Shown one piece after another: positions 1-64,000 of a stretch of 64,000 nt of DNA. This stretch comes from an uncultured Solibacteraceae bacterium (GTDB lineage: Bacteria; Acidobacteriota; Vicinamibacteria; Vicinamibacterales; SCN-69-37), in assembly GCA_964423815.1 (NCBI GenBank), contig CAYRGW010000002.1, positions 4,590 to 68,589 of the forward strand, in the 5' to 3' direction. The position numbers and the translations under genes are program-made. How positions within the stretch are numbered: the first letter of the stretch is position 1; each line of letters opens with the position of its first letter. The notes beneath the pieces were generated by a model that searched no databases, had not been told where the DNA came from, and saw only the letters and a program-made list of their open reading frames with translations.

Positions 1-530
1 TTCTCGGGCTCGCTGACGGCCGTCCAGTTGCCGTCGGTCGGCAGGTCCTTCACGCGCACACCCTGGCTGAGCGTCAGTTCGGTGACGTCCACGGTGATGT
101 GCTCGGGGATGTTCGCCGGGAGGCACTCGACTTCCACTTCACGGTGCACAAAGTCCATCGTGCCGCCCTGCAGCTTGACACCCTTGGATTCACCCGTGAG
201 GTGCACCGGCACGCTGACGCGGATGACCTTGTCCATCGCCACGCGGAAGAAGTCGGCGTGGATGAGCTTATGGGTGACGGGGTCAATCTGGTATTCCTTC
301 ACCAGCACCTGCGTCTCCGCGTCGCCCACCTTGAGGGAAATCAACGAGTTGAGCCCGCCCTTGGAGTGCAGGATGCGGCTCAGCTCCTTCGGATCCACCG
401 ACACGGACTCGGACACGCCTTTGTCCCCGCCGCCGTAGACGACCGCCGGAATTTTGCCCGCCTGCCGGGTGCGAACCGCTTCGTTCTTGCCAAATGTCTC
501 GCGGCGAACCGCGTCCAGTAGTGCGCTCAT
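1..530 (-). CDS. rplY: 50S ribosomal protein L25 / Ctc form (C-terminal end runs off the window)
   Basis: Not in ORF track because there is no stop in the window. Own minus-strand translation from ATG 530-528: MSALLDAVRRETFGKNEAVRTRQAGKIPAVVYGGG...DPVTHKLIHADFFRV...HLTGESKGVKLQGG. Adjacent to prs, as in many bacteria. Confidence 0.85.
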   Translation of the reverse strand, partial: MSALLDAVRRETFGKNEAVRTRQAGKIPAVVYGGGDKGVSESVSVDPKELSRILHSKGGLNSLISLKVGDAETQVLVKEYQIDPVTHKLIHADFFRVAMDKVIRVSVPVHLTGESKGVKLQGGTMDFVHREVEVECLPANIPEHITVDVTELTLSQGVRVKDLPTDGNWTAVSEPE

Positions 531-547
531 GGTCTCTCTCGTCCTCT

Positions 548-1492
548 CTAAACGAACAACTTGGAGACCGAGGTCTCCTCGTGAATGCTGCGAATGGCCT
601 GCGCCAGCAGGCGCGCCACCGACAACACCACAATCTTCTGGCACGCGGCCTTCTCGGCAGTGAGCGGCACCGTGTTGGTGACGATCAACTTGTCGATCGG
701 CGACGCTTCAATCCGCGAAATCGCGGGGCCGGACAACACACCGTGGACCGCACACGCGAGCACACGGGTCGCCCCGTTGTCCTTGAGCGCCTGCGCCGCC
801 TTCTGCATCGTGCCGGCCGTATCGATGATGTCGTCCGAGATGATGCACACCCGGCCGTTGACTTCACCGATGACGTTCATCACTTCGGCCGCGCCCGACT
901 CGCCGCGGCGTTTGTCGATGATGGCCAGTTCCGCATCCAGCCGCTTCGCATACGCGCGCGCGCGTTCGGCGCCCCCGGCATCGGGCGACACAATCGTGAC
1001 CGGTCCGTAGTTCTGCCGCAGCAGATACTCAATGACCGCCGGGGCCGCAAACAGGTGGTCCACCGGGATGTCAAAAAACGCCTGAATCTGCGCCTTGTGC
1101 AGATCCATGGTGAGCACCCGGTTCGCGCCGGCCGCGCTCAACAAATTCGCCACGAGTTTCGCCGAAATCGGCACCCGGGGTTTGTCCTTGCGATCCTGCC
1201 GCGCGTATCCGTAATACGGAATCACGGCCGTGATCCTGGACGCCGACGAGCGGCGGAACGCGTCGATCATCACGCACATCTCGACCAGGTGTTCGTCCAC
1301 CGGTGTCGAGGTCGGCTGCAGGATGAAGACATCTGTGCCGCGGATGTTCTCGTCGATCTGGAACGAGACTTCCGAGTCCGGAAACCGGTGCAGCCGCGCG
1401 GCCCCGAGCGGAATATCAAGCTGTTCGGCGATCTCTTTCGCCAGCGCCGGATGGGCACTCCCCGAGAACAACTTCAACTGTCCGTGACTCAT
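548..1492 (-). CDS. prs: ribose-phosphate pyrophosphokinase (PRPP synthase)
   Basis: 314 aa. LFSGSAHPALAKEIA, VIPYYGYARQDRK, ribose-5-P loop DDIIDTAGT. Confidence 0.96.
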   Translation of the reverse strand: MSHGQLKLFSGSAHPALAKEIAEQLDIPLGAARLHRFPDSEVSFQIDENIRGTDVFILQPTSTPVDEHLVEMCVMIDAFRRSSASRITAVIPYYGYARQDRKDKPRVPISAKLVANLLSAAGANRVLTMDLHKAQIQAFFDIPVDHLFAAPAVIEYLLRQNYGPVTIVSPDAGGAERARAYAKRLDAELAIIDKRRGESGAAEVMNVIGEVNGRVCIISDDIIDTAGTMQKAAQALKDNGATRVLACAVHGVLSGPAISRIEASPIDKLIVTNTVPLTAEKAACQKIVVLSVARLLAQAIRSIHEETSVSKLFV

Positions 1493-1528
1493 GCCGATTC
1501 CAACTGCAACACCGATCGCCTACGAATT

Positions 1529-1603
1529 TGGTTGGGGCGGAAGGATTCGAACCTTCGAATACGGGTTCCAAAGACCCGCGCCTTACCGCTTGGCCACGCC
1601 CCA
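1529..1603 (-). tRNA. tRNA-Gln (anticodon UUG), CCA encoded
   Basis: Minus-strand read TGGGGCGTGGCCAAGCGGTAAGGCGCGGGTCTTTGGAACCCGTATTCGAAGGTTCGAATCCTTCCGCCCCAACCA. It has a 7-bp acceptor stem TGGGGCG/CGCCCCA, anticodon loop CTTTGGA and T-arm GAAGG-TTCGAAT-CCTTC. Confidence 0.9.
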
Positions 1604-1684
1604 CCCCGCCTTGGACCCCGACTGGACAGACGGACGCGGCCCTAGCAAAACAGGAAGTTTAGCACGACGGCCGCCCAAAGGCCC

Positions 1685-2572
1685 CTAGAGACCAATGTGT
1701 CTGGCGGCTTCCCGTCGTCCGTGGGTCCGGGTCAGCAGGACCAGCCAGTCCGGCCGTTTGAGCCGTTTGACCGCCCGGGTCGCCGCGGCCTCGGAAAACA
1801 GGCCAAAAACAGCCGATCCGCTGCCGGTCATCTGGGCGCCGTAGGCCCCTTCGGCCAGGCAGGCGTCCACCATTTCCTGGATCCCGGGGTGTCGACGGGC
1901 GACCGGAGCCATGAGGTCGTTGGCCAGGGGCACCCCGCCCGACGACCAGCCGAGGTCCACGTCCCGACCTTCCGGCGCCTCGGGCAACCGCTTCGCCCGG
2001 TCCTCGTCCAGCCACCGATAGGCCTCAGCGGTCGCGACCCCAAACGAGGGTTTGATCACCACGACGCCCATCCGCTGGATGTCGTCCACCGGGTACAGGT
2101 CCTCACCGCGACCTGTCGCGACGGCGGTGCCACCCTGCAGGAAAAACGGGACGTCCGACCCGAGGGTGGCCGCCAGCCGACCCAGGTCGCGCCGGGATTT
2201 TTTTGCGCCCCACAACGTGTTCAAGCCGACCAGCGCTGCCGCCGCATTGGCGCTGCCGCCCCCGAGTCCGGCTTGAGAGGGAATCGTTTTTTCGATCTTG
2301 ATGTGCGCGTCGCGGGGTTCACCGTCGCGTCCCATCGCCGCCCACAACACCCGTGCCGCCTTCCACGCCAGATTCGCCTGGTCGGACGGCACGCCGGGCG
2401 TGCGACACAACAACCCCAACGGTCCTTTCCGGTCCGAAATGGTGACCGTGTCGTGGAGTGCGATCGACTGCATGAGTGATCGCACCTCGTGATACCCATC
2501 CGGGCGCAGGGGACCGACCCTCAAGGTGAGGTTCAGCTTGGCCGTCGGGCGAAGAATGATTGTTCGGGGCAT
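1685..2572 (-). CDS. ispE: 4-diphosphocytidyl-2-C-methyl-D-erythritol kinase
   Basis: GHMP kinase. AKLNLTLRV..RPDGYHE, PSQAGLGGGSANAAAAL. Start trimmed from the track ORF (2692) to ATG 2572 (MPRTIILRP), just after the upstream gene's stop at 2577. Confidence 0.9.
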   Translation of the reverse strand: MPRTIILRPTAKLNLTLRVGPLRPDGYHEVRSLMQSIALHDTVTISDRKGPLGLLCRTPGVPSDQANLAWKAARVLWAAMGRDGEPRDAHIKIEKTIPSQAGLGGGSANAAAALVGLNTLWGAKKSRRDLGRLAATLGSDVPFFLQGGTAVATGRGEDLYPVDDIQRMGVVVIKPSFGVATAEAYRWLDEDRAKRLPEAPEGRDVDLGWSSGGVPLANDLMAPVARRHPGIQEMVDACLAEGAYGAQMTGSGSAVFGLFSEAAATRAVKRLKRPDWLVLLTRTHGRREAARHIGL

Positions 2573-2576
2573 TTCT

Positions 2577-3368
2577 TTAGTGCACGTTTCCGCGGTCGCG
2601 AAGTGGTCCGATCGAGCGCAGGTCCTCGAGTGTGATCGGTTGAAAATGGCTCGGGACGGTGGCGATGAAGGTCGTGGGCGGCAGATCAACATTGACGTTC
2701 ACCTGCGACACCGTGAATCGAAGGTCGAGTGGGGTGGGCCCGGTCGCCGTCACGTGCACGGTGCTGGGCCAGCGGCCGCTGAACATCTGATACTCGACGA
2801 GCCAACCCTCAACCTGGGCGGCCCACAGGTGCCAGGCACCATCACGCTCGCGCAACCACACATGCGTGGTCGGTGAGAGCGCAATGCGTAACGAGGATCC
2901 GACGCGTTCACCAGTCACCACGCCTGCGGGCGAGGCCACACAGCCGGAGAGGACATCGAGCAGTTCACGCCCGCCCCACCGCAGACCGGTCAGTGCCGAC
3001 ACGATGTCACGCGTCGGCGCCGTCAGAAATCGCTCGTCCCGCGGAAACACGATCGTCGACTGCCCTGCCTGCCCCGCCATTTGAAAGACGGTGGCGGTCA
3101 CCACCTGCAACTCAAGATACACATCGTCGCCGCGCGTCACAGCGCCGTTGAGCGTTTGTGCGATCCGCTGGTCGCGCGATCCCACCCAGCCCTGGACGCG
3201 CAGTTGTGCGACGTAGCGCTGCGCATCACGGCACGGCGCGGTGACCTGCTCCCACACCTGCGGTGCCTCGGCAAACGGGACGGCCGGACCGGCAGGCGGC
3301 GTGAAGACACGAGCCGCGCACCCGGAGGCCACCAGCGCCACCGGCAGGAACCAGGCGGAGGATTTCAT
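2577..3368 (-). CDS. lipoprotein, LolB-like by position only (function putative)
   Basis: 263 aa. Signal peptide with lipobox LVASGC. It occupies the lolB slot upstream of ispE. I cannot verify any family motif by eye. Confidence 0.6.
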   Translation of the reverse strand: MKSSAWFLPVALVASGCAARVFTPPAGPAVPFAEAPQVWEQVTAPCRDAQRYVAQLRVQGWVGSRDQRIAQTLNGAVTRGDDVYLELQVVTATVFQMAGQAGQSTIVFPRDERFLTAPTRDIVSALTGLRWGGRELLDVLSGCVASPAGVVTGERVGSSLRIALSPTTHVWLRERDGAWHLWAAQVEGWLVEYQMFSGRWPSTVHVTATGPTPLDLRFTVSQVNVNVDLPPTTFIATVPSHFQPITLEDLRSIGPLRDRGNVH

Positions 3369-4768
3369 TCGCGCCCCGCGAGCTGGCGCGCGCGGTCGCG
3401 TTTTTTGGTCACGGCGTCCGCATCAATGCCCACGCGATCACCGGCGAGCACACGATCCCAGGTGGCGAGCGCATCGCGGTATTTCTTGAGCCCGAACAAC
3501 GCGTCACCGAGGTGATCGAGGTAGATCGGGTTGTCCGCGTCGGCCACCAGCAATTCACGATAGATCCGCTCCGCCGCCTCATGGCGCTCGGCGCGCACAT
3601 ACGCGGCCCCCAGCGCGACGCGCACGTCAACGTTGCGTTCGTCACGCGTGCGCGCGTCTTCCAGCACACGGATCGCGCGGTCGCGATCGTCGCTGGCCTC
3701 CAGCGCGGCCGCCAGTTCCACGGCCACGCGCGCATACACGCCGGTCTCCGGGGCGGATCGCAGCGCGGTCAACAGCGGCTCAAGTGTGCTGACCGCTCCG
3801 CGGTGATCGCCGCGCGCGGTCCGCGCTTCGGCCATCGCGAGGGGCCCGCGCGGATCGGTCGGGTCAATGTCGGTAATCCGGCGGGCCGCGTTCTCCGCGC
3901 CATCGGCATTGCCCGCGCGGTTTTCCACCTGCGAGACGAGATACCAGATCGATGCATCACGTGGAAATTCGCCGGCCAGCTCAAGCAGGGCCGTGCGCCC
4001 TTCCTCCAGCTGACCGAGATTCACCAGCGACGTGGCAAATCGTGTTCGGATCGGAATGTTGCGGGGGTTGGTCTTCGCCAGTTCGCGCCACTGCGTCAGC
4101 GCATCCTGTGGACGGCCGACACTGTCATACAACTCCGCGAGCCAGCTGCGCGCGCGCGCCAGATCCGGTTCATCCCGCACAAGTGGTTCGAGCGCGGCAA
4201 TCGCCCGGGCGTCCTCGCCGGTGGCTTCCAGTGACTCGACCAGCAGCAGGATGCCCTCAGGGTAGCCGGGCTGATCGTTGAGAAATCCAGTCAGCGTGGT
4301 GATGGCCTTCGCGTGTTGCCCCGTGCGCACGTAGAGTCGGCCCAGTGAAATCTCAACGCCTGGGTCACGACGTCCACCAGCCAGCGCCTTTTCCAGATGG
4401 TCGATGGCCTGCACGACGATCCGCCCCTGATCGGCGGTGGAGGACGCGGCGTCGGCCAGTGCGGCGCGCACCAGGCCCAGAATCCGATGCGCTTCATGAT
4501 TGGCCGGGTCGGTAGCCAGCGCCGCTTCGGCTTCGGTCACCGCCTCGGTCGCACGACCTTCCCTGGCAAACAGTCCCGCAAGCTCCGCGCGCACGTCGGC
4601 CGCCGACGGCACCAGCGCGATGGCGGCGCGATAGGCGGCAATCGCCCCGGGCACGTCGCCGCGGCCTTCGAGCGTCCGTCCCTGCAGAAACAGGAAATAG
4701 GCTTCGCCGGTGGCGGCGGTGGTCGGCGGTGCGGGCGCCTGCACAGGCGGGGGGGTCATCCACATCAT
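3365..4768 (-). CDS. tetratricopeptide-repeat protein
   Basis: 467 aa. Many degenerate 34-aa A/L/Y-rich TPR-like units (e.g. GDVPGAIAAYRAAIALVPS, HEAHRILGLVRAAL). 4-nt overlap with the downstream lipoprotein gene. Confidence 0.8.
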   Translation of the reverse strand: MMWMTPPPVQAPAPPTTAATGEAYFLFLQGRTLEGRGDVPGAIAAYRAAIALVPSAADVRAELAGLFAREGRATEAVTEAEAALATDPANHEAHRILGLVRAALADAASSTADQGRIVVQAIDHLEKALAGGRRDPGVEISLGRLYVRTGQHAKAITTLTGFLNDQPGYPEGILLLVESLEATGEDARAIAALEPLVRDEPDLARARSWLAELYDSVGRPQDALTQWRELAKTNPRNIPIRTRFATSLVNLGQLEEGRTALLELAGEFPRDASIWYLVSQVENRAGNADGAENAARRITDIDPTDPRGPLAMAEARTARGDHRGAVSTLEPLLTALRSAPETGVYARVAVELAAALEASDDRDRAIRVLEDARTRDERNVDVRVALGAAYVRAERHEAAERIYRELLVADADNPIYLDHLGDALFGLKKYRDALATWDRVLAGDRVGIDADAVTKKRDRARQLAGRE

Positions 4769-4796
4769 GATGCGTGTGCTCCGATTGTTTCACACC

Positions 4797-4836
4797 CATT
4801 GCCCCATTGGCTCATTGCCACATTGGCTCATTGTTC
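4797..4836. repeat. octamer tandem array (plus: CATTGCCC CATTGGCT CATTGCCA CATTGGCT CATTG; minus: CAATGRGC type), about 4.6 units
   Basis: Read directly. Period 8. Lies in the divergent region between the TPR gene (start 4768) and trm112 (start 4850). A sister array sits at 10035-10071. Confidence 0.9.
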
Positions 4837-4843
4837 GTAATAT
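4815..4843 (+). promoter_or_regulatory. putative sigma70-type promoter for trm112 (-35 TTGCCA, 17-nt spacer, -10 TAATAT)
   Basis: TTGCCA at 4815-4820 (inside the octamer array) and TAATAT at 4838-4843. The ATG at 4850 is 7 nt after the -10 box and no SD is visible, so the transcript is possibly leaderless. Confidence 0.4.
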
Positions 4844-4849
4844 CCAGCA

Positions 4850-5035
4850 ATGGCGATTGATCCGGCGCTCCTCGCAATTCTTGTCTGCCCTGCCTGCAAG
4901 ACCAAGGTCGTTCTGGTCAAGGACGGCGCGGGCCTCCAGTGCGGTTCGTGCCATCGTGTCTACCCGGTGAAGGACGATATTCCCGTGATGCTCATTGATG
5001 AGGCCACGGTCGAGGTTCCCGCTACGGCCCGTTGA
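4850..5035 (+). CDS. Trm112/YcaR-family small zinc-ribbon protein (UPF0434)
   Basis: 61 aa. LLAILVCPACK...LQCGSCHRVYPVKDDIPVMLIDEA is the typical Trm112 pattern. Confidence 0.85.
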   Translation: MAIDPALLAILVCPACKTKVVLVKDGAGLQCGSCHRVYPVKDDIPVMLIDEATVEVPATAR

Positions 5036-6117
5036 AGATTCTCATCGTTCGCCTGCGCCTGATCGGCGACGTGGTGTTCACCACACCGGTCATTCGTGCC
5101 CTTCGCCGCCGTTATCCCGACGCCCGGATCACCTACCTCGTCGAGTCCGCCGCCGCGCCGATCGTGGCGACCAACCCCCACCTGTCCGACCTCATCGTCA
5201 TCACCCACCGACGCGGATGGGCGCGGATCAAGGACGATCTCCGTCTGGCGCGTGAGATTCGCCGCGCGCGGTTTGACCTCGTGCTTGATCTGCACGGGGG
5301 GCCGAGGAGCGCGTGGCTGACGTGGGCGTCGGGCGCCCCGCGGCGGATCGGCTACGACATCGACGGGCGCACCTGGATGTACACCCAGGCCGTGCATCGT
5401 CCGCGCGGACTGCATCCGCGCCACTCGGTGGAAAACCAGTGGGACCTGCTACCGGCCGTCGACCCGGCGTTGCCGTCCTCCCCCACCCGCGACCATGACC
5501 GTGTCGAGATGCCGGTGTCCGACGAGGCGCGCACGGCGGTGCTCACACGGCTGCGCGACCGTGGTGTGCCGGTGGGATCGCCGGCACGACTGATCGTGTT
5601 TCACGTGAGCGCGGGGAATCCGTTTCGCCGGTGGCCTGAATCCGCGTTTGCTGACGTGGCCGCCGGACTAGTGCGACAATCTCCCGGGCGTGCGGACCGG
5701 TGGGTGTTGCTGACCGCGGGGCCGTCGGATGCCGAGGCCGTGCAACGCGTGCTGGCGCAGGCGCGAGTCCAGGCGCCCAATGCCGCGCACCGGCTGATCG
5801 ATGCCGGTGATGTGACATTGGCGGAACTCCGGGCACTGCTCGACTCCGCCGCGTTGTACATCGGTGGTGACAGCGGCCCACTGCACGTGGCGTCCACATC
5901 GGACGTCCCCATCGTGGGACTATACGGTCCGACGCTGGCCGAGCGGTCGGCGCCCTGGCGACCGGATACGATTCCAGTCGCGTCGGTGGATGTGGGTGCG
6001 TTGCCCTGCCGGCCCTGCGACCAACGTGTCTGTGCGCCGGGCGACTTCCGGTGCCTGACGACGATCCCGGCCGAGGCTGTGCTGGCCGCTGCGGAGCGAC
6101 TGCTGGAGAATAGGTGA
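5032..6117 (+). CDS. glycosyltransferase family 9 (LPS heptosyltransferase-like)
   Basis: 361 aa. N-terminus MKILIVRLRLIGDVVFTTPVIRALRRRYPDARITYLV and C-terminal GGDSGPLHVA are GT9 hallmarks. Confidence 0.85.
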   Translation: MKILIVRLRLIGDVVFTTPVIRALRRRYPDARITYLVESAAAPIVATNPHLSDLIVITHRRGWARIKDDLRLAREIRRARFDLVLDLHGGPRSAWLTWASGAPRRIGYDIDGRTWMYTQAVHRPRGLHPRHSVENQWDLLPAVDPALPSSPTRDHDRVEMPVSDEARTAVLTRLRDRGVPVGSPARLIVFHVSAGNPFRRWPESAFADVAAGLVRQSPGRADRWVLLTAGPSDAEAVQRVLAQARVQAPNAAHRLIDAGDVTLAELRALLDSAALYIGGDSGPLHVASTSDVPIVGLYGPTLAERSAPWRPDTIPVASVDVGALPCRPCDQRVCAPGDFRCLTTIPAEAVLAAAERLLENR

Positions 6118-7265
6118 TGACGATGACCCCGGACTCAGGACTGCGACGCGCGGGATTTGTGCTGGTGGCCGTGTCACTCGCCGCCACACAGGTCAGCATC
6201 TTCGTCGCACAAATCAGCCTGTACCTGGCTGCCATTGTCTGGATCGTCGTGAATACGCGCGAAGGCCGCTGGCGCGAGGTGCCGGCGTTCATGCTGCCGC
6301 TGCTCGTATACGCCGGCTGGACACTCGTGAGTTCGGCCGCATCCGTGGACCCGTCCACCAGTTTTATGGACAGCAAACAATTGTTGCTGTTCCTCATGGT
6401 GCCGGTCGTGGCAACGTTTGCCCGGGGCGCGCAGGCCACGTGGGTCATTGATGGGGTGATCGCCGTCGGCTCGGCGGCGGCCCTCTATGGCATCGCGCAG
6501 TTCAACTTCCTCGACTTCGACTCGCTCGACAATCGTGTGGCGGGCTCTCTCAGCAGCTGGATGACGTTTTCGGGTGTCTTGATGCTGGCGGCCGGTGCCG
6601 CCCTCGCGCGCCTGTTGTATGCCGGACGCGATTGGGTGTGGCCCGCCATCGCCGTTCCTGCGCTCGTCGTCGCGCTGTTCTACACCCAGACCCGCAACGC
6701 GATGGTCGGGCTGGTCGCGGCTGTTGGCGTGCTGATGGCCGAGCGGAACTGGCGCCTGTTGCTGATCCTGCCCGTGCTGGGCGTGGTGTTCTTCGCCATC
6801 GCTCCAAGCGCCATCATCTCGCGCGTGCAGTCGATCGGCGACCTGAATGACCCCGCCAGCCGCGACCGTGTCGCCATGCTGCGTTCGGGCGTCCACATCG
6901 TGCAGGACCATCCGATCACCGGCGTCGGACCGAACATGATTCCCGTCGTGTACGCGCAGTACCGCGACGCGACGTATGCGGTCAACGAGGTCAACCCGCA
7001 CCTGCATAACGTGCCGATGCAGATTGCCGCGGAGCGGGGACTGCCCGCGCTCGCGATCTGGCTGTGGTTTGTGTTCGTCGCCTCGCGCGATCTCTGGCGC
7101 CAGCTCCGTCGGGGTGAGGCCACGGCCGTGGCTGGCGCGGGCGTCGCGGCGATGGTGGCCATGCTGGTGGCCGGCCTCTTTGAATACAACTTCGGCGACT
7201 CGGAGTTCCTGATGTTGTTTCTTGGACTGATTACCCTGCCCTACGCTGCACGGATGACCGAATGA
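6114..7265 (+). CDS. O-antigen ligase / Wzy_C-family membrane protein
   Basis: 383 aa, polytopic. ..YTQTRNAMVGL.. and ..NPHLHNVPMQIAAERGLPAL.. resemble the Wzy_C loop. Confidence 0.7.
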   Translation: MMTMTPDSGLRRAGFVLVAVSLAATQVSIFVAQISLYLAAIVWIVVNTREGRWREVPAFMLPLLVYAGWTLVSSAASVDPSTSFMDSKQLLLFLMVPVVATFARGAQATWVIDGVIAVGSAAALYGIAQFNFLDFDSLDNRVAGSLSSWMTFSGVLMLAAGAALARLLYAGRDWVWPAIAVPALVVALFYTQTRNAMVGLVAAVGVLMAERNWRLLLILPVLGVVFFAIAPSAIISRVQSIGDLNDPASRDRVAMLRSGVHIVQDHPITGVGPNMIPVVYAQYRDATYAVNEVNPHLHNVPMQIAAERGLPALAIWLWFVFVASRDLWRQLRRGEATAVAGAGVAAMVAMLVAGLFEYNFGDSEFLMLFLGLITLPYAARMTE

Positions 7266-8206
7266 CCCTGCGCCCGTCGACCATCGCCGTCATCGGCGAC
7301 CTGATGCTTGACCACTTCGTGATCGGACGCGTGGATCGCATTTCTCCGGAAGCGCCGGTGCCGGTCGTGCGGTTTGAGCGCGACGAATTCCGCCTCGGCG
7401 GCGCCGCCAATGTCGCCGCGAACGTGCGCGCGCTGGACGGCGTGCCGCTCGTGGTGGGATGTGTGGGGACCGATGAGACCGCGGCCACGTTCCGTCGGCT
7501 CTTGCTCGAACGTGCCATCGGCGACGAGCGGCTTGTGGCCGACGGCAGCCGTCCCACCACCCGCAAAGTCCGCGTCGTCACCACCAGGAACCAGCAGGTC
7601 GCGCGGGTTGACTACGAAGACGAGTCACCGCTGTCTGTCACCGTCACCGCGCAGTTGGCGGCGGCCGTCCGCGCCGCGTGTGCAGACGCCGCGGCCATCG
7701 TGCTCTCGGATTACCGCAAGGGTGTTGTGACGCCGGCCGTCATTGCCGCCGCGCGTGAAGCCGCGGGCACCAGTCCCATCGTGGTGGATCCCAAAGTGCC
7801 CGACGCCGCGCGATATGCGGGTGTGACGGTGCTTACCCCCAATCACCACGAGGCCGAGTTGATGACCGGCACCCGCATTCAGACGGCCGACGACTGTCGC
7901 GCGGCCGCGCGCGCGCTGCACGCGGCCACGGGCGCCAACGTGCTCATCACATGGGGTGAACACGGCATGTGGGTGTTTGACGCGTCAGGCGCGTCGGCGA
8001 TCGACCTGCACATTCCAGCGACCGCGCGCGAGGTGGCCGATGTCACTGGCGCAGGCGACACCGTGGTCGCCACACTCGCCCTCGCCCTCGCCAACGGCGC
8101 CTCGCTCAGCGACGCCGCCCGCCTCGCCAACCGCGCCGCGGGCATCGTCGTCGGCAAGTTCGGCGCGGCGACGGTCACGCGGAGCGAATTGGATCATTCT
8201 TCGTAG
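7262..8206 (+). CDS. hldA: D-glycero-beta-D-manno-heptose-7-phosphate kinase (RfaE domain I / HldA type, PfkB family)
   Basis: 314 aa. IAVIGDLMLDHFVIGRVDRISPEAPVPVV and the C-terminal DVTGAGDTVVA anion-hole motif. Confidence 0.85.
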   Translation: MTLRPSTIAVIGDLMLDHFVIGRVDRISPEAPVPVVRFERDEFRLGGAANVAANVRALDGVPLVVGCVGTDETAATFRRLLLERAIGDERLVADGSRPTTRKVRVVTTRNQQVARVDYEDESPLSVTVTAQLAAAVRAACADAAAIVLSDYRKGVVTPAVIAAAREAAGTSPIVVDPKVPDAARYAGVTVLTPNHHEAELMTGTRIQTADDCRAAARALHAATGANVLITWGEHGMWVFDASGASAIDLHIPATAREVADVTGAGDTVVATLALALANGASLSDAARLANRAAGIVVGKFGAATVTRSELDHSS

Positions 8207-8338
8207 AGCGTCTTCGTAGGGCGTGGCCTTCAGGCCCGCCGGTTTGGCGCGGCTAAAGCCGCCGCCCTACGAAGACGCCACGTGGCTCGGCAGATCGGCG
8301 GGCCTGAAGGCCACGCCCTACGAAGACGCTGCCCTACG
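8207..8338. repeat. cluster of three 25-nt GTAG-type REP hairpins (8216-8240 reverse, 8246-8270 forward, 8297-8321 forward) with extended GCGTCTTC arms
   Basis: Units are GGCGGGCCTGAAGGCCACGCCCTAC (twice, opposite orientations) and GGCGCGGCTAAAGCCGCCGCCCTAC. The cluster fills the whole gap between two convergent genes. Confidence 0.9.
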
Positions 8339-10069
8339 TCAGAAACCGCTCTGGCGTTCCTCGCACGCCGTCCCGGCACCCGCGAGATAGATTTCAGGCC
8401 ACGGTTTCCCCTCCAGCACAAAACGCAGTTTCGCCTCGAACAAGGTGTGGCGGGAGACGATGCAGGTGGGAACGTTGGCGGGAGCGACGCGCATCTGGAA
8501 TTCGGCGAACTCATCCGGCTTGAGGAGCACATACATCGCCGGGACCTGCTGGCTGCGCGCGACGAGTGTGGGCATGTCGAAGATGTCTTCGATCGGGCGC
8601 TTGAGATAAAACGCCATGCTCGGCAGGACGCTGCGGTAGTGCGCGACCACGGGCGGCGGGTCGGTTGGCAACGTCCGCGCCTCAATCACCTCCACCATGG
8701 GCAACACGGGTTTGTAGGCTTCGACCGCCGGCAGGGCGACCAGCGCAAAGACGTAATTGCCCGCCACCATCGTGGCGGCAATCGCGGAGACCGCCCACCC
8801 ACTTCGGCCACGCAGCGCGAGCCCCACAATGACCAGCGCACCGATTGCGAGCATCGCGCCGAGGGCGTTTGCACCGGTGATTTGATGGACCTGCGCCTTC
8901 GCACCGAACAGCCAGACCAGGCCAACACCCAGCCCAGCCATCAGGACGGCCGTCGCCACGGACACACGACTGATCCACTTCGCGCCATGCTGCAGGCCGT
9001 GCACCAGGACACACGCGGTCAATGCGGCCAGGGCCGGCACGATCGGGAACACGTAGAGGTCCTGCTTGGACTCCGAAAAGGAGAACACACCCACGTGCCA
9101 CACGATCCACAACATCAGCAGGCGCGCGATCGGCGACTCGCGATTCCAGAGTGACATCGCGCCCCAGCCCAGTCCGCCAACAAGAAACAACGTCCACGGG
9201 AACAGGTCGCCGAGCACGACAGGAATGTAGAAAAAGATGTCGCGCTCACCCGGCTGCATCGACTCGGTGTACCGGCCGAAGTTTTCACCGAGCCAGAACG
9301 CCTGCACCGGCTCCCAGCCCTGCTGCGCATAAATGACGGCCCACCACGGGACCACAATCGCCAGCACGATGAACGTGCCCGAGATCAGCGAGAAGTGCTT
9401 CAGATCAGCAAGGCGGCGCTCGAGGATCAGCCATGTGCCGATGGTCGCCGCCGGAAACAGCAGCGCAATGGGCCCCTTGGTGAGGACGCCAAGACCAATG
9501 GCGGCGTACATCAGCCACAAGTAGCGGCGGCGATGATCCGGCTTTGTTTCGGCGAGCACAAAACACGCCAGTGCGAGCGCCATGAACATCGTCACCCACA
9601 CATCGATGAAGATGCGCCGGGAGAACATGACAAACCGTGGAGCGGTGGCGACGATGAGCGCGGCGACGAGACCGGTGGTGGTTCCGCCAAGAGAGCGGCC
9701 AAACAGCCAGGCGGCGTAGAGAATGCCGAGCGCGCCGAGGGCAATCGCGACACGTTCGACGGCGACCGACACGCCGAAGACCTGATAAAACGCGGCGACC
9801 ACCCAGTACGACAGTACCGGCTTGTTCATCCGTGGTTCGCCGTTGAACTCCGGATTGACGTAGTCGCCGGACTCCACCATGTGGCGCGGTGTGTCTACAT
9901 AAAACGCCTCGTTTGCGTCCCAGATGGTGTTGGCGCCGAGGCCGAGGAAGAGCAGCAGGACAGAGAGCGCCAACAGCCACGAGGTCCCGAGGTCCCGGGG
10001 TGCCGGGGTTCCGGAGTCCCGGGGTCCCGAAGTCCATTGCCCCATTGGCCCATTGCCCCATTGGCTCAT
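8339..10069 (-). CDS. ArnT/PMT-like GT-C membrane glycosyltransferase (GT39/GT83-like)
   Basis: Polytopic. First-loop motif NTIWDANEAFYVDTPRHMVESGDY. Start uncertain: in-frame ATGs at 10069 and 10045 both lie inside the octamer arrays, and the track ORF start at 10138 overlaps purH. Confidence 0.75.
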   Translation of the reverse strand: MSQWGNGPMGQWTSGPRDSGTPAPRDLGTSWLLALSVLLLFLGLGANTIWDANEAFYVDTPRHMVESGDYVNPEFNGEPRMNKPVLSYWVVAAFYQVFGVSVAVERVAIALGALGILYAAWLFGRSLGGTTTGLVAALIVATAPRFVMFSRRIFIDVWVTMFMALALACFVLAETKPDHRRRYLWLMYAAIGLGVLTKGPIALLFPAATIGTWLILERRLADLKHFSLISGTFIVLAIVVPWWAVIYAQQGWEPVQAFWLGENFGRYTESMQPGERDIFFYIPVVLGDLFPWTLFLVGGLGWGAMSLWNRESPIARLLMLWIVWHVGVFSFSESKQDLYVFPIVPALAALTACVLVHGLQHGAKWISRVSVATAVLMAGLGVGLVWLFGAKAQVHQITGANALGAMLAIGALVIVGLALRGRSGWAVSAIAATMVAGNYVFALVALPAVEAYKPVLPMVEVIEARTLPTDPPPVVAHYRSVLPSMAFYLKRPIEDIFDMPTLVARSQQVPAMYVLLKPDEFAEFQMRVAPANVPTCIVSRHTLFEAKLRFVLEGKPWPEIYLAGAGTACEERQSGF

Positions 10070-10071
10070 TG
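9983..10071. repeat. composite octamer tandem tract: 6.5 x GGTCCCGR (9983-10034) followed by 4.6 x CATTGSCN (10035-10071)
   Basis: Read directly. Period 8. Starts 3 nt after the purH stop on the minus strand and runs into the 5' end of the GT-C ORF. Confidence 0.9.
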
Positions 10072-10073
10072 AG

Positions 10074-11636
10074 TTAGTGACGGAAGTGCCGTCTACCCGT
10101 GAACACCATTGCGAGCCCGCGCTCGTCGGCCGCCGCAATCACCTCGTCGTCGCGCACCGAGCCGCCGGGCTGGACGATGGCGGTGGCGCCTGCGGTGGCC
10201 ACGACGTCGAGCCCATCACGGAACGGGAAAAACGCGTCGGACGCGGCGACCGATCCACGCAGGCGATCGCCGGCCTTGAGCACCGCAGTGCGCACGGCAT
10301 CCACACGGCTCATCTGCCCGGCGCCGACGGCGAGGGTGGTGTCGGCCGTGGTGAAGATGACGGTATTGGACTTCACGTGGGCACACACACGCCACGCAAA
10401 ACGCAGGGCCGTCCACTCCTCGGGCGTCGGCGCGCGACGTGTCACCACGCGGGGGCCGTCGGGACCGGGCCAGGCGGTCGCGGCCTCGATCACACGATCC
10501 CGATCCTGCACGAGCCACGACCCAAGAATCGACCGCACGTCGCGGTCACGATCCATGCCGTCAAAGGAGGCGGTGACCACACGCAGATTGGGCTTGGTCG
10601 CCAGCACCGCGCGGGTTTCTTCGTCCGCCGAGACGCCGGGCGCAATTACCGCTTCGATGAAGGTGGAGACCAGCGCGTGCGCCGTGTCCAGATCGATCGG
10701 GCGGTTCAGTCCCACGATGCCGCCAAAGGCCGAGAGGGGATCCGCCTCACGCGCGCGCACATAGGCGTCGGCCGCCGACAATCCGGTGGCCACACCACAC
10801 GGGTTCGTGTGTTTGATGACCACGGCGGCGGGTTCCGAAAACTCCATGGCGATGCGAGCGGCGGCATCCAGGTCGAGGAGGTTCGTGAACGACAACTCCT
10901 TGCCCTGATGCACCACGGCTCCGCCAAACCCATGGGGCCCGGCGGTATACCAGGACGCCGCCTGATGCGGGTTCTCGCCGTACCGGAGGTCGCGGACCTT
11001 GCTGAGGACGGGCGTCCAGCGGCTGGACGTGGTGCCGCGGGTGAAGGAGCCGTCGGCCTCGACCGTGACCTCGCCCAGGGTGGCCGCGATCATCCGGTCG
11101 TAGTCAGCGGTGTGGCCGATGGCCTTGCGGGCCAGGTCGAACCGGAGGGTCAACGGCGCGACCCGGGTTTCCACTGCCTTGATGATTTTGGGGTAGTCCG
11201 ACGGGTCCACCACCACCAGCACGTCCCGGAAGTTCTTGGCGGCGGCCCGGAGGAGGCTGGGGCCCCCGATGTCGATTTCGTCCACCAGGGCGTCAAACGG
11301 CAGGTCCGGCTTCGCGGCGGCCTGCGCAAACGGGTAGAGGTTGACCACCACGAGGTCGATGGGGGTGATGCCGTGGGCGCCAATCGCCTCCAGGTCGGCT
11401 GCCAGATGCCGTCTGGCGAGGATGCCCGCGTGGACCTTCGGGTGCAGGGTCTTGACCCGACCATCCATCATTTCCGGGAACCCCGTCACGTCGGAAATCC
11501 CGATAACGGACAACCCCGCCTCGGTCAGGGCTTTGGCGGTCCCCCCAGTGGAAACCAGCTCCCACCCCTGCGCCGCGAGGGCGGAGGCCAACGGGATCAG
11601 GCCGGACTTATCGGAGACACTCAGCAGGGCGCGCAT
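10074..11636 (-). CDS. purH: bifunctional AICAR transformylase / IMP cyclohydrolase
   Basis: 520 aa. MRALLSVSDKSGL..LVSTGGTAK..GRVKTLHPKVHAGIL..., full length. Confidence 0.97.
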   Translation of the reverse strand: MRALLSVSDKSGLIPLASALAAQGWELVSTGGTAKALTEAGLSVIGISDVTGFPEMMDGRVKTLHPKVHAGILARRHLAADLEAIGAHGITPIDLVVVNLYPFAQAAAKPDLPFDALVDEIDIGGPSLLRAAAKNFRDVLVVVDPSDYPKIIKAVETRVAPLTLRFDLARKAIGHTADYDRMIAATLGEVTVEADGSFTRGTTSSRWTPVLSKVRDLRYGENPHQAASWYTAGPHGFGGAVVHQGKELSFTNLLDLDAAARIAMEFSEPAAVVIKHTNPCGVATGLSAADAYVRAREADPLSAFGGIVGLNRPIDLDTAHALVSTFIEAVIAPGVSADEETRAVLATKPNLRVVTASFDGMDRDRDVRSILGSWLVQDRDRVIEAATAWPGPDGPRVVTRRAPTPEEWTALRFAWRVCAHVKSNTVIFTTADTTLAVGAGQMSRVDAVRTAVLKAGDRLRGSVAASDAFFPFRDGLDVVATAGATAIVQPGGSVRDDEVIAAADERGLAMVFTGRRHFRH

Positions 11637-11665
11637 GACGGTAGGACCTTTCCAGTTCTAGGTGC

Positions 11666-11694
11666 TTGACAGGGTACAACGGGCCGACTAGCAT
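11666..11694 (+). promoter_or_regulatory. putative promoter of the cold-shock gene (-35 TTGACA, 17 nt, -10 TAGCAT)
   Basis: TTGACA at 11666-11671 and TAGCAT at 11689-11694. This would give a leader of roughly 105 nt. Confidence 0.45.
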
Positions 11695-11729
11695 TGCCGA
11701 TCGACGTTGGGCGAGACCATCGTCGGCAC

Positions 11730-11758
11730 GGAGACCGCCGGTGCGGTCTCTTTTTTTT
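11730..11758 (+). terminator. intrinsic-terminator-like hairpin plus T8 inside the csp leader (possible attenuator)
   Basis: GAGACCGC-cggt-GCGGTCTC (11731-11750) followed by TTTTTTTT (11751-11758), 48 nt upstream of the csp ATG. An upstream GAGACC (11714-11719) could compete for the 3' arm. Confidence 0.5.
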
Positions 11759-11805
11759 AGAGAGACGGATTCACCGCCTCTGTTCTCGCAAGGCAGGCAA
11801 GTACG

Positions 11806-12012
11806 ATGCGTATTACGGGCAAGGTCAAGTGGTTCAACAACGCTAAAGGGTACGGCTTCATTGAACGTGAAGGGGGCAACGACGTGTTCGTGCACTTCTC
11901 CGCCATTCAGGGCGCCGGGTTCCGCACTCTCGAAGAGGGCCAGGAAGTCGAATTCGAGATTGTCGACGGGCCAAAGGGGCCGCAGGCGGGCAACGTCACC
12001 AAACCCAGCTAG
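11806..12012 (+). CDS. cspA: cold-shock protein (CspA family)
   Basis: 68 aa. [15 protein letters not shown] (RNP1) and DVFVHFSAI (RNP2). Confidence 0.95.
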
Positions 12013-12024
12013 ACCACTCTCAGG

Positions 12025-12049
12025 GGGCCGGAGCCCGGTGTTCCGGCCC
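12025..12049. terminator. GC-rich hairpin between convergent genes (possible bidirectional terminator)
   Basis: GGGCCGGA-gcccggtgt-TCCGGCCC. No clear T-run on either side. Confidence 0.35.
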
Positions 12050-12065
12050 TCACCTACCTCGCCCA

Positions 12066-12479
12066 TCACTTAATCAGGCACCAGACGAGCGGCAGCCAGA
12101 GCTCCCGGGCAAATGGGAGCGGGCGGTCGTCGATCAGCACCTGACTTTCGGGCACGCCTCCGACCAGTTCATACAAATTTCTGAGCCGCAGCGGATCTTC
12201 GCTCGGGTAAAACCGCGCGCGATACCGCGTCGTGCCGCCACTGGTGAGTTCCTGAAACTCATCGGAGGCCTTCGCCAGTTCGAGCGCCTTCGCGAACCTG
12301 TCGGCCTCAAACGGGGGGAACTCCAGGGTGATGGAAAACGGCCGCGCCGGCGATCCAAACAACGCTTCGCGCAGCTCGGGATGGAGCGCCGCAAGCTCTT
12401 CGTCTGAGGGCGCTTCCGAGAGCTCGGCGTAGGGCCAGAACCGCTCGAGTGGCCGGTGTGTCGGATGGTCGGGCAACAC
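12066..12479 (-). CDS. hypothetical protein
   Basis: 137 aa ORF with a coding-like composition. No motif recognised. Confidence 0.5.
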   Translation of the reverse strand: MLPDHPTHRPLERFWPYAELSEAPSDEELAALHPELREALFGSPARPFSITLEFPPFEADRFAKALELAKASDEFQELTSGGTTRYRARFYPSEDPLRLRNLYELVGGVPESQVLIDDRPLPFARELWLPLVWCLIK

Positions 12480-12519
12480 GTCTGAATGCTATCCTGTCCC
12501 CTCTCGCGCCCGCAACAGC

Positions 12520-13905
<1,386 letters not shown>

Positions 13906-13956
13906 GACGTCGGGTGTCTTTTTCTGCATCCGTAGGGCGGCGGCTTTAGCCGCGCC
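13906..13956. repeat. composite repeat: family-A unit GACGTCGGGTGTCTTTTTC (13906-13924) plus a REP unit (13932-13956, reverse)
   Basis: Read directly. Starts at the first base after the selA stop codon. Confidence 0.85.
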
Positions 13957-13970
13957 ATTGCGTCTCAGTC

Positions 13971-14603
13971 CTACCCGATGTCGCTCAAGCCCACCAGGCG
14001 CGTGATGCGCTCGACGTAGGCTTGTGTCTCTTTGTAGGGCGGCATGCCCTGATACCGCGCCACCGTGCCGGGGCCGGCGTTGTAGCTGGCGAGCGCCAGT
14101 TCGAGGTTGCCGTCGTGTTCCTTCAGCAACGCACTGAGATACCGGGTGCCGGCCATGATGTTCTGGCGCGGGTCGAACGGATCCTTGACGCCAAGGTCCT
14201 GCGAAAGCGCCGGCATGAGCTGCATCAATCCCTGCGCGCCGGCACGGGAGACCGCCAGTGAGTCAAACGCGGACTCTGTGCGAATGATCGCCTTGATGAG
14301 CGCAATGGAGAGTCCGTATCGGCGTGACGCTTCCTTGATGTGGCCGTCAAATGCGTCCTCACCCCGCAGGTGAACCCGCGTCTTGGTGGACACCAGCCCC
14401 ACGGGGGTCTTCTGGACGTGAATCAGGGTGATCGGAGCCGGGGGCAACACCGGCAGAACCCCGGCGTGTGGGGCAAAAAATGCCGCCCCGGCCAACATCA
14501 ACGAATGCACCGCGTGCCTGGGCACCCCTTGCCGGCGGCGGCGCCGAGGTCCGTGGTGATGTGGCGCCGGATGGTGCGGAGTGGGTCTATCGCGGCGCCT
14601 CAT
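13971..14603 (-). CDS. lytic transglycosylase (SLT domain)
   Basis: RTESAFDSLAVSRAGAQGLMQLMP...ASYNAGPGTV. Start set to ATG 14603; the track ORF begins at a TTG at 14654. Confidence 0.8.
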   Translation of the reverse strand: MRRRDRPTPHHPAPHHHGPRRRRRQGVPRHAVHSLMLAGAAFFAPHAGVLPVLPPAPITLIHVQKTPVGLVSTKTRVHLRGEDAFDGHIKEASRRYGLSIALIKAIIRTESAFDSLAVSRAGAQGLMQLMPALSQDLGVKDPFDPRQNIMAGTRYLSALLKEHDGNLELALASYNAGPGTVARYQGMPPYKETQAYVERITRLVGLSDIG

Positions 14604-14664
14604 GCCCCAATTGTCCCGCCCGGGGCCGGAAAAGGCCTGTGCAGTCGGGAACAACGGCGAAAAC

Positions 14665-14746
14665 GACGTCGGGTGTCTTTTTCCGCACTACGTAGGGCGT
14701 CGGCTTTAGCCGCGCCACAGCGGCGGACCTGAAGGTCTCGCCCTAC
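14665..14746. repeat. composite repeat: family-A unit (14665-14688) plus an inverted REP pair (14692-14716 reverse, 14722-14746 forward)
   Basis: GACGTCGGGTGTCTTTTTCCGCAC, then GTAGGGCGTCGGCTTTAGCCGCGCC acagc GGCGGACCTGAAGGTCTCGCCCTAC. Confidence 0.9.
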
Positions 14747-14771
14747 GCAGAGACGCCCGTCAGGGGCAGCG

Positions 14772-16220
14772 TCAGAAGATCGAGGCGACCGAGTCGGCGG
14801 CGATCGAAATCAGTCCACCCGGCAGGATGCCGAGGTAGATGACACCGATCAGGGCAATGACGAGGCCCGCCACCGTCAGACCCGACACCGCCGGGCGATG
14901 CTCGGGGGCCGTCTCGTCGATCATGTACATCATGACGACGATGCGGAGGTAGAAAAAGACCGAGATGACCGAGGTCAACACACCGAGGAGGGCGAGGGTG
15001 TACATCCCCTCCTGGATCGCGGCGTTGAAGATGTACCACTTGCTGATGAACCCGACGGTCGGCGGGAAGCCGCCGAGCGAGAGCAGGAACACCGTCAGCA
15101 GCGCGGACAGGCCCGGGCGCTCTTTCCACATGCCGGCAAAGTCGCGGATGTCGTCGTGCGGGCGGTCCGCCGACGAGATGGCCGCCAGGACGCCGAAGGC
15201 GCCGAGGTTGGTCAGGCTGTAGGCCACCAGGTAGAACAGGATGGCCGCCTTGCCGGCGCTGCTGGCCGCCACCAGGCCGACCAGGAGGATGCCGGCGTGC
15301 GCAATGCTCGAGTAGGCCAGCATGCGCTTCACGCTTGTCTGGGCGACGCCCACGACCGTGCCAAGGATCATCGTCAACGCGGCGATCACCGAGACGATGG
15401 GAATCCACTCGAGGCGAAGCGGCTCAAGCGTGGAGAGAAACACGCGGACAAAGGCGGCCATGGCCGCGACCTTGATGCCCGTGGACATGAAGCCGGTGAC
15501 CAGCGTGGGGGCGCCCTGATACGCGTCGGGCACCCACATGTGGAACGGCACCGCGCCAATCTTGAACGCAAACCCGACCAGCAGGAGGATCATCGCCAGA
15601 ATGAGCAGGATGCTGGGTTCAAGCGACGAGGACGCCACACGCATCCCGATTTCGTCCAGTTTGGTCGTCCCGGCCACGGCATACGCCATCGCGATGCCAT
15701 AGAGGAAAAACGCGCTGGAGAACGCGCCAAGCACAAAATATTTGAACGCGGCTTCGGCACTTTCGCCGCTCGCCCGTTTGAGGCCGGTCATCACGTAGAC
15801 GCCCAGCGACATGATTTCGAGCGCGATAAAGATGACGAGCAGGTCGGTCGTCGCCGCCATCATCATCATGCCGGCGATGGCAAACAACATCAGCGTGTAG
15901 TACTCGCCCGACGGCAGGTGATCACGTTCGGCGTTGCCGACCGAGAGCAGAATCGTCAGAAGACCGATGGCCGCGATCGTGATGTTGAAGAACACGGTGA
16001 AGTTGTCCACCGAGATCACACCAAAGCCGATCCGGCTTTCGTTCCACTGGCCGGTCGACGTCGCAATCGCGCCCACCAGGCCGATCACGCCGTAGATACC
16101 GAACCACTTGGCGCCGCTGTGGTCATCCTGCTTGCGGAACGCTTCGGCCAGCATCGTCGCGCAGGCCGCCAGCGTCACCATCAGGATGGGCGCGATGGAT
16201 GAAAAGTCGTTCATGTTCAT
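14772..16220 (-). CDS. nuoN: NADH-quinone oxidoreductase subunit N
   Basis: 482 aa antiporter-like subunit. Last gene of the nuo operon. ATGA overlap with nuoM. Confidence 0.92.
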   Translation of the reverse strand: MNMNDFSSIAPILMVTLAACATMLAEAFRKQDDHSGAKWFGIYGVIGLVGAIATSTGQWNESRIGFGVISVDNFTVFFNITIAAIGLLTILLSVGNAERDHLPSGEYYTLMLFAIAGMMMMAATTDLLVIFIALEIMSLGVYVMTGLKRASGESAEAAFKYFVLGAFSSAFFLYGIAMAYAVAGTTKLDEIGMRVASSSLEPSILLILAMILLLVGFAFKIGAVPFHMWVPDAYQGAPTLVTGFMSTGIKVAAMAAFVRVFLSTLEPLRLEWIPIVSVIAALTMILGTVVGVAQTSVKRMLAYSSIAHAGILLVGLVAASSAGKAAILFYLVAYSLTNLGAFGVLAAISSADRPHDDIRDFAGMWKERPGLSALLTVFLLSLGGFPPTVGFISKWYIFNAAIQEGMYTLALLGVLTSVISVFFYLRIVVMMYMIDETAPEHRPAVSGLTVAGLVIALIGVIYLGILPGGLISIAADSVASIF

Positions 16221-17827
16221 CGCGCACCTCCCGGCGACACGACGTCGGGTGTCTTTTCTGCGCTGTCTAACACGTCGGGTGTCTTTTCGCTAACGCTCAG
16301 AGCAGAAAAGACACCCGACGTGGTTGTCGTTGTCATTTCCGCGTTCACCGGGGCCACGCCGCGGACGTATTCGACCGCACGTTTGACGGCCGGTTCCATT
16401 GGCTTCAGGAAGATGTTCGGGAAGACACCCATGATGATGCACATCGCGACAATCGGCGCGATCACGATCCACTCGCGCACACTCAGGTCGCGCAGGCCCT
16501 TGTTCTTGGGATTGGTCAGCGGGCCGTAGTTCACGCGCTGGAACATCCACAACATGTAGACGGCCGAAAGGATGACGCCTGAGGCCGCAATGGCCGTCAG
16601 CACCTTGGTCTCACTGTAGGAGCCAACAAAAATCATGAACTCGCCGACGAACCCGTTCATGCCCGGCAGCGCAATCGACGCCAGCGTAATCAGCAGGAAC
16701 ATCGCCACCAGTTTCGGCATGACCGCCTTCAGGCCGCCGTATTCGGCGATGAGTTTGGTGTGCCGGCGGTCGGACAACATGCCGACGATGAGGAACAGGC
16801 CGCCGGTGGAGACGCCGTGCGCCAGCATCTGGTAGACCGCGCCCTGGACGCCAACGACGTTCATCGCGCAGATGCCCAGCACCACAAATCCAAGGTGGCT
16901 CACCGACGAATAGGCAACCAGCTTCTTCATGTCCGGCTGCACCATCGCGACGAGCGCGCCATAAACGATACCGATGACGGCGAGGATGGCGAGGTACGGC
17001 GCAAACTGCATCGCCGCTTCCGGGAACAGCGGGAAGGCGAAGCGCAGCAGGCCGTAGGTGCCCATCTTCAGGAGCACACCGGCCAGAATGACCGAGCCGG
17101 CGGTGGGCGCCTGCACGTGGGCGTCAGGCAGCCACGTGTGGAACGGGAACACCGGCACCTTGATGGCAAACGCCAGCGCAAAGGCGAGGAAGAGCCAGGT
17201 CTGCAGGCTCGCCGGAATGTCGAGCGCGTAGAGGTCCAGCAGGTCGAAGCTGATCACACCGACCGCGGTCTGGTGGTAATACGCGACCCAGATGATGGCC
17301 AGGAGCATGAGCACCGAGCCGGCCATCGTGTAGAGCATGAACTTGATGGCAGCGTAGATGCGCTTCTCGTAGCCCCAGATGCCGATGAGGAAATACATCG
17401 GAATCAGCATCGCGTCCCAGAACAGGTAGAACAGGAACAGGTCGAGCGAGATGAACACGCCGATCATCGCCGCTTCAAGCAGCAGCATGAAGAAGGAGAA
17501 CTCCTTCACCCGCTGGTCCACCGATTCCCACGAGCACAGCAGCGCGATGGGCGTCAGGAAGGTCGTGAGGATGACCAGCCACAACGTGATGCCGTCCAGG
17601 CCCACGTGGTAGGAGATGCCGAAGTCCGGCAGCCAGGTGTACCGTTCGACAAACTGGAAGTCAGCCGACGTCGCGTCAAACCCCGTCCAGAGGAAGAGGC
17701 TGGCGATAAACGTGATGACCGAAATACCCAGCGCCACCTGGCGAACGAGGGAATCTCTTCCCTTCCCCAGCAGGAGGACAAGCACGCCTCCGATAAGCGG
17801 CATCAAGACCAGAAGAGTTAGCGCCAC
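16217..17827 (-). CDS. nuoM: NADH-quinone oxidoreductase subunit M (with a repeat-encoded C-terminal tail)
   Basis: 536 aa antiporter-like subunit. The tail ..TSGVFSALSVSEKTPDVLDSAEKTPDVVSPGGAR is translated from the family-A repeats. Confidence 0.92.
   Translation of the reverse strand: MALTLLVLMPLIGGVLVLLLGKGRDSLVRQVALGISVITFIASLFLWTGFDATSADFQFVERYTWLPDFGISYHVGLDGITLWLVILTTFLTPIALLCSWESVDQRVKEFSFFMLLLEAAMIGVFISLDLFLFYLFWDAMLIPMYFLIGIWGYEKRIYAAIKFMLYTMAGSVLMLLAIIWVAYYHQTAVGVISFDLLDLYALDIPASLQTWLFLAFALAFAIKVPVFPFHTWLPDAHVQAPTAGSVILAGVLLKMGTYGLLRFAFPLFPEAAMQFAPYLAILAVIGIVYGALVAMVQPDMKKLVAYSSVSHLGFVVLGICAMNVVGVQGAVYQMLAHGVSTGGLFLIVGMLSDRRHTKLIAEYGGLKAVMPKLVAMFLLITLASIALPGMNGFVGEFMIFVGSYSETKVLTAIAASGVILSAVYMLWMFQRVNYGPLTNPKNKGLRDLSVREWIVIAPIVAMCIIMGVFPNIFLKPMEPAVKRAVEYVRGVAPVNAEMTTTTTSGVFSALSVSEKTPDVLDSAEKTPDVVSPGGAR
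16241..16322. repeat. three family-A units (16241-16260 and 16272-16290 forward, 16302-16322 reverse) forming a 19-bp hairpin
   Basis: ACGTCGGGTGTCTTTTCGC taacgctcaga GCAGAAAAGACACCCGACGT. Lies inside the 3' end of the nuoM reading frame. Confidence 0.9.
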
Positions 17828-19839
17828 AGGTAGTACCCCAGGATCGCAACGACCCCCACAAAGATCGACATGGCGTAGGCACGGACCGACCCGGTCTGCA
17901 CCCGCCGCAGCACCGCACTCCAGCCACGCACCGTCAGCCCGACGCCGTTGACGATGCCGTCAATGATCCCGGCGTCAACCACCTTCCACAACGTGCCCTC
18001 GGAGATCCGCTTGATGGGCTGCACAAACACCGCGTTGTAGATCTCGTCCACGTAGTACTTGTTCGCGAGCACCGTGTGCACACCGCTGAACTGCGTCGCC
18101 AGGGCGTCCGCGCGTTGCGGATTTTTCTTGAACAGGAAATACGCCAGCGTGATGCCCGCCAGCGCCACCATCACTGAGAAGCCCATCAGGGCCCACTCGG
18201 TCGCAATATCTCCGTGCGCTGGCGCCGCATGCGCCATCTCGCCCGTCAGCGTCATCGCCTGGAAACTCGGTGCCAGGAAGGCCTCAATCTGGTTGTGGCC
18301 GCCCAGCGCGTGCGGCACACCAAAGAAGCCGGCGACGATGGAACCCACCGCGAGGACGACCAATGCGATGGCCATTGCCGGTGGCGCGTCGTGCAGATGT
18401 TCACCGTGTTTGTCGTGGGCACCATGATGACCGTGGTCATCATGGTGACTCGCCGAAGCCTTGGCGGAGGCGGGCGCCAGGTGCGCGCGGCTCTCACCGT
18501 AGAAGGTCATGTAGAGCAGGCGGAACATGTAGGTCGCGGTCAGGAACGCGGCGAGCACCGCGAGCGCCCACAGCACGTAGTGGCCGTGTGAGTACGTCTT
18601 CCAGAGGATTTCGTCCTTCGAGAAGAAGCCGGCAAACGGCGGGATGCCGGCAATGGCAATCGTGCCGATCAGGAACGTCCAGAAGGTAATCGGCAGCTTG
18701 CTCTTCAGGCCGCCCATGTAGCGCATGTCCTGCTGACCGTGCAGCGCGTGAATGACCGCGCCCGATCCGAGGAACAACAGCGCCTTGAAGAACGCGTGTG
18801 TATAGAGATGGAACACACCGCCCGCAAACGAACCGACGCCCACCGCCAGGAACATGTAACCCAGCTGCGACACCGTCGAATACGCAAGCACACGCTTGAT
18901 GTCGTTCTGGACCAGGCCGATGGTGCCGGCAAACAGCGCCGTGACCACACCAATCACCGCAATCACCTCAAGGGTGAAGGGTGCGTGGCTGAAGAGCACC
19001 GCGTTGCGCGCAATCATGTACACACCGGCCGTGACCATCGTGGCGGCGTGGATGAGGGCCGATACCGGCGTCGGGCCTTCCATGGCGTCCGGCAACCAGA
19101 CAAACAGCGGAATCTGCGCCGACTTGCCCGTCGCGCCCACAAACAGCAACAACGTCGCCATCGTGAGTAACCCGGCCCCGGCCATCGTCGCCGGCTCCAC
19201 CGACCAGGTGTTCACCTGGATGGCGAGCTGCTGGAAGTCGAGCGTGCCGAACTCCGTGAAGAGAATCAGCATGCCGAGGATGAAGCCGAAGTCGCCAATA
19301 CGGTTGACGACAAACGCCTTTTTGCCCGCGTCAGCCGCCGCCGGTTTCGTGAAGTAGAAGCCGATGAGCAGATAGGAACAGAGGCCCACGCCTTCCCACC
19401 CGATGAACATCACCGGGAAACTGGCGCCCAGCACCAGAATCAGCATGAACGACGCGAACAGATTCAGATACGAGAAGTACCGCGCAAAGTCCGCGTCGGT
19501 CTCGTCGTGCATGTAGGCCGTGGAATAGAGGTGAATCAGCGTCCCGATGCCCGTCACCACCAGAATCATCAGCGCCGCGAGCGGATCGAGGCGCAGCGCA
19601 AACGGAATCTGGAGATTGCCGGAGGCGATCCAGGTGAACACGTGCTCGTCGATGGCGCGCACGCCACCAATCGGCTCAAGTCCCAGCATCGTCCACACCG
19701 AGACGGCCGCGACGCCGAAGGCGCCGGCCATCGCCGCCGTGGCAATGCCGCCGGTGATGTTCTTGGACCAACGGCGACCAACAGTCGCGTTGACCAGGAA
19801 CCCGAGGAACGGAAGGAGAGGTATCAGCAGCAGGCGCAC
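17818..19839 (-). CDS. nuoL: NADH-quinone oxidoreductase subunit L
   Basis: 673 aa, with a long C-terminal helix region. Position between nuoK and nuoM. Confidence 0.93.
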   Translation of the reverse strand: MRLLLIPLLPFLGFLVNATVGRRWSKNITGGIATAAMAGAFGVAAVSVWTMLGLEPIGGVRAIDEHVFTWIASGNLQIPFALRLDPLAALMILVVTGIGTLIHLYSTAYMHDETDADFARYFSYLNLFASFMLILVLGASFPVMFIGWEGVGLCSYLLIGFYFTKPAAADAGKKAFVVNRIGDFGFILGMLILFTEFGTLDFQQLAIQVNTWSVEPATMAGAGLLTMATLLLFVGATGKSAQIPLFVWLPDAMEGPTPVSALIHAATMVTAGVYMIARNAVLFSHAPFTLEVIAVIGVVTALFAGTIGLVQNDIKRVLAYSTVSQLGYMFLAVGVGSFAGGVFHLYTHAFFKALLFLGSGAVIHALHGQQDMRYMGGLKSKLPITFWTFLIGTIAIAGIPPFAGFFSKDEILWKTYSHGHYVLWALAVLAAFLTATYMFRLLYMTFYGESRAHLAPASAKASASHHDDHGHHGAHDKHGEHLHDAPPAMAIALVVLAVGSIVAGFFGVPHALGGHNQIEAFLAPSFQAMTLTGEMAHAAPAHGDIATEWALMGFSVMVALAGITLAYFLFKKNPQRADALATQFSGVHTVLANKYYVDEIYNAVFVQPIKRISEGTLWKVVDAGIIDGIVNGVGLTVRGWSAVLRRVQTGSVRAYAMSIFVGVVAILGYYLWR

Positions 19840-19843
19840 AGGT

Positions 19844-20155
19844 TCACCACTTCAACGTCGTAAAAGCGTCCGGATTCAGCGTCTCTCGGTGCCGGAACAA
19901 GGCGATGACGATGGCCAGCCCCACGGCCGCTTCCGCCGCGGCCACCGTGATCACAAAAAACGCGATGATTTGACCGTCGACCGTGCCGAGGAATCGATCC
20001 ACGGCGACAAAGGTCAGGTTGACGGCGTTGAGCATCACTTCCACCGAGAGCAGGACCGTGATGAGGTTGCGCCGCAGGAACACACCGGCCGTGCCGATGG
20101 AAAACAGCACGGCGGAGAGCGCCAGATACGTATTGAGCGTGGGTTCAGGCAACAC
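19844..20155 (-). CDS. nuoK: NADH-quinone oxidoreductase subunit K
   Basis: 103 aa, 3 TM. ..LLSVEVMLNAVNL.. Confidence 0.93.
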   Translation of the reverse strand: MLPEPTLNTYLALSAVLFSIGTAGVFLRRNLITVLLSVEVMLNAVNLTFVAVDRFLGTVDGQIIAFFVITVAAAEAAVGLAIVIALFRHRETLNPDAFTTLKW

Positions 20156-20157
20156 GG

Positions 20158-20685
20158 TCAGCGTTCCTTTCGCGCGATGATGACGGCACCAACCATCGCC
20201 ACCAGGATGAGAATCGACGTCGCTTCAAAGGCAAACGCATACTCACGGAAGAGGCGCAGGCCGATGTCGCGCACGGTCGTGGACACGCCGTCGTCCTGCA
20301 CAAACGGCGCATCTGCGATGGTCCGCAGCGCCCAGATCAGCTGGACGGCCAGCACGAGGGCGAGCACCGCGCCAAACCGGCGGGGGCCAGGGCCAATCAC
20401 GAAGCGTGGCTTCTTGTCGTTGCCCTCTTCCTCCTCGGACGACACGTTCAGCAACATGACGACGAAGAGGAACAGCACCATGATGGCGCCGGCGTAGACG
20501 ATGATTTGCAGCACGGCCATGAAGGGCGCGTTGAGCAATACGTAGAGGCCCGAGAGCGCCGCGAACGACACGATCAGGAGCAACACGCTGTACATCGGGT
20601 TGCGCTGGCCGACGACCAGCACCGACGACACGATCATGATGACCGCGAAGATCCAGAAGAAGAGTGCGTCCATCGCGGCTACCAC
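20158..20685 (-). CDS. nuoJ: NADH-quinone oxidoreductase subunit J
   Basis: 175 aa. NPMYSVLLLIVSF..YAGAIMVLFLFVVML. Confidence 0.9.
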   Translation of the reverse strand: MVAAMDALFFWIFAVIMIVSSVLVVGQRNPMYSVLLLIVSFAALSGLYVLLNAPFMAVLQIIVYAGAIMVLFLFVVMLLNVSSEEEEGNDKKPRFVIGPGPRRFGAVLALVLAVQLIWALRTIADAPFVQDDGVSTTVRDIGLRLFREYAFAFEATSILILVAMVGAVIIARKER

Positions 20686-21704
20686 CCCATCCAGAGGACA
20701 ACGCCGGCCGTGACCAGCAGGTTAATCGTGGCCGCCGGCAGCAGCCACTTCCACCCGAACTCCATCAGGTGGTCATACCGGTACCGTGGCAACGTCCACC
20801 GCATCCAGATGTAGAAGAACAGCAGCAGGAAGACCTTGGCGAGGAACCAGACCCAGCCGAGCCAGTCGGGCAGGAACGGTCCGTGCCACCCGCCGAGGTA
20901 GAGGTTCACCGCGACCGCCGACATCGTCGCCATCGCGATGTATTCCGCCATAAAAAACAGCGCGAACGTCATCGAGCTGTATTCGGTGTGATACCCGGCG
21001 ACCAGTTCCTGTTCGGCTTCCGGGAAGTCGAACGGCGCGCGGTTCGTTTCGGCGACGGCCGCCGTCATGAAGATGAAGAACCCGATGGGCTGCAGGAAGA
21101 TGTACCACTTCGGAATGAACCCGAACCAGTACCCCGATTGCGAGTTGACGATGTCGTTGAGCGAGAGGCTCCCGGCCAGCATCACCACCGAGGCCAACGA
21201 CAGACCAAACGACAACTCGTAGCTGATCATCTGCGCCGACGACCGCAGACCACCGAGCAGCGAATATTTGCTGTTGGAGGCCCAGCCGGCGAGCACGATG
21301 CCGTAGACACCCATCGAGGTGATGGCGAACAACGCGAGGACGCCGACGTTGACGTCAGCGGCGACCAGTTTGATGGGGGCGTCGAGCAGACCAAAGAAGT
21401 CGGTAGCGGCCCCGAAGGGCACCACCGAAAACGCCGCAAACGCGGCGACCGCGCACAGGATCGGCGCCAGATAAAACAGGAACGTGTCGGCGCCCTTGGG
21501 CCGCAGTTCCTCCTTCATGACCAGCTTGATGATGTCGGCCAGCGGCTGCATCGCGCCCCACGGACCCACACGGTTGGGGCCGAGGCGCTGCTGCACAAAC
21601 GCGGCGACCTTGCGCTCCATGAGCACCAGGACCGCCGCTGAATTCAGCAGCATGAAAAAGGTAAAGCCGATGACGACGAGATGGGCGATGAGGGTGGAGT
21701 CCAT
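20679..21704 (-). CDS. nuoH: NADH-quinone oxidoreductase subunit H
   Basis: 341 aa. MERKVAAFVQQRLGPNRVGPWG, ETNRAPFDFPEAEQELVAGYHTEYS. Confidence 0.95.
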   Translation of the reverse strand: MDSTLIAHLVVIGFTFFMLLNSAAVLVLMERKVAAFVQQRLGPNRVGPWGAMQPLADIIKLVMKEELRPKGADTFLFYLAPILCAVAAFAAFSVVPFGAATDFFGLLDAPIKLVAADVNVGVLALFAITSMGVYGIVLAGWASNSKYSLLGGLRSSAQMISYELSFGLSLASVVMLAGSLSLNDIVNSQSGYWFGFIPKWYIFLQPIGFFIFMTAAVAETNRAPFDFPEAEQELVAGYHTEYSSMTFALFFMAEYIAMATMSAVAVNLYLGGWHGPFLPDWLGWVWFLAKVFLLLFFYIWMRWTLPRYRYDHLMEFGWKWLLPAATINLLVTAGVVLWMGW

Positions 21705-21707
21705 GGA

Positions 21708-23015
21708 TTAGTGCGCGTGGGCGTGAGCCCGCGCCTCCGAGCGCCAGTCAGCCTTGAGCGTGCAGCGCCCCTCGCGCACATGCGCTTCGAACTCTTCGCG
21801 GAACAGTCCGACGGTGGTGAGCACCGGTGTGGCGGCGGCATCACCAAAGGCACACAACGTTTTGCCCGTGATGTTGTTGGCCACCGAGAGCAGCAGATCG
21901 ATGTCCTTCATCTGCCCCTCGCCGCGTTCAATACGTCCGAGCAGTTTGTGCAGCCAGTCGCCGCCTTCGCGACACGGGGTGCACTTGCCGCACGATTCGT
22001 GTTTGTAGAAGTAGAGGAGATTTTCGGCCGCCCAGACCATGCAGGTCGTCTCATCCATGACGATCATGCCGGCCGAGCCAAGCATCGAGCCCGCCGAGAC
22101 GACGCCGTCAAAACTGGCGGGCACATCGAGTTGATGGGGCAACAGAATCGGCACGGAGGATCCGCCCGGAATGACCGCCTTCAGCGTGTGGCCGTCACGA
22201 ATACCACCGGCGTATTTTTCGTCGTAGATGAGCTCGCGCAGCGTCACGTGCATCGGGGCCTCGTAGACACCCGGCTTCTTCACGTGGCCACTGACGCAAT
22301 ACAGCTTCGGGCCGCCGTTTTTCTCGGGGCCCAGGGCCGCGAACCATTCGGCCCCGCGCGTGATGATGGGCGGCACGTTGCAGAGCGTCTCGACGTTGTT
22401 GACCGCGGTCGGGCAATCGTAGAGACCCGCCACGGCCGGGAACGGCGGCTTCAGGCGGGGCTGTGCACGTTTGCCTTCGAGTGATTCGATGAGCGCGGTC
22501 TCTTCACCGGCTTCATACGCACCCGCGCCGCGATGCACAAAAATCTCGCAATCGAACCCGGTGCCGAAGATGTTCTTGCCGATGAACCCGGCGGCACGCG
22601 CCTTGGCCAGTTCGGCCTCAAGCACCTGCTGCACGTGGTAGAACTCGCCGCGAATGTAGATGTAGGCAACCTTCGCGCCGATCGCGTGACACGCAATCAG
22701 GCATCCTTCAAACACCAGGTGCGGATTCCGTTCCATCAGCACGTGGTCTTTAAACGTGCCCGGTTCACTTTCGTCGGCGTTGCAGCAGATGTATTTCGGC
22801 TTCGGGGACTTCTTGTCCACGAACTGCCACTTCATGCCGGTCGGGAACCCTGCCCCGCCGCGCCCGCGCAGGCCGGACGCCTTGACGACATCCACGACTT
22901 CATCCGGCGTCATCGTCAGCGCCTTGCGCAGCGCTTCGTAGCCGCCCTGCTTCGTGTAGAAGTCGAGCGTGAAGCCGTTGGGCGTGTTCACGTGAGGAGT
23001 AAGAATCAGTTCCAT
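21708..23015 (-). CDS. nuoF: NADH-quinone oxidoreductase subunit F
   Basis: 435 aa. GLRGRGGAGFPTGMKW (FMN/NADH site), ESCGKCTPCREG (N3 cluster). Confidence 0.96.
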   Translation of the reverse strand: MELILTPHVNTPNGFTLDFYTKQGGYEALRKALTMTPDEVVDVVKASGLRGRGGAGFPTGMKWQFVDKKSPKPKYICCNADESEPGTFKDHVLMERNPHLVFEGCLIACHAIGAKVAYIYIRGEFYHVQQVLEAELAKARAAGFIGKNIFGTGFDCEIFVHRGAGAYEAGEETALIESLEGKRAQPRLKPPFPAVAGLYDCPTAVNNVETLCNVPPIITRGAEWFAALGPEKNGGPKLYCVSGHVKKPGVYEAPMHVTLRELIYDEKYAGGIRDGHTLKAVIPGGSSVPILLPHQLDVPASFDGVVSAGSMLGSAGMIVMDETTCMVWAAENLLYFYKHESCGKCTPCREGGDWLHKLLGRIERGEGQMKDIDLLLSVANNITGKTLCAFGDAAATPVLTTVGLFREEFEAHVREGRCTLKADWRSEARAHAHAH

Positions 23016-23025
23016 GATGAGGCTC

Positions 23026-23050
23026 GGCGGGGCTGAAGCCCTCGCCCTAC
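23026..23050. repeat. single REP unit GGCGGGGCTGAAGCCCTCGCCCTAC filling the nuoE-nuoF junction
   Basis: The nuoE stop codon (TAG, 23049-23047) is part of the conserved GTAG of the element. Confidence 0.85.
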
Positions 23051-23649
23051 GCGTGCTCCTTGTGCAGATGGCAGCCCGTCAGTGACGCCGCGCCCTTGGT
23101 GCGGAGTCCATCGACCAGCTTCTGCGCGTCTTCGGGACGCTGGCGCTCGTGCCAGTCGTCGTTGACGCCCACAACCGGCGCGCGGTCACAGGCGCCGAGG
23201 CATTCGACCTCGAACAGCGAAAACGCGCCGTCAGCCGTGGTCTCACCGGCGGAGATGCCGAGGACTTTCTGCAGCTCTTCGGTCACACGTTCGGCGCCAT
23301 TGAGCGCACAGGACAACGTCCGGCACACCTGGATGACATGTTTGCCCACCGGCCGCTGGTAGAACATCGTGTAGAACGACACGACATCCTCGACCTCGGC
23401 GGTCGAAATCCGGATGGCGGCCGCGACGGCCTTCATGGCGTTGCGGGACACGTAGCCCTGCTGCCGCTGCGCGAGATACAGGGCGGCGAGGACGGCCGAC
23501 TTGCGCTGCTCCGCCGGATACCGGCTGCAGATCTCTTCGAGCTTCGCCAGGTTCTCCGGCGTATAGGCAAACGCGGGACCTTCATCAGCCAACTGGCGTG
23601 CAGACTGCTGCATGCCGCGGCCGTAATCCATCAGGGGGTGAAAACTCAT
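23047..23649 (-). CDS. nuoE: NADH-quinone oxidoreductase subunit E
   Basis: 200 aa. VCRTLSCALNGA...ECLGACDRAPV (2Fe-2S ligands). Confidence 0.94.
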   Translation of the reverse strand: MSFHPLMDYGRGMQQSARQLADEGPAFAYTPENLAKLEEICSRYPAEQRKSAVLAALYLAQRQQGYVSRNAMKAVAAAIRISTAEVEDVVSFYTMFYQRPVGKHVIQVCRTLSCALNGAERVTEELQKVLGISAGETTADGAFSLFEVECLGACDRAPVVGVNDDWHERQRPEDAQKLVDGLRTKGAASLTGCHLHKEHA

Positions 23650-24833
23650 CGGTCCACGTCTCCCATCACCACGTCCGTCGAGCCGATTACGGCGATGACG
23701 TCGGCGATCAAACCACCTTTAATCATGTGCGGCAGTGCCTGGCACGCCAGGAAGGACGGCGCGCGCGACTTGATGCGAATCGGGCGATTGCCGCCGTCGG
23801 ACACGACGTAGAAGCCGTGTTCACCGCGGGGGCCTTCGACCGGCACATAGGCTTCGCCCTTCGGCACGTTGAAACCCTGCGAATAGATCAGGAAGTGCTG
23901 AATCAGCGCTTCCATCTCCGTGTACACACGATCCTTGGGCGGCGGCACAATGCGGTAGTCGCCGCAGTCATACACGCCGGTCGGCGTAATCCGCTCAAGG
24001 GCCTGCTGACAGATCCTGACGCTCTGCCGCATCTCCTCGACCTTGACCTGATACCGCGCAAAGACGTCGCCGGCCGTCTGCGTCGGCACGGTGAAATCAA
24101 ACGTCTCGTATTTGAGATACGGCCAGACCTTGCGCACGTCGTAGTTGATGCCGACGGCACGCGCCATCGGGCCCACGAGGCCGAGGCTCAGCGTGTCTTC
24201 CTTCGAGAGTTTGCCCACGCCGACGGTGCGCTTCGTCCACACCTGGTTCTTGGTGAGCATCAGCTCGTAGTTGTCGATGGCCGCCGGCATCTTGTCGAGC
24301 AGCGCCTTGACCGCCTTGTGATACCCACGCGGCAGGTCCTCACGCAAGCCACCCACACGCAGGTAACTCGGGAACATGCGGAAACCCGCGATCATCTCGT
24401 TGAGGTTGAGCAGCTGTTCGCGCTCGCGGAACGCGTACATCATCACCGATACCGCGCCGATTTCCATGGCGTGGGTCGCGAGCCACACGAGGTGGCTGTT
24501 CAGGCGCTGCAGCTCGGCGATGAGCACCCGGATGTAGGTGACGCGGTCGGGCATCTCGAGGCCGAGCAGTCGTTCGACCGAGAGGCAAAACGACAGGCTG
24601 TTGGACTGGGCACCGAGGTAGTCCATGCGCTCGACGAGCGGGATGACCTGCTGCCACTTCTTCTGCTCCGCGGTCTTTTCAATGCCCGTGTGCAGAAACC
24701 CGATGGTGGGCTCGGCATTCACGATGGTTTCGCCATCGAGCTCGAGCACCAACCGCAATACGCCGTGGGTACTGGGGTGCTGCGGCCCCATGTTCACGGT
24801 CATCGTTTCCTGGCGCATCTCGGGCATCGTCAT
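23646..24833 (-). CDS. nuoD: NADH-quinone oxidoreductase subunit D
   Basis: 395 aa. NMGPQHPSTHGVLRL..., C-terminal ..IAVIGSTDVVMGDVDR. Confidence 0.96.
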   Translation of the reverse strand: MTMPEMRQETMTVNMGPQHPSTHGVLRLVLELDGETIVNAEPTIGFLHTGIEKTAEQKKWQQVIPLVERMDYLGAQSNSLSFCLSVERLLGLEMPDRVTYIRVLIAELQRLNSHLVWLATHAMEIGAVSVMMYAFREREQLLNLNEMIAGFRMFPSYLRVGGLREDLPRGYHKAVKALLDKMPAAIDNYELMLTKNQVWTKRTVGVGKLSKEDTLSLGLVGPMARAVGINYDVRKVWPYLKYETFDFTVPTQTAGDVFARYQVKVEEMRQSVRICQQALERITPTGVYDCGDYRIVPPPKDRVYTEMEALIQHFLIYSQGFNVPKGEAYVPVEGPRGEHGFYVVSDGGNRPIRIKSRAPSFLACQALPHMIKGGLIADVIAVIGSTDVVMGDVDR

Positions 24834-24841
24834 TTCCCACT

Positions 24842-24866
24842 GGCGAACCTAAAGGTTCTGCCCTAC
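24842..24866. repeat. single REP unit GGCGAACCTAAAGGTTCTGCCCTAC filling the gmhA-like/nuoD junction
   Basis: Same 25-nt architecture as the other REP units. Abuts the TAA stop of the SIS gene. Confidence 0.8.
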
Positions 24867-25433
24867 TTAAATTCCGTCTTCGATCCACTCACACACCGCG
24901 TGGATCCACGTGCGGTGCACTTCCTGAATTCGTGCGGTGACATCACTTGGAACGTTCACCACCACGTCGGCCAGGCCGACCGTTTCGCCCCCGCCTCGCC
25001 CGGTGAGCGCAATCGTCACCAGGCCTTGCGCCTTCGCCGCCTGCAGCGCCGCGGCCACGTTGGCGGACCGACCGCTCGTCGTAATCCCGAGCGCCACATC
25101 GCCGGCCTGCCCCAGCGCCTCGATCTGCCGGGCGAACACCGCCGTAAATCCCAGGTCGTTCCCCGCGGCCGTGAGCACCGCACCGTCGCTCGCCAGCGCC
25201 AGCGCCGCAATCGCCCGCCGTGTGCGCGCATAGCGCACCACGAGTTCTGCGGCCAGGTGCTGCGCGTCGGTCGCACTGCCCCCGTTGCCAAACACCAGCA
25301 CCTTGCGGCCCGCGTGCACCGCGTCGCGTATCAATCCCGCCGCACGCGCGGCCTCGGCACCCGACTCGGTCACAAACGCCCGATGCGCCTCGACCGTGCT
25401 GTCCACCGCGTCGGCCAGGCGGCGGTCAAACAT
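24867..25433 (-). CDS. gmhA: SIS-domain D-sedoheptulose-7-phosphate isomerase-like protein
   Basis: 188 aa. KVLVFGNGGSATDAQHLAAEL, GDVALGITTSGRSANV, RIQEVH. Embedded between nuoC and nuoD. Confidence 0.8.
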   Translation of the reverse strand: MFDRRLADAVDSTVEAHRAFVTESGAEAARAAGLIRDAVHAGRKVLVFGNGGSATDAQHLAAELVVRYARTRRAIAALALASDGAVLTAAGNDLGFTAVFARQIEALGQAGDVALGITTSGRSANVAAALQAAKAQGLVTIALTGRGGGETVGLADVVVNVPSDVTARIQEVHRTWIHAVCEWIEDGI

Positions 25434-26084
25434 CTACTGTCCCCGCGTTTTCGCGAGGGTGTCTGACGCGGCGCGCGAGGCACGCACGTTCGCGGCAAAC
25501 TCTTCCGGCGTCAGTTCCATCGGCGACCACTTCTGGGCGTCCTTGCGCACCTGGACCGGATAGTCCTTGCGCAGCGGATGCCCCGTCCAGTCGTCCGGCG
25601 TCAGAATGCGACGCAGGTCAGGATGGCCGGTGAACACAATGCCGAACAGGTCATAAATTTCGCGCTCGAGCCAGTTGGCCGCCAGCCACAAGCCCGACAA
25701 CGTCGGCGCCCACGGCGTGTTGGCCTTGTCTCCGGCATCGACCCGCACCTTCAGGCGCAGACGACGTGCGGGCGCAGCGCCACCCGGCTGCGCAAACGCA
25801 TCACCCAGGCACGCCAGGTGGTACACGACTTCGTATCGCGGCGTCTCCGGGTAATAGTCGACCGCCGTGATTTCCACGAGGAACGAAAACTGGAGGGCGG
25901 GATGATCGCGCAGCGTGCGGCAGACTTCGACGATGTGCTCGCGCGGCACGTAGGCCGTCGGCATGTCGACGGCGTCCGCCGGCTCAATGCTGATCGACGG
26001 CGCGGCCTGGCGGACCAGGTCCAGCACGCTCAGGTCCATCGTTGTGGGAATCGTCGACGACGGAGTCAGGGCGACGTCGCTCAT
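25434..26084 (-). CDS. nuoC: NADH-quinone oxidoreductase subunit C
   Basis: 216 aa. [33 protein letters not shown]. Confidence 0.94.
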
Positions 26085-26614
26085 GCCGACATCCTCGTTT
26101 TGTCGATCTTCCGCTGGAGCTGAACGATGCCGTAGATGAGCGCTTCAGGACGCGGGGGGCATCCGGGCACAAACACGTCCACCGGCACCACCTGATCCAC
26201 ACCCTGGACGATGGCGTAGTTGTCGAACACGCCGCCGCAGCTGGCGCAGGCACCCATCGAAATCACCCACTTGGGCTCGGGCATCTGGTCGTAGATGCGG
26301 CGCAGCACGGGGGCCATTTTCCGGGAGAGCCGACCAGCCACGATCATCAAGTCGGACTGGCGCGGGGACCCGCGGAAGACCTCGGCGCCAAACCGCGCGA
26401 CGTCGTACCGGCCCGCGGCCATCGCCATCATCTCAATGGCGCAACACGCGAGACCAAAGGTGACCGGCCAGATGGCCGAGCGGCGGGCCCACTGGACCAT
26501 CTTTTCGACCGAGGTCGTCAGGATGGAGCCTTCGGCCACGTCCGCGTGGGTGTTGGGCAACGCCACGCTGCCCGGGAATGCCACGTTCGAGTGAGGGAAC
26601 GTCGTCCGGCTCAT
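26081..26614 (-). CDS. nuoB: NADH-quinone oxidoreductase subunit B
   Basis: 177 aa. [29 protein letters not shown] (N2 cluster). Confidence 0.96.
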
Positions 26615-26979
26615 CGTTCGACCTCTTTGCTCCAGTCAAACACGCCCTTGCGCCACACATAGATGTAGCCGGTGATCAGCAGGGCGAAAAAAAACACGAT
26701 TTGGAAGTAGGCCACCGGGCCCAGCTCACGGAACGCCATCGCCCACGGATAAAGGAAGGCGATTTCAATGTCGAACAGGAGAAAAATCATCGCCACCAGG
26801 TAGAACTTGACCGACTGGCGCTCGCGGGCGTCGCCCACCGGGGGCATGCCGCATTCGTAGGCCGCGGATTTTTCCGGCGTGGGTTTCCGGGGGCCGACCA
26901 ACTGGGACAGACCGACCATTCCGCCGGCAAACGCCAGCCCGAGGCCGATCATGATGAGGATTGGTAAAAAGCCGTCCAT
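26611..26979 (-). CDS. nuoA: NADH-quinone oxidoreductase subunit A
   Basis: 122 aa, 3 [33 protein letters not shown]. Confidence 0.94.
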
Positions 26980-27067
26980 GCAGTGATTTCCTTCGACCCT
27001 CGCCTACCGCAACCTGTCCCCTTCTGGGACGCTTGTACGTCGCGTGATCAAAGTGAGATGCTAACAC

Positions 27068-28438
27068 ATGGCTCGTCTCGCCTTCATGTCGCCGTGGCCC
27101 CCGCAGCCGAGCGGAATTGCCACCTGCGCGGCGGACTTGGTCCCCCGGCTCGCGGCCTCGGGACACGGGGTCGACGTGCTCGTCGACGAGGCCCTGGTCC
27201 CGGTGCAGCGAGGGCCGGATGGACCGCCGGTCCCCGGCCAGGTCCGGGTGCTCAGCGCCCACGAGTTTGTCTGGCGCCAGCAACGCGGGCACTACGACCT
27301 GCCGATCTATCAGGTGGGCAACTCCTGGGCCCACGGCTACGTGTGGCCGTACCTGTTCCGCTGGCCGGGGCTCGCGGTCATGCACGACGCCCGGATTCAT
27401 CACGCCAGGGCCAACGCCCTGATGACCCGCCGGCGGGCGGAGGACTACCGGGCCGAGTTCGCCTACAACGCGCCGGACGTGTCGCCGGATGCGGCCGAGC
27501 TGGCGATTGCCGGGTTTGACGGGGCTTACTACTACCACTGGCCGATGCGCCGCGCGGTCATGAACGCCTCGCGGATGGTTGCCTGTCACTCGCGGGGCAT
27601 GGTGAATCGCCTCCAGGAGCAGTTCCCCGGGTATGCCATTGACTATGTCCCGCTTGGGCACGGCCAGGCCCGATCGGCGGCCGAGCTTGCAGACGCCAGG
27701 GGACGCTTCCGGTCCGCACATCAGATCCCGGCCGACGCGCTCGTCTTCGGGATTCTGGGTACCGCCGCCACCGAAAAACGTGTGGCACCCATCATCAGGG
27801 CCTTCGCGGCGGCGCGGCAGTGGGCCACCGACGCACGCCTCCTGTTTGCCGGGTCCATCGACCCCCTCCTGCCGCTCGACGACCTCCTCGACACCTTTGG
27901 TGTCCGCGAGGTCACCCATCTGGCCGGTCGCCTGGACGACGCGGGGTTTGATGAGGCGGTGGCCGCTTGTGACGTCGGCCTGAACCTCCGGTGGCCGACG
28001 GCGCGTGAAATGTCGGGCCCCTGGCTGCGCATGCTGGCGGCCGGCCTGCCCACCGTCGTTGTGGACGCGGCCCATCACACCGACATCCTGACGCTCGACC
28101 CCCGGACCTGGCGCTGCCATGAGCCCCTGCAGACCCTCGAGCCCAACCCGGAACAACAGGCCGTCGCGATTGCGATCGATATCCTCGACGAGGACCACTC
28201 GCTGCGACTCGCCCTGCGGCGGCTGGCGTCGGATGCGGAGTTCCGGACACATCTTGGTGAAACCGCCCGGCGCTACTGGGTGTCAAACCATACAGTCGAG
28301 CGAATGGCTGACGAGTACAATCGGGTAATAACCAAAGCGCTGACGCTCGATGCGCCAGACGTCGCACTGCCGGACCACCTTCGGCTGGATCCGCAGGCAT
28401 ACGCCAATCGCATCATTCACGAGGTCCTGGGTTCATGA
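27068..28438 (+). CDS. glycosyltransferase (GT-B fold, GT1/GT4-like)
   Basis: 456 aa. N-terminus MARLAFMSPWPPQPSGIATCAADLV. Divergent from nuoA. Family call is by general pattern only. Confidence 0.65.
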   Translation: MARLAFMSPWPPQPSGIATCAADLVPRLAASGHGVDVLVDEALVPVQRGPDGPPVPGQVRVLSAHEFVWRQQRGHYDLPIYQVGNSWAHGYVWPYLFRWPGLAVMHDARIHHARANALMTRRRAEDYRAEFAYNAPDVSPDAAELAIAGFDGAYYYHWPMRRAVMNASRMVACHSRGMVNRLQEQFPGYAIDYVPLGHGQARSAAELADARGRFRSAHQIPADALVFGILGTAATEKRVAPIIRAFAAARQWATDARLLFAGSIDPLLPLDDLLDTFGVREVTHLAGRLDDAGFDEAVAACDVGLNLRWPTAREMSGPWLRMLAAGLPTVVVDAAHHTDILTLDPRTWRCHEPLQTLEPNPEQQAVAIAIDILDEDHSLRLALRRLASDAEFRTHLGETARRYWVSNHTVERMADEYNRVITKALTLDAPDVALPDHLRLDPQAYANRIIHEVLGS

Positions 28439-29214
28439 ATTCGAAACGCTCTATCGCCGTCGGCTTATTTGTCATCACGGCTGCGCTCGTCGCCACCACG
28501 TCCACGCCCACCGCGCAGGCCGACCTGCCGGTGCCCTTCAAACCGGGCGAGGCGTTGACCTACGACGTGTCGTGGACAACGTTCCTTACGGCCGGCCAGG
28601 CCACGTTGTCAGTCAAGGAGCGTCGTGCCGCCGGCGCGGGACGCGCGCAGTATTACCTGGTGGCCGAGGGGCAGCCGTCCTCGATGCTCCAGAAGCTCTA
28701 TCACCTCTATTACAAGGCCGAGTCCATGATGGACACGCGCCCCTTGCGACCGGCGACCGCCACGCTCTACAGCGACGAAAACGGACGTAAGCGGTACAAG
28801 ACGTCCACCTTCCGCGGCAACGGGACGGTGGAGTACGTGGTCAAGACCGCGACGTCCGCGAAGTCCACCGTGAAGGTGGACGCCACGGCGCAGGATCCGC
28901 TCGGCGCCATTTACGTGCTGCGCGCGTTGCCGCTCAAGCCCGGCCAGGCGCCCTTCACGATTCCCGTCACCGACAGCGGCAAGGCCTATCGGCTGCGCGT
29001 CACCGTGGGCGGACGTGAGTCGGTGAAGACCGGCATCGGCACCCTGCCCGCCATCAAACTCACGCTCAACGCGTCGGAGGTGAACGGCAAAGCCGCCGAG
29101 GCCAGCAACCTCACGTTGTGGCTCTCCGATGACGCCCGTCGGATCCCGTTGAAGTTCACGGCCGGTCTGGCCGTCGGCAGTTTCCAGCTCACGCTGGCCA
29201 AGGCTGTCGGATGA
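28435..29214 (+). CDS. DUF3108-like secreted protein
   Basis: 259 aa with a signal peptide. GEALTYDVSW..L.AGQATL and the terminal ..IPLKFTAGLAVGSFQLTL resemble DUF3108. Confidence 0.6.
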   Translation: MNSKRSIAVGLFVITAALVATTSTPTAQADLPVPFKPGEALTYDVSWTTFLTAGQATLSVKERRAAGAGRAQYYLVAEGQPSSMLQKLYHLYYKAESMMDTRPLRPATATLYSDENGRKRYKTSTFRGNGTVEYVVKTATSAKSTVKVDATAQDPLGAIYVLRALPLKPGQAPFTIPVTDSGKAYRLRVTVGGRESVKTGIGTLPAIKLTLNASEVNGKAAEASNLTLWLSDDARRIPLKFTAGLAVGSFQLTLAKAVG

Positions 29215-29411
29215 CCATCACACTCAACGGTGAACCCCGCGCCTGGGAGCAGTCCCGGAGCGTCGCCGCCCTGCTGACCGAACTGGGTATCGACACACGC
29301 ACCGTCGCGGTCGAACGCAACCGGGTCGTCGTCAAACGCGCCACCTATGCGGATACCGTGGTCGAAGCCGGCGATGAGATCGAGATCGTCAGCTTCGTCG
29401 GCGGCGGGTAA
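29211..29411 (+). CDS. thiS: sulfur-carrier protein ThiS
   Basis: 66 aa. Ubiquitin-like, ending in ..VSFVGGG. Confidence 0.9.
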   Translation: MTITLNGEPRAWEQSRSVAALLTELGIDTRTVAVERNRVVVKRATYADTVVEAGDEIEIVSFVGGG

Positions 29412-29471
29412 AGACGTCGGGTGTCTTTTTCCGCACTAAGCGATGCAGAAAAAGACACCCGACGTCTTTTT
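29410..29471 (+). terminator. perfect 22-bp family-A inverted repeat followed by a T-run (terminator-like)
   Basis: AAAGACGTCGGGTGTCTTTTTC (29410-29431), a 16-nt loop, GAAAAAGACACCCGACGTCTTT (29448-29469), then TT. Confidence 0.6.
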
Positions 29472-29494
29472 ACCGCTGAAGTACACTGGCCCCA

Positions 29495-30028
29495 ATGACG
29501 TTCGTCGATACGCCTATTCCCGGCGCGTATGTGCTGGAACCTACCCGGATCCCAGACGACCGTGGATTTTTTGAGGTCGGTGTTGATCGCGCCCAGTTCG
29601 AGGCGCGGGGACTGAACGCGCACATTGAACAGGTCAACTATTCGTTCAACGCCGCGAAGGGAACGCTGCGCGGCATACATTTCCAGACCGCTCCGTATGC
29701 CGAGGCCAAGGTGGTGCGGTGCCTGCGCGGCGCGGCGTTTGACGTCATCGTGGACCTCCGGCCGGACTCCCACATGTTCCGCCGCTGGCACAGCGTGGAA
29801 CTGACGGCCGACAACCGACGCGCGGTCTACCTGCCGGAGGGTGTGGCCCATGGATTTCAGACACTCCTCGACAACACCGAGGTGATGTACACCGTGTCCT
29901 CCCCCTACACCCCGAGTCACTATCGGGGGGTGCGCTGGGACGATCCGGCATTCGGCATCCTCTGGCCCGAAGTTGAGACACGCACGATGCATCCCCGCGA
30001 TCGTGACTATCCGGACTTTTTGTTATGA
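29495..30028 (+). CDS. dTDP-4-dehydrorhamnose 3,5-epimerase family cupin (RmlC-like), copy 1
   Basis: 177 aa. [21 protein letters not shown]-like ([12 protein letters not shown]), GVAHGFQTL. 4-nt overlap with thiG. Confidence 0.8.
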
Positions 30029-30816
30029 CCTCCGACGTTACAAAGAACGACCCGCTTGTTATCGCCGACCGTGTGTTTTCGTCACGACTGGTCGTGGGCA
30101 CCGGCAAATATCCATCGCACGAGATCATGCAGGCGGCGCACATCGCGTCCGGTACCGAGATGGTCACCGTCGCGGTCAGGCGTATCGATCTGTCGGCCAC
30201 CGGTGTGAAGTCCCTGCTGCACTGGATCGATCGCGAGAAGATTTTTCTACTTCCCAACACGGCCGCGTGTTTTACGGCCGATGATGCGATTCGTACGGCG
30301 CGACTGGGTCGTGAAGCGGGGTTGTCCAACTGGGTGAAGCTGGAAGTGATTGGCGACGAGCAGACGTTGTTTCCCGACAACGAAGCGTTGCTTGAGGCGA
30401 CAAAGGTGCTCGTGAAGGAAGGGTTCGTGGTGTTGCCGTACACCAACGACGATCCGATCGCCTGCCGCAAGCTCGAAGACGCGGGCGCGGCGGCCGTGAT
30501 GCCGCTTGGCGCGCCGATTGGATCGGGCCTGGGCATCCAGAATCCCAACAACCTCCTGATCATCAAGGCCCAGTCGAAGGTGCCGATGATTGTGGACGCC
30601 GGTGTCGGCACCGCGTCGGACGCCGCGATTGCGATGGAACTGGGCGCCGACGGCGTGCTCATGAACACGGCCATCGCGGGCGCGCAGGACCCGGCCTCAA
30701 TGGCGCTGGCCATGCGCCACGCCGTGATTGCGGGCCGCCTGGCCTACCACTCGGGACGTATCCCGAAGCGGATGTACGCCACGCCCAGCAGCCCGATGGC
30801 TGGGCGCATCACCTAG
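30025..30816 (+). CDS. thiG: thiazole synthase
   Basis: 263 aa. [40 protein letters not shown]. Confidence 0.95.
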
Positions 30817-30867
30817 CCACGCCAAGTGGTGTAGAGTCGGATCCTCCCCAAAACCTGGAGGGTTTCG

Positions 30868-32523
30868 ATGGCTGTACTCCGCCTTCTACCCGCGATCGCG
30901 CTGCTTGTTGTGTTTCCGACCCTCTCAGCGGCGCAGTTGCGCACCGAGGTGTACGTCTCCGGCCTGAGCGCGCCCGTCGCGTTTGTGCAGGACCCGTCAC
31001 AACCAAACGTGCAATTTGTCGTGGAACAGGGGGGCCTGATTCGTGTCATCCAGAATGGCGCGTTGCTGGCAACTCCATTCCTCGATGTCAGCACGGCAAT
31101 CGCCTACGGGGGTGAACGGGGCCTGCTGGGCCTGGTGTTTGCGCCTGACTACGCGACAAGCCGTCGCTTCTGGATCAACTTCACCAACGTCAACAGCAAC
31201 ACCGTGGTGGCGCGATTCCTCCGCAGTACGACCAACCCGCTCCTCGCCGATCCGTCGAGCCGTGCCGACCTGGTGTTTCCAGGCGGCACGCCGTATATCG
31301 CGCAGCCGTTTCACAATCACAACGGCGGGGACCTGCAGTTCGGCCCCGACGGGTACCTCTACATCCCGATGGGTGATGGCGGGGGCAGCAACGATCCGGG
31401 GAACCTCGCCCAGGACATGACATCGCTGCTTGGCAAGATGCTGCGCGTCGACGTGAATGTCGGCGCCGAGCACGCCTCCGGTTATGCCGTCCCCACGGAC
31501 AATCCGTTTCACGACGGGACGTCGGTCTCGCCGGGCATCGCCGGTGGTCATCCCGTCCGAAATCTCGTGTGGTCGTTGGGCTGGCGCAACCCGTGGCGTT
31601 TCACCTTTGACTCCCTCGCGGTCGGCGGACGCGGCGCGATGGTGGTGGCAGACGTCGGTCAAGGCGCCTGGGAGGAAGCCAGCTACGAACCGATGGCGCG
31701 TGGCGGGCGGAACTACGGATGGCGGATTCGTGAGGGCGCACATCCCACACCCGCGTTTAACGACCCGACCGCCGCGGGCCTCACCGATCCCATCATCGAG
31801 TATGCACACCCGGCCGGCCGGGCGATCACGGGCGGGCCGGTGTATCGCGGCACCGGGCTGGGTCTCACCTACTTCGGCCGGTATTTTTTCGCCGATGTGA
31901 ACGGGCGTCTCTGGTCGGCGACGCTGACGCTGGACCCATCGTCGGGCGAGGCCACCAATGCGTCGATCGTTGAGCACACGACGGAGCTTGGTGGCACAGC
32001 GGCGATCGGCACCGTGGTGTCGTTTGGGACCGACGCCTCGTGCCGCATCTACATCGTTGACCTCAATGGGCGGATCTTGCGGCTGCTGCCCTCGTCCATG
32101 AGCACGGCCTCAACGTGCGCGTTTCCCGATCCGTTTCTGGCGCTGGGCGGCGGCGTGTGGACCGGCGACGGATGGGTGCCGTTGGGACATCCCCTGGGTG
32201 GCACCGACACGGCCCCATCGCCGGCCCCCGCGACACCGGCGGCGTCAACAACGACGCCACCACCTCCGGGAACGTGTGTGGGTTCGGATCCCTTTGCGGG
32301 GATTCCTGGCATGTCCGGTGTGTGTGTCGGCACCGCGTGGGTGCCTGCCGGTCATCCGTTGACGCTTGGCGCCCCTTCGGCCGCCCCACCGGCGGCATCA
32401 CCAACGCCGTCGCCTGGTGGTTGCACGGGATCCGATCCTTTCGCCGGCATCCCCGGCATGACCGGCGTGTGTGTGGGTAGCGGCTGGGTGCCCAGCAGCC
32501 ACCCGCTGTCCGGAGGCGGGTGA
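30868..32523 (+). CDS. PQQ-dependent sugar dehydrogenase (soluble aldose dehydrogenase-like beta-propeller) with a C-terminal triple Cys-repeat extension
   Basis: 551 aa with a signal peptide. HNHNGGDLQFGPDGYLYIPMGDGG, GWRNPWRF. The C-terminus carries 3 copies of the C..DPF..G..G.W.G.GWVP..HPL motif. Confidence 0.8.
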   Translation: MAVLRLLPAIALLVVFPTLSAAQLRTEVYVSGLSAPVAFVQDPSQPNVQFVVEQGGLIRVIQNGALLATPFLDVSTAIAYGGERGLLGLVFAPDYATSRRFWINFTNVNSNTVVARFLRSTTNPLLADPSSRADLVFPGGTPYIAQPFHNHNGGDLQFGPDGYLYIPMGDGGGSNDPGNLAQDMTSLLGKMLRVDVNVGAEHASGYAVPTDNPFHDGTSVSPGIAGGHPVRNLVWSLGWRNPWRFTFDSLAVGGRGAMVVADVGQGAWEEASYEPMARGGRNYGWRIREGAHPTPAFNDPTAAGLTDPIIEYAHPAGRAITGGPVYRGTGLGLTYFGRYFFADVNGRLWSATLTLDPSSGEATNASIVEHTTELGGTAAIGTVVSFGTDASCRIYIVDLNGRILRLLPSSMSTASTCAFPDPFLALGGGVWTGDGWVPLGHPLGGTDTAPSPAPATPAASTTTPPPPGTCVGSDPFAGIPGMSGVCVGTAWVPAGHPLTLGAPSAAPPAASPTPSPGGCTGSDPFAGIPGMTGVCVGSGWVPSSHPLSGGG

Positions 32524-32571
32524 ACTTCGGGACTTCGGGACCTCGGGACTTCGGGACTCCGGGACTTCGCA
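32524..32571. repeat. octamer tandem array, 6 x ACTTCGGG type
   Basis: ACTTCGGG ACTTCGGG ACCTCGGG ACTTCGGG ACTCCGGG ACTTCGCA, starting at the first base after the TGA of the upstream gene. Confidence 0.9.
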
Positions 32572-32587
32572 GTACCATGTCTGCCCA

Positions 32588-34045
32588 GTGGAACCCGAAC
32601 GCCTTGAAGACCGCCTGAAGCGGCTTGAACTGGAACGTGCGGAAGCCGACCGCATCTACAACGAGCGGCTGACGGCCGTCGACGGTGCGTTGTTACGCAT
32701 CCCGGAGTTTCCGCACGCGCCGCCGCCGTACGACGAGGCGCAGATCACGCCAATCAATCAGCAGTGGAACCTCCTGCCGGATGGGCCACCGGCGATCGAC
32801 CGTTCCCTCAAGGGGCGGCTGCGGGGATTCATCTGGCGGATGATTGGTCCGCCCCTCACCACGCAGCAGGCGTTTAACGCCGCGCTGGTGGATCACCTCA
32901 ACCGCAACATTGCCGCGCACCGGGAAGCGGAGCGGGCCATCGCGTCAACGCTGGAGTTGATCAAGGGCCAGACGGCGTCCATCGCCAACTTCCAGGGGGC
33001 ATTGCTGGGGTTGCTGCAAAGCCTCACCTTGTATGCCGACACGAAGGACCGCAGCGTTGGTGGTCAAATCCAGGTGCTCAACGCCGCGTTAAGTGCGCTG
33101 ACCGACGACTGGATGAAACACTGGGAGTCACAGGGCGTGCGCGAAGAGCGGCGCAACGCACAACACCCCGCGCTGCTCAAGGCGTATCAGGATCTATCGG
33201 AGAAGGTGACACTCGCGCAGCAGACAACGCTGTTGCTCAAACGCGACGTCGAACGGTTGCTGTCCCAGAACCAAGAACCCCAGAACCCCAGAACAGAACC
33301 CAGGACCCAGAACCCCGAACCCAGCACCGCAGTAGATCTCAACTCATTCAAGTATGTCGGCTTCGAAGATCGCTTCCGCGGGTCGCAGCAGGACATCCGC
33401 GCGCGGCTGGCCGATTACATTCCGCTGTTTGCCGGCGCATCGGATGTCGTGGACATCGGGTGCGGGCGTGGGGAGTTGCTGGGGTTGCTTCGTGAGGCGG
33501 GCGTCTCCGCGCATGGCATCGACCTCAACAGTTCGATGGTGGAGGTGTGTCTCGAACGGGGACTGTCGGCCGAGGCGAATGATGCCGTGTCCTACCTGGA
33601 GCAGCAGCCGGATAATTCCCTGGGCGGGCTGATTGCGATTCAGGTCGTGGAGCATCTCGAACCGGCGTATCTGTCGCGGTTCATTGATCTGGCGTTCTTT
33701 AAGTTGCGTCCCGGTGCACCGCTTGTGCTCGAAACGTTGAACCCCGCGTGCTGGGTGGCGTTCTTCGAAAGCTACATCCGCGACATCACCCACCGCTGGC
33801 CGATGCACCCGGATACGTTGCAGTACATGGTGCAGGTCAGCGGGTTCTCCTCGGCGGAGGTGCAGTTCCGCGCGCCCGTCGCCGAAGCCGACAAACTGCA
33901 ACACGTGCCGCTGCCAACGGCGCTCCCGGGCCGCGAGCCGGATCCGACCCTGCTGGACCTGATCGACGTCCTGAACACACACGCCGACAAACTCAACGCG
34001 CGGATGTTCACCTACATGGATTACGCGGTGGTGGCGCGGCGGTGA
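32588..34045 (+). CDS. class I SAM-dependent methyltransferase with an N-terminal coiled-coil region
   Basis: VVDIGCGRGELLGLL (motif I). Start set to the in-frame GTG at 32588, after the repeat array; the track ORF start at 32471 overlaps the upstream gene. Confidence 0.75.
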   Translation: MEPERLEDRLKRLELERAEADRIYNERLTAVDGALLRIPEFPHAPPPYDEAQITPINQQWNLLPDGPPAIDRSLKGRLRGFIWRMIGPPLTTQQAFNAALVDHLNRNIAAHREAERAIASTLELIKGQTASIANFQGALLGLLQSLTLYADTKDRSVGGQIQVLNAALSALTDDWMKHWESQGVREERRNAQHPALLKAYQDLSEKVTLAQQTTLLLKRDVERLLSQNQEPQNPRTEPRTQNPEPSTAVDLNSFKYVGFEDRFRGSQQDIRARLADYIPLFAGASDVVDIGCGRGELLGLLREAGVSAHGIDLNSSMVEVCLERGLSAEANDAVSYLEQQPDNSLGGLIAIQVVEHLEPAYLSRFIDLAFFKLRPGAPLVLETLNPACWVAFFESYIRDITHRWPMHPDTLQYMVQVSGFSSAEVQFRAPVAEADKLQHVPLPTALPGREPDPTLLDLIDVLNTHADKLNARMFTYMDYAVVARR

Positions 34046-35469
34046 CCGCAGCGCGCAGGTGGGGGCAGGTCGTGGCCTGCCTCGGGATCGGCGCTGTCGC
34101 CGCGACCATTCTGGTGTGCTGGGCGACCGAGGCGCCCACAGCACCTGCGCTGATTGCCGCGGTCGGCGTGCTTGGTGTGGTGGCCGCAGTGGTTCCACCG
34201 CTGGGGCTGCTCCTGCTGGCGGGTTTTGGTCCGTTGTCGACCGCCGTGGCCGGCCTGCTCGGTCAACCGGCGTACGGCTTCACACTCGTCGAAGCGTGGT
34301 CGCTGGTCTTTGTGGGCGTCTGGACGGTCCGCGAAGTGGCGGACCTGCTCCGCCGTCCAACGACGCCCTGGCCGACGATCGTCTGGCTGCTCCTGGCGTG
34401 GAGCGCGTGGGTCCTCGTCACGGGGATCCTGCAGGCCGTACTCGCAGGCGCGGCGTGGGGCGGCCCGGCGTTTTTTGGCCGGGAATTTTTTACGTCCCCC
34501 CGCTTCGGAGAACCGGTCCGCGCGTCGATCGCGATGGCGGCAGGCCCGTGGCTGGCGATGGCCGTGGTGAGAACGGTGGTCTCGCGATCCCACGCGGTAC
34601 AACTCGCATGGGCCTTCAGCCTCGGTGCCGCCGGTGCCGCAGCCTTAAATTTTAACCGACTGCTCGAAGCCGCGCTGCGCGCCGATCAGCCGTTGTCCCG
34701 GCTGGTCGAACTGATCAGCACCCAGCGCGTGAACACACTGTTCCCGGACTTGAACGCCGCCGGATCGTGGTTCGCGATGGCCCTCGTGATGGGCCTGGGC
34801 GCGGCCCTGTGGGACCGCCGCTACCGGCTCACGGGCGCAGTCGCCGTCCTGCTCACGGCTGGCGGCGTCATGCTGTCAGGATCACGGGCGGCGGTCCTGG
34901 CCCTGGCGGCGGTCGGAGGGGTTGCCATCATCGGGCCGCTGTTGCGGCGCCGACGATTTGTCGCCTTCGCCCTCGCCCTGGTGTTGCTGGCCGCGGTTGT
35001 TGGAGGGGTCGCCATACGCCGCCGGACGGCGGCGGCGGAAAACGTGCAAGCGGTGGAGTTTCGCGTGGCGATGTTGACCACCGGATGGCGGATGGTGAGT
35101 GCGCACCCCATATTCGGCGTGGGCCCCGGCGGATTCCACGGCGCCTCAGCCACCTACATGGACCCGGACATCCGCCGCCGGTATTACCAGAACGAAAACG
35201 CGCACAACAACTTCGTCCAGATTTTTGCCGAGACCGGCGTGATCGGAGGCGCGTTGTTCCTGCTGGTGGTGGGATACGTCGTGCGTCAGACCCTCGCGCT
35301 GAGCAAGGTCGACCGGCGGCTCTCCGTGTTTGGCGCGGCGATCGTGGTGTTCCTGATCACCGGCCTGCTCGGTCATCCCCTGCTGATTCCCACCGTCGCG
35401 GCAGGATTCTGGTTGTGCGTCGGGATTGCGTCGAGCCTCGTCAGCGAGGCTCCACACGCAGCAGGATAG
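34042..35469 (+). CDS. O-antigen ligase / Wzy_C-family membrane protein
   Basis: Start at in-frame GTG 34042 (GTGA overlap with the methyltransferase stop). SGSRAAVLALA.., NAHNNFVQIFAETGVIGG. Confidence 0.7.
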   Translation: MTAARRWGQVVACLGIGAVAATILVCWATEAPTAPALIAAVGVLGVVAAVVPPLGLLLLAGFGPLSTAVAGLLGQPAYGFTLVEAWSLVFVGVWTVREVADLLRRPTTPWPTIVWLLLAWSAWVLVTGILQAVLAGAAWGGPAFFGREFFTSPRFGEPVRASIAMAAGPWLAMAVVRTVVSRSHAVQLAWAFSLGAAGAAALNFNRLLEAALRADQPLSRLVELISTQRVNTLFPDLNAAGSWFAMALVMGLGAALWDRRYRLTGAVAVLLTAGGVMLSGSRAAVLALAAVGGVAIIGPLLRRRRFVAFALALVLLAAVVGGVAIRRRTAAAENVQAVEFRVAMLTTGWRMVSAHPIFGVGPGGFHGASATYMDPDIRRRYYQNENAHNNFVQIFAETGVIGGALFLLVVGYVVRQTLALSKVDRRLSVFGAAIVVFLITGLLGHPLLIPTVAAGFWLCVGIASSLVSEAPHAAG

Positions 35470-37522
35470 CGGTGTCCGAGCGCCACACTTCCGTCAGTTG
35501 AGGCAGCGACTCGATGCCATAAACGCTTGTGATCGGTGCCAACAGATATCTGACGCCTTCGAACCGCAACATCGGCGCGAGTCGGGCCGGATCGGCGAGG
35601 AGGGCATCCCCCACGTGTTGCAGAGCGTCGTACGACGCCGTCAGGTACCAGTGGAGATCCGCGCCCCCCGAAAGAGGTCGCTGTTGGCCATCGGCCGGCC
35701 ACAGCCGAGCCTCGACCTGCCGAGCCTGTTCTGCAAGGTAGTTCGAGGCGAGCAACTCCCGCGCAACGGTCCGGTCGGCATCTTCCGCCTCCGTGTCCGC
35801 TTCAATGACAGCCATTGATCTCGCCGAAATCGACAAACGTCGTGTCCGTATCAAACGTGGATCGGAGAACGGGGCCAGATTCATCGCGGCCAGATGGGCA
35901 TCACCCACGATGGCGTAAATGGCGTCAAGGTCCGACGCCGGCAGCACGCGGTTCGCAAACAACCGCGGGAGTAACGCGTCGTGGTATTCCGCTTTTGTCC
36001 AGCAGCAGGCGTAGTAGTAGTTGTGCTCCAGCCAGTTGAAGCCCAGGAATCCGTTCGCGCTCCATGCGGCCAGGGCCACGACCCCGACAAACAACGCGTG
36101 GCGAAGCGCGACAAAGGGCCGGGAGATCCGGCTGATGGCGGCGCCGCTCAACACGACCCCGACCACCGCGACCGAGACGAACGTGCGGTGCGTATGGGCC
36201 TGCGCGTACCACGTCAGGTAGCCGAGCGCGACAAATCCGAGCAGCCACAGCGTCGCTCGGCTGCGCCGAAACGCCAGCGGAACCAGCAGCAACAGCACGC
36301 TGAGCCCGTACCCGGTGTTTGGCGGCAGCTTCACACCTTGAATGGGCATCCAGTCGAGCAGGGCCATCTGTATGTACACAGCGACCGCACCGAACCACCC
36401 GTATTCCGTCTGATACCGCAGGGTGGCGAGCAACACCCATTCGTAGTAGTGGCGGTAGTGACCGAACACATCGTTGAACATCGGAAACACCGGGTTGCCG
36501 TAGATCACGTAGTGCATGACATACGGCGGCGCTGCCACAAGCGCCACGCCGCAGCCCACCGCCAGCGTCCGGATGACCAGTGCGCGCGTCCCGCCGCCCT
36601 CGCGTCGGTACCACCACTGATCAATCAACCAGATGAGGGGAATCACCGCCGCGAACCGGAGGCTGTTTGTTCGCGCACAGAGTGCGATTCCCAGTCCAAC
36701 GGCCAGCATGAACGACCGGCGATCCCGCCAGGTGAGCCACAACGCCAGCGCCGTCAGTTCAAACAGGGCCACACCATAGTCCAGCTTGGCGCTGTAGCCG
36801 GTGTAGACGAGTTCGCGGATGCTCAGGACGGCCAGAACCGGCAGGGGGTTCGCCCATCGACTCGTCTTCAGCACGTCAACACTGACCGCCTGGGCGATCA
36901 GGGCAATGCCGACGATGAACAGGAAGTTCATCAGATGCAGGGCACCGACCCCGCCCAACGTGCCGGCAGCCGCATAAACGTGCTGAATGATGCGGTTCAG
37001 ATCCGCCAGCGGGAAATTCTTCAGCAGGAGAATCTCGTTGAACGTCACCCCGGCGCTCAGTGACTGGCTGTAGAGCGCGTAGTGATAAAACGAGTCTCCG
37101 TCGGCGATGGGCGTGATGTTGCCCACCACCAACTTCGCCGCGAACCAGACCACGACCGCCCAACCGACCGTCCAGAGCACACGCTCAACCCACGAGGCCC
37201 TCGTTGTGGCGCCGCGCACACGCAGGGTCCTGGCGTGCCAGACAAAGAGGACGAAGCCGACCAGCACTTCGACGCGATACACGGGCCGCATGTCCACGTT
37301 GCCGGTCATAAAGACCAGATCGGCCACGTAGCCCACCAGCGCGAAACCAAGCGGGAGCGCCAGCACCACCTCGAGCCCGCTCAGGTCCCTGCCTCTGGCA
37401 GCAGCCTTGAACAAGGTCAGGCCGACACCCGTCGCCGACAGAGCAACGACCAGCGCCACCAACAGCGGCCAGAGCGTGTTTGCCCAGATCAACGCAGGAG
37501 ACATGTCCTGCCACGTGGGCAT
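35441..37522 (-). CDS. large polytopic membrane protein, GT-C-like (putative glycosyltransferase/polymerase)
   Basis: 693 aa from ATG 37522, 4 nt after the upstream stop. About 14 TM plus a roughly 170-aa soluble C-terminus. First-loop ADGDSFYHYALY resembles the GT-C acidic motif. Confidence 0.55.
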   Translation of the reverse strand: MPTWQDMSPALIWANTLWPLLVALVVALSATGVGLTLFKAAARGRDLSGLEVVLALPLGFALVGYVADLVFMTGNVDMRPVYRVEVLVGFVLFVWHARTLRVRGATTRASWVERVLWTVGWAVVVWFAAKLVVGNITPIADGDSFYHYALYSQSLSAGVTFNEILLLKNFPLADLNRIIQHVYAAAGTLGGVGALHLMNFLFIVGIALIAQAVSVDVLKTSRWANPLPVLAVLSIRELVYTGYSAKLDYGVALFELTALALWLTWRDRRSFMLAVGLGIALCARTNSLRFAAVIPLIWLIDQWWYRREGGGTRALVIRTLAVGCGVALVAAPPYVMHYVIYGNPVFPMFNDVFGHYRHYYEWVLLATLRYQTEYGWFGAVAVYIQMALLDWMPIQGVKLPPNTGYGLSVLLLLVPLAFRRSRATLWLLGFVALGYLTWYAQAHTHRTFVSVAVVGVVLSGAAISRISRPFVALRHALFVGVVALAAWSANGFLGFNWLEHNYYYACCWTKAEYHDALLPRLFANRVLPASDLDAIYAIVGDAHLAAMNLAPFSDPRLIRTRRLSISARSMAVIEADTEAEDADRTVARELLASNYLAEQARQVEARLWPADGQQRPLSGGADLHWYLTASYDALQHVGDALLADPARLAPMLRFEGVRYLLAPITSVYGIESLPQLTEVWRSDTAILLRVEPR

Positions 37523-37526
37523 GTGT

Positions 37527-38444
37527 TTACACTTTCCTCGCGTAGAGCACCATCTTGGTGCGCGGGTCGATCGAGACGGTGACGTTTCGCAGCGCCGAAC
37601 GCTGTACGGCCCGGGCAAATCCCGAGAGGGACGGGAAACTGGTGCTGAACCTGGCCGCCAGATGGCCCAGCTCAAACGTGTGCCCGATGCTGCGCAACTC
37701 CAGCACCTCGTACCCGGTGGCCTGCAGAATCTTCGTCAAGCCGGGCCGATCAAAAAAGAAAAGATGTTCAAGGATGCGGCGGAAGTCCTCAAGACGTTTG
37801 CCCAGGAGCCGGGAGACAAACGAGGACGAGTCCATGGTGGACACGACCAGGACGCCGCCCGGGACGAGCACGTCACGCGCCTCGGACAAAAATTCGAAAG
37901 GCTCTGTCAGATGTTCGATCGTGTCGAACGACGTGATGACCCCCATCGACGCGGGCTCCAGAACGCTCAGCAGTGATCCGTCGTAGGTGGAAACGGGGAA
38001 CGCGTAACGCTGGGTGGCGTATTGGACGGCATCCTCGTTAAATTCCAGGCCTCGGGGAGCAAAGCCAAAATCAAACGCCGAGTCCAGGAAAAATCCCAAC
38101 CCGCAACCGACATCGCAGAGCGTGCGGGCTGTGACATTTGCACTGCCGAGGTGTTCATCGATACGCGCGAGAATTTTTCGATGGTCGACCTGTCGAATCA
38201 GGCGCTCCGCGATGTAGTCCGCGTACCCATAGACCTTCTGGCTCTTGGGATCCACCAGATCGACGTTCTTGTAGTATTCGCGCGTGTAGATCTTGCGCAA
38301 TTCCTCATGGGTGGCCTTGGGATAGGTCTGCATCAGGCCACACGCGTTGCACCGCCGGATCGCCCGCTCCCCGAAGTCGTAGGCCACCGACGACCCGACA
38401 TGTTTGCACCAACCGCAGATCATTCCGCTCTCGGACGAGGTCAT
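37527..38444 (-). CDS. class I SAM-dependent methyltransferase with an N-terminal Cys4 zinc ribbon
   Basis: 305 aa. CGWCK...CNACG, LCDVGCGLGFFL. Confidence 0.8.
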   Translation of the reverse strand: MTSSESGMICGWCKHVGSSVAYDFGERAIRRCNACGLMQTYPKATHEELRKIYTREYYKNVDLVDPKSQKVYGYADYIAERLIRQVDHRKILARIDEHLGSANVTARTLCDVGCGLGFFLDSAFDFGFAPRGLEFNEDAVQYATQRYAFPVSTYDGSLLSVLEPASMGVITSFDTIEHLTEPFEFLSEARDVLVPGGVLVVSTMDSSSFVSRLLGKRLEDFRRILEHLFFFDRPGLTKILQATGYEVLELRSIGHTFELGHLAARFSTSFPSLSGFARAVQRSALRNVTVSIDPRTKMVLYARKV

Positions 38445-39178
38445 GGCCGCTCCAGCACCGCGACGACGGACTGCCCGAATGGTGGGTGGACCAGGCGTTC
38501 AATCGCGGCAATCACCGGAACACACACGTCAAAAATCCGCGTGCCGGTGGGGGTGAGGGACGTCCGGCCGATGACCCGGTGCAGCAGCCACCAGGCGATC
38601 GCGCCGGGCAGATTCATCGAGCGCAGCACCCGAATCCGCATGCCGGCCATCGTCGCCAGGTGACGCACATCCTCGCGGCTGTAGCGCCGGTGGTGGCCGT
38701 AGAGATGGTCCAGTGGACTGTAGAGGCGGCGATGGGCCGGCACCATGATGAGGATCCGTCCACCCGACGGCAGGGCTTCTGCCAGGCGCGTGATACACGC
38801 GGCATCATCACCCACATGTTCCAGGACGTTGACCATCAGGACGGTATCCACGTCCAGGGACCGGATGTGAGCGAGCACGTCCGGTGTCAGGGCCTCAAGA
38901 TCAAGGCGGAGCACGCTGGACTGCGGCGGGCGACACAAGGCTTCCAGTTCAGGGAGATACCCGTCTTCGACCTCGCTGGCAATCACCCGCGGCCCACTGA
39001 GGGCGAGCAGACGCCGGGTCATGTGGCCCGACCCGGCCCCACACTCCAGAACGGTGCGGCCGATCCAGGGCTGAAGAATTTCGAGAATCCAGTCGTAGTA
39101 CCGCCGAGCCTGACCTAGAACCTTGAGATCACGTTCGACGCTGGCGACGGCATGTTCGGTACGACCGGTCTGGAGCAC
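38441..39178 (-). CDS. class I SAM-dependent methyltransferase
   Basis: 245 aa. VLECGAGSGHMTRRL. 4-nt overlap with the downstream gene. Confidence 0.8.
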   Translation of the reverse strand: MLQTGRTEHAVASVERDLKVLGQARRYYDWILEILQPWIGRTVLECGAGSGHMTRRLLALSGPRVIASEVEDGYLPELEALCRPPQSSVLRLDLEALTPDVLAHIRSLDVDTVLMVNVLEHVGDDAACITRLAEALPSGGRILIMVPAHRRLYSPLDHLYGHHRRYSREDVRHLATMAGMRIRVLRSMNLPGAIAWWLLHRVIGRTSLTPTGTRIFDVCVPVIAAIERLVHPPFGQSVVAVLERP

Positions 39179-39201
39179 TGCGACGGAGATCCTAACATGC
39201 C

Positions 39202-40164
39202 CTACACAGGACGTTTGCGCGCGATGAGCAACATCGCGGAGGTCCGCATCCCCAACAGGCCGCGCAGGCGATCAAACGCCGTGAACGCGATGAGGAACGG
39301 TACACCGGTGAAGGGGTCAAACCACTTCGCCAGGCGGGGAAACCCGCAGCGGTACTTGAGCCAGTGGTGGACGGAATACATCCAGAAGGCGTGCCCGGTC
39401 TGATACGCGCAGGACTGGAGCTCGAGCCCTTCCTCGGCAAGCAGACGCGACAGGGTGTCCCGATGGAAGAGGTGCCAGTGTCGCGGGTAGTGATACCCCC
39501 CCCAAAACGTCCGGTGGAACAGACGCTGGTCGAGCGACCGGATGTTGGGTGTCTCAATCGCCAGGACGCCGCCGGGTTTGAGCCACGACGCCAGCCGGCG
39601 CACCACCCCGCGCGGATCGGAGACGTGTTCGATGACATGGAAGATGGTCACCAGGTCAAGTGCGCCTTCGGGCACGTGTGGACACTCTTCAGCCCGGCAC
39701 GCGCAGGCCTGAAACCCTTCGGACCGCAACCCCGCCACGACGGCGTCGTTGATTTCCTGCCCCCACACCGCCTCTCGCGGCACACCCCGATCGGCCATCA
39801 GCCGCAGATACCGTCCGGTGCCACACCCGACGTCGGCATACGCCTGCACAGGATGTCCGACGGCCGCGACGATCGCCCCGAGTTTGCGCTGATCCATCCA
39901 CGCCTTGCCCCGTTGGGCAATCGGCGAGATCGTGGTTTCGTAGTTGTAGGCGTAATAGGTGGACGGATACACGACGGACAAGGCGGCCACCGCCGGTCTG
40001 GGGTGCAGCCACATGTGTGTGCAGGTCGGACACTCGACCATCTGCCAGTCATTGGCACACGTGTCGAGCTCATAGTCCCGCCCGGTCGCCACCACGCGCC
40101 ACTCGTGCCCGAGGCACACGGCGCACTCGGGGACGTCCTCAGTGGGAACGAAGTTGTGCGCCAT
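39202..40164 (-). CDS. class I SAM-dependent methyltransferase with an N-terminal zinc ribbon
   Basis: CAVCLGH...CPTCTH, ADVGCGTGRYL. Start uncertain: ATG 40164 overlaps the upstream gene by 26 nt. Confidence 0.7.
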   Translation of the reverse strand: MAHNFVPTEDVPECAVCLGHEWRVVATGRDYELDTCANDWQMVECPTCTHMWLHPRPAVAALSVVYPSTYYAYNYETTISPIAQRGKAWMDQRKLGAIVAAVGHPVQAYADVGCGTGRYLRLMADRGVPREAVWGQEINDAVVAGLRSEGFQACACRAEECPHVPEGALDLVTIFHVIEHVSDPRGVVRRLASWLKPGGVLAIETPNIRSLDQRLFHRTFWGGYHYPRHWHLFHRDTLSRLLAEEGLELQSCAYQTGHAFWMYSVHHWLKYRCGFPRLAKWFDPFTGVPFLIAFTAFDRLRGLLGMRTSAMLLIARKRPV

Positions 40165-41122
40165 CACACCCCTCAATCGGCAATCGCCGGAAATACCGCC
40201 AGATGTACGCGGCATACGATCCCCGCCACTCCAGCTCCGGCGCAAAGTGTGAGGCCCTGAGCGCGGCATCGGCCCGTGGCAGGTTGTAGTAGGGAATCGA
40301 TGGCCACAGATGGTGAGCCGCGTGCAGGTTCATGTTGTGCGGCGCCATCACCAGACGTTCAAGCGGTGAGCTCACATAGGTGATCAGCCGATGGTCGTCG
40401 GCCAGCTCATCGGCCTGCGGCTGTGAGTGTTCGCAGAAGGTGCGCCAGTGATCGGCGAGGACGGTGAAGACACCGACCGGCAGCACCCACAACACGGGAT
40501 AGGCCCACCACCCGATCGCCGACGTGAGGCCAACAACGAGTGCGCCCTGCCAACCGACAATGATCGCGAGATCACGAATCGTCGGCCCCTGCCGCAGGCG
40601 ACCGGCGTCGGCCGCCGCAGCCCCGGTCACCACGTTCCGCACGGACCGGCTGAGCCCGCGAATGCCCATCAGGTAACCCAGCAGATGCGCGAATGTGCCC
40701 TTGTCGTTGCAGATGTACTTGTGGCGGTCCGGATCGGACGCCTGCGCCAGATGCTGGTGGTGCGACAGGTGATTGACGTTGTGCAGCCGGGTAATCGCGC
40801 CAATGGGGCCGATCAGAAACAGGTCACAGAACCAGTCGTTGTCTGCCACACGCGCGAACAGCCGCCGATGCAGTCCGTCATGCCCGAGGATGGCGAGCGC
40901 ATAGTAGCGGGTGCCGATGACGGGAATCGCCAGCGCGATGGTCCACCAGGCGGGATACAGGGCGACGCCGGTCCACGCCGCCACGATCGCGATCCAGGCC
41001 AGCGCGGTGTCTCCCACCACTCGCCATGGACGCACCTGACTGAGCTCCTTCAGCAGTGGGCGCGGGAGCGCCTGCTGTCGATAGGGCGCATACGGATCTT
41101 TCACCATGCCTTCACCGCCCAA
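40139..41122 (-). CDS. membrane fatty-acid desaturase/hydroxylase family protein
   Basis: 327 aa. Three His boxes: HDGLHRR, HNVNHLSHH, HAAHHLWP. Confidence 0.8.
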   Translation of the reverse strand: MGGEGMVKDPYAPYRQQALPRPLLKELSQVRPWRVVGDTALAWIAIVAAWTGVALYPAWWTIALAIPVIGTRYYALAILGHDGLHRRLFARVADNDWFCDLFLIGPIGAITRLHNVNHLSHHQHLAQASDPDRHKYICNDKGTFAHLLGYLMGIRGLSRSVRNVVTGAAAADAGRLRQGPTIRDLAIIVGWQGALVVGLTSAIGWWAYPVLWVLPVGVFTVLADHWRTFCEHSQPQADELADDHRLITYVSSPLERLVMAPHNMNLHAAHHLWPSIPYYNLPRADAALRASHFAPELEWRGSYAAYIWRYFRRLPIEGCDGAQLRSH

Positions 41123-41861
41123 TCAGCCGGTAGTACCACCGCCCGTACAACTCGCGTAAGGCCACATGTGTCTGACCGAGGCCGCCGGGGCTCGGCACAA
41201 AGTCCAGCACACTCACGCCGCGGTCACTGGATCGGAAGTCCACCGGATACGGGATGACGCGGAAGCCCACACGTTCAAACTGCTCCACAGATCGCACCAT
41301 ATGAAACGCGGACGTGACCAGCAGAATTGATCGCGGTTCGGCGCCGGCAGCCGGGATGAGGGCGGCGGCGGCGCGGGCCTCGTCCGCCGTGTTTGAGACA
41401 CGACCGGTGACAAGAATGCGATCGGCGGGGACGCCGGCCTCACGCGCAAACCGTGCGAGCACGTCGCCCTCCAGCGGCGCATCGGGTTCCCACGGCAACC
41501 ATGCCCCGGTGAAGACCAGGACCGGCGCACGTCCTGCCCGCCACAATTCCAGTCCGCCAAAATACCGATCCGCATCCGTCCACTCACTGACGCCCGCAGG
41601 CCCGGGCGCGGTCGTCCGTCCCGTGCTCAAGACGACCACGGCATCGGCAACGGGCATCACGTCGGGCTGCAACCGGACCTCAGCGCCCTCGATTCGTCGC
41701 ACGAGGAGGTTGCCGACGACAGGCAGACTCGCCGTCAACAAGATCACCAGGGAAGCAGCGACGGGCCAGCGACGCCCGCGGAACAGCCCGAATGCCAGCA
41801 GCAGGAGCGCGGCCCCGAGCGGCATGACAAACAGGGGCAGGATCTGGGCGAGGTAACTCAC
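41112..41861 (-). CDS. YdcF/ElyC-family (DUF218) protein
   Basis: 249 aa. N-terminal TM helices, DAVVVLS.G, NTADEA, LLVTSAFHM.R. Confidence 0.75.
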   Translation of the reverse strand: MSYLAQILPLFVMPLGAALLLLAFGLFRGRRWPVAASLVILLTASLPVVGNLLVRRIEGAEVRLQPDVMPVADAVVVLSTGRTTAPGPAGVSEWTDADRYFGGLELWRAGRAPVLVFTGAWLPWEPDAPLEGDVLARFAREAGVPADRILVTGRVSNTADEARAAAALIPAAGAEPRSILLVTSAFHMVRSVEQFERVGFRVIPYPVDFRSSDRGVSVLDFVPSPGGLGQTHVALRELYGRWYYRLIGR

Positions 41862-41887
41862 GCGGGGCTAGTGTAACCTTTAGGCCT

Positions 41888-42421
41888 ATGGAGTTTCGTG
41901 AGACTGCGCTGCCCGGCGTCCTGATTGTGGACTCCGATGTGTTCGAGGATGACCGCGGGTCGTTCACACGCGCGTGGCGGCCGGATGAATTCCGCGCGCG
42001 GGGCCTTGAGACACACATCGAGCAGTGCATGATGGCCTACAACCGTCGCCGTGGCACCGTGCGGGGCATGCATTTTCAGGCGCCCCCGTTTGATGAAGTC
42101 AAACTGGTGCGGGCGACGCGCGGGGTCGTGTATGACGTCATCCTGGACCTGCGCCCGGACTCCCCGGCCTTCAAGCAGTGGATCGCCGTTGAGCTCAGCG
42201 CGGACAATCACCGAATCGTGTACATCCCCAAAGGTCTGGCGCACGGGTACCAGACACTCAGCGACGATGCCGAGCTGATGTATTTTGTGTCGGCCGACTA
42301 TTCGCCCGCCCACCAGCGCGGCGTCCGGTACAGCGACCCGGCATTCGGGATCACGTGGCCGCTTGGCGCGCCCAGTGCGATCAATGAGCGGGATGCGACG
42401 TACCCGGATTTCACCGGCTGA
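41888..42421 (+). CDS. dTDP-4-dehydrorhamnose 3,5-epimerase family cupin (RmlC-like), copy 2
   Basis: 177 aa. DDRGSF, RGMHFQ, VYDVILDLRPDS, GLAHGYQTL. About half of the residues are identical to copy 1 by eye. Confidence 0.8.
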   Translation: MEFRETALPGVLIVDSDVFEDDRGSFTRAWRPDEFRARGLETHIEQCMMAYNRRRGTVRGMHFQAPPFDEVKLVRATRGVVYDVILDLRPDSPAFKQWIAVELSADNHRIVYIPKGLAHGYQTLSDDAELMYFVSADYSPAHQRGVRYSDPAFGITWPLGAPSAINERDATYPDFTG

Positions 42422-42424
42422 CGA

Positions 42425-43927
42425 TTACCGGGCCGCGAATCTGGCCCGCAGCAGCACAAAACCGGCCATCAACACGAGCGTCGTGATCAGGACCGAAACC
42501 ACCAGAATCAGGTAGGCCCGCGACGTGAATTCGCGCACGGTCGCGATACGCGGCGGTTTCTCCGCCTGATACAGGCTCGACGCCGCCCGCAGGGTGACGC
42601 GGGAAATTTCGTCGAATAACGCGTTGAACTTCGTCGCGACGGCAATGCTCTGCTGGGTCAGGTCCTTGAGGCGCGCGTCAAACGCGGCCTCCGGCATAAA
42701 CGCCGAAGACATGGAGCGCATGCCCTGCTGGAGCGACTCAAAATACGTGACGCGGACCCGCCCTTCCTCGGCCTCGAGATTGGCGAGCAATAATGCATCG
42801 GTCAGCTTCTGGCGGTACAACACATGTGGTGCACCCAACGCGAGAATCCGATCAACAAATGCCCGATCGATCTGTGTGCTCACCGCCGAGCCCGAGGACT
42901 CCGACGCGCGCTCCGGCGACACAGACGCCGAGGCAGCCGTCGCGGCAGTGGTGTACTCCTGCAGCGCGCTCCGGCTGTAGCTCACACGATTTTCCGCCGC
43001 GCTGGCATCCACCCGCGCCGACGACAACATGGACTCAACCCACGCCCGCCCCGCCGCGCCATCCATCTGCCCTGCCGCCAGAACGATGGGGACCAACTGG
43101 GCGTTGATCAGGCTGTCGAGTTCGGTCTCGACCTGCTGCAGCGTCGTCCCATCCGCGGTCCGCACCTGGACCGCACCCACCCGGGCTTTGACCTGCGCGA
43201 CACTGACGGCGAGTCGCCGCAGTCTCGCACGGAGCATCTCCGCCCGGACAACCCGCATGCCCGTGTCCACGGGAATGTCGAGCACCGAGGGCACAAAACG
43301 ATCCATCGGGAGCTGCAGCACACCGCGGGCGTTTTCACTTTCCTCCGCCCAGAGCAGCAGGGTGTCGGCCAGGGACTTGCGCATCAATACGTCGGGAAGA
43401 GCTTCACACTCCGAGGGCCGCACAAACACGACCTGAAACATCGCGGGCAGGGCTTCACGCCGGGTCTCGTACTCCGCCGCCAGATTCTGGCGGTCAACCA
43501 CCGTCAGGCGCGGGTCGGCCAGTCGGCCCTGGAATTCGGCGTCCAGGAACGCCGCTTCCACCGACCGGCGTTCAACAAAAAACCCCGCCTTGAACGGTTC
43601 AATCGGGCAGATCTCGGTGAGTTGGTTCCGCGCGTGCACCTGATCAAGGACCGAGGCGGCAATGACGTCAACCGCTGAAAATGTGAGGCCGTTCGGGTAC
43701 AACCCCTTGTCGGCGCCGTCAAACGTCGGCCGGAACTCCAGCGATGCGGTCGTGCGCGTGGGCTGATAGACCACGTAATACAGACCCGCACCCAACGCCA
43801 CAGCCAGGGTCATCGCCACCGTCACACCCAGAATCAACCGGCTCGAGGCTCTGAGTTGTGCAATCAACAAGTCGACACGAATCGAGTCGTCCTGGTCGTT
43901 CGGGTTCCGATCACTCACGCTGCCCAC
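42425..43927 (-). CDS. polysaccharide co-polymerase (Wzz-like chain-length determinant topology)
   Basis: 500 aa. N-terminal TM (LILGVTVAMTLAVALGAGLYYVV), a large central region and a C-terminal TM (YLILVVSVLITTLVLMAGFVLL). No kinase domain. Confidence 0.6.
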   Translation of the reverse strand: MGSVSDRNPNDQDDSIRVDLLIAQLRASSRLILGVTVAMTLAVALGAGLYYVVYQPTRTTASLEFRPTFDGADKGLYPNGLTFSAVDVIAASVLDQVHARNQLTEICPIEPFKAGFFVERRSVEAAFLDAEFQGRLADPRLTVVDRQNLAAEYETRREALPAMFQVVFVRPSECEALPDVLMRKSLADTLLLWAEESENARGVLQLPMDRFVPSVLDIPVDTGMRVVRAEMLRARLRRLAVSVAQVKARVGAVQVRTADGTTLQQVETELDSLINAQLVPIVLAAGQMDGAAGRAWVESMLSSARVDASAAENRVSYSRSALQEYTTAATAASASVSPERASESSGSAVSTQIDRAFVDRILALGAPHVLYRQKLTDALLLANLEAEEGRVRVTYFESLQQGMRSMSSAFMPEAAFDARLKDLTQQSIAVATKFNALFDEISRVTLRAASSLYQAEKPPRIATVREFTSRAYLILVVSVLITTLVLMAGFVLLRARFAAR

Positions 43928-43967
43928 CTCTTCGTAACAAATTCAAGCTCAGTATAAACCGCGGTGG

Positions 43968-45764
43968 TTACGACACCGAGGAGACCGATTCCAGATGCAC
44001 CTGCAGTCGCAGCAACCGCACATCGCGACTGGCGCATAGTTCCTCCAACTCCCGGAGCCGCCCCTGGTCCATCAACCGTGTGGAGATCACGACCTGGTCC
44101 ACCGCGCCATTTTCAATCAACGTCACCAGACTGTCGTAGCCGCCCAGCACCGGATATCCCATGACGCGGGCCCCGTGCGTGTCGCGATCATCATCGGCAA
44201 ACCCGATCAACCTCGCCGGCGGCCGTTCCGGGGCGGACAGCTCACGGACCGTCATGGCGCCCGCCTCGCCCGCACCATAGATCAGAATCCGATCGCCCAG
44301 CCGACGTCGCCGCACAAACTCCGCCATGAGTCTGAACGAGGCGCGGCTTCCAGTCGCCAGCAACATCAACAGTGCTGCGTAGATGACAAACACCGCCCGC
44401 GAGTAGGAATAAAACCGAAACAGGTAGAGGATCGCGAACAAGATCGTCAGCGTCCCCACGCCGACCGCCTTCCCGATCGCCACCGCGTCCATGATGCTGA
44501 AATGGCGCCAGACGCCCCGGTAGACCCCCATCAGGAAAAACACGGGCAACTGGATCCCCAGCACGATCGGGAGGCTCTGCAGGAACAGGGGGAAATATTC
44601 GACGAGCCAGACGCCTTCAAACCGCAGGCGATACGCCCAGTAGTACGCCGCGGAAATCAACACGAAGTCGAGGAGCACTTCGGCAACCCGGCGTTTGTTC
44701 ATGAACTCGACGAGGATCGTCGTGACACGCCCGGACCGCAAGACCGACACTTCATCTTTGCCGTAGACACGGACCCGGGTCAGAAACACGGCAAACAGCA
44801 CCATCGAAGCCAGAAACAACGCAACGGCAAACAGGCCTCCGTCGGTGGTGAGGCGCTGCACCCCCCATGCCGCGAGCCCACCCAGCGCCGCCAGCGTCCA
44901 CAGGACCATCACGGCCGTGCGCTCGGGCAGGCCGATGGCCACCAATCGATGCGACGAATGGTCGCGGCCGCCGTGCCAGGCCCGTCGACCCGACAACGTG
45001 CGCATCGCCGTGACCAGCACCATGTCAAAAATCGGAATCATCAGGACCAGCGCCGGTACCGCCACCACGGCAAGGATGCCCGACTCACTGGAGCCGCCAC
45101 GCAGGGCCAGCGACATGGTGGCCAGCGTCAGGCCGATGAAGAGGCTCCCGCTGTCTCCCATGAAGATGGAGGCGGGGTGAAAGTTGTAGACCAGGAACCC
45201 GGCCACCGCGCCAACCATGGCTGCCAGAAACATCGCCTGCGGGAGCGCGGCATCGACGGGGCCATGCCCGATCAGCAGGCTGAGGCCCGCGACGATGCCC
45301 ACGCCGGCGCACAGGCCATCCATGTTGTCGAGCAGGTTGAGGGCGTTGGTAATCGCGACCAACCAGAACACGGTCGCCACCATGTCGAGAGCCTCGGCTT
45401 CAAACCAGCCAAGACGGAGATCGAAGTAGACGAGCACCGACGCCAGCGCCAGTTGCGCCACCAGTTTGGTCGCGGGTTTGAGGGGGATCAGGTCGTCGGT
45501 GAATCCGACGATAAAAATGCCGAAACCCGTGGCGGCGAACAACAGGACATCACCAAGCGGCCGGATGAAAAAAAGCGCGCACATCGTGGCCAGCACAATG
45601 GCCACGCCGCCAAACAACGCCGTCGGTTCACGATGCCACCGGTCGGCGGTCGGGCGGGCCACCCGGCCGGTCCGGCGGGCAACCGCGCGGCAGGCCGGCA
45701 CGAGCACCAGCGACAGTGCGAAGGCGCCTCCAAAGTAGGCGGCGAGCGTCCACCACGCAGTCAC
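43968..45764 (-). CDS. WecA/MraY-family polyprenyl-phosphate HexNAc-1-P transferase fused to a 4-TM plus Rossmann-like module
   Basis: 598 aa. N-terminal half: FTDDLIPL, NALNLLDNMDGL, NFHPASIFMGDSGS. C-terminal half: LLDFVLISAAYYWAYRLRF.., RILIYGAGEAG..GFADDD. Confidence 0.8.
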   Translation of the reverse strand: MTAWWTLAAYFGGAFALSLVLVPACRAVARRTGRVARPTADRWHREPTALFGGVAIVLATMCALFFIRPLGDVLLFAATGFGIFIVGFTDDLIPLKPATKLVAQLALASVLVYFDLRLGWFEAEALDMVATVFWLVAITNALNLLDNMDGLCAGVGIVAGLSLLIGHGPVDAALPQAMFLAAMVGAVAGFLVYNFHPASIFMGDSGSLFIGLTLATMSLALRGGSSESGILAVVAVPALVLMIPIFDMVLVTAMRTLSGRRAWHGGRDHSSHRLVAIGLPERTAVMVLWTLAALGGLAAWGVQRLTTDGGLFAVALFLASMVLFAVFLTRVRVYGKDEVSVLRSGRVTTILVEFMNKRRVAEVLLDFVLISAAYYWAYRLRFEGVWLVEYFPLFLQSLPIVLGIQLPVFFLMGVYRGVWRHFSIMDAVAIGKAVGVGTLTILFAILYLFRFYSYSRAVFVIYAALLMLLATGSRASFRLMAEFVRRRRLGDRILIYGAGEAGAMTVRELSAPERPPARLIGFADDDRDTHGARVMGYPVLGGYDSLVTLIENGAVDQVVISTRLMDQGRLRELEELCASRDVRLLRLQVHLESVSSVS

Positions 45765-45776
45765 GGCGTCACGTCC

Positions 45777-46838
45777 TTAACTCGTTTCTCTCCGACGGGA
45801 CCGCCCCGACCGAACGGGTGTGGCCCCAAGTTCCTTGATGGCGGCCTGCACATAATCGAGTGACGTCAACAATCGGGTAATCCCCGGCACGTCGAGGCGC
45901 ACGGTATTGTGGGACGTGTAGTCGTCAAGGTCGGACACCCGTTGCTCCCCTTCCGCGACGTATTTTCGGTAATTGAGGTCCCGGCCATCAGCCGCCACCC
46001 GGAAATACCGGCCCATTTCCTCGGCTCGCGCCATTTCTTCACGCGACACCAGGGTTTCATACAACTTTTCACCGTGCCGGGTGCCAATCACCACAGGCTT
46101 GCCGCGCCGGCCAAACAGCTGCTGAATCGACGTGGCGAGGTCTCCGATGGTCGAGGCCGGTGCCTTTTGTATGAACAGGTCCCCCTGACGCGCGTGTTTG
46201 AAGGCATGCAGCACCAGGTCCACCGAGTCTTCCAGGGACATCAGGAATCGTGTCATCTTGGGATCGGTAATCGTCAGCGGCGCGCCGCTCCTGAGCTGGT
46301 CGATAAAGAGCGGAATCACCGACCCGCGCGATGCCATGACGTTGCCGTAGCGGGTCGCACACACCACGGGCCCACCCTTCGGGATGCCGCGTGACCGCGC
46401 GACCATCACCTTTTCGGCCAGCGCTTTCGACATCCCCATGGCATTGATGGGGTACGCCGCCTTGTCGGTGCTCAGCACCACGACACGTTTGACACGATTG
46501 TCGATCGCCGCCGACAACACGTTGTCGGTGCCCATCACATTCGTGCGGACCGCCTCCATGGGATAAAACTCGCACGACGGCACCTGCTTGAGGGCGGCAG
46601 CGTGGAAGACGATGTCCACGCCAACCATGGCGCGGCTGACGCTGTCGGCATCCCGCACGTCGCCCAGGTAGTACTTCACCTTGTCGTTCGCGAGGGCCAC
46701 CCGCATGTCCTCTTGTTTTTTTTCGTCGCGACTGAAGATGCGGATCTCGCGCACCCCCGTCTTCAGGAACCGGTTCAGCACCGCGTTCCCGAATGACCCC
46801 GTCCCACCGGTGATCATCAACACACGACCATCAAACAT
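45777..46838 (-). CDS. UDP-GlcNAc 4,6-dehydratase/5-epimerase (CapE/FnlA/WbjB family)
   Basis: 353 aa from ATG 46838. LMITGGTGSFGN, FSRDEKKQ, STDKAAYPINAMGMSKA, YGNVMASRGSVIP. Confidence 0.88.
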   Translation of the reverse strand: MFDGRVLMITGGTGSFGNAVLNRFLKTGVREIRIFSRDEKKQEDMRVALANDKVKYYLGDVRDADSVSRAMVGVDIVFHAAALKQVPSCEFYPMEAVRTNVMGTDNVLSAAIDNRVKRVVVLSTDKAAYPINAMGMSKALAEKVMVARSRGIPKGGPVVCATRYGNVMASRGSVIPLFIDQLRSGAPLTITDPKMTRFLMSLEDSVDLVLHAFKHARQGDLFIQKAPASTIGDLATSIQQLFGRRGKPVVIGTRHGEKLYETLVSREEMARAEEMGRYFRVAADGRDLNYRKYVAEGEQRVSDLDDYTSHNTVRLDVPGITRLLTSLDYVQAAIKELGATPVRSGRSRRRETS

Positions 46839-48084
46839 CCGCGACACGACCCCTCCGAATTCGCAAGTCCAGCAGTTCGACGAGGCGTCTCGCCTGCCGC
46901 CCGGCCTCAAAGTGCTCGAGAAAGTAGGCACGCCCGGCTGCGCCAAGCTGCCGACGATCCTCTATAGACATGGCGCGCAAGGCCCGGACACGCTCGGCAA
47001 GGGCCACCGCGTCCCCGGCCGGGCAGGTGAGCCCCGCGCCAGCCTCTGACACTATACGCGCCCCCTCGCCGTCCAAAGAGGCGATTATGGGCCGCCCCGC
47101 GGCCAGATACGCCTGCACCTTGCCAGGCACCGTCAGGGCAAAAATTTCGTCCGGGTTCAGGCTGACGACCACGGCCTCGGCCTCACGATAGATGGCCGGC
47201 ATCACCGTCATCGGAAATCGCCCCGCCAGCACCACGTTGGTCAGGCCAAGGGCCTCCACCCGTTCGCGGATCCAGTCGAGCCGGCTGCCACTGCCAACAA
47301 ACACCAGCTTGACGTCGTCGAGGTCGCGGAACAGGCGCGCGGCTTCCACGAGGGTGTCAACCGCCTGCACCGTGCCGATATTGCCCGCGAACACAATGCA
47401 GAAGTCGCGCCGCAGGAGGGCGACCAACTCGGCGGGGAGTATGGACTCCCCTGTGTCCGTTGCGGCGTCACTGTCGCCCGGCAAGGCGTTGGCGTAATAA
47501 AACGTCTTGCCTCCGGCGCCATACCGCGCGACCCGATCAAAAAACCCGCGCGACGGCACGAGGATGGTGTCCGCACTGGCGTATATCCAACGCACCATCA
47601 CACCGACGAGCGACAAGGCAAACCGATTGCGCACGTACCCGGTCGCCGCCAGACTCTCAGGCCACAGATCCTGCACCCAGATCGCAAGATGTCCGCCGAG
47701 CCGGCGTTTGAGCCACATCGCTGGGATCGCCATGGTCAACGGCGACGGCGCAAAAACGACGATGGCGTCAAAGGTCTGTCCACGCAGCAGCGAGGGCATC
47801 CAGCGGACACCCGACCAGACAAACGAAAAGTAGTTGCGGATCAGATTCAGCGCGCCACCCGATCGACGGCCACGCATCGGCACACGGTGGACGGGCAGCG
47901 TGCCATCAAGCAGCTCCGTCTGTGTGCCGGTCTCCGTATAACCGGGAAACACCTGGCCGTCGGGATAGTTGGGTTTCCCCGTGGCAACCACCACCTCGTG
48001 GCCCTGATCACGAAGGGTGCGACACAGGTCGGTGATGATGAACGATTCGGGCCAGAAGTACTGGCTGACGACGAGGAGCTTCAC
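46831..48084 (-). CDS. glycosyltransferase family 4 (WbuB/WcaI-like)
   Basis: Start at GTG 48084 (GTGA overlap). VKLLVVSQYFWPESFIITDL..GHEV.V.TG.PNYP. Confidence 0.8.
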   Translation of the reverse strand: MKLLVVSQYFWPESFIITDLCRTLRDQGHEVVVATGKPNYPDGQVFPGYTETGTQTELLDGTLPVHRVPMRGRRSGGALNLIRNYFSFVWSGVRWMPSLLRGQTFDAIVVFAPSPLTMAIPAMWLKRRLGGHLAIWVQDLWPESLAATGYVRNRFALSLVGVMVRWIYASADTILVPSRGFFDRVARYGAGGKTFYYANALPGDSDAATDTGESILPAELVALLRRDFCIVFAGNIGTVQAVDTLVEAARLFRDLDDVKLVFVGSGSRLDWIRERVEALGLTNVVLAGRFPMTVMPAIYREAEAVVVSLNPDEIFALTVPGKVQAYLAAGRPIIASLDGEGARIVSEAGAGLTCPAGDAVALAERVRALRAMSIEDRRQLGAAGRAYFLEHFEAGRQARRLVELLDLRIRRGRVADV

Positions 48085-49238
48085 GCGTGTCCCACAGGAT
48101 GATGGTCCCGCGCGACCGCCGCCAGGAACGTAAACGTTTCGGTCGCACAGCGGGTCCACGAATACGCCGCGGACTCGCGGAACGCGGCGCTCGCCAGGGC
48201 CGCCCGCCAGTCGGGATCGTCGAGGAGTGCGGCGAGGGTCGCCTCGATGTCGGCCGCGTCCTCCGGATCAAAATACACGCCGGCCTCCCCCAGCAACTCG
48301 GGCATGGCCGACCGTCGCGAACACGCGATCGGCAGGCCCGCCGACATCGCCTCTGTGAGGATCTGCCCGAACGACTCGCAGCTTGAGGCAAAAATGAAGG
48401 CCTCGGCCTCGGCATAGTGGCGATGCAACTGGGCGTAGTCGACAGGTCCGAGATACCGAATGGTGGTGCCGGCGGGATCGAGGTGCCGCAGGACCGCAGA
48501 GAGTTTTGCGACCTCACCCGGCGAACCCGGGCCGACCAGGTCCAGTGTGACCGGGCGTCCCTGGCGCCGCAGCCGCATCACGGCATCCGCCACCACCGTC
48601 TGATGTTTGTACGGCAGGAGTGCGGAGACATAGAGCAGACGAAAGGGCTGCTCAGGCGAACAATCGTGCATCGCCCGTTGTGGGCGAGGCGCGGCGGCAA
48701 ACCTGGGATCGAGTCCGTGCGGAACCACCGCAGCCTTGCCGGGCAGCGCCCCGAGGGTCGCGGCGATAAACGCACGCGCGTGTTCCGTCAGAAAGATCAC
48801 GCCGTCCGCCTGTCGAAATGTGCGGCTCTGGGTGCGCGCGAGCAACAACATCTTGAGCGTCATGGGCGACCAGCCAAACCGGCGCAGTTCCGCCCACTCA
48901 AACGGCAACAGATTCTGGTTGAAGGCCACCATGGGGCGGAACCGCCCTGTGTAGGACCCTCCCGGGGAAAAGAGCATGTCGCAGCCAGCCGCGCGAACGG
49001 CGCGCGTCAACTGCGTGACCTGCCACGCGGTGCGAAACGGCAGTGCCCGATCCAGCATGGGCACATGACGGACGTCCAACCAGGGGCGGGCCGGCAACAA
49101 GGACGCCGTCTGCCGGCCACACCAGACGATGACGCGTGTGAATCCATGACTCAGGGGATCGGCTGCGGCCAGCAATTCCACAAGATGTGTCAGCCCGCCG
49201 CCGGCGCGGATGTTCGCGGCGTCAATGCCCAGAATCAC
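48081..49238 (-). CDS. glycosyltransferase family 4
   Basis: 385 aa. MILGIDAANIRAGGGLTHL.., C-terminal E.FG..L.EAM..G.P motif (ESFGQILTEAMSAGLPI). Confidence 0.8.
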   Translation of the reverse strand: MILGIDAANIRAGGGLTHLVELLAAADPLSHGFTRVIVWCGRQTASLLPARPWLDVRHVPMLDRALPFRTAWQVTQLTRAVRAAGCDMLFSPGGSYTGRFRPMVAFNQNLLPFEWAELRRFGWSPMTLKMLLLARTQSRTFRQADGVIFLTEHARAFIAATLGALPGKAAVVPHGLDPRFAAAPRPQRAMHDCSPEQPFRLLYVSALLPYKHQTVVADAVMRLRRQGRPVTLDLVGPGSPGEVAKLSAVLRHLDPAGTTIRYLGPVDYAQLHRHYAEAEAFIFASSCESFGQILTEAMSAGLPIACSRRSAMPELLGEAGVYFDPEDAADIEATLAALLDDPDWRAALASAAFRESAAYSWTRCATETFTFLAAVARDHHPVGHA

Positions 49239-50583
49239 GTCGCACCCACATGACGGCGGTCAACGCGCCGAGGAAGATAAACGGCGCCGCACTTCTGAAT
49301 CCGAGTGCGCAGCCCAGGACCAGCAGCATCAACGTCATGAACCTGTGCCGTACCTCCGGCGACAGGTCACGGGTCAGTCGCGCGACAGGTCTCGCAAACG
49401 CCAGGATGAACAACGCGGTCCCCACGAGACCACTTTCATAGAGCAGGCGCACAAACTGGGAGTTGGGATTGCCGGCCTGTGTGGCGTCGGTCACCAGCCG
49501 GCTGTTCGCTGCGGCCGCGGACCCGAGTCCGGATCCAATCACGACCGGCAGCAGATCCCCATCACGAACCTTCAACACCAGGTCGTAGACCGGATAGACA
49601 CTGTCTCCCTGTGATGCCAGCGCGCCGGGCAACGCGTCCCGCTGCTCAAGGGCCTGCCAGACTCCTTGCAGGTTGGCCGCGTACATCTGCGCGCGCGGCA
49701 GGTTGCGGACGGCCAGCACCGTCAACACGCCCACCACCAACACCACCGTCACCAGCCGGAGAATGCGGCGAACGGACATACGCCGCAACGTCTGCGCCAC
49801 AAACATGGCCACAAACGCGGCGATCCCGAAAAACCCCGCCGCACTCTGGGTGAGCATGGCCGCCACAATGATCAGCGGCGTCCAGCCGCGCCACAACCGA
49901 CGCCCCTGATACCACGCACGCAGGTGCAACATCGCGAGACCAAGGAACAGGAACACAAACGCGTGGCGCGGTTCCCCGGCCAGACCATGAAACCGGACGC
50001 CAACCATTCGCAGGTCGTACAGGTGGCGCGGCACGATTTCCACACCCAGCAACGCGGCCGATGAGAGGCCAATCACGCCGACCACAAACGACAGCACAAA
50101 CATGCCGCCAAACACTTTGAAGAGATAGTCCAGTTGGCGGGGCGTCCGGAGCATGGTCCTGGGCAGGACCACGAAATACCAGAAGTAGTACACCGCGATG
50201 ACGTACTCAAACAGCGGCCGCACCAGCGCTGAGTTCAGCGTCGACGCATACGTCACAATGCCGGAGGGATCCGGCAGCGGCACGTCAAACGCTCCCGACA
50301 AGACGCCGATGACACCCGCCACGACGGCGAGGCCCACGTACTCAAGATAGGTGTGGTCGAGCGACCATCTCCACGACGATCGAGGCAGACGTATCTGCGG
50401 AGTGAGCAACCGCACGACGAGGCGCGCCACCAGCACAAACACCACCACGGCCTGCAGCAGGCGTGAGACGTTGCCGGTCACGCCGGTCACATTGCTGGCG
50501 AACAGGACAAAAAAGAGCATCGGCTCGAGCACCACGGACCAAACGTAGAGTTTGGTCAGTCGGGGCACACGGTCAGTGCTCAT
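49222..50583 (-). CDS. polytopic membrane protein, O-antigen polymerase (Wzy)-like
   Basis: 453 aa, about 11 TM. Position inside the glycan operon. No strong motif. Confidence 0.55.
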   Translation of the reverse strand: MSTDRVPRLTKLYVWSVVLEPMLFFVLFASNVTGVTGNVSRLLQAVVVFVLVARLVVRLLTPQIRLPRSSWRWSLDHTYLEYVGLAVVAGVIGVLSGAFDVPLPDPSGIVTYASTLNSALVRPLFEYVIAVYYFWYFVVLPRTMLRTPRQLDYLFKVFGGMFVLSFVVGVIGLSSAALLGVEIVPRHLYDLRMVGVRFHGLAGEPRHAFVFLFLGLAMLHLRAWYQGRRLWRGWTPLIIVAAMLTQSAAGFFGIAAFVAMFVAQTLRRMSVRRILRLVTVVLVVGVLTVLAVRNLPRAQMYAANLQGVWQALEQRDALPGALASQGDSVYPVYDLVLKVRDGDLLPVVIGSGLGSAAAANSRLVTDATQAGNPNSQFVRLLYESGLVGTALFILAFARPVARLTRDLSPEVRHRFMTLMLLVLGCALGFRSAAPFIFLGALTAVMWVRRDSGH

Positions 50584-51461
50584 GGCGTCTGCAGTCCGAC
50601 GATCGCCTCAAAACGCCGACGCCGTGATGCCGAATGCAACTCGGTGATGCCGCCCACCGCCGCCCGGACACGGGCCAGCGGCATGACGGCCTCGATGTTG
50701 GACCGGTCGATCGCGAAGGGATTGCCGTGTGGTCGCAGGGGCGAGGCAAATGTCGTGAAGGCACAGTCGTAGGTCTGCTGCACCAGGGCAAACCCTCGCG
50801 CGGAGTAGTTCTCCACCGCACCAAACGGCCAGCAGAAGGTGCGAACCGCCGTGCCGAGCCCATCCTCCATCCGCCGCTGTGCGCCGACGATCTCCTGGTC
50901 GAACTGCTCCGGGGTCAACCCATCACCAATCGACTGGTGCGTCATCGTGTGACAGCCGATGGTGTGCCCGCGCCGGACGAGATCACGCGCGTCCGCCCAC
51001 GACATCGGCAGGAAGTCCTCCGTGCTCCAGGACGAGGGCGGCGCCCCTGCAAAGATTCGATCTTCGGCAAACGTCCGCGCGTCGGTGGGAGTCGAAGCGA
51101 GATCGGGATAGGCGGCCGGCACAAAAAAGAACCCCGGCACGCCCACCTCGTCGAGAACATCAGCCGCCACGGTGTAGTGATTCTTGAAGCCGTCGTCGAA
51201 CGTCAGGAGCAGACCGGGTCGAGTCAGGCTCCGCCCGCCGGCGAGATACGCCGTGAGTCCGGCCCCGTCGAGGATCTCAAAGTGGTCACGGAGATAACGG
51301 ATCTGACGCTGGAACGACGCCCGGTCCATCTCACGGGTGGCGTGATAGTTCACGGCGCGGACCATCGGTCCACGGAGCCACTGGCTGTTCATGACGCGCG
51401 AGACGACCCAGACCAGGCCGCTGACGTCGAGCCCGGTGGCCACCAGATCACGTTTGTTCAT
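50580..51461 (-). CDS. polysaccharide deacetylase (CE4) family protein
   Basis: Start at ATG 51461 (ATGA overlap). LLLTFDDGFKNHY, GCHTMTH. Confidence 0.8.
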   Translation of the reverse strand: MNKRDLVATGLDVSGLVWVVSRVMNSQWLRGPMVRAVNYHATREMDRASFQRQIRYLRDHFEILDGAGLTAYLAGGRSLTRPGLLLTFDDGFKNHYTVAADVLDEVGVPGFFFVPAAYPDLASTPTDARTFAEDRIFAGAPPSSWSTEDFLPMSWADARDLVRRGHTIGCHTMTHQSIGDGLTPEQFDQEIVGAQRRMEDGLGTAVRTFCWPFGAVENYSARGFALVQQTYDCAFTTFASPLRPHGNPFAIDRSNIEAVMPLARVRAAVGGITELHSASRRRRFEAIVGLQTP

Positions 51462-52738
51462 CGTCCCCGCATTACCTGTTCGGCCGCCTTGCGTCCACTC
51501 AGGATGGCCTCGTCGCTCCAGAGGTACGCCCACTCGCCATACCGGCCGCACGGCCGGATGCCGTGGGCTTCAAGGTAGGTATGAATCGTCTTGACGGCCG
51601 CGCGCCGGTCCGCGTCGAAGATGACGTAGCCGTATTTGATTGGAATGGTTTCGCTGAAGACGATCTCGTCGTCCGGGCGCAGGACACCGGCCTTCCGCAG
51701 ATCGGCCTCCGCCCGCGCGGTCATTTCTTCCCGCGACGGCGGCCACGGATCGTTGGGGCCGAACGCGATTTCGCACGACACCGAACTGCAGCCGTCCGGC
51801 ACCATCTTCGGCCCCTTGTTGAAGGGGAAACTGATCCGGAAGAACGAATACTCGCGCTCCGGATAATAGATCCAGTGTTTGGTCGTCAGCCCCGGGCGGT
51901 TGATGCCGAAATTAACGACAAAGATCGAGTTGCAACGCAACCGGCTGGCGGCTTCCACCACGTCGGACGGTGGGTCCACCAGCAACTTGACCACCTCGGG
52001 CAGCGGCAACGTGCTCAGGCAGGTCTCGTACGGAATCACCTCATGGTGATTAAATTCGACCTGGCGCCGGCGGGCATCGATGCGTGTGACCCGCATGCCC
52101 ACGCGCGTGCGTTCGGTCACGGTCGACGCGATCGATTCGCCAATCGTGCCGAAGCCGCCACGATCGGGATACAAAAACTCGGCATTGATGCCGAACCCTT
52201 TGGTCTGATCGCGGAGCGCGCCCTCCAGCACTTCGTCGAGGCTCGGGCGGGGATGACGCACACTCACCCACTCTGTTGTGAGTGTGCGCGCGGGGACACC
52301 CCAGAACTTCTCGCTGTAGGGCACCATGAAGTGTGAAGCGATCCCCTTCCCGAACATGAAGTGAATCCAGTCTTCGTAGTGTTTGATGGCGTCACGATCG
52401 GTGAATTCGTTCTGGATGAATCCGATCAGGCAGTCCTTGACGATATCGATGGGCAGGCCGTAGGTGTTGGCCTGGAACGGATACCGGGTCATCGCGCCGA
52501 ACGACTGAATCCACGCTTCACGCACCCGCGGCTGAAGATTCGCCCCGGTCTTCGCCAGCAGGTCCAGCACATAGGCGTTTTTGGTGTGCAGCACGTGAAT
52601 GCCTTCATCAAAAACAAACCCGTTGTTGCGACTCGACTTGGCGTGGCCGCCGGTGCGGGCCTCGCCCTCGAAGACCAGTCCGTCACTATGGTGGGCGGCG
52701 GTCAACCCGGCCAGACCACCACCAAGAATCATCAACAT
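51458..52738 (-). CDS. FAD-dependent oxidoreductase (amine-oxidase / UDP-galactopyranose-mutase-like fold)
   Basis: Start near 52738/52732. MILGGGLAGLTAA dinucleotide motif. Common accessory enzyme type in glycan loci. Substrate unknown. Confidence 0.6.
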   Translation of the reverse strand: MLMILGGGLAGLTAAHHSDGLVFEGEARTGGHAKSSRNNGFVFDEGIHVLHTKNAYVLDLLAKTGANLQPRVREAWIQSFGAMTRYPFQANTYGLPIDIVKDCLIGFIQNEFTDRDAIKHYEDWIHFMFGKGIASHFMVPYSEKFWGVPARTLTTEWVSVRHPRPSLDEVLEGALRDQTKGFGINAEFLYPDRGGFGTIGESIASTVTERTRVGMRVTRIDARRRQVEFNHHEVIPYETCLSTLPLPEVVKLLVDPPSDVVEAASRLRCNSIFVVNFGINRPGLTTKHWIYYPEREYSFFRISFPFNKGPKMVPDGCSSVSCEIAFGPNDPWPPSREEMTARAEADLRKAGVLRPDDEIVFSETIPIKYGYVIFDADRRAAVKTIHTYLEAHGIRPCGRYGEWAYLWSDEAILSGRKAAEQVMRGR

Positions 52739-53805
52739 ACAAAACTCCGAGTCCGACCGGCGTACCGCAAGCGGCGCACACGTTCGTTCAACGCCGAGGC
52801 GAACGGTCGCAGGCCGGGGATCAACAAAGGGGAACCTGTAAACAACGCGGCATACACGATCGCCGCCGGAAAGGCCGCCAGTGCGCCGGCCCATTTCACG
52901 CCGGGCCCCAGCCGCCCGTAGACCACCTTTCGCATGGTGTCCATCTCGGCGGATGTGAGTGAGAGGTCCTGGCCCACACGGTCAAGCGTGGTCTCGACAC
53001 CACGAATCAGGGCGACGACGTCGGCCTTGGACGAGGCGCGGCGCCACCAGGCATCCTCGAGCCGCAGCAACGAACCGAGGCCCGCCACATCGGTGCCGTC
53101 GGTGAACCGCGCGAGCATCGCGTCGTGCAGGTCCTGTGTGCGTTTCCACTGCAACGCGTATTTCGTCACGGACTGTCGCGCGGCGTGGTCGCGCTGGCCC
53201 ACCAGGTACTCCGGCACGACGCCGGCACTTTTGCCTTTCAACGCCATCCGCATGGTGGTTTCAAAATCCTCGACCGGCGACATCGACGGATCAAACCCGC
53301 CCGCGTCGAGCATCGCCTGCCGTTTGAACATGATCGACGGGTGCCAGATCGGACACTTGCCCACCAGGAGCGGCCCCAGGAATCCCCCGTCATCGTCGAC
53401 AGAGGTCCGCCAGTTCCGCAGCCGCTCGCCGTCATGGTTCAGGCCGTATTCCCAGGTGCACGTGATATCGAGATGCGGGCGTTCACGCATGTACGCCAGC
53501 TGCGCCTCAAGCCGGCGCGGCATCGAGACATCGTCCTGATCGAGTCGCGCGATGTACTCGGCGCGGGCCAGTTCGATCCCGCGATTCATGGTGCGCGCGG
53601 TCCCGAGGTTCGGATTGTTTTCGATGAGGCGGATCCTCGGGTCCCCATACGACTTGATGCAGGCGACCGACTCGTCGGTGCTGGCGTCGTTGATGATCAG
53701 GAACTCGAAGTCGGTGAAGGTCTGCGCCAGAATGCTTTCAATGGCGGGCTTCAGGTGGGGCAGCCCGTTGTACACGGGCATGAGGACGGTGACGGCCGGA
53801 GTCAT
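52732..53805 (-). CDS. glycosyltransferase family 2
   Basis: 357 aa. VTVLMPVYNG..L..A..S.L.QT..DFEFLIINDASTD, ARLDQDD. Confidence 0.88.
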   Translation of the reverse strand: MTPAVTVLMPVYNGLPHLKPAIESILAQTFTDFEFLIINDASTDESVACIKSYGDPRIRLIENNPNLGTARTMNRGIELARAEYIARLDQDDVSMPRRLEAQLAYMRERPHLDITCTWEYGLNHDGERLRNWRTSVDDDGGFLGPLLVGKCPIWHPSIMFKRQAMLDAGGFDPSMSPVEDFETTMRMALKGKSAGVVPEYLVGQRDHAARQSVTKYALQWKRTQDLHDAMLARFTDGTDVAGLGSLLRLEDAWWRRASSKADVVALIRGVETTLDRVGQDLSLTSAEMDTMRKVVYGRLGPGVKWAGALAAFPAAIVYAALFTGSPLLIPGLRPFASALNERVRRLRYAGRTRSFVC

Positions 53806-54701
53806 GGGCGGTCCAGGAGTGGGATCAGTTCCGCCTCGACATAGTTGCGCAGCGCGTCCTGCCAGACGGGCATCGTGTTGATCCCCAGCAGGTCGAGCTT
53901 GAAGTTGCGCAACGCCTCGGACGCGGCGCGGGGCGCCGGCAGCGGGTAGTGATCGGAGGTGACGGGACTGACCTGCACATCCGGCCGTTCAAGAATGGCG
54001 CAGAGTTCCTTCGCGATTTCGAAGCGGGAACATGCGCCCTTGTTGGCCAGGTGGTAGGTGCCGAAATACCCCGTATCGAGCAGGGCGCGGATGCCGGTCA
54101 GCATGTCGCGGCAATACGTGGGGCTGCCCATCTTGTCGCTCACCGCGGTGAGGCTGGACTTGCCGTCGTGGATGAACTGCACCAGCTTGCCGACGAACTT
54201 CTTGTCTTTTTCGCCTCCGCCAATCATCCAGCCGGCGCGAATCACGAAATACCGCGAGAGCAGCGACTCCACGATACGTTCGCCGGCGAGTTTGGTATCG
54301 CCGTACACATTGGCCGGATGAGCTGCGTCAAATTCCGTGTACGGTTCGGCTTTGTCGCCGGAGAACACGCCGCCGGTGCTGATATAGACCATCACGGCAT
54401 CATGCCGTTGACACGCCAACGCGACGTTCTGCGTCCCGATGGCATTGGAGTGGTACGCCCAGTCAGGGTCCTGCTGGCAGCGATCGACATCGGTGGCGGC
54501 CGCCAGATGCAACACGACATCGGGTTTGACGTCGCGGGTCAACCGCATCACCGCACCGGGATCACGCACATCGAGTGCTTCAAAACCCGGAACCGCATCG
54601 GTCAGGATCAATTCGGCGTCGGCAAACTGGGCGGCAACGTAGCTGCCCACCATTCCTCCGGCGCCTGTCACCAGGATCCGTTGCTGTTGTTGCTCACTCA
54701 T
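53802..54701 (-). CDS. RmlD-like SDR 4-reductase (dTDP-4-dehydrorhamnose reductase family)
   Basis: 299 aa. ILVTGAGGMVGS, YGDTKLAGE, short RmlD-type substrate domain. Confidence 0.75.
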   Translation of the reverse strand: MSEQQQQRILVTGAGGMVGSYVAAQFADAELILTDAVPGFEALDVRDPGAVMRLTRDVKPDVVLHLAAATDVDRCQQDPDWAYHSNAIGTQNVALACQRHDAVMVYISTGGVFSGDKAEPYTEFDAAHPANVYGDTKLAGERIVESLLSRYFVIRAGWMIGGGEKDKKFVGKLVQFIHDGKSSLTAVSDKMGSPTYCRDMLTGIRALLDTGYFGTYHLANKGACSRFEIAKELCAILERPDVQVSPVTSDHYPLPAPRAASEALRNFKLDLLGINTMPVWQDALRNYVEAELIPLLDRP

Positions 54702-54743
54702 GCTCTGTATCCCTGCCCTGCCACGTGTCCTTGACGGCCCGAC

Positions 54744-55727
54744 CTAGACCGGCCGCATGCGCCGCAAGAGCGCCTGCGCGGCCATGGTGGTCACGGACAG
54801 CCCGGTCCGAACCCACGTGCCCTTCTGGTGGATCGTCCGTCCACCCATCCGGTCCTTGAAATGGAACACGCCAGGGTTGCCGGCCGGATCGAGGCCTTCA
54901 AGATTGTAGGTCACTGCACCGGCCGCCTGCGCCCATTGTAGGGCGGTCCACTGGATCAGGTTGGAGGCCCCGCGCTGAAACGACGCGTGTGTACTCGGCA
55001 CGCTGGCCCCGACGAGATAACCGGCCCGCTGATGGAAACGCACCATCAAGGCCGCAGAGACCAGAACACCATCGGCGGCCGTGGCCGCAAAAACGACGGC
55101 ATCTCCACTGAACTGCGGCACAAATCGCTGGGCGACGGGCTCAGGCACCCCCACCACAAACCCCTTGCGAACTGCGGTGGTGCCGGCCAGTTGATACAGA
55201 TCGTCAAGCCGCTCAGGCGCGTCGTGGCGGGTGATCGTGATCCCCGATTCCTCGCCCTTGTGCAGGTCGTTGCGCCACTTCTTGTGAAACCCTGCCCGAA
55301 TGGCGGCGAGGTCCTGCCTGAGGTCCAGGTGTGCGGTCATCCCCGCGCCGACCGGCCTGAACCCGCGGCGGCTCAGCACGGCCGCGGGGATGGTGTCGCG
55401 GTCGACCTACCAGTCGCAGACCAGGACCGCCCGCGGCAATCGGGCAATCAGGGCGTCCAACATCCGACCAAGCGCGGCGTCGCCCCCCGTCGCCTTCTGC
55501 CAGACCGGGCCTCGCGGACAGTACACAAGTTGCAGTCCATACCGGGACTTGACCAAACACTGCGCCGCGCCAACCACATCGGTCCCGTCGCGCAGGGCCA
55601 CACGCAGCGGCACCCAGCCGTCCGGACGCCGCGCCTCGCCCCAGGCGAAACTCTGCGTGAATTCGGCATCCGTGAACCCGCCACAGATGGCGTCCCACTC
55701 TTCAGGCGACTCGATTGAACTCAGCAA
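54744..55727 (-). pseudogene. FemAB-family transferase interrupted by a single in-frame TAG (55409-55407)
   Basis: The two track ORFs (55805-55407 and 55379-54744) share one frame. Junction reads ..LVCDW*VDRDTIPAAVLSRRG... Joined length is about 327 aa from the TTG start, close to the normal size for the family. The 5' start (TTG 55727) is tentative. Confidence 0.65.
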
Positions 55728-56790
55728 GAATCTGCTCCAGATGTGACGGCTGAAGGTCCTGATGGACCGGGAGTTCGAGCACACGCGCGGCCAGGAACCT
55801 CGCACCGCGCAGGTCCCCCTCGTCGGTCGGCACGTGGTCGAGCACCGGCGCTTCCGGAAAGCCCATGTTCAGCACGAGGCCCCGTTGCGCCATCGCGGCG
55901 GCCACCCGATCCCGGTCGTCGTGCAACAGCGGAAAACTGAAGGGGACGACGCCGTCGGGCAGGACCGGGAACATCGCGCGCTCACCAAGACGCGCGAGGT
56001 AGAAGTTGTAGTTCACTCGACGGCGTTCGGCAAACGCGTGGACATCGGTCGCGCTGTAGATGCGCCGGGCCATCGAGGACATCGCGGTGATCGGACTGAC
56101 CGGTGCCGTCGCATCCAGACTGCGGACGGCAGCCGATGTGGTCGCGCCGCCGACCGGTGGTCGCCACTGCACCCGGAAACAAACGCCCTTGACCGCCAGT
56201 CGTGCGAGGCCGGCCAGTGTGGTCATCCCCCGTGGTTGGGCGACCACCGGGTGCACTCGAAGACGGGGCTGGGTCACGAGGGCGCCGCCGTCGGGCAGCG
56301 GCAGCGATTTGCGCAGGCTGAAGATGGCGGCGTCTCCCACGCTGCCGAGCGGCCGTCCGCCGGCCTGCCCAAACAAGGCATGGGCACAGTCCTCGATGAG
56401 AGCAACACCCGCCGCGTCCGCCACCGCGCGCAGCCTCGCCACGTCCTGCGGGAAACCAAAATAGTGCACGACGTAAATCGCCCGGGTGCCGGGATGGATA
56501 CGCCGCGCGATGTCGTCGGGGTCCACCGCGCCCCGGTCGTCCACGGCGTACCACTCGGGCCGCACACCGGCCGCGCGAAACGCCCCGACCACTTCCGCGC
56601 ACAGGTAGGCCGGCGCGAGCACCGATTCATCGGCCCGCAGCCCCATCCCCTCGAACAGCGCACGAATGGCGTCGCTGCCGCGCGAGTAGAACGAGGTGGA
56701 CGCGGCGTCCAGGGCGGGGAAAGCCCGACTGGCCGTCTGTCCGGCAAACAGGTCGCGCACCTGCAGGGATGGTGCGGCCGGAATAAACAT
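55702..56790 (-). CDS. DegT/DnrJ/EryC1/StrS-family PLP-dependent sugar aminotransferase
   Basis: 362 aa from ATG 56790 (track ORF trimmed). YVVHYFGFP, IEDCAHALFG, DAAIFSLRKSLPLPDGG (PLP Lys). Confidence 0.8.
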   Translation of the reverse strand: MFIPAAPSLQVRDLFAGQTASRAFPALDAASTSFYSRGSDAIRALFEGMGLRADESVLAPAYLCAEVVGAFRAAGVRPEWYAVDDRGAVDPDDIARRIHPGTRAIYVVHYFGFPQDVARLRAVADAAGVALIEDCAHALFGQAGGRPLGSVGDAAIFSLRKSLPLPDGGALVTQPRLRVHPVVAQPRGMTTLAGLARLAVKGVCFRVQWRPPVGGATTSAAVRSLDATAPVSPITAMSSMARRIYSATDVHAFAERRRVNYNFYLARLGERAMFPVLPDGVVPFSFPLLHDDRDRVAAAMAQRGLVLNMGFPEAPVLDHVPTDEGDLRGARFLAARVLELPVHQDLQPSHLEQILAEFNRVA

Positions 56791-56794
56791 AGGG

Positions 56795-57439
56795 TCAGCC
56801 AGTCCGGCGAAGGCGGCGGAGCGAACGAAACACATCAGGCCGGTTCGGCTGGAGGATTTCCTTGAAACCCATCTTCTTGTAGAAACCAACAGCCGCCGCG
56901 CGACCGCCGGCCACCAGCACCAGCACCCGTTTCGCCGCTCCCCCGCGTCGGAGATCATCAACGACGCGGCCGAGCACGTAGAGGAACAAAAACCCACGCG
57001 CCGACGGGTCCGTGTACACCGGACCGACATACACGTCGCCGGACCTGAGCAACGCCGGATTAAACGGCACCTCCCGGATGGGAGACGTGGACGCATCCAG
57101 GAACACCCAGGTGTAATGCACAATCGTTCCGTCCCGCAATGCGAGATAACACCGCACGTCGTCGCGGCCAATCAAGGCAAAGTAGCGGCGGTCGTACGCG
57201 TCCGGGCCGGGGTCCCGACTGAAGACATCCGACTCAAGCGCAGGGATATCGCTCCGAGTGGCGAGCCGAACCTCGACCGGGTCTTTCTGGGGAAATGCCG
57301 CGAGGGTGTCCGTCAGGGAAAACTCGAGATAGTGAAACTCCCACTTCTCCCTCCAGTGGTAACGCGCGTAGGACTGCACACGTGTCCAGAGTCCCCCAAG
57401 ACCGTGCTGGCGAAGGGTGTTAAACCCGGCGCGAATCAC
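56795..57439 (-). CDS. GNAT-like acyltransferase, paralog 1
   Basis: Start at GTG 57439 (GTGA overlap with the E2 stop; alternative GTG at 57457). ..VYVGPVYTDPSARG.., AVGFYKKMGFKE. Aligns along its length with the 60774-61415 product. Confidence 0.65.
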   Translation of the reverse strand: MIRAGFNTLRQHGLGGLWTRVQSYARYHWREKWEFHYLEFSLTDTLAAFPQKDPVEVRLATRSDIPALESDVFSRDPGPDAYDRRYFALIGRDDVRCYLALRDGTIVHYTWVFLDASTSPIREVPFNPALLRSGDVYVGPVYTDPSARGFLFLYVLGRVVDDLRRGGAAKRVLVLVAGGRAAAVGFYKKMGFKEILQPNRPDVFRSLRRLRRTG

Positions 57440-58530
57440 GCGGTCTCCCCTCGCCACTCACGGTCGATGGCGTTCAGGAACGCCGCCGCACCGCTGCCGT
57501 TGGCCACGCGGTGATCAAAAGTCAGGGAGAGGTCCGCGAGGTCCACACCGGGCCGAGCGTCGGAGAGCGCCACAATCGCGGTCTGCCCCGGGGGAAGAAT
57601 CGGCTGAAAGTGGTGGACACCGCGGCCGAGCATTGATGTCACGGTGATGGTGGCCCCCGTGAGGTCGGCCGGCGTTAATGTCCGCTTTCCTGCGGCGATC
57701 TGAAGACGCCGCAGGTCCGTCGCGACATCCTTGAGCTCACGCGTGTCGGCATCCTTGACCACGATGACGTAGAGATCCTGATCGATGTCCAGCGCCACCC
57801 CGACGTGCACCGCCTCAAACACATGCGCCTGTTTGGCATCCGCGTCGAACTCGGCGTTGAAGATCCCGTGCGCGAGCGCTGCACGCGCCACCGCCTGCAC
57901 CAGCAGGTCGACGGGACTCACCAGTGTCTTGAGCTCCCGGGACACCGCGACCGCCCGGGTACGAATCGCCGCCATGTCCACCTCGCGGCTCAGGTGCGAG
58001 ACCGGAATCCTGGCGCCAAGCTCCATTGTGGCCGCCACACGTCGCTGGACCGGGCCCAGGACCTGCACCCGGAATGGCGCTCGAGCGGCCGGCGCGGACG
58101 CGGCCGCCTTGCGCGCTTCGGCCATCTCCACCACGTCGCGCTCACGAATCAACCCGCGCCCGGCAAACAACGCGGGGTCGAGGCCGAGCTCTTCCATCTT
58201 TCGAAGGGCCTTGGGACTGATCGTCGCCGGTGTCTCTGCGCCGGCGACCATCGCCTCCGGCAGCGGTGTATCGATCGAACTCGTGACAAAACCGAGGATC
58301 CCACCAATGGCCACCTCTGCCCCGACTGGTGCGCGATGCCTGGCGATGCCTGAGGCGGGAGCGGCCACGGCGACGGCGGCCTTCGACGTTTCGATCGTGC
58401 ACAGATCCGCGCCCTCCTGCACGGGCGCTCCGTCGTCGACGCTCCAGGACACAACGTAGACCGAATCCGCGTTGACGATCTCCCGGGGGACCAGGACGTG
58501 ATGCAATTCAGAACTCAAAGGCTGGGACAT
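57436..58530 (-). CDS. 2-oxoacid dehydrogenase E2-type lipoyl acyltransferase
   Basis: 364 aa from ATG 58530. Lipoyl domain (GADLCTIETSKAAVAV), E3-binding-like ISPKALRKMEELGLDP, catalytic core ending SLTFDHRVANGSGAAAF. Confidence 0.85.
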   Translation of the reverse strand: MSQPLSSELHHVLVPREIVNADSVYVVSWSVDDGAPVQEGADLCTIETSKAAVAVAAPASGIARHRAPVGAEVAIGGILGFVTSSIDTPLPEAMVAGAETPATISPKALRKMEELGLDPALFAGRGLIRERDVVEMAEARKAAASAPAARAPFRVQVLGPVQRRVAATMELGARIPVSHLSREVDMAAIRTRAVAVSRELKTLVSPVDLLVQAVARAALAHGIFNAEFDADAKQAHVFEAVHVGVALDIDQDLYVIVVKDADTRELKDVATDLRRLQIAAGKRTLTPADLTGATITVTSMLGRGVHHFQPILPPGQTAIVALSDARPGVDLADLSLTFDHRVANGSGAAAFLNAIDREWRGETA

Positions 58531-58537
58531 AAGGCGA

Positions 58538-60517
58538 TCATTCGACAAGACTGCGCATCGCCGAGACAACGCGCGCCACGTCCGGCAACACAGCGTCTTC
58601 GGCGGGCTTGGCATTCGGAATTGGCAGGTGCCGGGCTCCGACGCGTGCACACCGGGCCGATCGTGTCGCCGGGTTCTCGGCAATACGCGCGACCACTTCT
58701 GCGCCGAATCCCCAGGGTGCCGTGCCTTCTTCCACGACGAGCAACCGGCCGGTCCGACGAACGGACTCCAGAATGGGATCGATCCGCAATGGGGCCAGTT
58801 CGGCCGGCACGACGTATTCCGCGACCAACTCATCCTCGGCAAAACTTCGGGCCATGGCCTGTTCGACCACTTCGGTCATCGCCCCGTAGGTGACGACGGT
58901 CAGATCCGCCTGCGCGCCAACAGGCCTCCAGGTCGGTGTGGGGTACAACGCGTGCTGTTCCGACGCGGCGAGTTCCAGCACGGTGCCCGGAGGCGGTTCC
59001 GCGAGCAGCCGCCGCGCATAGAGCGACTTCTGCTCCACAAACAGCACCGGGCGATCGTCGTGCATCACGGCTCGTCGCAGCAGTTCGCCGGGATCGTGTC
59101 TCGCGCTGATCGCCACCACCGCGAGTCCAGGCACGCCGAGGAACATTTTTTCCAGCGACTGACTGTGCGTCGGACCGTATCCCCGGCGTCCGCCCATCGC
59201 GACGCGTACGACCGCTGGTGCGATGACCTTGTTGTTGTACATCCAGCGGAACTTGGCCAGATGATTGATGATCTGGTCCGCACAAAGGGTGACGAAATCA
59301 CCAAACATGATCTCGGCGATCGGACGGAATCCCCGAAGGCTCAGGCCGCCCGCCACCCCAACAATGCCGGCCTCGCTGATCGGGGTCGAGAGGACACGAT
59401 CCGGGAATCGGGTCGAGAGGCCACGGCTCACCTTGAATGCGCCGCCATAAGGATCGGCGAGATCCTCGCCGAGCATCACGACTCGATCGGAAGATTCAAA
59501 CAGTCTGTGAAGCGCCTGATTAAGATTCTGCACCACGAGTTGCGGGTCACCGTCGGGCACTGGCGCGAGCGCCGGCATGGGATCGCCCGTTGGTGATTCT
59601 GCGAGCTGACGTTCCTCGGCAAGCGCATCAATCTCAAGCACGGGTGTGGCTTCCGCGCGAGCCACGGACTGATCCACTCGCGCTTCAGCGGCGGTCCGTA
59701 TGGCGGCCGCCACGTCCGCGCCAACCTCCGCCCGCAGCGGAATCAGCGGACAAGCATTTTTGGCGCGCGCCAGCTCTTCAGGAGCGCGGTCATCGTCTCC
59801 CTTGCTGTGCGCGGCCATGCGATGGGTGTGGAGGATCTGGAAGAAGGGCGCACTGGTGCGTCGTACCTGATCAACGACGGCGCTCATGTGTGCGCACAGG
59901 GCCGGGCCATCCACCGCATCACGTTCGTCGGTGGCAATGCCGAACGCCGCGGCCCTGGCAGCCACGTCGCCGGCGATCGTGGTGGACGTGGGCGTCGATT
60001 GTGCGTACCCGTTGTGTTCCAGCACAAACAACACCGGCACCTGCCACAACGACGCCAAGTTAAACGCTTCGTAGACGGCGCCCTCACCCGTCGTGCCATC
60101 ACCCAGGAAACAGACGGCGACAGCGCCGGTGCCGGCCATCTTTTCGGCAAGGGCCATCCCGGTCGTCACCGGGACCAACCCACCCTGAATGCCGTTCGAA
60201 TAAAAATTCCGTTCGCACAGATGCTGGCTTCCGCCACGACCACCGCAGACCCCGGACTCCCGGCCCATAATCTCGGCGATCAGCGCATCAGGATTGTCCG
60301 AGTACATCAGGTAGTGGCCGTGACACCGATGTGGAGCGAAGACAATGTCTTTGGAGAGGTCAAGCGCGCCGACCACCGCCACGGCGCACAATTCCTGCCC
60401 GATACAGGTGTGCGTCGTGCCGAACAACCGGCCTTCCGCAAACAGGGAGAGGAGACGCTCTTCGACGGCGCGAATCAGCGAGACGCGCTCGAGCACTTCA
60501 CGGTTGCCGACGGTCAT
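58538..60517 (-). CDS. TPP-dependent 2-oxoacid dehydrogenase E1, fused alpha-beta subunits
   Basis: 659 aa. Alpha part: GRGGSQHL, GDGTTGEGAVYEAFNLASLW.VPVLFVLEHNGYA. Beta part: VMLGEDLADPYGGAFKVS.GL, TPISEAGIVG. Confidence 0.88.
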   Translation of the reverse strand: MTVGNREVLERVSLIRAVEERLLSLFAEGRLFGTTHTCIGQELCAVAVVGALDLSKDIVFAPHRCHGHYLMYSDNPDALIAEIMGRESGVCGGRGGSQHLCERNFYSNGIQGGLVPVTTGMALAEKMAGTGAVAVCFLGDGTTGEGAVYEAFNLASLWQVPVLFVLEHNGYAQSTPTSTTIAGDVAARAAAFGIATDERDAVDGPALCAHMSAVVDQVRRTSAPFFQILHTHRMAAHSKGDDDRAPEELARAKNACPLIPLRAEVGADVAAAIRTAAEARVDQSVARAEATPVLEIDALAEERQLAESPTGDPMPALAPVPDGDPQLVVQNLNQALHRLFESSDRVVMLGEDLADPYGGAFKVSRGLSTRFPDRVLSTPISEAGIVGVAGGLSLRGFRPIAEIMFGDFVTLCADQIINHLAKFRWMYNNKVIAPAVVRVAMGGRRGYGPTHSQSLEKMFLGVPGLAVVAISARHDPGELLRRAVMHDDRPVLFVEQKSLYARRLLAEPPPGTVLELAASEQHALYPTPTWRPVGAQADLTVVTYGAMTEVVEQAMARSFAEDELVAEYVVPAELAPLRIDPILESVRRTGRLLVVEEGTAPWGFGAEVVARIAENPATRSARCARVGARHLPIPNAKPAEDAVLPDVARVVSAMRSLVE

Positions 60518-60747
60518 TCGAGTCGGACGCCTTTCGCCCTCAACAGATCCGCAAGGTCGCGGACCGACAGGATGGCGACCACTTCCTCAAGGGGAATTTC
60601 CACCTGGTACTCCGCTTCGACGGCCCCCATCAAGTGCACGTGATGAAACGAGTCCCACACGCCCAGCGTGAGGGGACCGCTCTCGTCGTTAATCTCTGAC
60701 GCGTCAATATTCAGCGTCTTGGCCACGAACCCATACAATTTCTTCAC
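60514..60747 (-). CDS. acyl carrier protein
   Basis: 77 aa from GTG 60747 (GGGGGAG SD 3 nt upstream). LGVWDSFHHVHLM carries the Ser attachment motif. ATGA-type overlap with E1. Confidence 0.75.
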   Translation of the reverse strand: MKKLYGFVAKTLNIDASEINDESGPLTLGVWDSFHHVHLMGAVEAEYQVEIPLEEVVAILSVRDLADLLRAKGVRLE

Positions 60748-60773
60748 TGCTCCCCCATCATCCACTAGCAACT

Positions 60774-61415
60774 CTAAACCAGTCGTCCGCCTCGCAGCCA
60801 CCTCAGCAGGGGCGGTCCCGGGCGCCGGCCCGTCTCCTGAAAACCGATGCGCCGATAGAAGCGCGGCAACGCGGAGACTCGCCCATCGACCATGAGCAAC
60901 AGCCGATCCTTCTTCAGGGCGCGCAGGTCACGCAGCACCCGGGTGAGCACAGCCGGGTAGATCGCGCCATGCACGCCCGGGCGCGTGAACACCGGGCCAA
61001 TGTAGACATCGTTGTCACCCAGGTGTCCCACCGGGAGCGTGGCCAGGATCGACGCCCTCGCATTCAGGTTGACCCAGCTGTAATGAACGATGCTGCCCGA
61101 CACTTCGGCCAGATAACAGCGGACCGACGACGAATCCCCAAGCGACTGAAAATACCGGCGTTCGTACGCGTGGTGCCCGATCAGGAACGGAAACACCTCC
61201 GCCTCGATCCTGGGCACATCGAGCCGCGTCGCCTCGCGGATGACGATACTGGCCGGCGCCGGAAATTCGGAGACCTTGTCGGTCATGCGCGCGGCGAAGT
61301 ACACGAACTGGTATTTGTCCCACGAGTGGTACTTCACAAACTGCGCTGTGCTGCGGAGCGTCCCGACCAGGCCTCGTTCGGCCAGACTTGCCACGACTGG
61401 CCGCCTACGACTCAT
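60774..61415 (-). CDS. GNAT-like acyltransferase, paralog 2
   Basis: 213 aa from ATG 61415 (overlaps the upstream TGA by 1 nt). ..VYIGPVFTRPGVHG.., RFYRRIGFQE. Confidence 0.65.
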   Translation of the reverse strand: MSRRRPVVASLAERGLVGTLRSTAQFVKYHSWDKYQFVYFAARMTDKVSEFPAPASIVIREATRLDVPRIEAEVFPFLIGHHAYERRYFQSLGDSSSVRCYLAEVSGSIVHYSWVNLNARASILATLPVGHLGDNDVYIGPVFTRPGVHGAIYPAVLTRVLRDLRALKKDRLLLMVDGRVSALPRFYRRIGFQETGRRPGPPLLRWLRGGRLV

Positions 61416-63310
61416 CAATGCGCGTGGCCCCGAGGTGGTGGCGGATCCAGAAACACGTGAATCGTCTCTTCCGTGAGGGGACTCAGGCACTCAGCCCGAT
61501 GCCGCTCAGCCCAGGCACGGGTCGCCGTGGTCCGCTCCGGCAGGTGGCTCAGCAGGTCCAGCACGTGGTGCTCCAAATCGTCGACCGTAAACACGGGTGC
61601 GACGGTCCCGGGCAACCATCCCAGAGGGTTCAGATCAAGATCTGTCTCCCGCCCCAGGACCACGACCGGGATGCCCGCCAACAACAGCTCAAGGCCGGTT
61701 GTCGTCCCCGACGGCACCACTGCACACGACGCGACGCGAACGCACTCGGCCATTTCACCGCCGGCCCTGGCAAACTGATCCGGCAACGCGCGACCATTAC
61801 ACGCCGCGTGCCAGTTCGACTCGCTCATCATCGGGTGTGTCTTGAGCAGCACCCGGAGGGTCACACGGTGGCCAAACGCTTTGAACACCTTGTCCATGAC
61901 CTCAGCCGCCGTTCCGGTATCGAGCGGCACCATCACCAGAATCGTGTTGGCTGGAGGCTCGGTCCTCGACAGTGCCTGCAGGTGCAGGTACCGCAGCGAT
62001 GGCCCGATCCGGAATTCGGCCCCGGCAAATCCCTCTCGCGCGAACAGGTCGGCGGCGAAGGCCGAGTTGCACACAATCACATCCGGATGCGGCGCCACAG
62101 CGTGTTCGGCCTCGGTGGTGAACATGTGCAGTTGCAGCGGGTACGGCGCCAGGTAGTGCTGAAACCCGACCGTGGTCACCGAGGGCATGTGGTGGCGCAA
62201 GGCCAGTACCTGGGGCTTCTCGGTCACCATGTTTTCAAACTTGTCGAGAAAGATGTCGAACTCAATCCTGCGCGCCTTGAGGGCCGCGATGAGCCGCGTG
62301 TACCTGATGAACCGCGTGAGGCCCGTATCCCCGGCGGCCACCCGCGCGGCATCCCGCATCAAATGGTCGACCCGGATACCCCCGACCACCTGGGTGGAAG
62401 GCACCAACCAGAGTTGCCCGATGACAATGCCTGCGGCCCAGACATAGTCGCGGAGACGGTAATAGTCTTCCGGCAACAGACACGGCGTGGGACTGTTGCG
62501 GAGCGTCGTGAACGCGGCCCGGCGTGAGCGGGTGACGTTCTCCAACCAGGGCACCACCACGACGTCACAACCACGTGCCCGCAGGTGCTCCGGCAGCACG
62601 GTGAAATACCGATCGCTGCTGCCGCCATACTGCCGCAACGCCGCCTCGTCGATGCAGCAGTGCATCAACACACGCGTGACACCCGCCCGCGTGAAGGGTG
62701 TGACCGGGCGTCCCGTGGTCCTCGCGTCGAGCAGATCGCGCACCGAACGCAACAAGTGGAGCGCCCACACGCTGCAGAATCGGACACCCCACCTGACCTT
62801 CTCAATGACCTCGGGAAACCAGCGAGGTCCGGTGACAGGCCCCCCACCTGCGGCGTGCGCCGCAATCGTTCGCAGCACCGCCCGGTTGTCCGAGACGATC
62901 AGTGTCGGCGCATCCTGCCCCGCCAGCGCGTCAAGGGCCAGGCGCACCAGACACAGGTGCCGGAACAGCGGAGAAACGTAGGTGTTGCGCTCGGCGAGAC
63001 GTGAGGCCCACCACCGTAGACCACCAGGGGATTGGTCCCGCAGGCCCACCACCCAGTCCACGAACGGCCCGCGCAGGGCTCCGGCCACCTGCTGGAGCGC
63101 TGCGCCCGAAGGCACCCGTTCAAAACCCTCCCCGAGCGCGGCCTCCCACGCGAGGGCGTCGCTGTAGCGCCGACCGAGGAACAACCACCGCACGGGCTGC
63201 GACCCGGCCTGCCGGCGCCACGCCGGCGCCAGCCGAAGCACGCGGCCCCGCTCGTTCACGTGGGCCAGATGCACCGGGCGCGGGTCAGACACGCTCGGCA
63301 AAGTCCGCAA
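61415..63310 (-). CDS. hypothetical 631-aa protein, C-terminal half GT-B/Rossmann-like
   Basis: No motif recognised with confidence. C-terminal ..AVVPSGTTTGLELLLAGIPVVVL.. resembles a nucleotide-sugar-binding GT-B domain. Alternative start at GTG 63274. Confidence 0.55.
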   Translation of the reverse strand: MRTLPSVSDPRPVHLAHVNERGRVLRLAPAWRRQAGSQPVRWLFLGRRYSDALAWEAALGEGFERVPSGAALQQVAGALRGPFVDWVVGLRDQSPGGLRWWASRLAERNTYVSPLFRHLCLVRLALDALAGQDAPTLIVSDNRAVLRTIAAHAAGGGPVTGPRWFPEVIEKVRWGVRFCSVWALHLLRSVRDLLDARTTGRPVTPFTRAGVTRVLMHCCIDEAALRQYGGSSDRYFTVLPEHLRARGCDVVVVPWLENVTRSRRAAFTTLRNSPTPCLLPEDYYRLRDYVWAAGIVIGQLWLVPSTQVVGGIRVDHLMRDAARVAAGDTGLTRFIRYTRLIAALKARRIEFDIFLDKFENMVTEKPQVLALRHHMPSVTTVGFQHYLAPYPLQLHMFTTEAEHAVAPHPDVIVCNSAFAADLFAREGFAGAEFRIGPSLRYLHLQALSRTEPPANTILVMVPLDTGTAAEVMDKVFKAFGHRVTLRVLLKTHPMMSESNWHAACNGRALPDQFARAGGEMAECVRVASCAVVPSGTTTGLELLLAGIPVVVLGRETDLDLNPLGWLPGTVAPVFTVDDLEHHVLDLLSHLPERTTATRAWAERHRAECLSPLTEETIHVFLDPPPPRGHAH

Positions 63311-63938
63311 TCACCCGGGACAGACCGACCAGGTCAGGCAACACCGGCACACCCAGGTCGGACCAGTCGGGGCCGTCCGCTGTGGCCCGGGCCACGAACC
63401 TGACGCCCGCGGCGCTGGCGCCGTCGTAGTCGGTCATCGCGTCACCCACAAACACCAGGTCCTCGGGCGGCAGATCCGGCCCCAGCAGACTGGACAACAC
63501 CACGTCCTTGGTCCGCGGCGATCCAAACACACCGGAGAAATACGGGGTCAGGTCGCGGCGCTCGACAATCTCGCGCAATTCAGGTTCCGGCGTCCCCGAC
63601 ACCACAAACAGCGTGAAGTCCCGCGCATGAAGCTCCCGAATCGTCTCAAGCGCCCCTGTGACCCACGGGGCGTCGACGACCCCGGTAAACGTGAGACGCT
63701 GAAACTCCTCACACAAGGCTTCCAGCTGCGCCTCGGGCAGCGGCCGCCGCAGAATCTCGCGATAGTAGTGGCGGATTTTTTCGACGCGCGACACACCGCC
63801 GTGGGCGAGATGGTAGGCCACGACCTGGGCAACCACATCAGGGCCTTCGCCCTCGAAGAGCCGGGCGAACGCCTGTGTTTTTACGCTGACGGATTCAACG
63901 ATGACGCCGTCGAAGTCGAAGGCCACCGCACGGATCAT
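63285..63938 (-). CDS. HAD-superfamily hydrolase (phosphatase)
   Basis: 217 aa from ATG 63938. AVAFDFDGVIV (motif I), VVSGT (II), VGDAMTDYDGA (IV). Confidence 0.8.
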   Translation of the reverse strand: MIRAVAFDFDGVIVESVSVKTQAFARLFEGEGPDVVAQVVAYHLAHGGVSRVEKIRHYYREILRRPLPEAQLEALCEEFQRLTFTGVVDAPWVTGALETIRELHARDFTLFVVSGTPEPELREIVERRDLTPYFSGVFGSPRTKDVVLSSLLGPDLPPEDLVFVGDAMTDYDGASAAGVRFVARATADGPDWSDLGVPVLPDLVGLSRVIADFAERV

Positions 63939-64000
63939 GGGGCCTGGTGATCGCCTCGCGCGTGGATCTCGTGCAGACACTCAAGCAAACCCTGGCCCAT
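63935..64000 (-). CDS. 3' end of an upstream gene continuing beyond the window (product unknown)
   Basis: Own translation gives ..GQGLLECLHEIHARGDHQAP*. ATGA overlap with the HAD gene start. Confidence 0.4.
   Translation of the reverse strand: MGQGLLECLHEIHARGDHQAP

Follow-up and report, generated by a model that had tools for sequence, protein, structure and literature searches.

A candidate acyl supply line, built on an E1/lipoyl-E2 pair and a private carrier protein, in an acidobacterial surface-glycan operon

The loading of a carrier protein by a dedicated E1/lipoyl-E2 pair is already known from natural-product and antibiotic pathways. In quinocarcin (QncN/QncL/QncM), naphthyridinomycin (NapB/D) and scleric acid (SclQ1-4) biosynthesis, such a pair loads an acyl carrier protein (ACP) with a glycolicacyl unit, as summarised in PMC6335953, which cites Peng et al. 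2012. In the pepteridine pathway of Photorhabdus, Plu2796 is an E2 fused to T and C domains and is accompanied by an E1-like subunit (PMC5384830). The initial annotation of the locus described here had pointed to the QncN/L/M precedent, and PMC6335953 and PMC5384830 bear it out. The setting of a glycan locus is new: a literature search found no account of E1/E2-to-carrier loading in such a locus.

Two sets of amino-sugar systems are also relevant. In pseudaminic acid synthesis, PseB is an inverting UDP-GlcNAc 4,6-dehydratase, PseC is a 4-aminotransferase of the DegT family, and PseH is a GNAT that N-acylates the 4-amino sugar with acetyl-CoA as donor. In the NodB/NodA/NodF and LpxC/LpxD systems, an N-acetyl sugar is deacetylated and then re-acylated from acyl-ACP.

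The locus lies in a 64,000-nucleotide stretch of DNA (the window) from an uncultured Solibacteraceae bacterium. Its proteins were assigned to families by Pfam and NCBIfam profile scans. The features discussed are as follows.

45777..46946, minus strand: FnlA/PseB-like UDP-GlcNAc 4,6-dehydratase (Polysacc_synt_2 and Polysacc_syn_2C)
50580..51551, minus strand: polysaccharide deacetylase, PF01522 (Polysacc_deac_1, E = 2.5e-19)
52732..53805, minus strand: GT2 glycosyltransferase, 357 aa (Glycos_transf_2, E = 1e-28)
53802..54701, minus strand: RmlD-type 4-keto-6-deoxy-sugar reductase, 299 aa (TIGR01214 rmlD, 243 bits, cut-off 224)
54744..55727, minus strand: FemAB-like gene with an in-frame TAG at 55407-55409 (translation; FemAB and Acetyltransf_6 matches on both halves)
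55702..56790, minus strand: divergent DegT-family PLP enzyme, probable sugar 4-aminotransferase, 362 aa (DegT_DnrJ_EryC1, E = 1.8e-28)
56795..57439, minus strand: GNAT acyltransferase 2 (GNAT2), 214 aa (Acetyltransf_1, 24.4 bits, cut-off 20.7)
57436..58530, minus strand: E2 with lipoyl domain, PSBD-like linker and acyltransferase catalytic domain, 364 aa (Biotin_lipoyl 14-79, 2-oxoacid_dh 156-356)
58538..60517, minus strand: TPP-dependent E1, alpha-beta fusion, 659 aa (E1_dh, Transket_pyr and Transketolase_C)
60514..60747, minus strand: dedicated ACP, 77 aa (PP-binding, 26.6 bits, cut-off 20.8)
60774..61415, minus strand: GNAT-like acyltransferase 1 (GNAT1), 213 aa (paralogy with GNAT2)
61415..63310, minus strand: TIGR04326-like GT-B-fold protein, 631 aa (TIGR04326, E = 2.9e-12; operon context)

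An ORF check found the seven minus-strand genes of the initial annotation (54744-61415) where it had placed them, tightly packed, with the FemAB-like reading frame interrupted. Of their six junctions, all described as translationally coupled, three bear the description out, namely 4-nt overlaps at ACP/E1 (ACP stop over E1 start) and E2/GNAT2 (GNAT2 GTG start over E2 stop) and a 26-nt overlap between the DegT-like and FemAB-like genes; the other three are gaps of 26, 7 and 4 nt. On either side, the ATG of GNAT1 lies over the stop of the upstream TIGR04326-like gene (1-nt overlap), and a 4-nt overlap joins the RmlD stop to the start of GT2. Alternative starts exist for the ACP (60747, 60765 or 60801) and E2 (58530 or 58506). 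The flanks had been described as glycosyltransferases, sugar-nucleotide enzymes and a polymerase. The first two descriptions stand, with a GT2, two GT4, a WecA-like transferase, the FnlA-like dehydratase, RmlD and the Polysacc_deac_1 deacetylase, and the supposed polymerase is a 453-aa membrane protein without a family match. A fatty-acid desaturase and methyltransferases also occur in the operon region of the window. The 631-aa protein (AF2 pLDDT 92; Foldseek matches to GT-B glycosyltransferases and UDP-GlcNAc 2-epimerases) was considered as a member of the acyl module and rejected because its homologs are also found in glycan loci without E1/E2/ACP.

Pfam scans over every window ORF with coding-like GC3, together with a search for the E3 redox-disulfide motif, upheld the claimed absence of an E3 and of an AMP-binding or acyl-CoA ligase from the 64 kb window. 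The same scans and motif search found no PPTase and no lipoate ligase there, and the Pfam scans gave no KS or acyltransferase as an alternative loader of the ACP.

E1 comprises E1_dh (residues 11-294), Transket_pyr (332-501) and Transketolase_C (535-650), and its TPP motif GDGTTGEGAVYEAFNLASLWQVPVLFVLEHN, which begins at residue 139 and has the form GDG-X27-N, is invariant in 37 homologs. More than 100 homologs share 60-82% identity with it, and its relatives are spread over many phyla, in at least 580 species. E2 carries IETSKAAV at residue 46 and FDHRVANG at 338; its linker gave no match to the Pfam E3_binding model. The lipoyl Lys (ETSKA) and the catalytic His (FDH(R/Q)xxxG) are kept in all 29 aligned relatives with an intact N-terminus. 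The ACP has a WDSF motif at residue 31, and the Ser of WDS is found in every ACP adjoining a related E1 gene, so the conservation check run on the alignments sustains all three residues. In this E2 clade, Asn replaces the canonical Asp of DHRxxDG; this, the failure of the E3_binding model to match the linker and the lack of a PPTase in the 64 kb window count against the reading preferred below. As judged from sequence, the E1/E2 pair is not a housekeeping complex, because its equivalog scores fall far below cut-off (E1, 213 bits against 394 for the PDH alpha model and 178 against 321 for beta; E2, 104 bits at best against 722), the 64 kb window has no E3, and an E3-like motif occurs in 1 of 94 related sequences.

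A survey covered 85 non-redundant loci holding a related E1, of which 63 could be classified by the partner of E1. Where the partner combines a lipoyl and an E2 catalytic domain, a carrier protein is present in 30 of 31 loci (12 with a free ACP, 18 with the carrier fused to AcpS), whereas 30 of 32 loci in which the lipoyl domain is fused to a NeuD/PglD-type sugar N-acetyltransferase (lipoyl-LbH) lack a carrier. Fisher's test gives p = 1.8e-14 for this association, a value that overstates independence as the 63 loci share ancestry. The NeuD/PglB/VioB sugar acetyltransferase in the fusion with lipoyl and PSBD domains scores 180 bits, above the NCBIfam cut-off of 160.8, and this sister architecture ties the E1 family to sugar acylation. 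Fusion proteins point the same way as the association, in favour of carrier loading: L033 encodes an LbH acyltransferase with a C-terminal ACP, P0228 is lipoyl-E2cat-PP-binding-Condensation and P0307 is lipoyl-E2cat-PP-binding-sulfotransferase. The window E2 has the latter two among its top hits, above housekeeping E2s; it scores 148 bits against the condensation protein and 111-116 bits against housekeeping-type E2s.

The order ACP-E1-E2-GNAT is kept in relatives with E1 62-99% identical (L001, L003, L090), and the synteny anticipated for related genomes holds down to the 62-82% range. GNAT2 orthologs follow E2 in all three, and GNAT1 orthologs stand directly upstream of the ACP in L001 and L090. 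DegT-like, FemAB, RmlD, GT2 and deacetylase genes lie near the module in varying order, with RmlD beside it, and GT2 and deacetylase orthologs present, in L001, L003 and L090. In related loci, genes for DegT/SDR enzymes, GT2, Bac_transf and GT4 are abundant. The module is not specific to glycans, because E1 relatives at 66-68% identity accompany ACP and E2 in loci without glycan genes and a 45%-identical E1 is located in an NRPS-like locus.

Based on these observations, we propose, with a probability of roughly 0.6, that the cassette is a self-contained acyl supply line in a surface-glycan operon, in which E1/E2 load the ACP and the twin GNATs acylate an amino sugar. The E1 fusion would decarboxylate a short 2-oxoacid with TPP, or alternatively cleave a ketose phosphate as QncN/L do, and would then reductively acylate the lipoyl-lysine of E2. 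From dihydrolipoamide, the E2 catalytic domain would hand the acyl group on to the private ACP, at its phosphopantetheine thiol, and not to CoA; the lipoyl arm would be re-oxidised by an E3, and the ACP primed by a PPTase, both encoded elsewhere in the genome. Both GNATs would then transfer the acyl group from the ACP to the amino sugar, most likely as an amide. UDP-GlcNAc would be the precursor of this sugar, converted by the FnlA-like dehydratase (TIGR04130 FnlA, 525 bits against a cut-off of 730; PseB, 310 bits), the probable source of a 4-keto-6-deoxy intermediate, and by the DegT-like aminotransferase. The latter is matched over profile positions 46-187 of 360 (Pfam), falls far under the cut-off of every NCBIfam equivalog and has a Lys within SLRKSLPLPDGG at residue 158. 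The deacetylase may expose a second amine, possibly as an N-deacetylation step ahead of re-acylation, and an amino acid may be contributed by the FemAB-like enzyme, which is broken here. The earlier proposal that E1/E2 serve a private ACP for glycan acylation thus divides. ACP loading in place of CoA is well supported in silico by synteny, E2cat-carrier co-occurrence, fusions and the sister architecture, while the identity and size of the acyl group, the GNAT donor, the acceptor and N- over O-acylation are what we infer. Plain acetyl as the acyl group would leave the benefit over acetyl-CoA unexplained.

The GNATs bear on the acceptor. The gene of GNAT1 is as annotated, and the protein owes the name GNAT only to its paralogy (39% identical, E = 4e-43) with GNAT2, whose AF2 model (pLDDT 79) has the GNAT fold; scans of GNAT1 against Pfam and NCBIfam gave no match. 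The top Foldseek matches of GNAT2 are GNATs, including glucosamine N-acetyltransferase and the TDP-fucosamine acetyltransferase WecD. It is possible, though unlikely, that the ACP is loaded and the acyl group goes to polymer O-acylation, as a cap to an amino acid added by the FemAB-like enzyme, or to a lipid or other non-sugar acceptor. The NeuD-family and WbbJ/WcaF-like LbH enzymes of related loci include O-acetyltransferases, the FemAB-like and DegT-like genes are coupled, the ACP-E1-E2 trio extends to the non-glycan and NRPS-like loci, and the desaturase and methyltransferases are in the operon region. Against this, in every close relative GNAT2 comes straight after E2 and ahead of the aminotransferase, the GNAT fold has its matches in sugar N-acetyltransferases, the fused LbH partner exceeds the NeuD/PglB/VioB cut-off, and the FemAB-like gene is dispensable here.

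Sugar N-acylation by both GNATs from acyl-ACP, as we propose, has to be set against the finding that their nearest structures, all the close matches of GNAT2, are CoA-dependent. This counts against an acyl-ACP donor and would suit a divergent but ordinary 2-oxoacid dehydrogenase that makes acyl-CoA locally for CoA-dependent GNATs, with the ACP serving another step; E2 also retains the standard catalytic His, and E1 is closest to PDH-type E1. We consider this quite unlikely, given that the carrier accompanies E2cat almost without exception and is absent where the lipoyl arm is fused to the acyltransferase, that E2cat-carrier fusions rank among the best matches of E2, and that the Pfam scans of the window gave no other candidate loader for the ACP.

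The initial annotation had treated the FemAB-like gene (55727-54744) as one intact ORF, which the in-frame TAG contradicts; the contig L090, 98.9% identical, has TAT (Tyr) at that codon and an intact 327-aa FemAB-like gene. The stop is a single substitution in a metagenome-assembled contig and may be an assembly error. The nonsense codon may mean that, in this genome, the pathway has changed or is in decay. That the whole cassette is inactive, its gene order a remnant, is very unlikely: neither a PPTase nor an E3 is nearby, but, besides the doubt about the base itself and the intact L090, no other gene is disrupted, the catalytic residues are conserved and GC3 is coding-like. Finally, E1-like AviB1/AviB2 or YerE add a two-carbon branch to a keto-sugar in branched-sugar pathways, and the operon probably makes a 4-keto-6-deoxy sugar via the FnlA-like enzyme while 7 related loci have E1 without a lipoyl partner within 9 kb, yet such a C-C bond-forming role for E1, in place of one as acyl donor, is scarcely credible here, as E1 is followed by E2 with conserved lipoyl Lys and His and coupled to an ACP, neither of which acyloin-type branching needs.

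The proposed supply line can be compared with known systems as follows. With housekeeping pyruvate and branched-chain 2-oxoacid dehydrogenases it has in common the Pfam domains, TPP motif, lipoyl Lys and catalytic His; it differs in the E1 alpha-beta fusion, the single lipoyl domain, the Asn for Asp of DHRxxDG, the lack of an adjacent E3 and its embedding, translationally coupled, in a glycan operon. Like the Pse pathway, the window has FnlA/PseB-like, DegT-like and GNAT genes; in contrast to it, the Pse equivalog cut-offs lie well above the scores of all window proteins, and the 64 kb window showed no NeuB/PseI-type synthase. The PF01522 deacetylase, ACP and N-acyltransferases encoded together recall the Nod and Lpx systems, but those systems draw their acyl-ACP from fatty-acid synthesis and use acyltransferases of NodA or LbH type, so that the analogy is functional only, between non-homologous transferases. 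For the pepteridine pathway, the proposal is that PDH-like E1 and E2 prime a carrier arm straight from a 2-oxoacid, with the host supplying the E3; its carrier is part of the E2 protein, and an NRPS C domain condenses the acyl group onto a pterin (PMC5384830), whereas the present cassette has a free ACP and, presumably, GNATs as users. P0228, of the pepteridine-type architecture, has as its neighbour an E1 with fused alpha and beta parts that shares 45% identity with the window E1. As far as the published descriptions of the Qnc, Nap and Scl clusters go, they resemble the cassette in encoding together a TPP E1, a lipoyl-E2 with catalytic domain and a small dedicated ACP, in a cluster without E3, and in the carrier taking, here putatively, the place of CoA as acceptor. 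In Qnc, E1-alpha stands alone and E1-beta is fused to E2 (QncL), whereas here E1 alpha and beta are fused and E2 is separate. By the same descriptions, those systems feed NRPS in actinomycete antibiotic clusters, while the present one lies in a polysaccharide operon with GNATs as its probable users.

The minus strand of the window (G+C ~64%) carries, from ~63980 down to ~42425, one tightly packed glycan operon, whose genes are listed below.

Genes of the glycan operon, in operon order
First gene, minus strand: HAD hydrolase
61415-63310, minus strand: TIGR04326-like protein, 631 aa, second in the operon
60774-61415, minus strand: GNAT-like 1 (GNAT1)
60514-60747, minus strand: ACP
58538-60517, minus strand: E1 alpha-beta fusion
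57436-58530, minus strand: E2
56795-57439, minus strand: GNAT2
55702-56790, minus strand: DegT-like PLP enzyme
54744-55727, minus strand: FemAB-like gene, interrupted by an in-frame TAG
53802-54701, minus strand: RmlD (TIGR01214, 243 bits, over cut-off)
After RmlD, minus strand: GT2
51458-52741, minus strand: amine-oxidase-like flavoprotein, between GT2 and deacetylase
After the flavoprotein, minus strand: PF01522 deacetylase
After the deacetylase, minus strand: membrane protein, 453 aa, no family match
After the 453-aa membrane protein, minus strand: two GT4 genes
45777-46946, minus strand: FnlA/PseB-like UDP-GlcNAc 4,6-dehydratase
After the FnlA/PseB-like gene, minus strand: WecA-like initiating transferase
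Last in the list, minus strand: 500-aa protein, function unassigned

The cassette under study runs from GNAT1 to the FemAB-like gene. The sequence motifs quoted for it in the initial annotation are all found in the window, and the run of seven genes is real, the FemAB-like gene aside. Overlaps occur at three of the six junctions within the cassette (ACP/E1 and E2/GNAT2, 4 nt each; DegT/FemAB, 26 nt), and the other three junctions are gaps of 4-26 nt. The TIGR04326-like gene overlaps the downstream GNAT1 gene by 1 nt. The FemAB-like gene matches its profile with 47 bits (cut-off 24), and its ORF, previously counted as an intact member, is broken by an in-frame TAG at 55407-55409. A contig that is 98.9% identical over 15.5 kb (L090) has TAT (Tyr) at this site and an intact 327-aa FemAB-like gene. 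The TAG is either a recent one-base nonsense mutation or an assembly error in the MAG.

Pfam was run on every window ORF with coding-like third-position G+C. The remainder of the window contains the nuo operon, PurH, SelA, PRPP synthetase, two RmlC copies and methyltransferases, together with LPS-core-type genes (a GT9 heptosyltransferase and two Wzy_C proteins). As had been noted before, no dihydrolipoamide dehydrogenase (E3) and no AMP-binding acyl-CoA ligase occur among these coding-like ORFs, nor do a ketosynthase, a phosphopantetheinyl transferase (PPTase) or a lipoate ligase, and a motif scan finds no E3 redox-disulfide motif in the window. An ACP encoded together with an E1 and a lipoyl-E2, with no E3 in the window, is the arrangement of carrier-loading natural-product systems.

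Several features outside the operon are recorded here in their own right. The two dTDP-4-dehydrorhamnose 3,5-epimerase (RmlC) genes are separate, one at 29495-30028 (+) and one at 41888-42421 (+); one is found just past the operon's downstream end, and the second adjoins thiG. A SIS-domain (GmhA-like) gene at 24867-25433 (-) sits inside the nuo operon, between the genes for the 49-kDa and 30-kDa subunits. The block at 35441-41861 (-), flanked by a Wzy_C gene on one side and the glycan operon on the other, encodes a 744-aa protein without family match, three SAM methyltransferases, a fatty-acid desaturase and a DUF218 protein.

Judged from sequence, the E1/E2 pair is not a housekeeping complex. 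The E1 consists of E1_dh, Transket_pyr and Transketolase_C domains (Pfam) and scores below the NCBIfam cut-offs for housekeeping PDH, both for E1-alpha (TIGR03182, 213.5 vs 393.85 bits) and for E1-beta (NF006667, 177.6 bits, cut-off 321); the best NCBIfam score of the E2 is 104 bits, with a cut-off of 722. The nearest solved structures are far off (E = 1e-18 for the E2, 1e-33 to 1e-50 for the E1 halves). Similarity of the E1 does not point clearly to any one acyl group: its alpha half comes closest to human PDH E1-alpha, and its beta half to archaeal PDH and bacterial BCKDH beta.

The catalytic residues that the initial annotation relied on are conserved in alignments of 37 E1s, 30 E2s and all ACPs found. 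The TPP motif of the E1, GDG-X(25-30)-N, starts at residue 139, and G139, D140, G141 and N169 are invariant across the 37 homologs. In the E2, a Biotin_lipoyl domain (29.3 bits, cut-off 22.1, Pfam) holds the predicted lipoylation site, the Lys of ETSKA, which is kept in every aligned relative with an intact N-terminus. The catalytic His of FDH(R/Q)xxxG is present in 30 of 30; where the textbook DHRxxDG motif has its Asp, the window clade has Asn and other E2s have Glu or Asp. Pfam gives no E3_binding match in the E2 at E <= 0.01; the alignment contains a conserved segment at residues 104-140, xSxxAxxxxxxxGLxxxxFAGRGLVRxxDV, that resembles a peripheral-subunit (E1/E3) binding domain (PSBD). The ACP matches PP-binding (PF00550, 26.6 bits, cut-off 20.8), and the Ser of its WDS motif is present in all ACPs adjoining related E1 genes.

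Identity to the window E1 is 60-82% in more than 100 proteins; among the matches listed, the closest named relatives come from Binatia and Dormibacteraeota MAGs. Loci holding relatives of the window E1 were fetched and are denoted by L-numbers. A block of a GT-B protein, ACP, E1, E2 and GNAT is kept in L001/L002 (E1 82% identical), L003-L005 (62%) and L090 (~99%), and genes for DegT-like, FemAB-like and RmlD-like proteins, GT2 and the deacetylase lie near it, in varying order. The objection that the neighbourhood might be unconserved therefore falls, because the block is kept across this range of E1 identity. Two further loci (L087:7723-13116 and L088:7758-13154; E1 66-68% identical) keep ACP-E1-E2 surrounded by non-glycan genes, and thus the trio behaves, as far as gene order indicates, as a portable module. 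Upstream of the ACP, L087 and L088 encode two proteins of 335 and 336 aa, for which no Pfam or NCBIfam match and no BLAST similarity to GNAT2 was found; by eye, a sequence motif in the 335-aa protein suggests that it is GNAT-like. The E1 family also serves non-glycan pathways, since in an NRPS-like locus (L094:5014-12578) an E1 alpha-beta fusion with 45% identity to the window E1 is encoded along with a 1016-aa lipoyl-E2cat-T-C protein (P0228) and an A-T-TE protein. Genes for a FemAB-like protein and a flavoprotein lie ahead of these.

Relatives of the window E1 occur in at least 580 species in a scan with one genome per species; hosts among the matches listed include Chloroflexota, Planctomycetota, Nitrospirota, Acidobacteriota, Bacteroidota, Verrucomicrobiota, Lachnospiraceae and others. 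To survey the partners of E1, all ORFs within 9 kb of it in the fetched loci were clustered and the gene adjoining E1 was classified. As tblastn at 1e-5 recovers few of the partners in distant loci, the survey relies on clustering all ORFs against one another and on searches by domain. Many of the surveyed loci are polysaccharide loci, with DegT/SDR enzymes in 36 of 88, GT2 in 19, Bac_transf in 15 and GT4 in 14.

The E1 partner is of two types, which share a lipoyl domain and a PSBD-like linker. In type A, to which the window belongs, these are followed by a 2-oxoacid_dh catalytic domain, and in type B by a left-handed beta-helix (LbH) acyltransferase; the acyltransferase part of the type B protein in L086 exceeds the NCBIfam NeuD/PglB/VioB cut-off (180 vs 160.8 bits). 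A carrier protein is found in 30 of 31 type A loci (12 with a free ACP bearing the WDS motif, 18 with a carrier-AcpS fusion), the lone exception having just 1.7 kb of sequence past E1, whereas a carrier is absent in 30 of 32 type B loci. The association between the E2 catalytic domain and the carrier is strong (Fisher p = 1.8e-14, for loci that are phylogenetically non-independent). A neighbour-joining tree of E1, used descriptively and built with neither support values nor an outgroup, contains several separate clades of each type.

Fusion proteins agree with the link between the E2 catalytic domain and the carrier: P0228 is organized as lipoyl-E2cat-PP-binding-Condensation and P0307 as lipoyl-E2cat-PP-binding-sulfotransferase. 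In an exhaustive HMMER search with the window E2, P0228 scores 148 bits, P0307 119 bits and housekeeping-type E2s 111-116 bits; kinship is judged here from the scores of this search. These comparative data favour a carrier protein rather than CoA as the putative acyl acceptor of the E2. The simplest reading is that in this family of E1 partners the E2 catalytic domain would serve to pass the acyl group to a phosphopantetheinyl carrier, and that neither the catalytic domain nor the carrier would be needed where the lipoyl arm itself bears the final transferase.

Further arrangements were seen among the related loci. Fusions of the lipoyl-PSBD-NeuD/PglD/VioB type replace the E2 beside E1 in about 40 of 85 related loci (L086:12054-13130 and, e.g., L007-L025, L038 and L050). 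L033:4331-5563 is an LbH (hexapeptide) acyltransferase with a C-terminal ACP. L026:10007-13309, from a Gaiellaceae MAG, is a single 1100-aa ORF of the form E1alpha-E1beta-lipoyl-PSBD-LbH, which could be due to a lost stop codon or a sequencing error. About 20 loci, mostly from Chloroflexota (e.g. L007-L009, L013-L015 and L021-L025), have an in-frame stop inside the E1 match; there E1 alpha and beta are probably encoded by two neighbouring genes. L063:13260-14030 and its counterparts in 17 other loci (cluster 7) join an AcpS-type phosphopantetheinyl transferase to a carrier-like N-terminal domain in which a Ser is invariant. The gene directly follows the E2 gene; its product often has a C-terminal hydrophobic tail and looks like a self-priming carrier. 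Across 94 related sequences (1.66 Mb in total) a single E3-like redox-disulfide motif, GGCCLNTGCIPTK, was found, at ~6200 (+) in L042, which comes from a Lachnospiraceae MAG. The motif lies immediately behind the carrier-AcpS gene, and so this anaerobe may bring its own E3.

The proteins that would act after the ACP are less uniform in their assignments. GNAT2 matches PF00583 (24.4 bits, cut-off 20.7), and its AF2 model (pLDDT 79) has a GNAT fold, with Foldseek E = 4e-9 to GNAT structures. The earlier description of twin GNATs thus holds for GNAT2 by profile and model fold; GNAT1 has no profile match and is a GNAT only as a 39%-identical paralog of GNAT2. The Foldseek matches of GNAT2 are all CoA-dependent GNATs, and they do not separate a CoA from an ACP donor because both present pantetheine. 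The DegT-like protein scores 100 bits against the DegT/DnrJ/EryC1 profile, yet only over profile positions 46-187 of 360; it contains a Lys within SLRKSLPLPDGG, and every NCBIfam equivalog is far under its cut-off.

Two other operon proteins were considered and set aside as parts of the acyl module. The TIGR04326-like protein (61415-63310) has a GT-B fold (AF2 model, pLDDT 92) and its homologs occur in glycan loci that carry no E1, E2 or ACP. Genes of the CTP_transf_3, SIS, DHQ-synthase-like and 2-hydroxyacid-dehydrogenase types accompany these homologs, suggesting a role in the transfer of an unusual CMP-activated sugar. The amine-oxidase-like flavoprotein (51458-52741), a candidate private E3, has no disulfide-reductase motif, belongs to a PRK07208/HpnE-like family and is missing from L001, which is otherwise syntenic; it is present in L090.

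The cassette may operate as follows. On the basis of homology and the comparative evidence, the E1, with TPP, would decarboxylate a 2-oxoacid or cleave a ketose phosphate and then reductively acylate the lipoyl-lysine of the E2, which would hand the acyl group to the holo-ACP. From there GNAT1 and GNAT2 would move it to the amine(s) of a sugar nucleotide that could arise from UDP-GlcNAc via the FnlA-like dehydratase and the DegT-like aminotransferase. The deacetylase may free a second amine, much as in the NodB/NodA and LpxC/LpxD systems, and the FemAB-like enzyme, where intact, may attach an amino acid. E3, PPTase and lipoylation enzymes would be supplied from elsewhere in the genome. Of the route to amino-sugar N-acylation put forward in the initial annotation, the loading of a private ACP is largely upheld by the co-occurrence of carriers and by the fusions; the last steps (GNAT transfer, deacetylase and FemAB) we infer from gene order and fold. 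A plain acetyl group would leave the gain over acetyl-CoA unexplained, which is a reason to suspect another unit and not evidence for one.

N-acyl groups on amino sugars influence how antigenic bacterial surface glycans are, how phages recognise them and how immune systems detect them. To our knowledge, the known N-acyl donors are acyl-CoA, acyl-ACP from fatty-acid synthase, adenylated acids and formyl-THF. A wider reading, tentatively held, is that the cassette is a member of a large and phylogenetically wide system in which lipoate-dependent oxidative decarboxylation, not acyl-CoA, supplies acyl groups to surface glycans through two interchangeable output stages. In the first, that of the window, the E2 catalytic domain would pass the group to a private carrier and on to a GNAT or LbH transferase; in the second, the lipoyl arm is fused directly to a PglD-type sugar N-acetyltransferase. 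Jointly with its furthest version, a non-acetyl group such as glycolyl, propionyl or another 2-oxoacid-derived unit, this reading is given a probability of about one in three. If true, a lipoate/TPP route in glycan operons would be a new donor logic, with glycan decoration drawing directly on 2-oxoacid (or ketose) pools. Such a route would account for hundreds of 'pyruvate/2-oxoisovalerate dehydrogenase' annotations in polysaccharide loci of many phyla, including gut Firmicutes and Bacteroidota, and would take the principle of carrier loading by an E1/E2 pair outside secondary metabolism. A non-acetyl group would further mean that unusual N-acyl substituents of bacterial polysaccharides have a biosynthetic source of a new kind. 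The lipoyl-PglD fusions in related loci are the most surprising by-product, and they offer a very direct test case for enzymology and the easiest experimental entry.

No characterised polysaccharide locus of this kind had been known to the initial annotation, and the cassette does appear undescribed: in the full-text literature searched, which leaves most subscription-journal papers outside, no description was found of glycan, O-antigen or capsule loci with such an E1/E2 system, or of lipoyl-PglD fusions. Carrier loading by an E1/lipoyl-E2 pair itself is documented for QncN/L/M and the homologous SclQ1-4 (PMC6335953). It has been proposed for the pepteridine pathway (PMC5384830), and the same paper cites the pristinamycin and N-acyl-amide pathways as further examples. 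All of these are secondary-metabolite pathways, whereas the window cassette lies in a glycan operon. In systems of the Qnc/Nap/Scl/pepteridine type the acyl-carrier is used by an NRPS/PKS line; in the window no Condensation, AMP-binding or KS domains are found by Pfam, and the neighbours are GNATs and glycan enzymes. In the cassette a chemical logic that is already known would thus serve a new output (GNATs), through a domain arrangement and in a biological setting that are likewise new.
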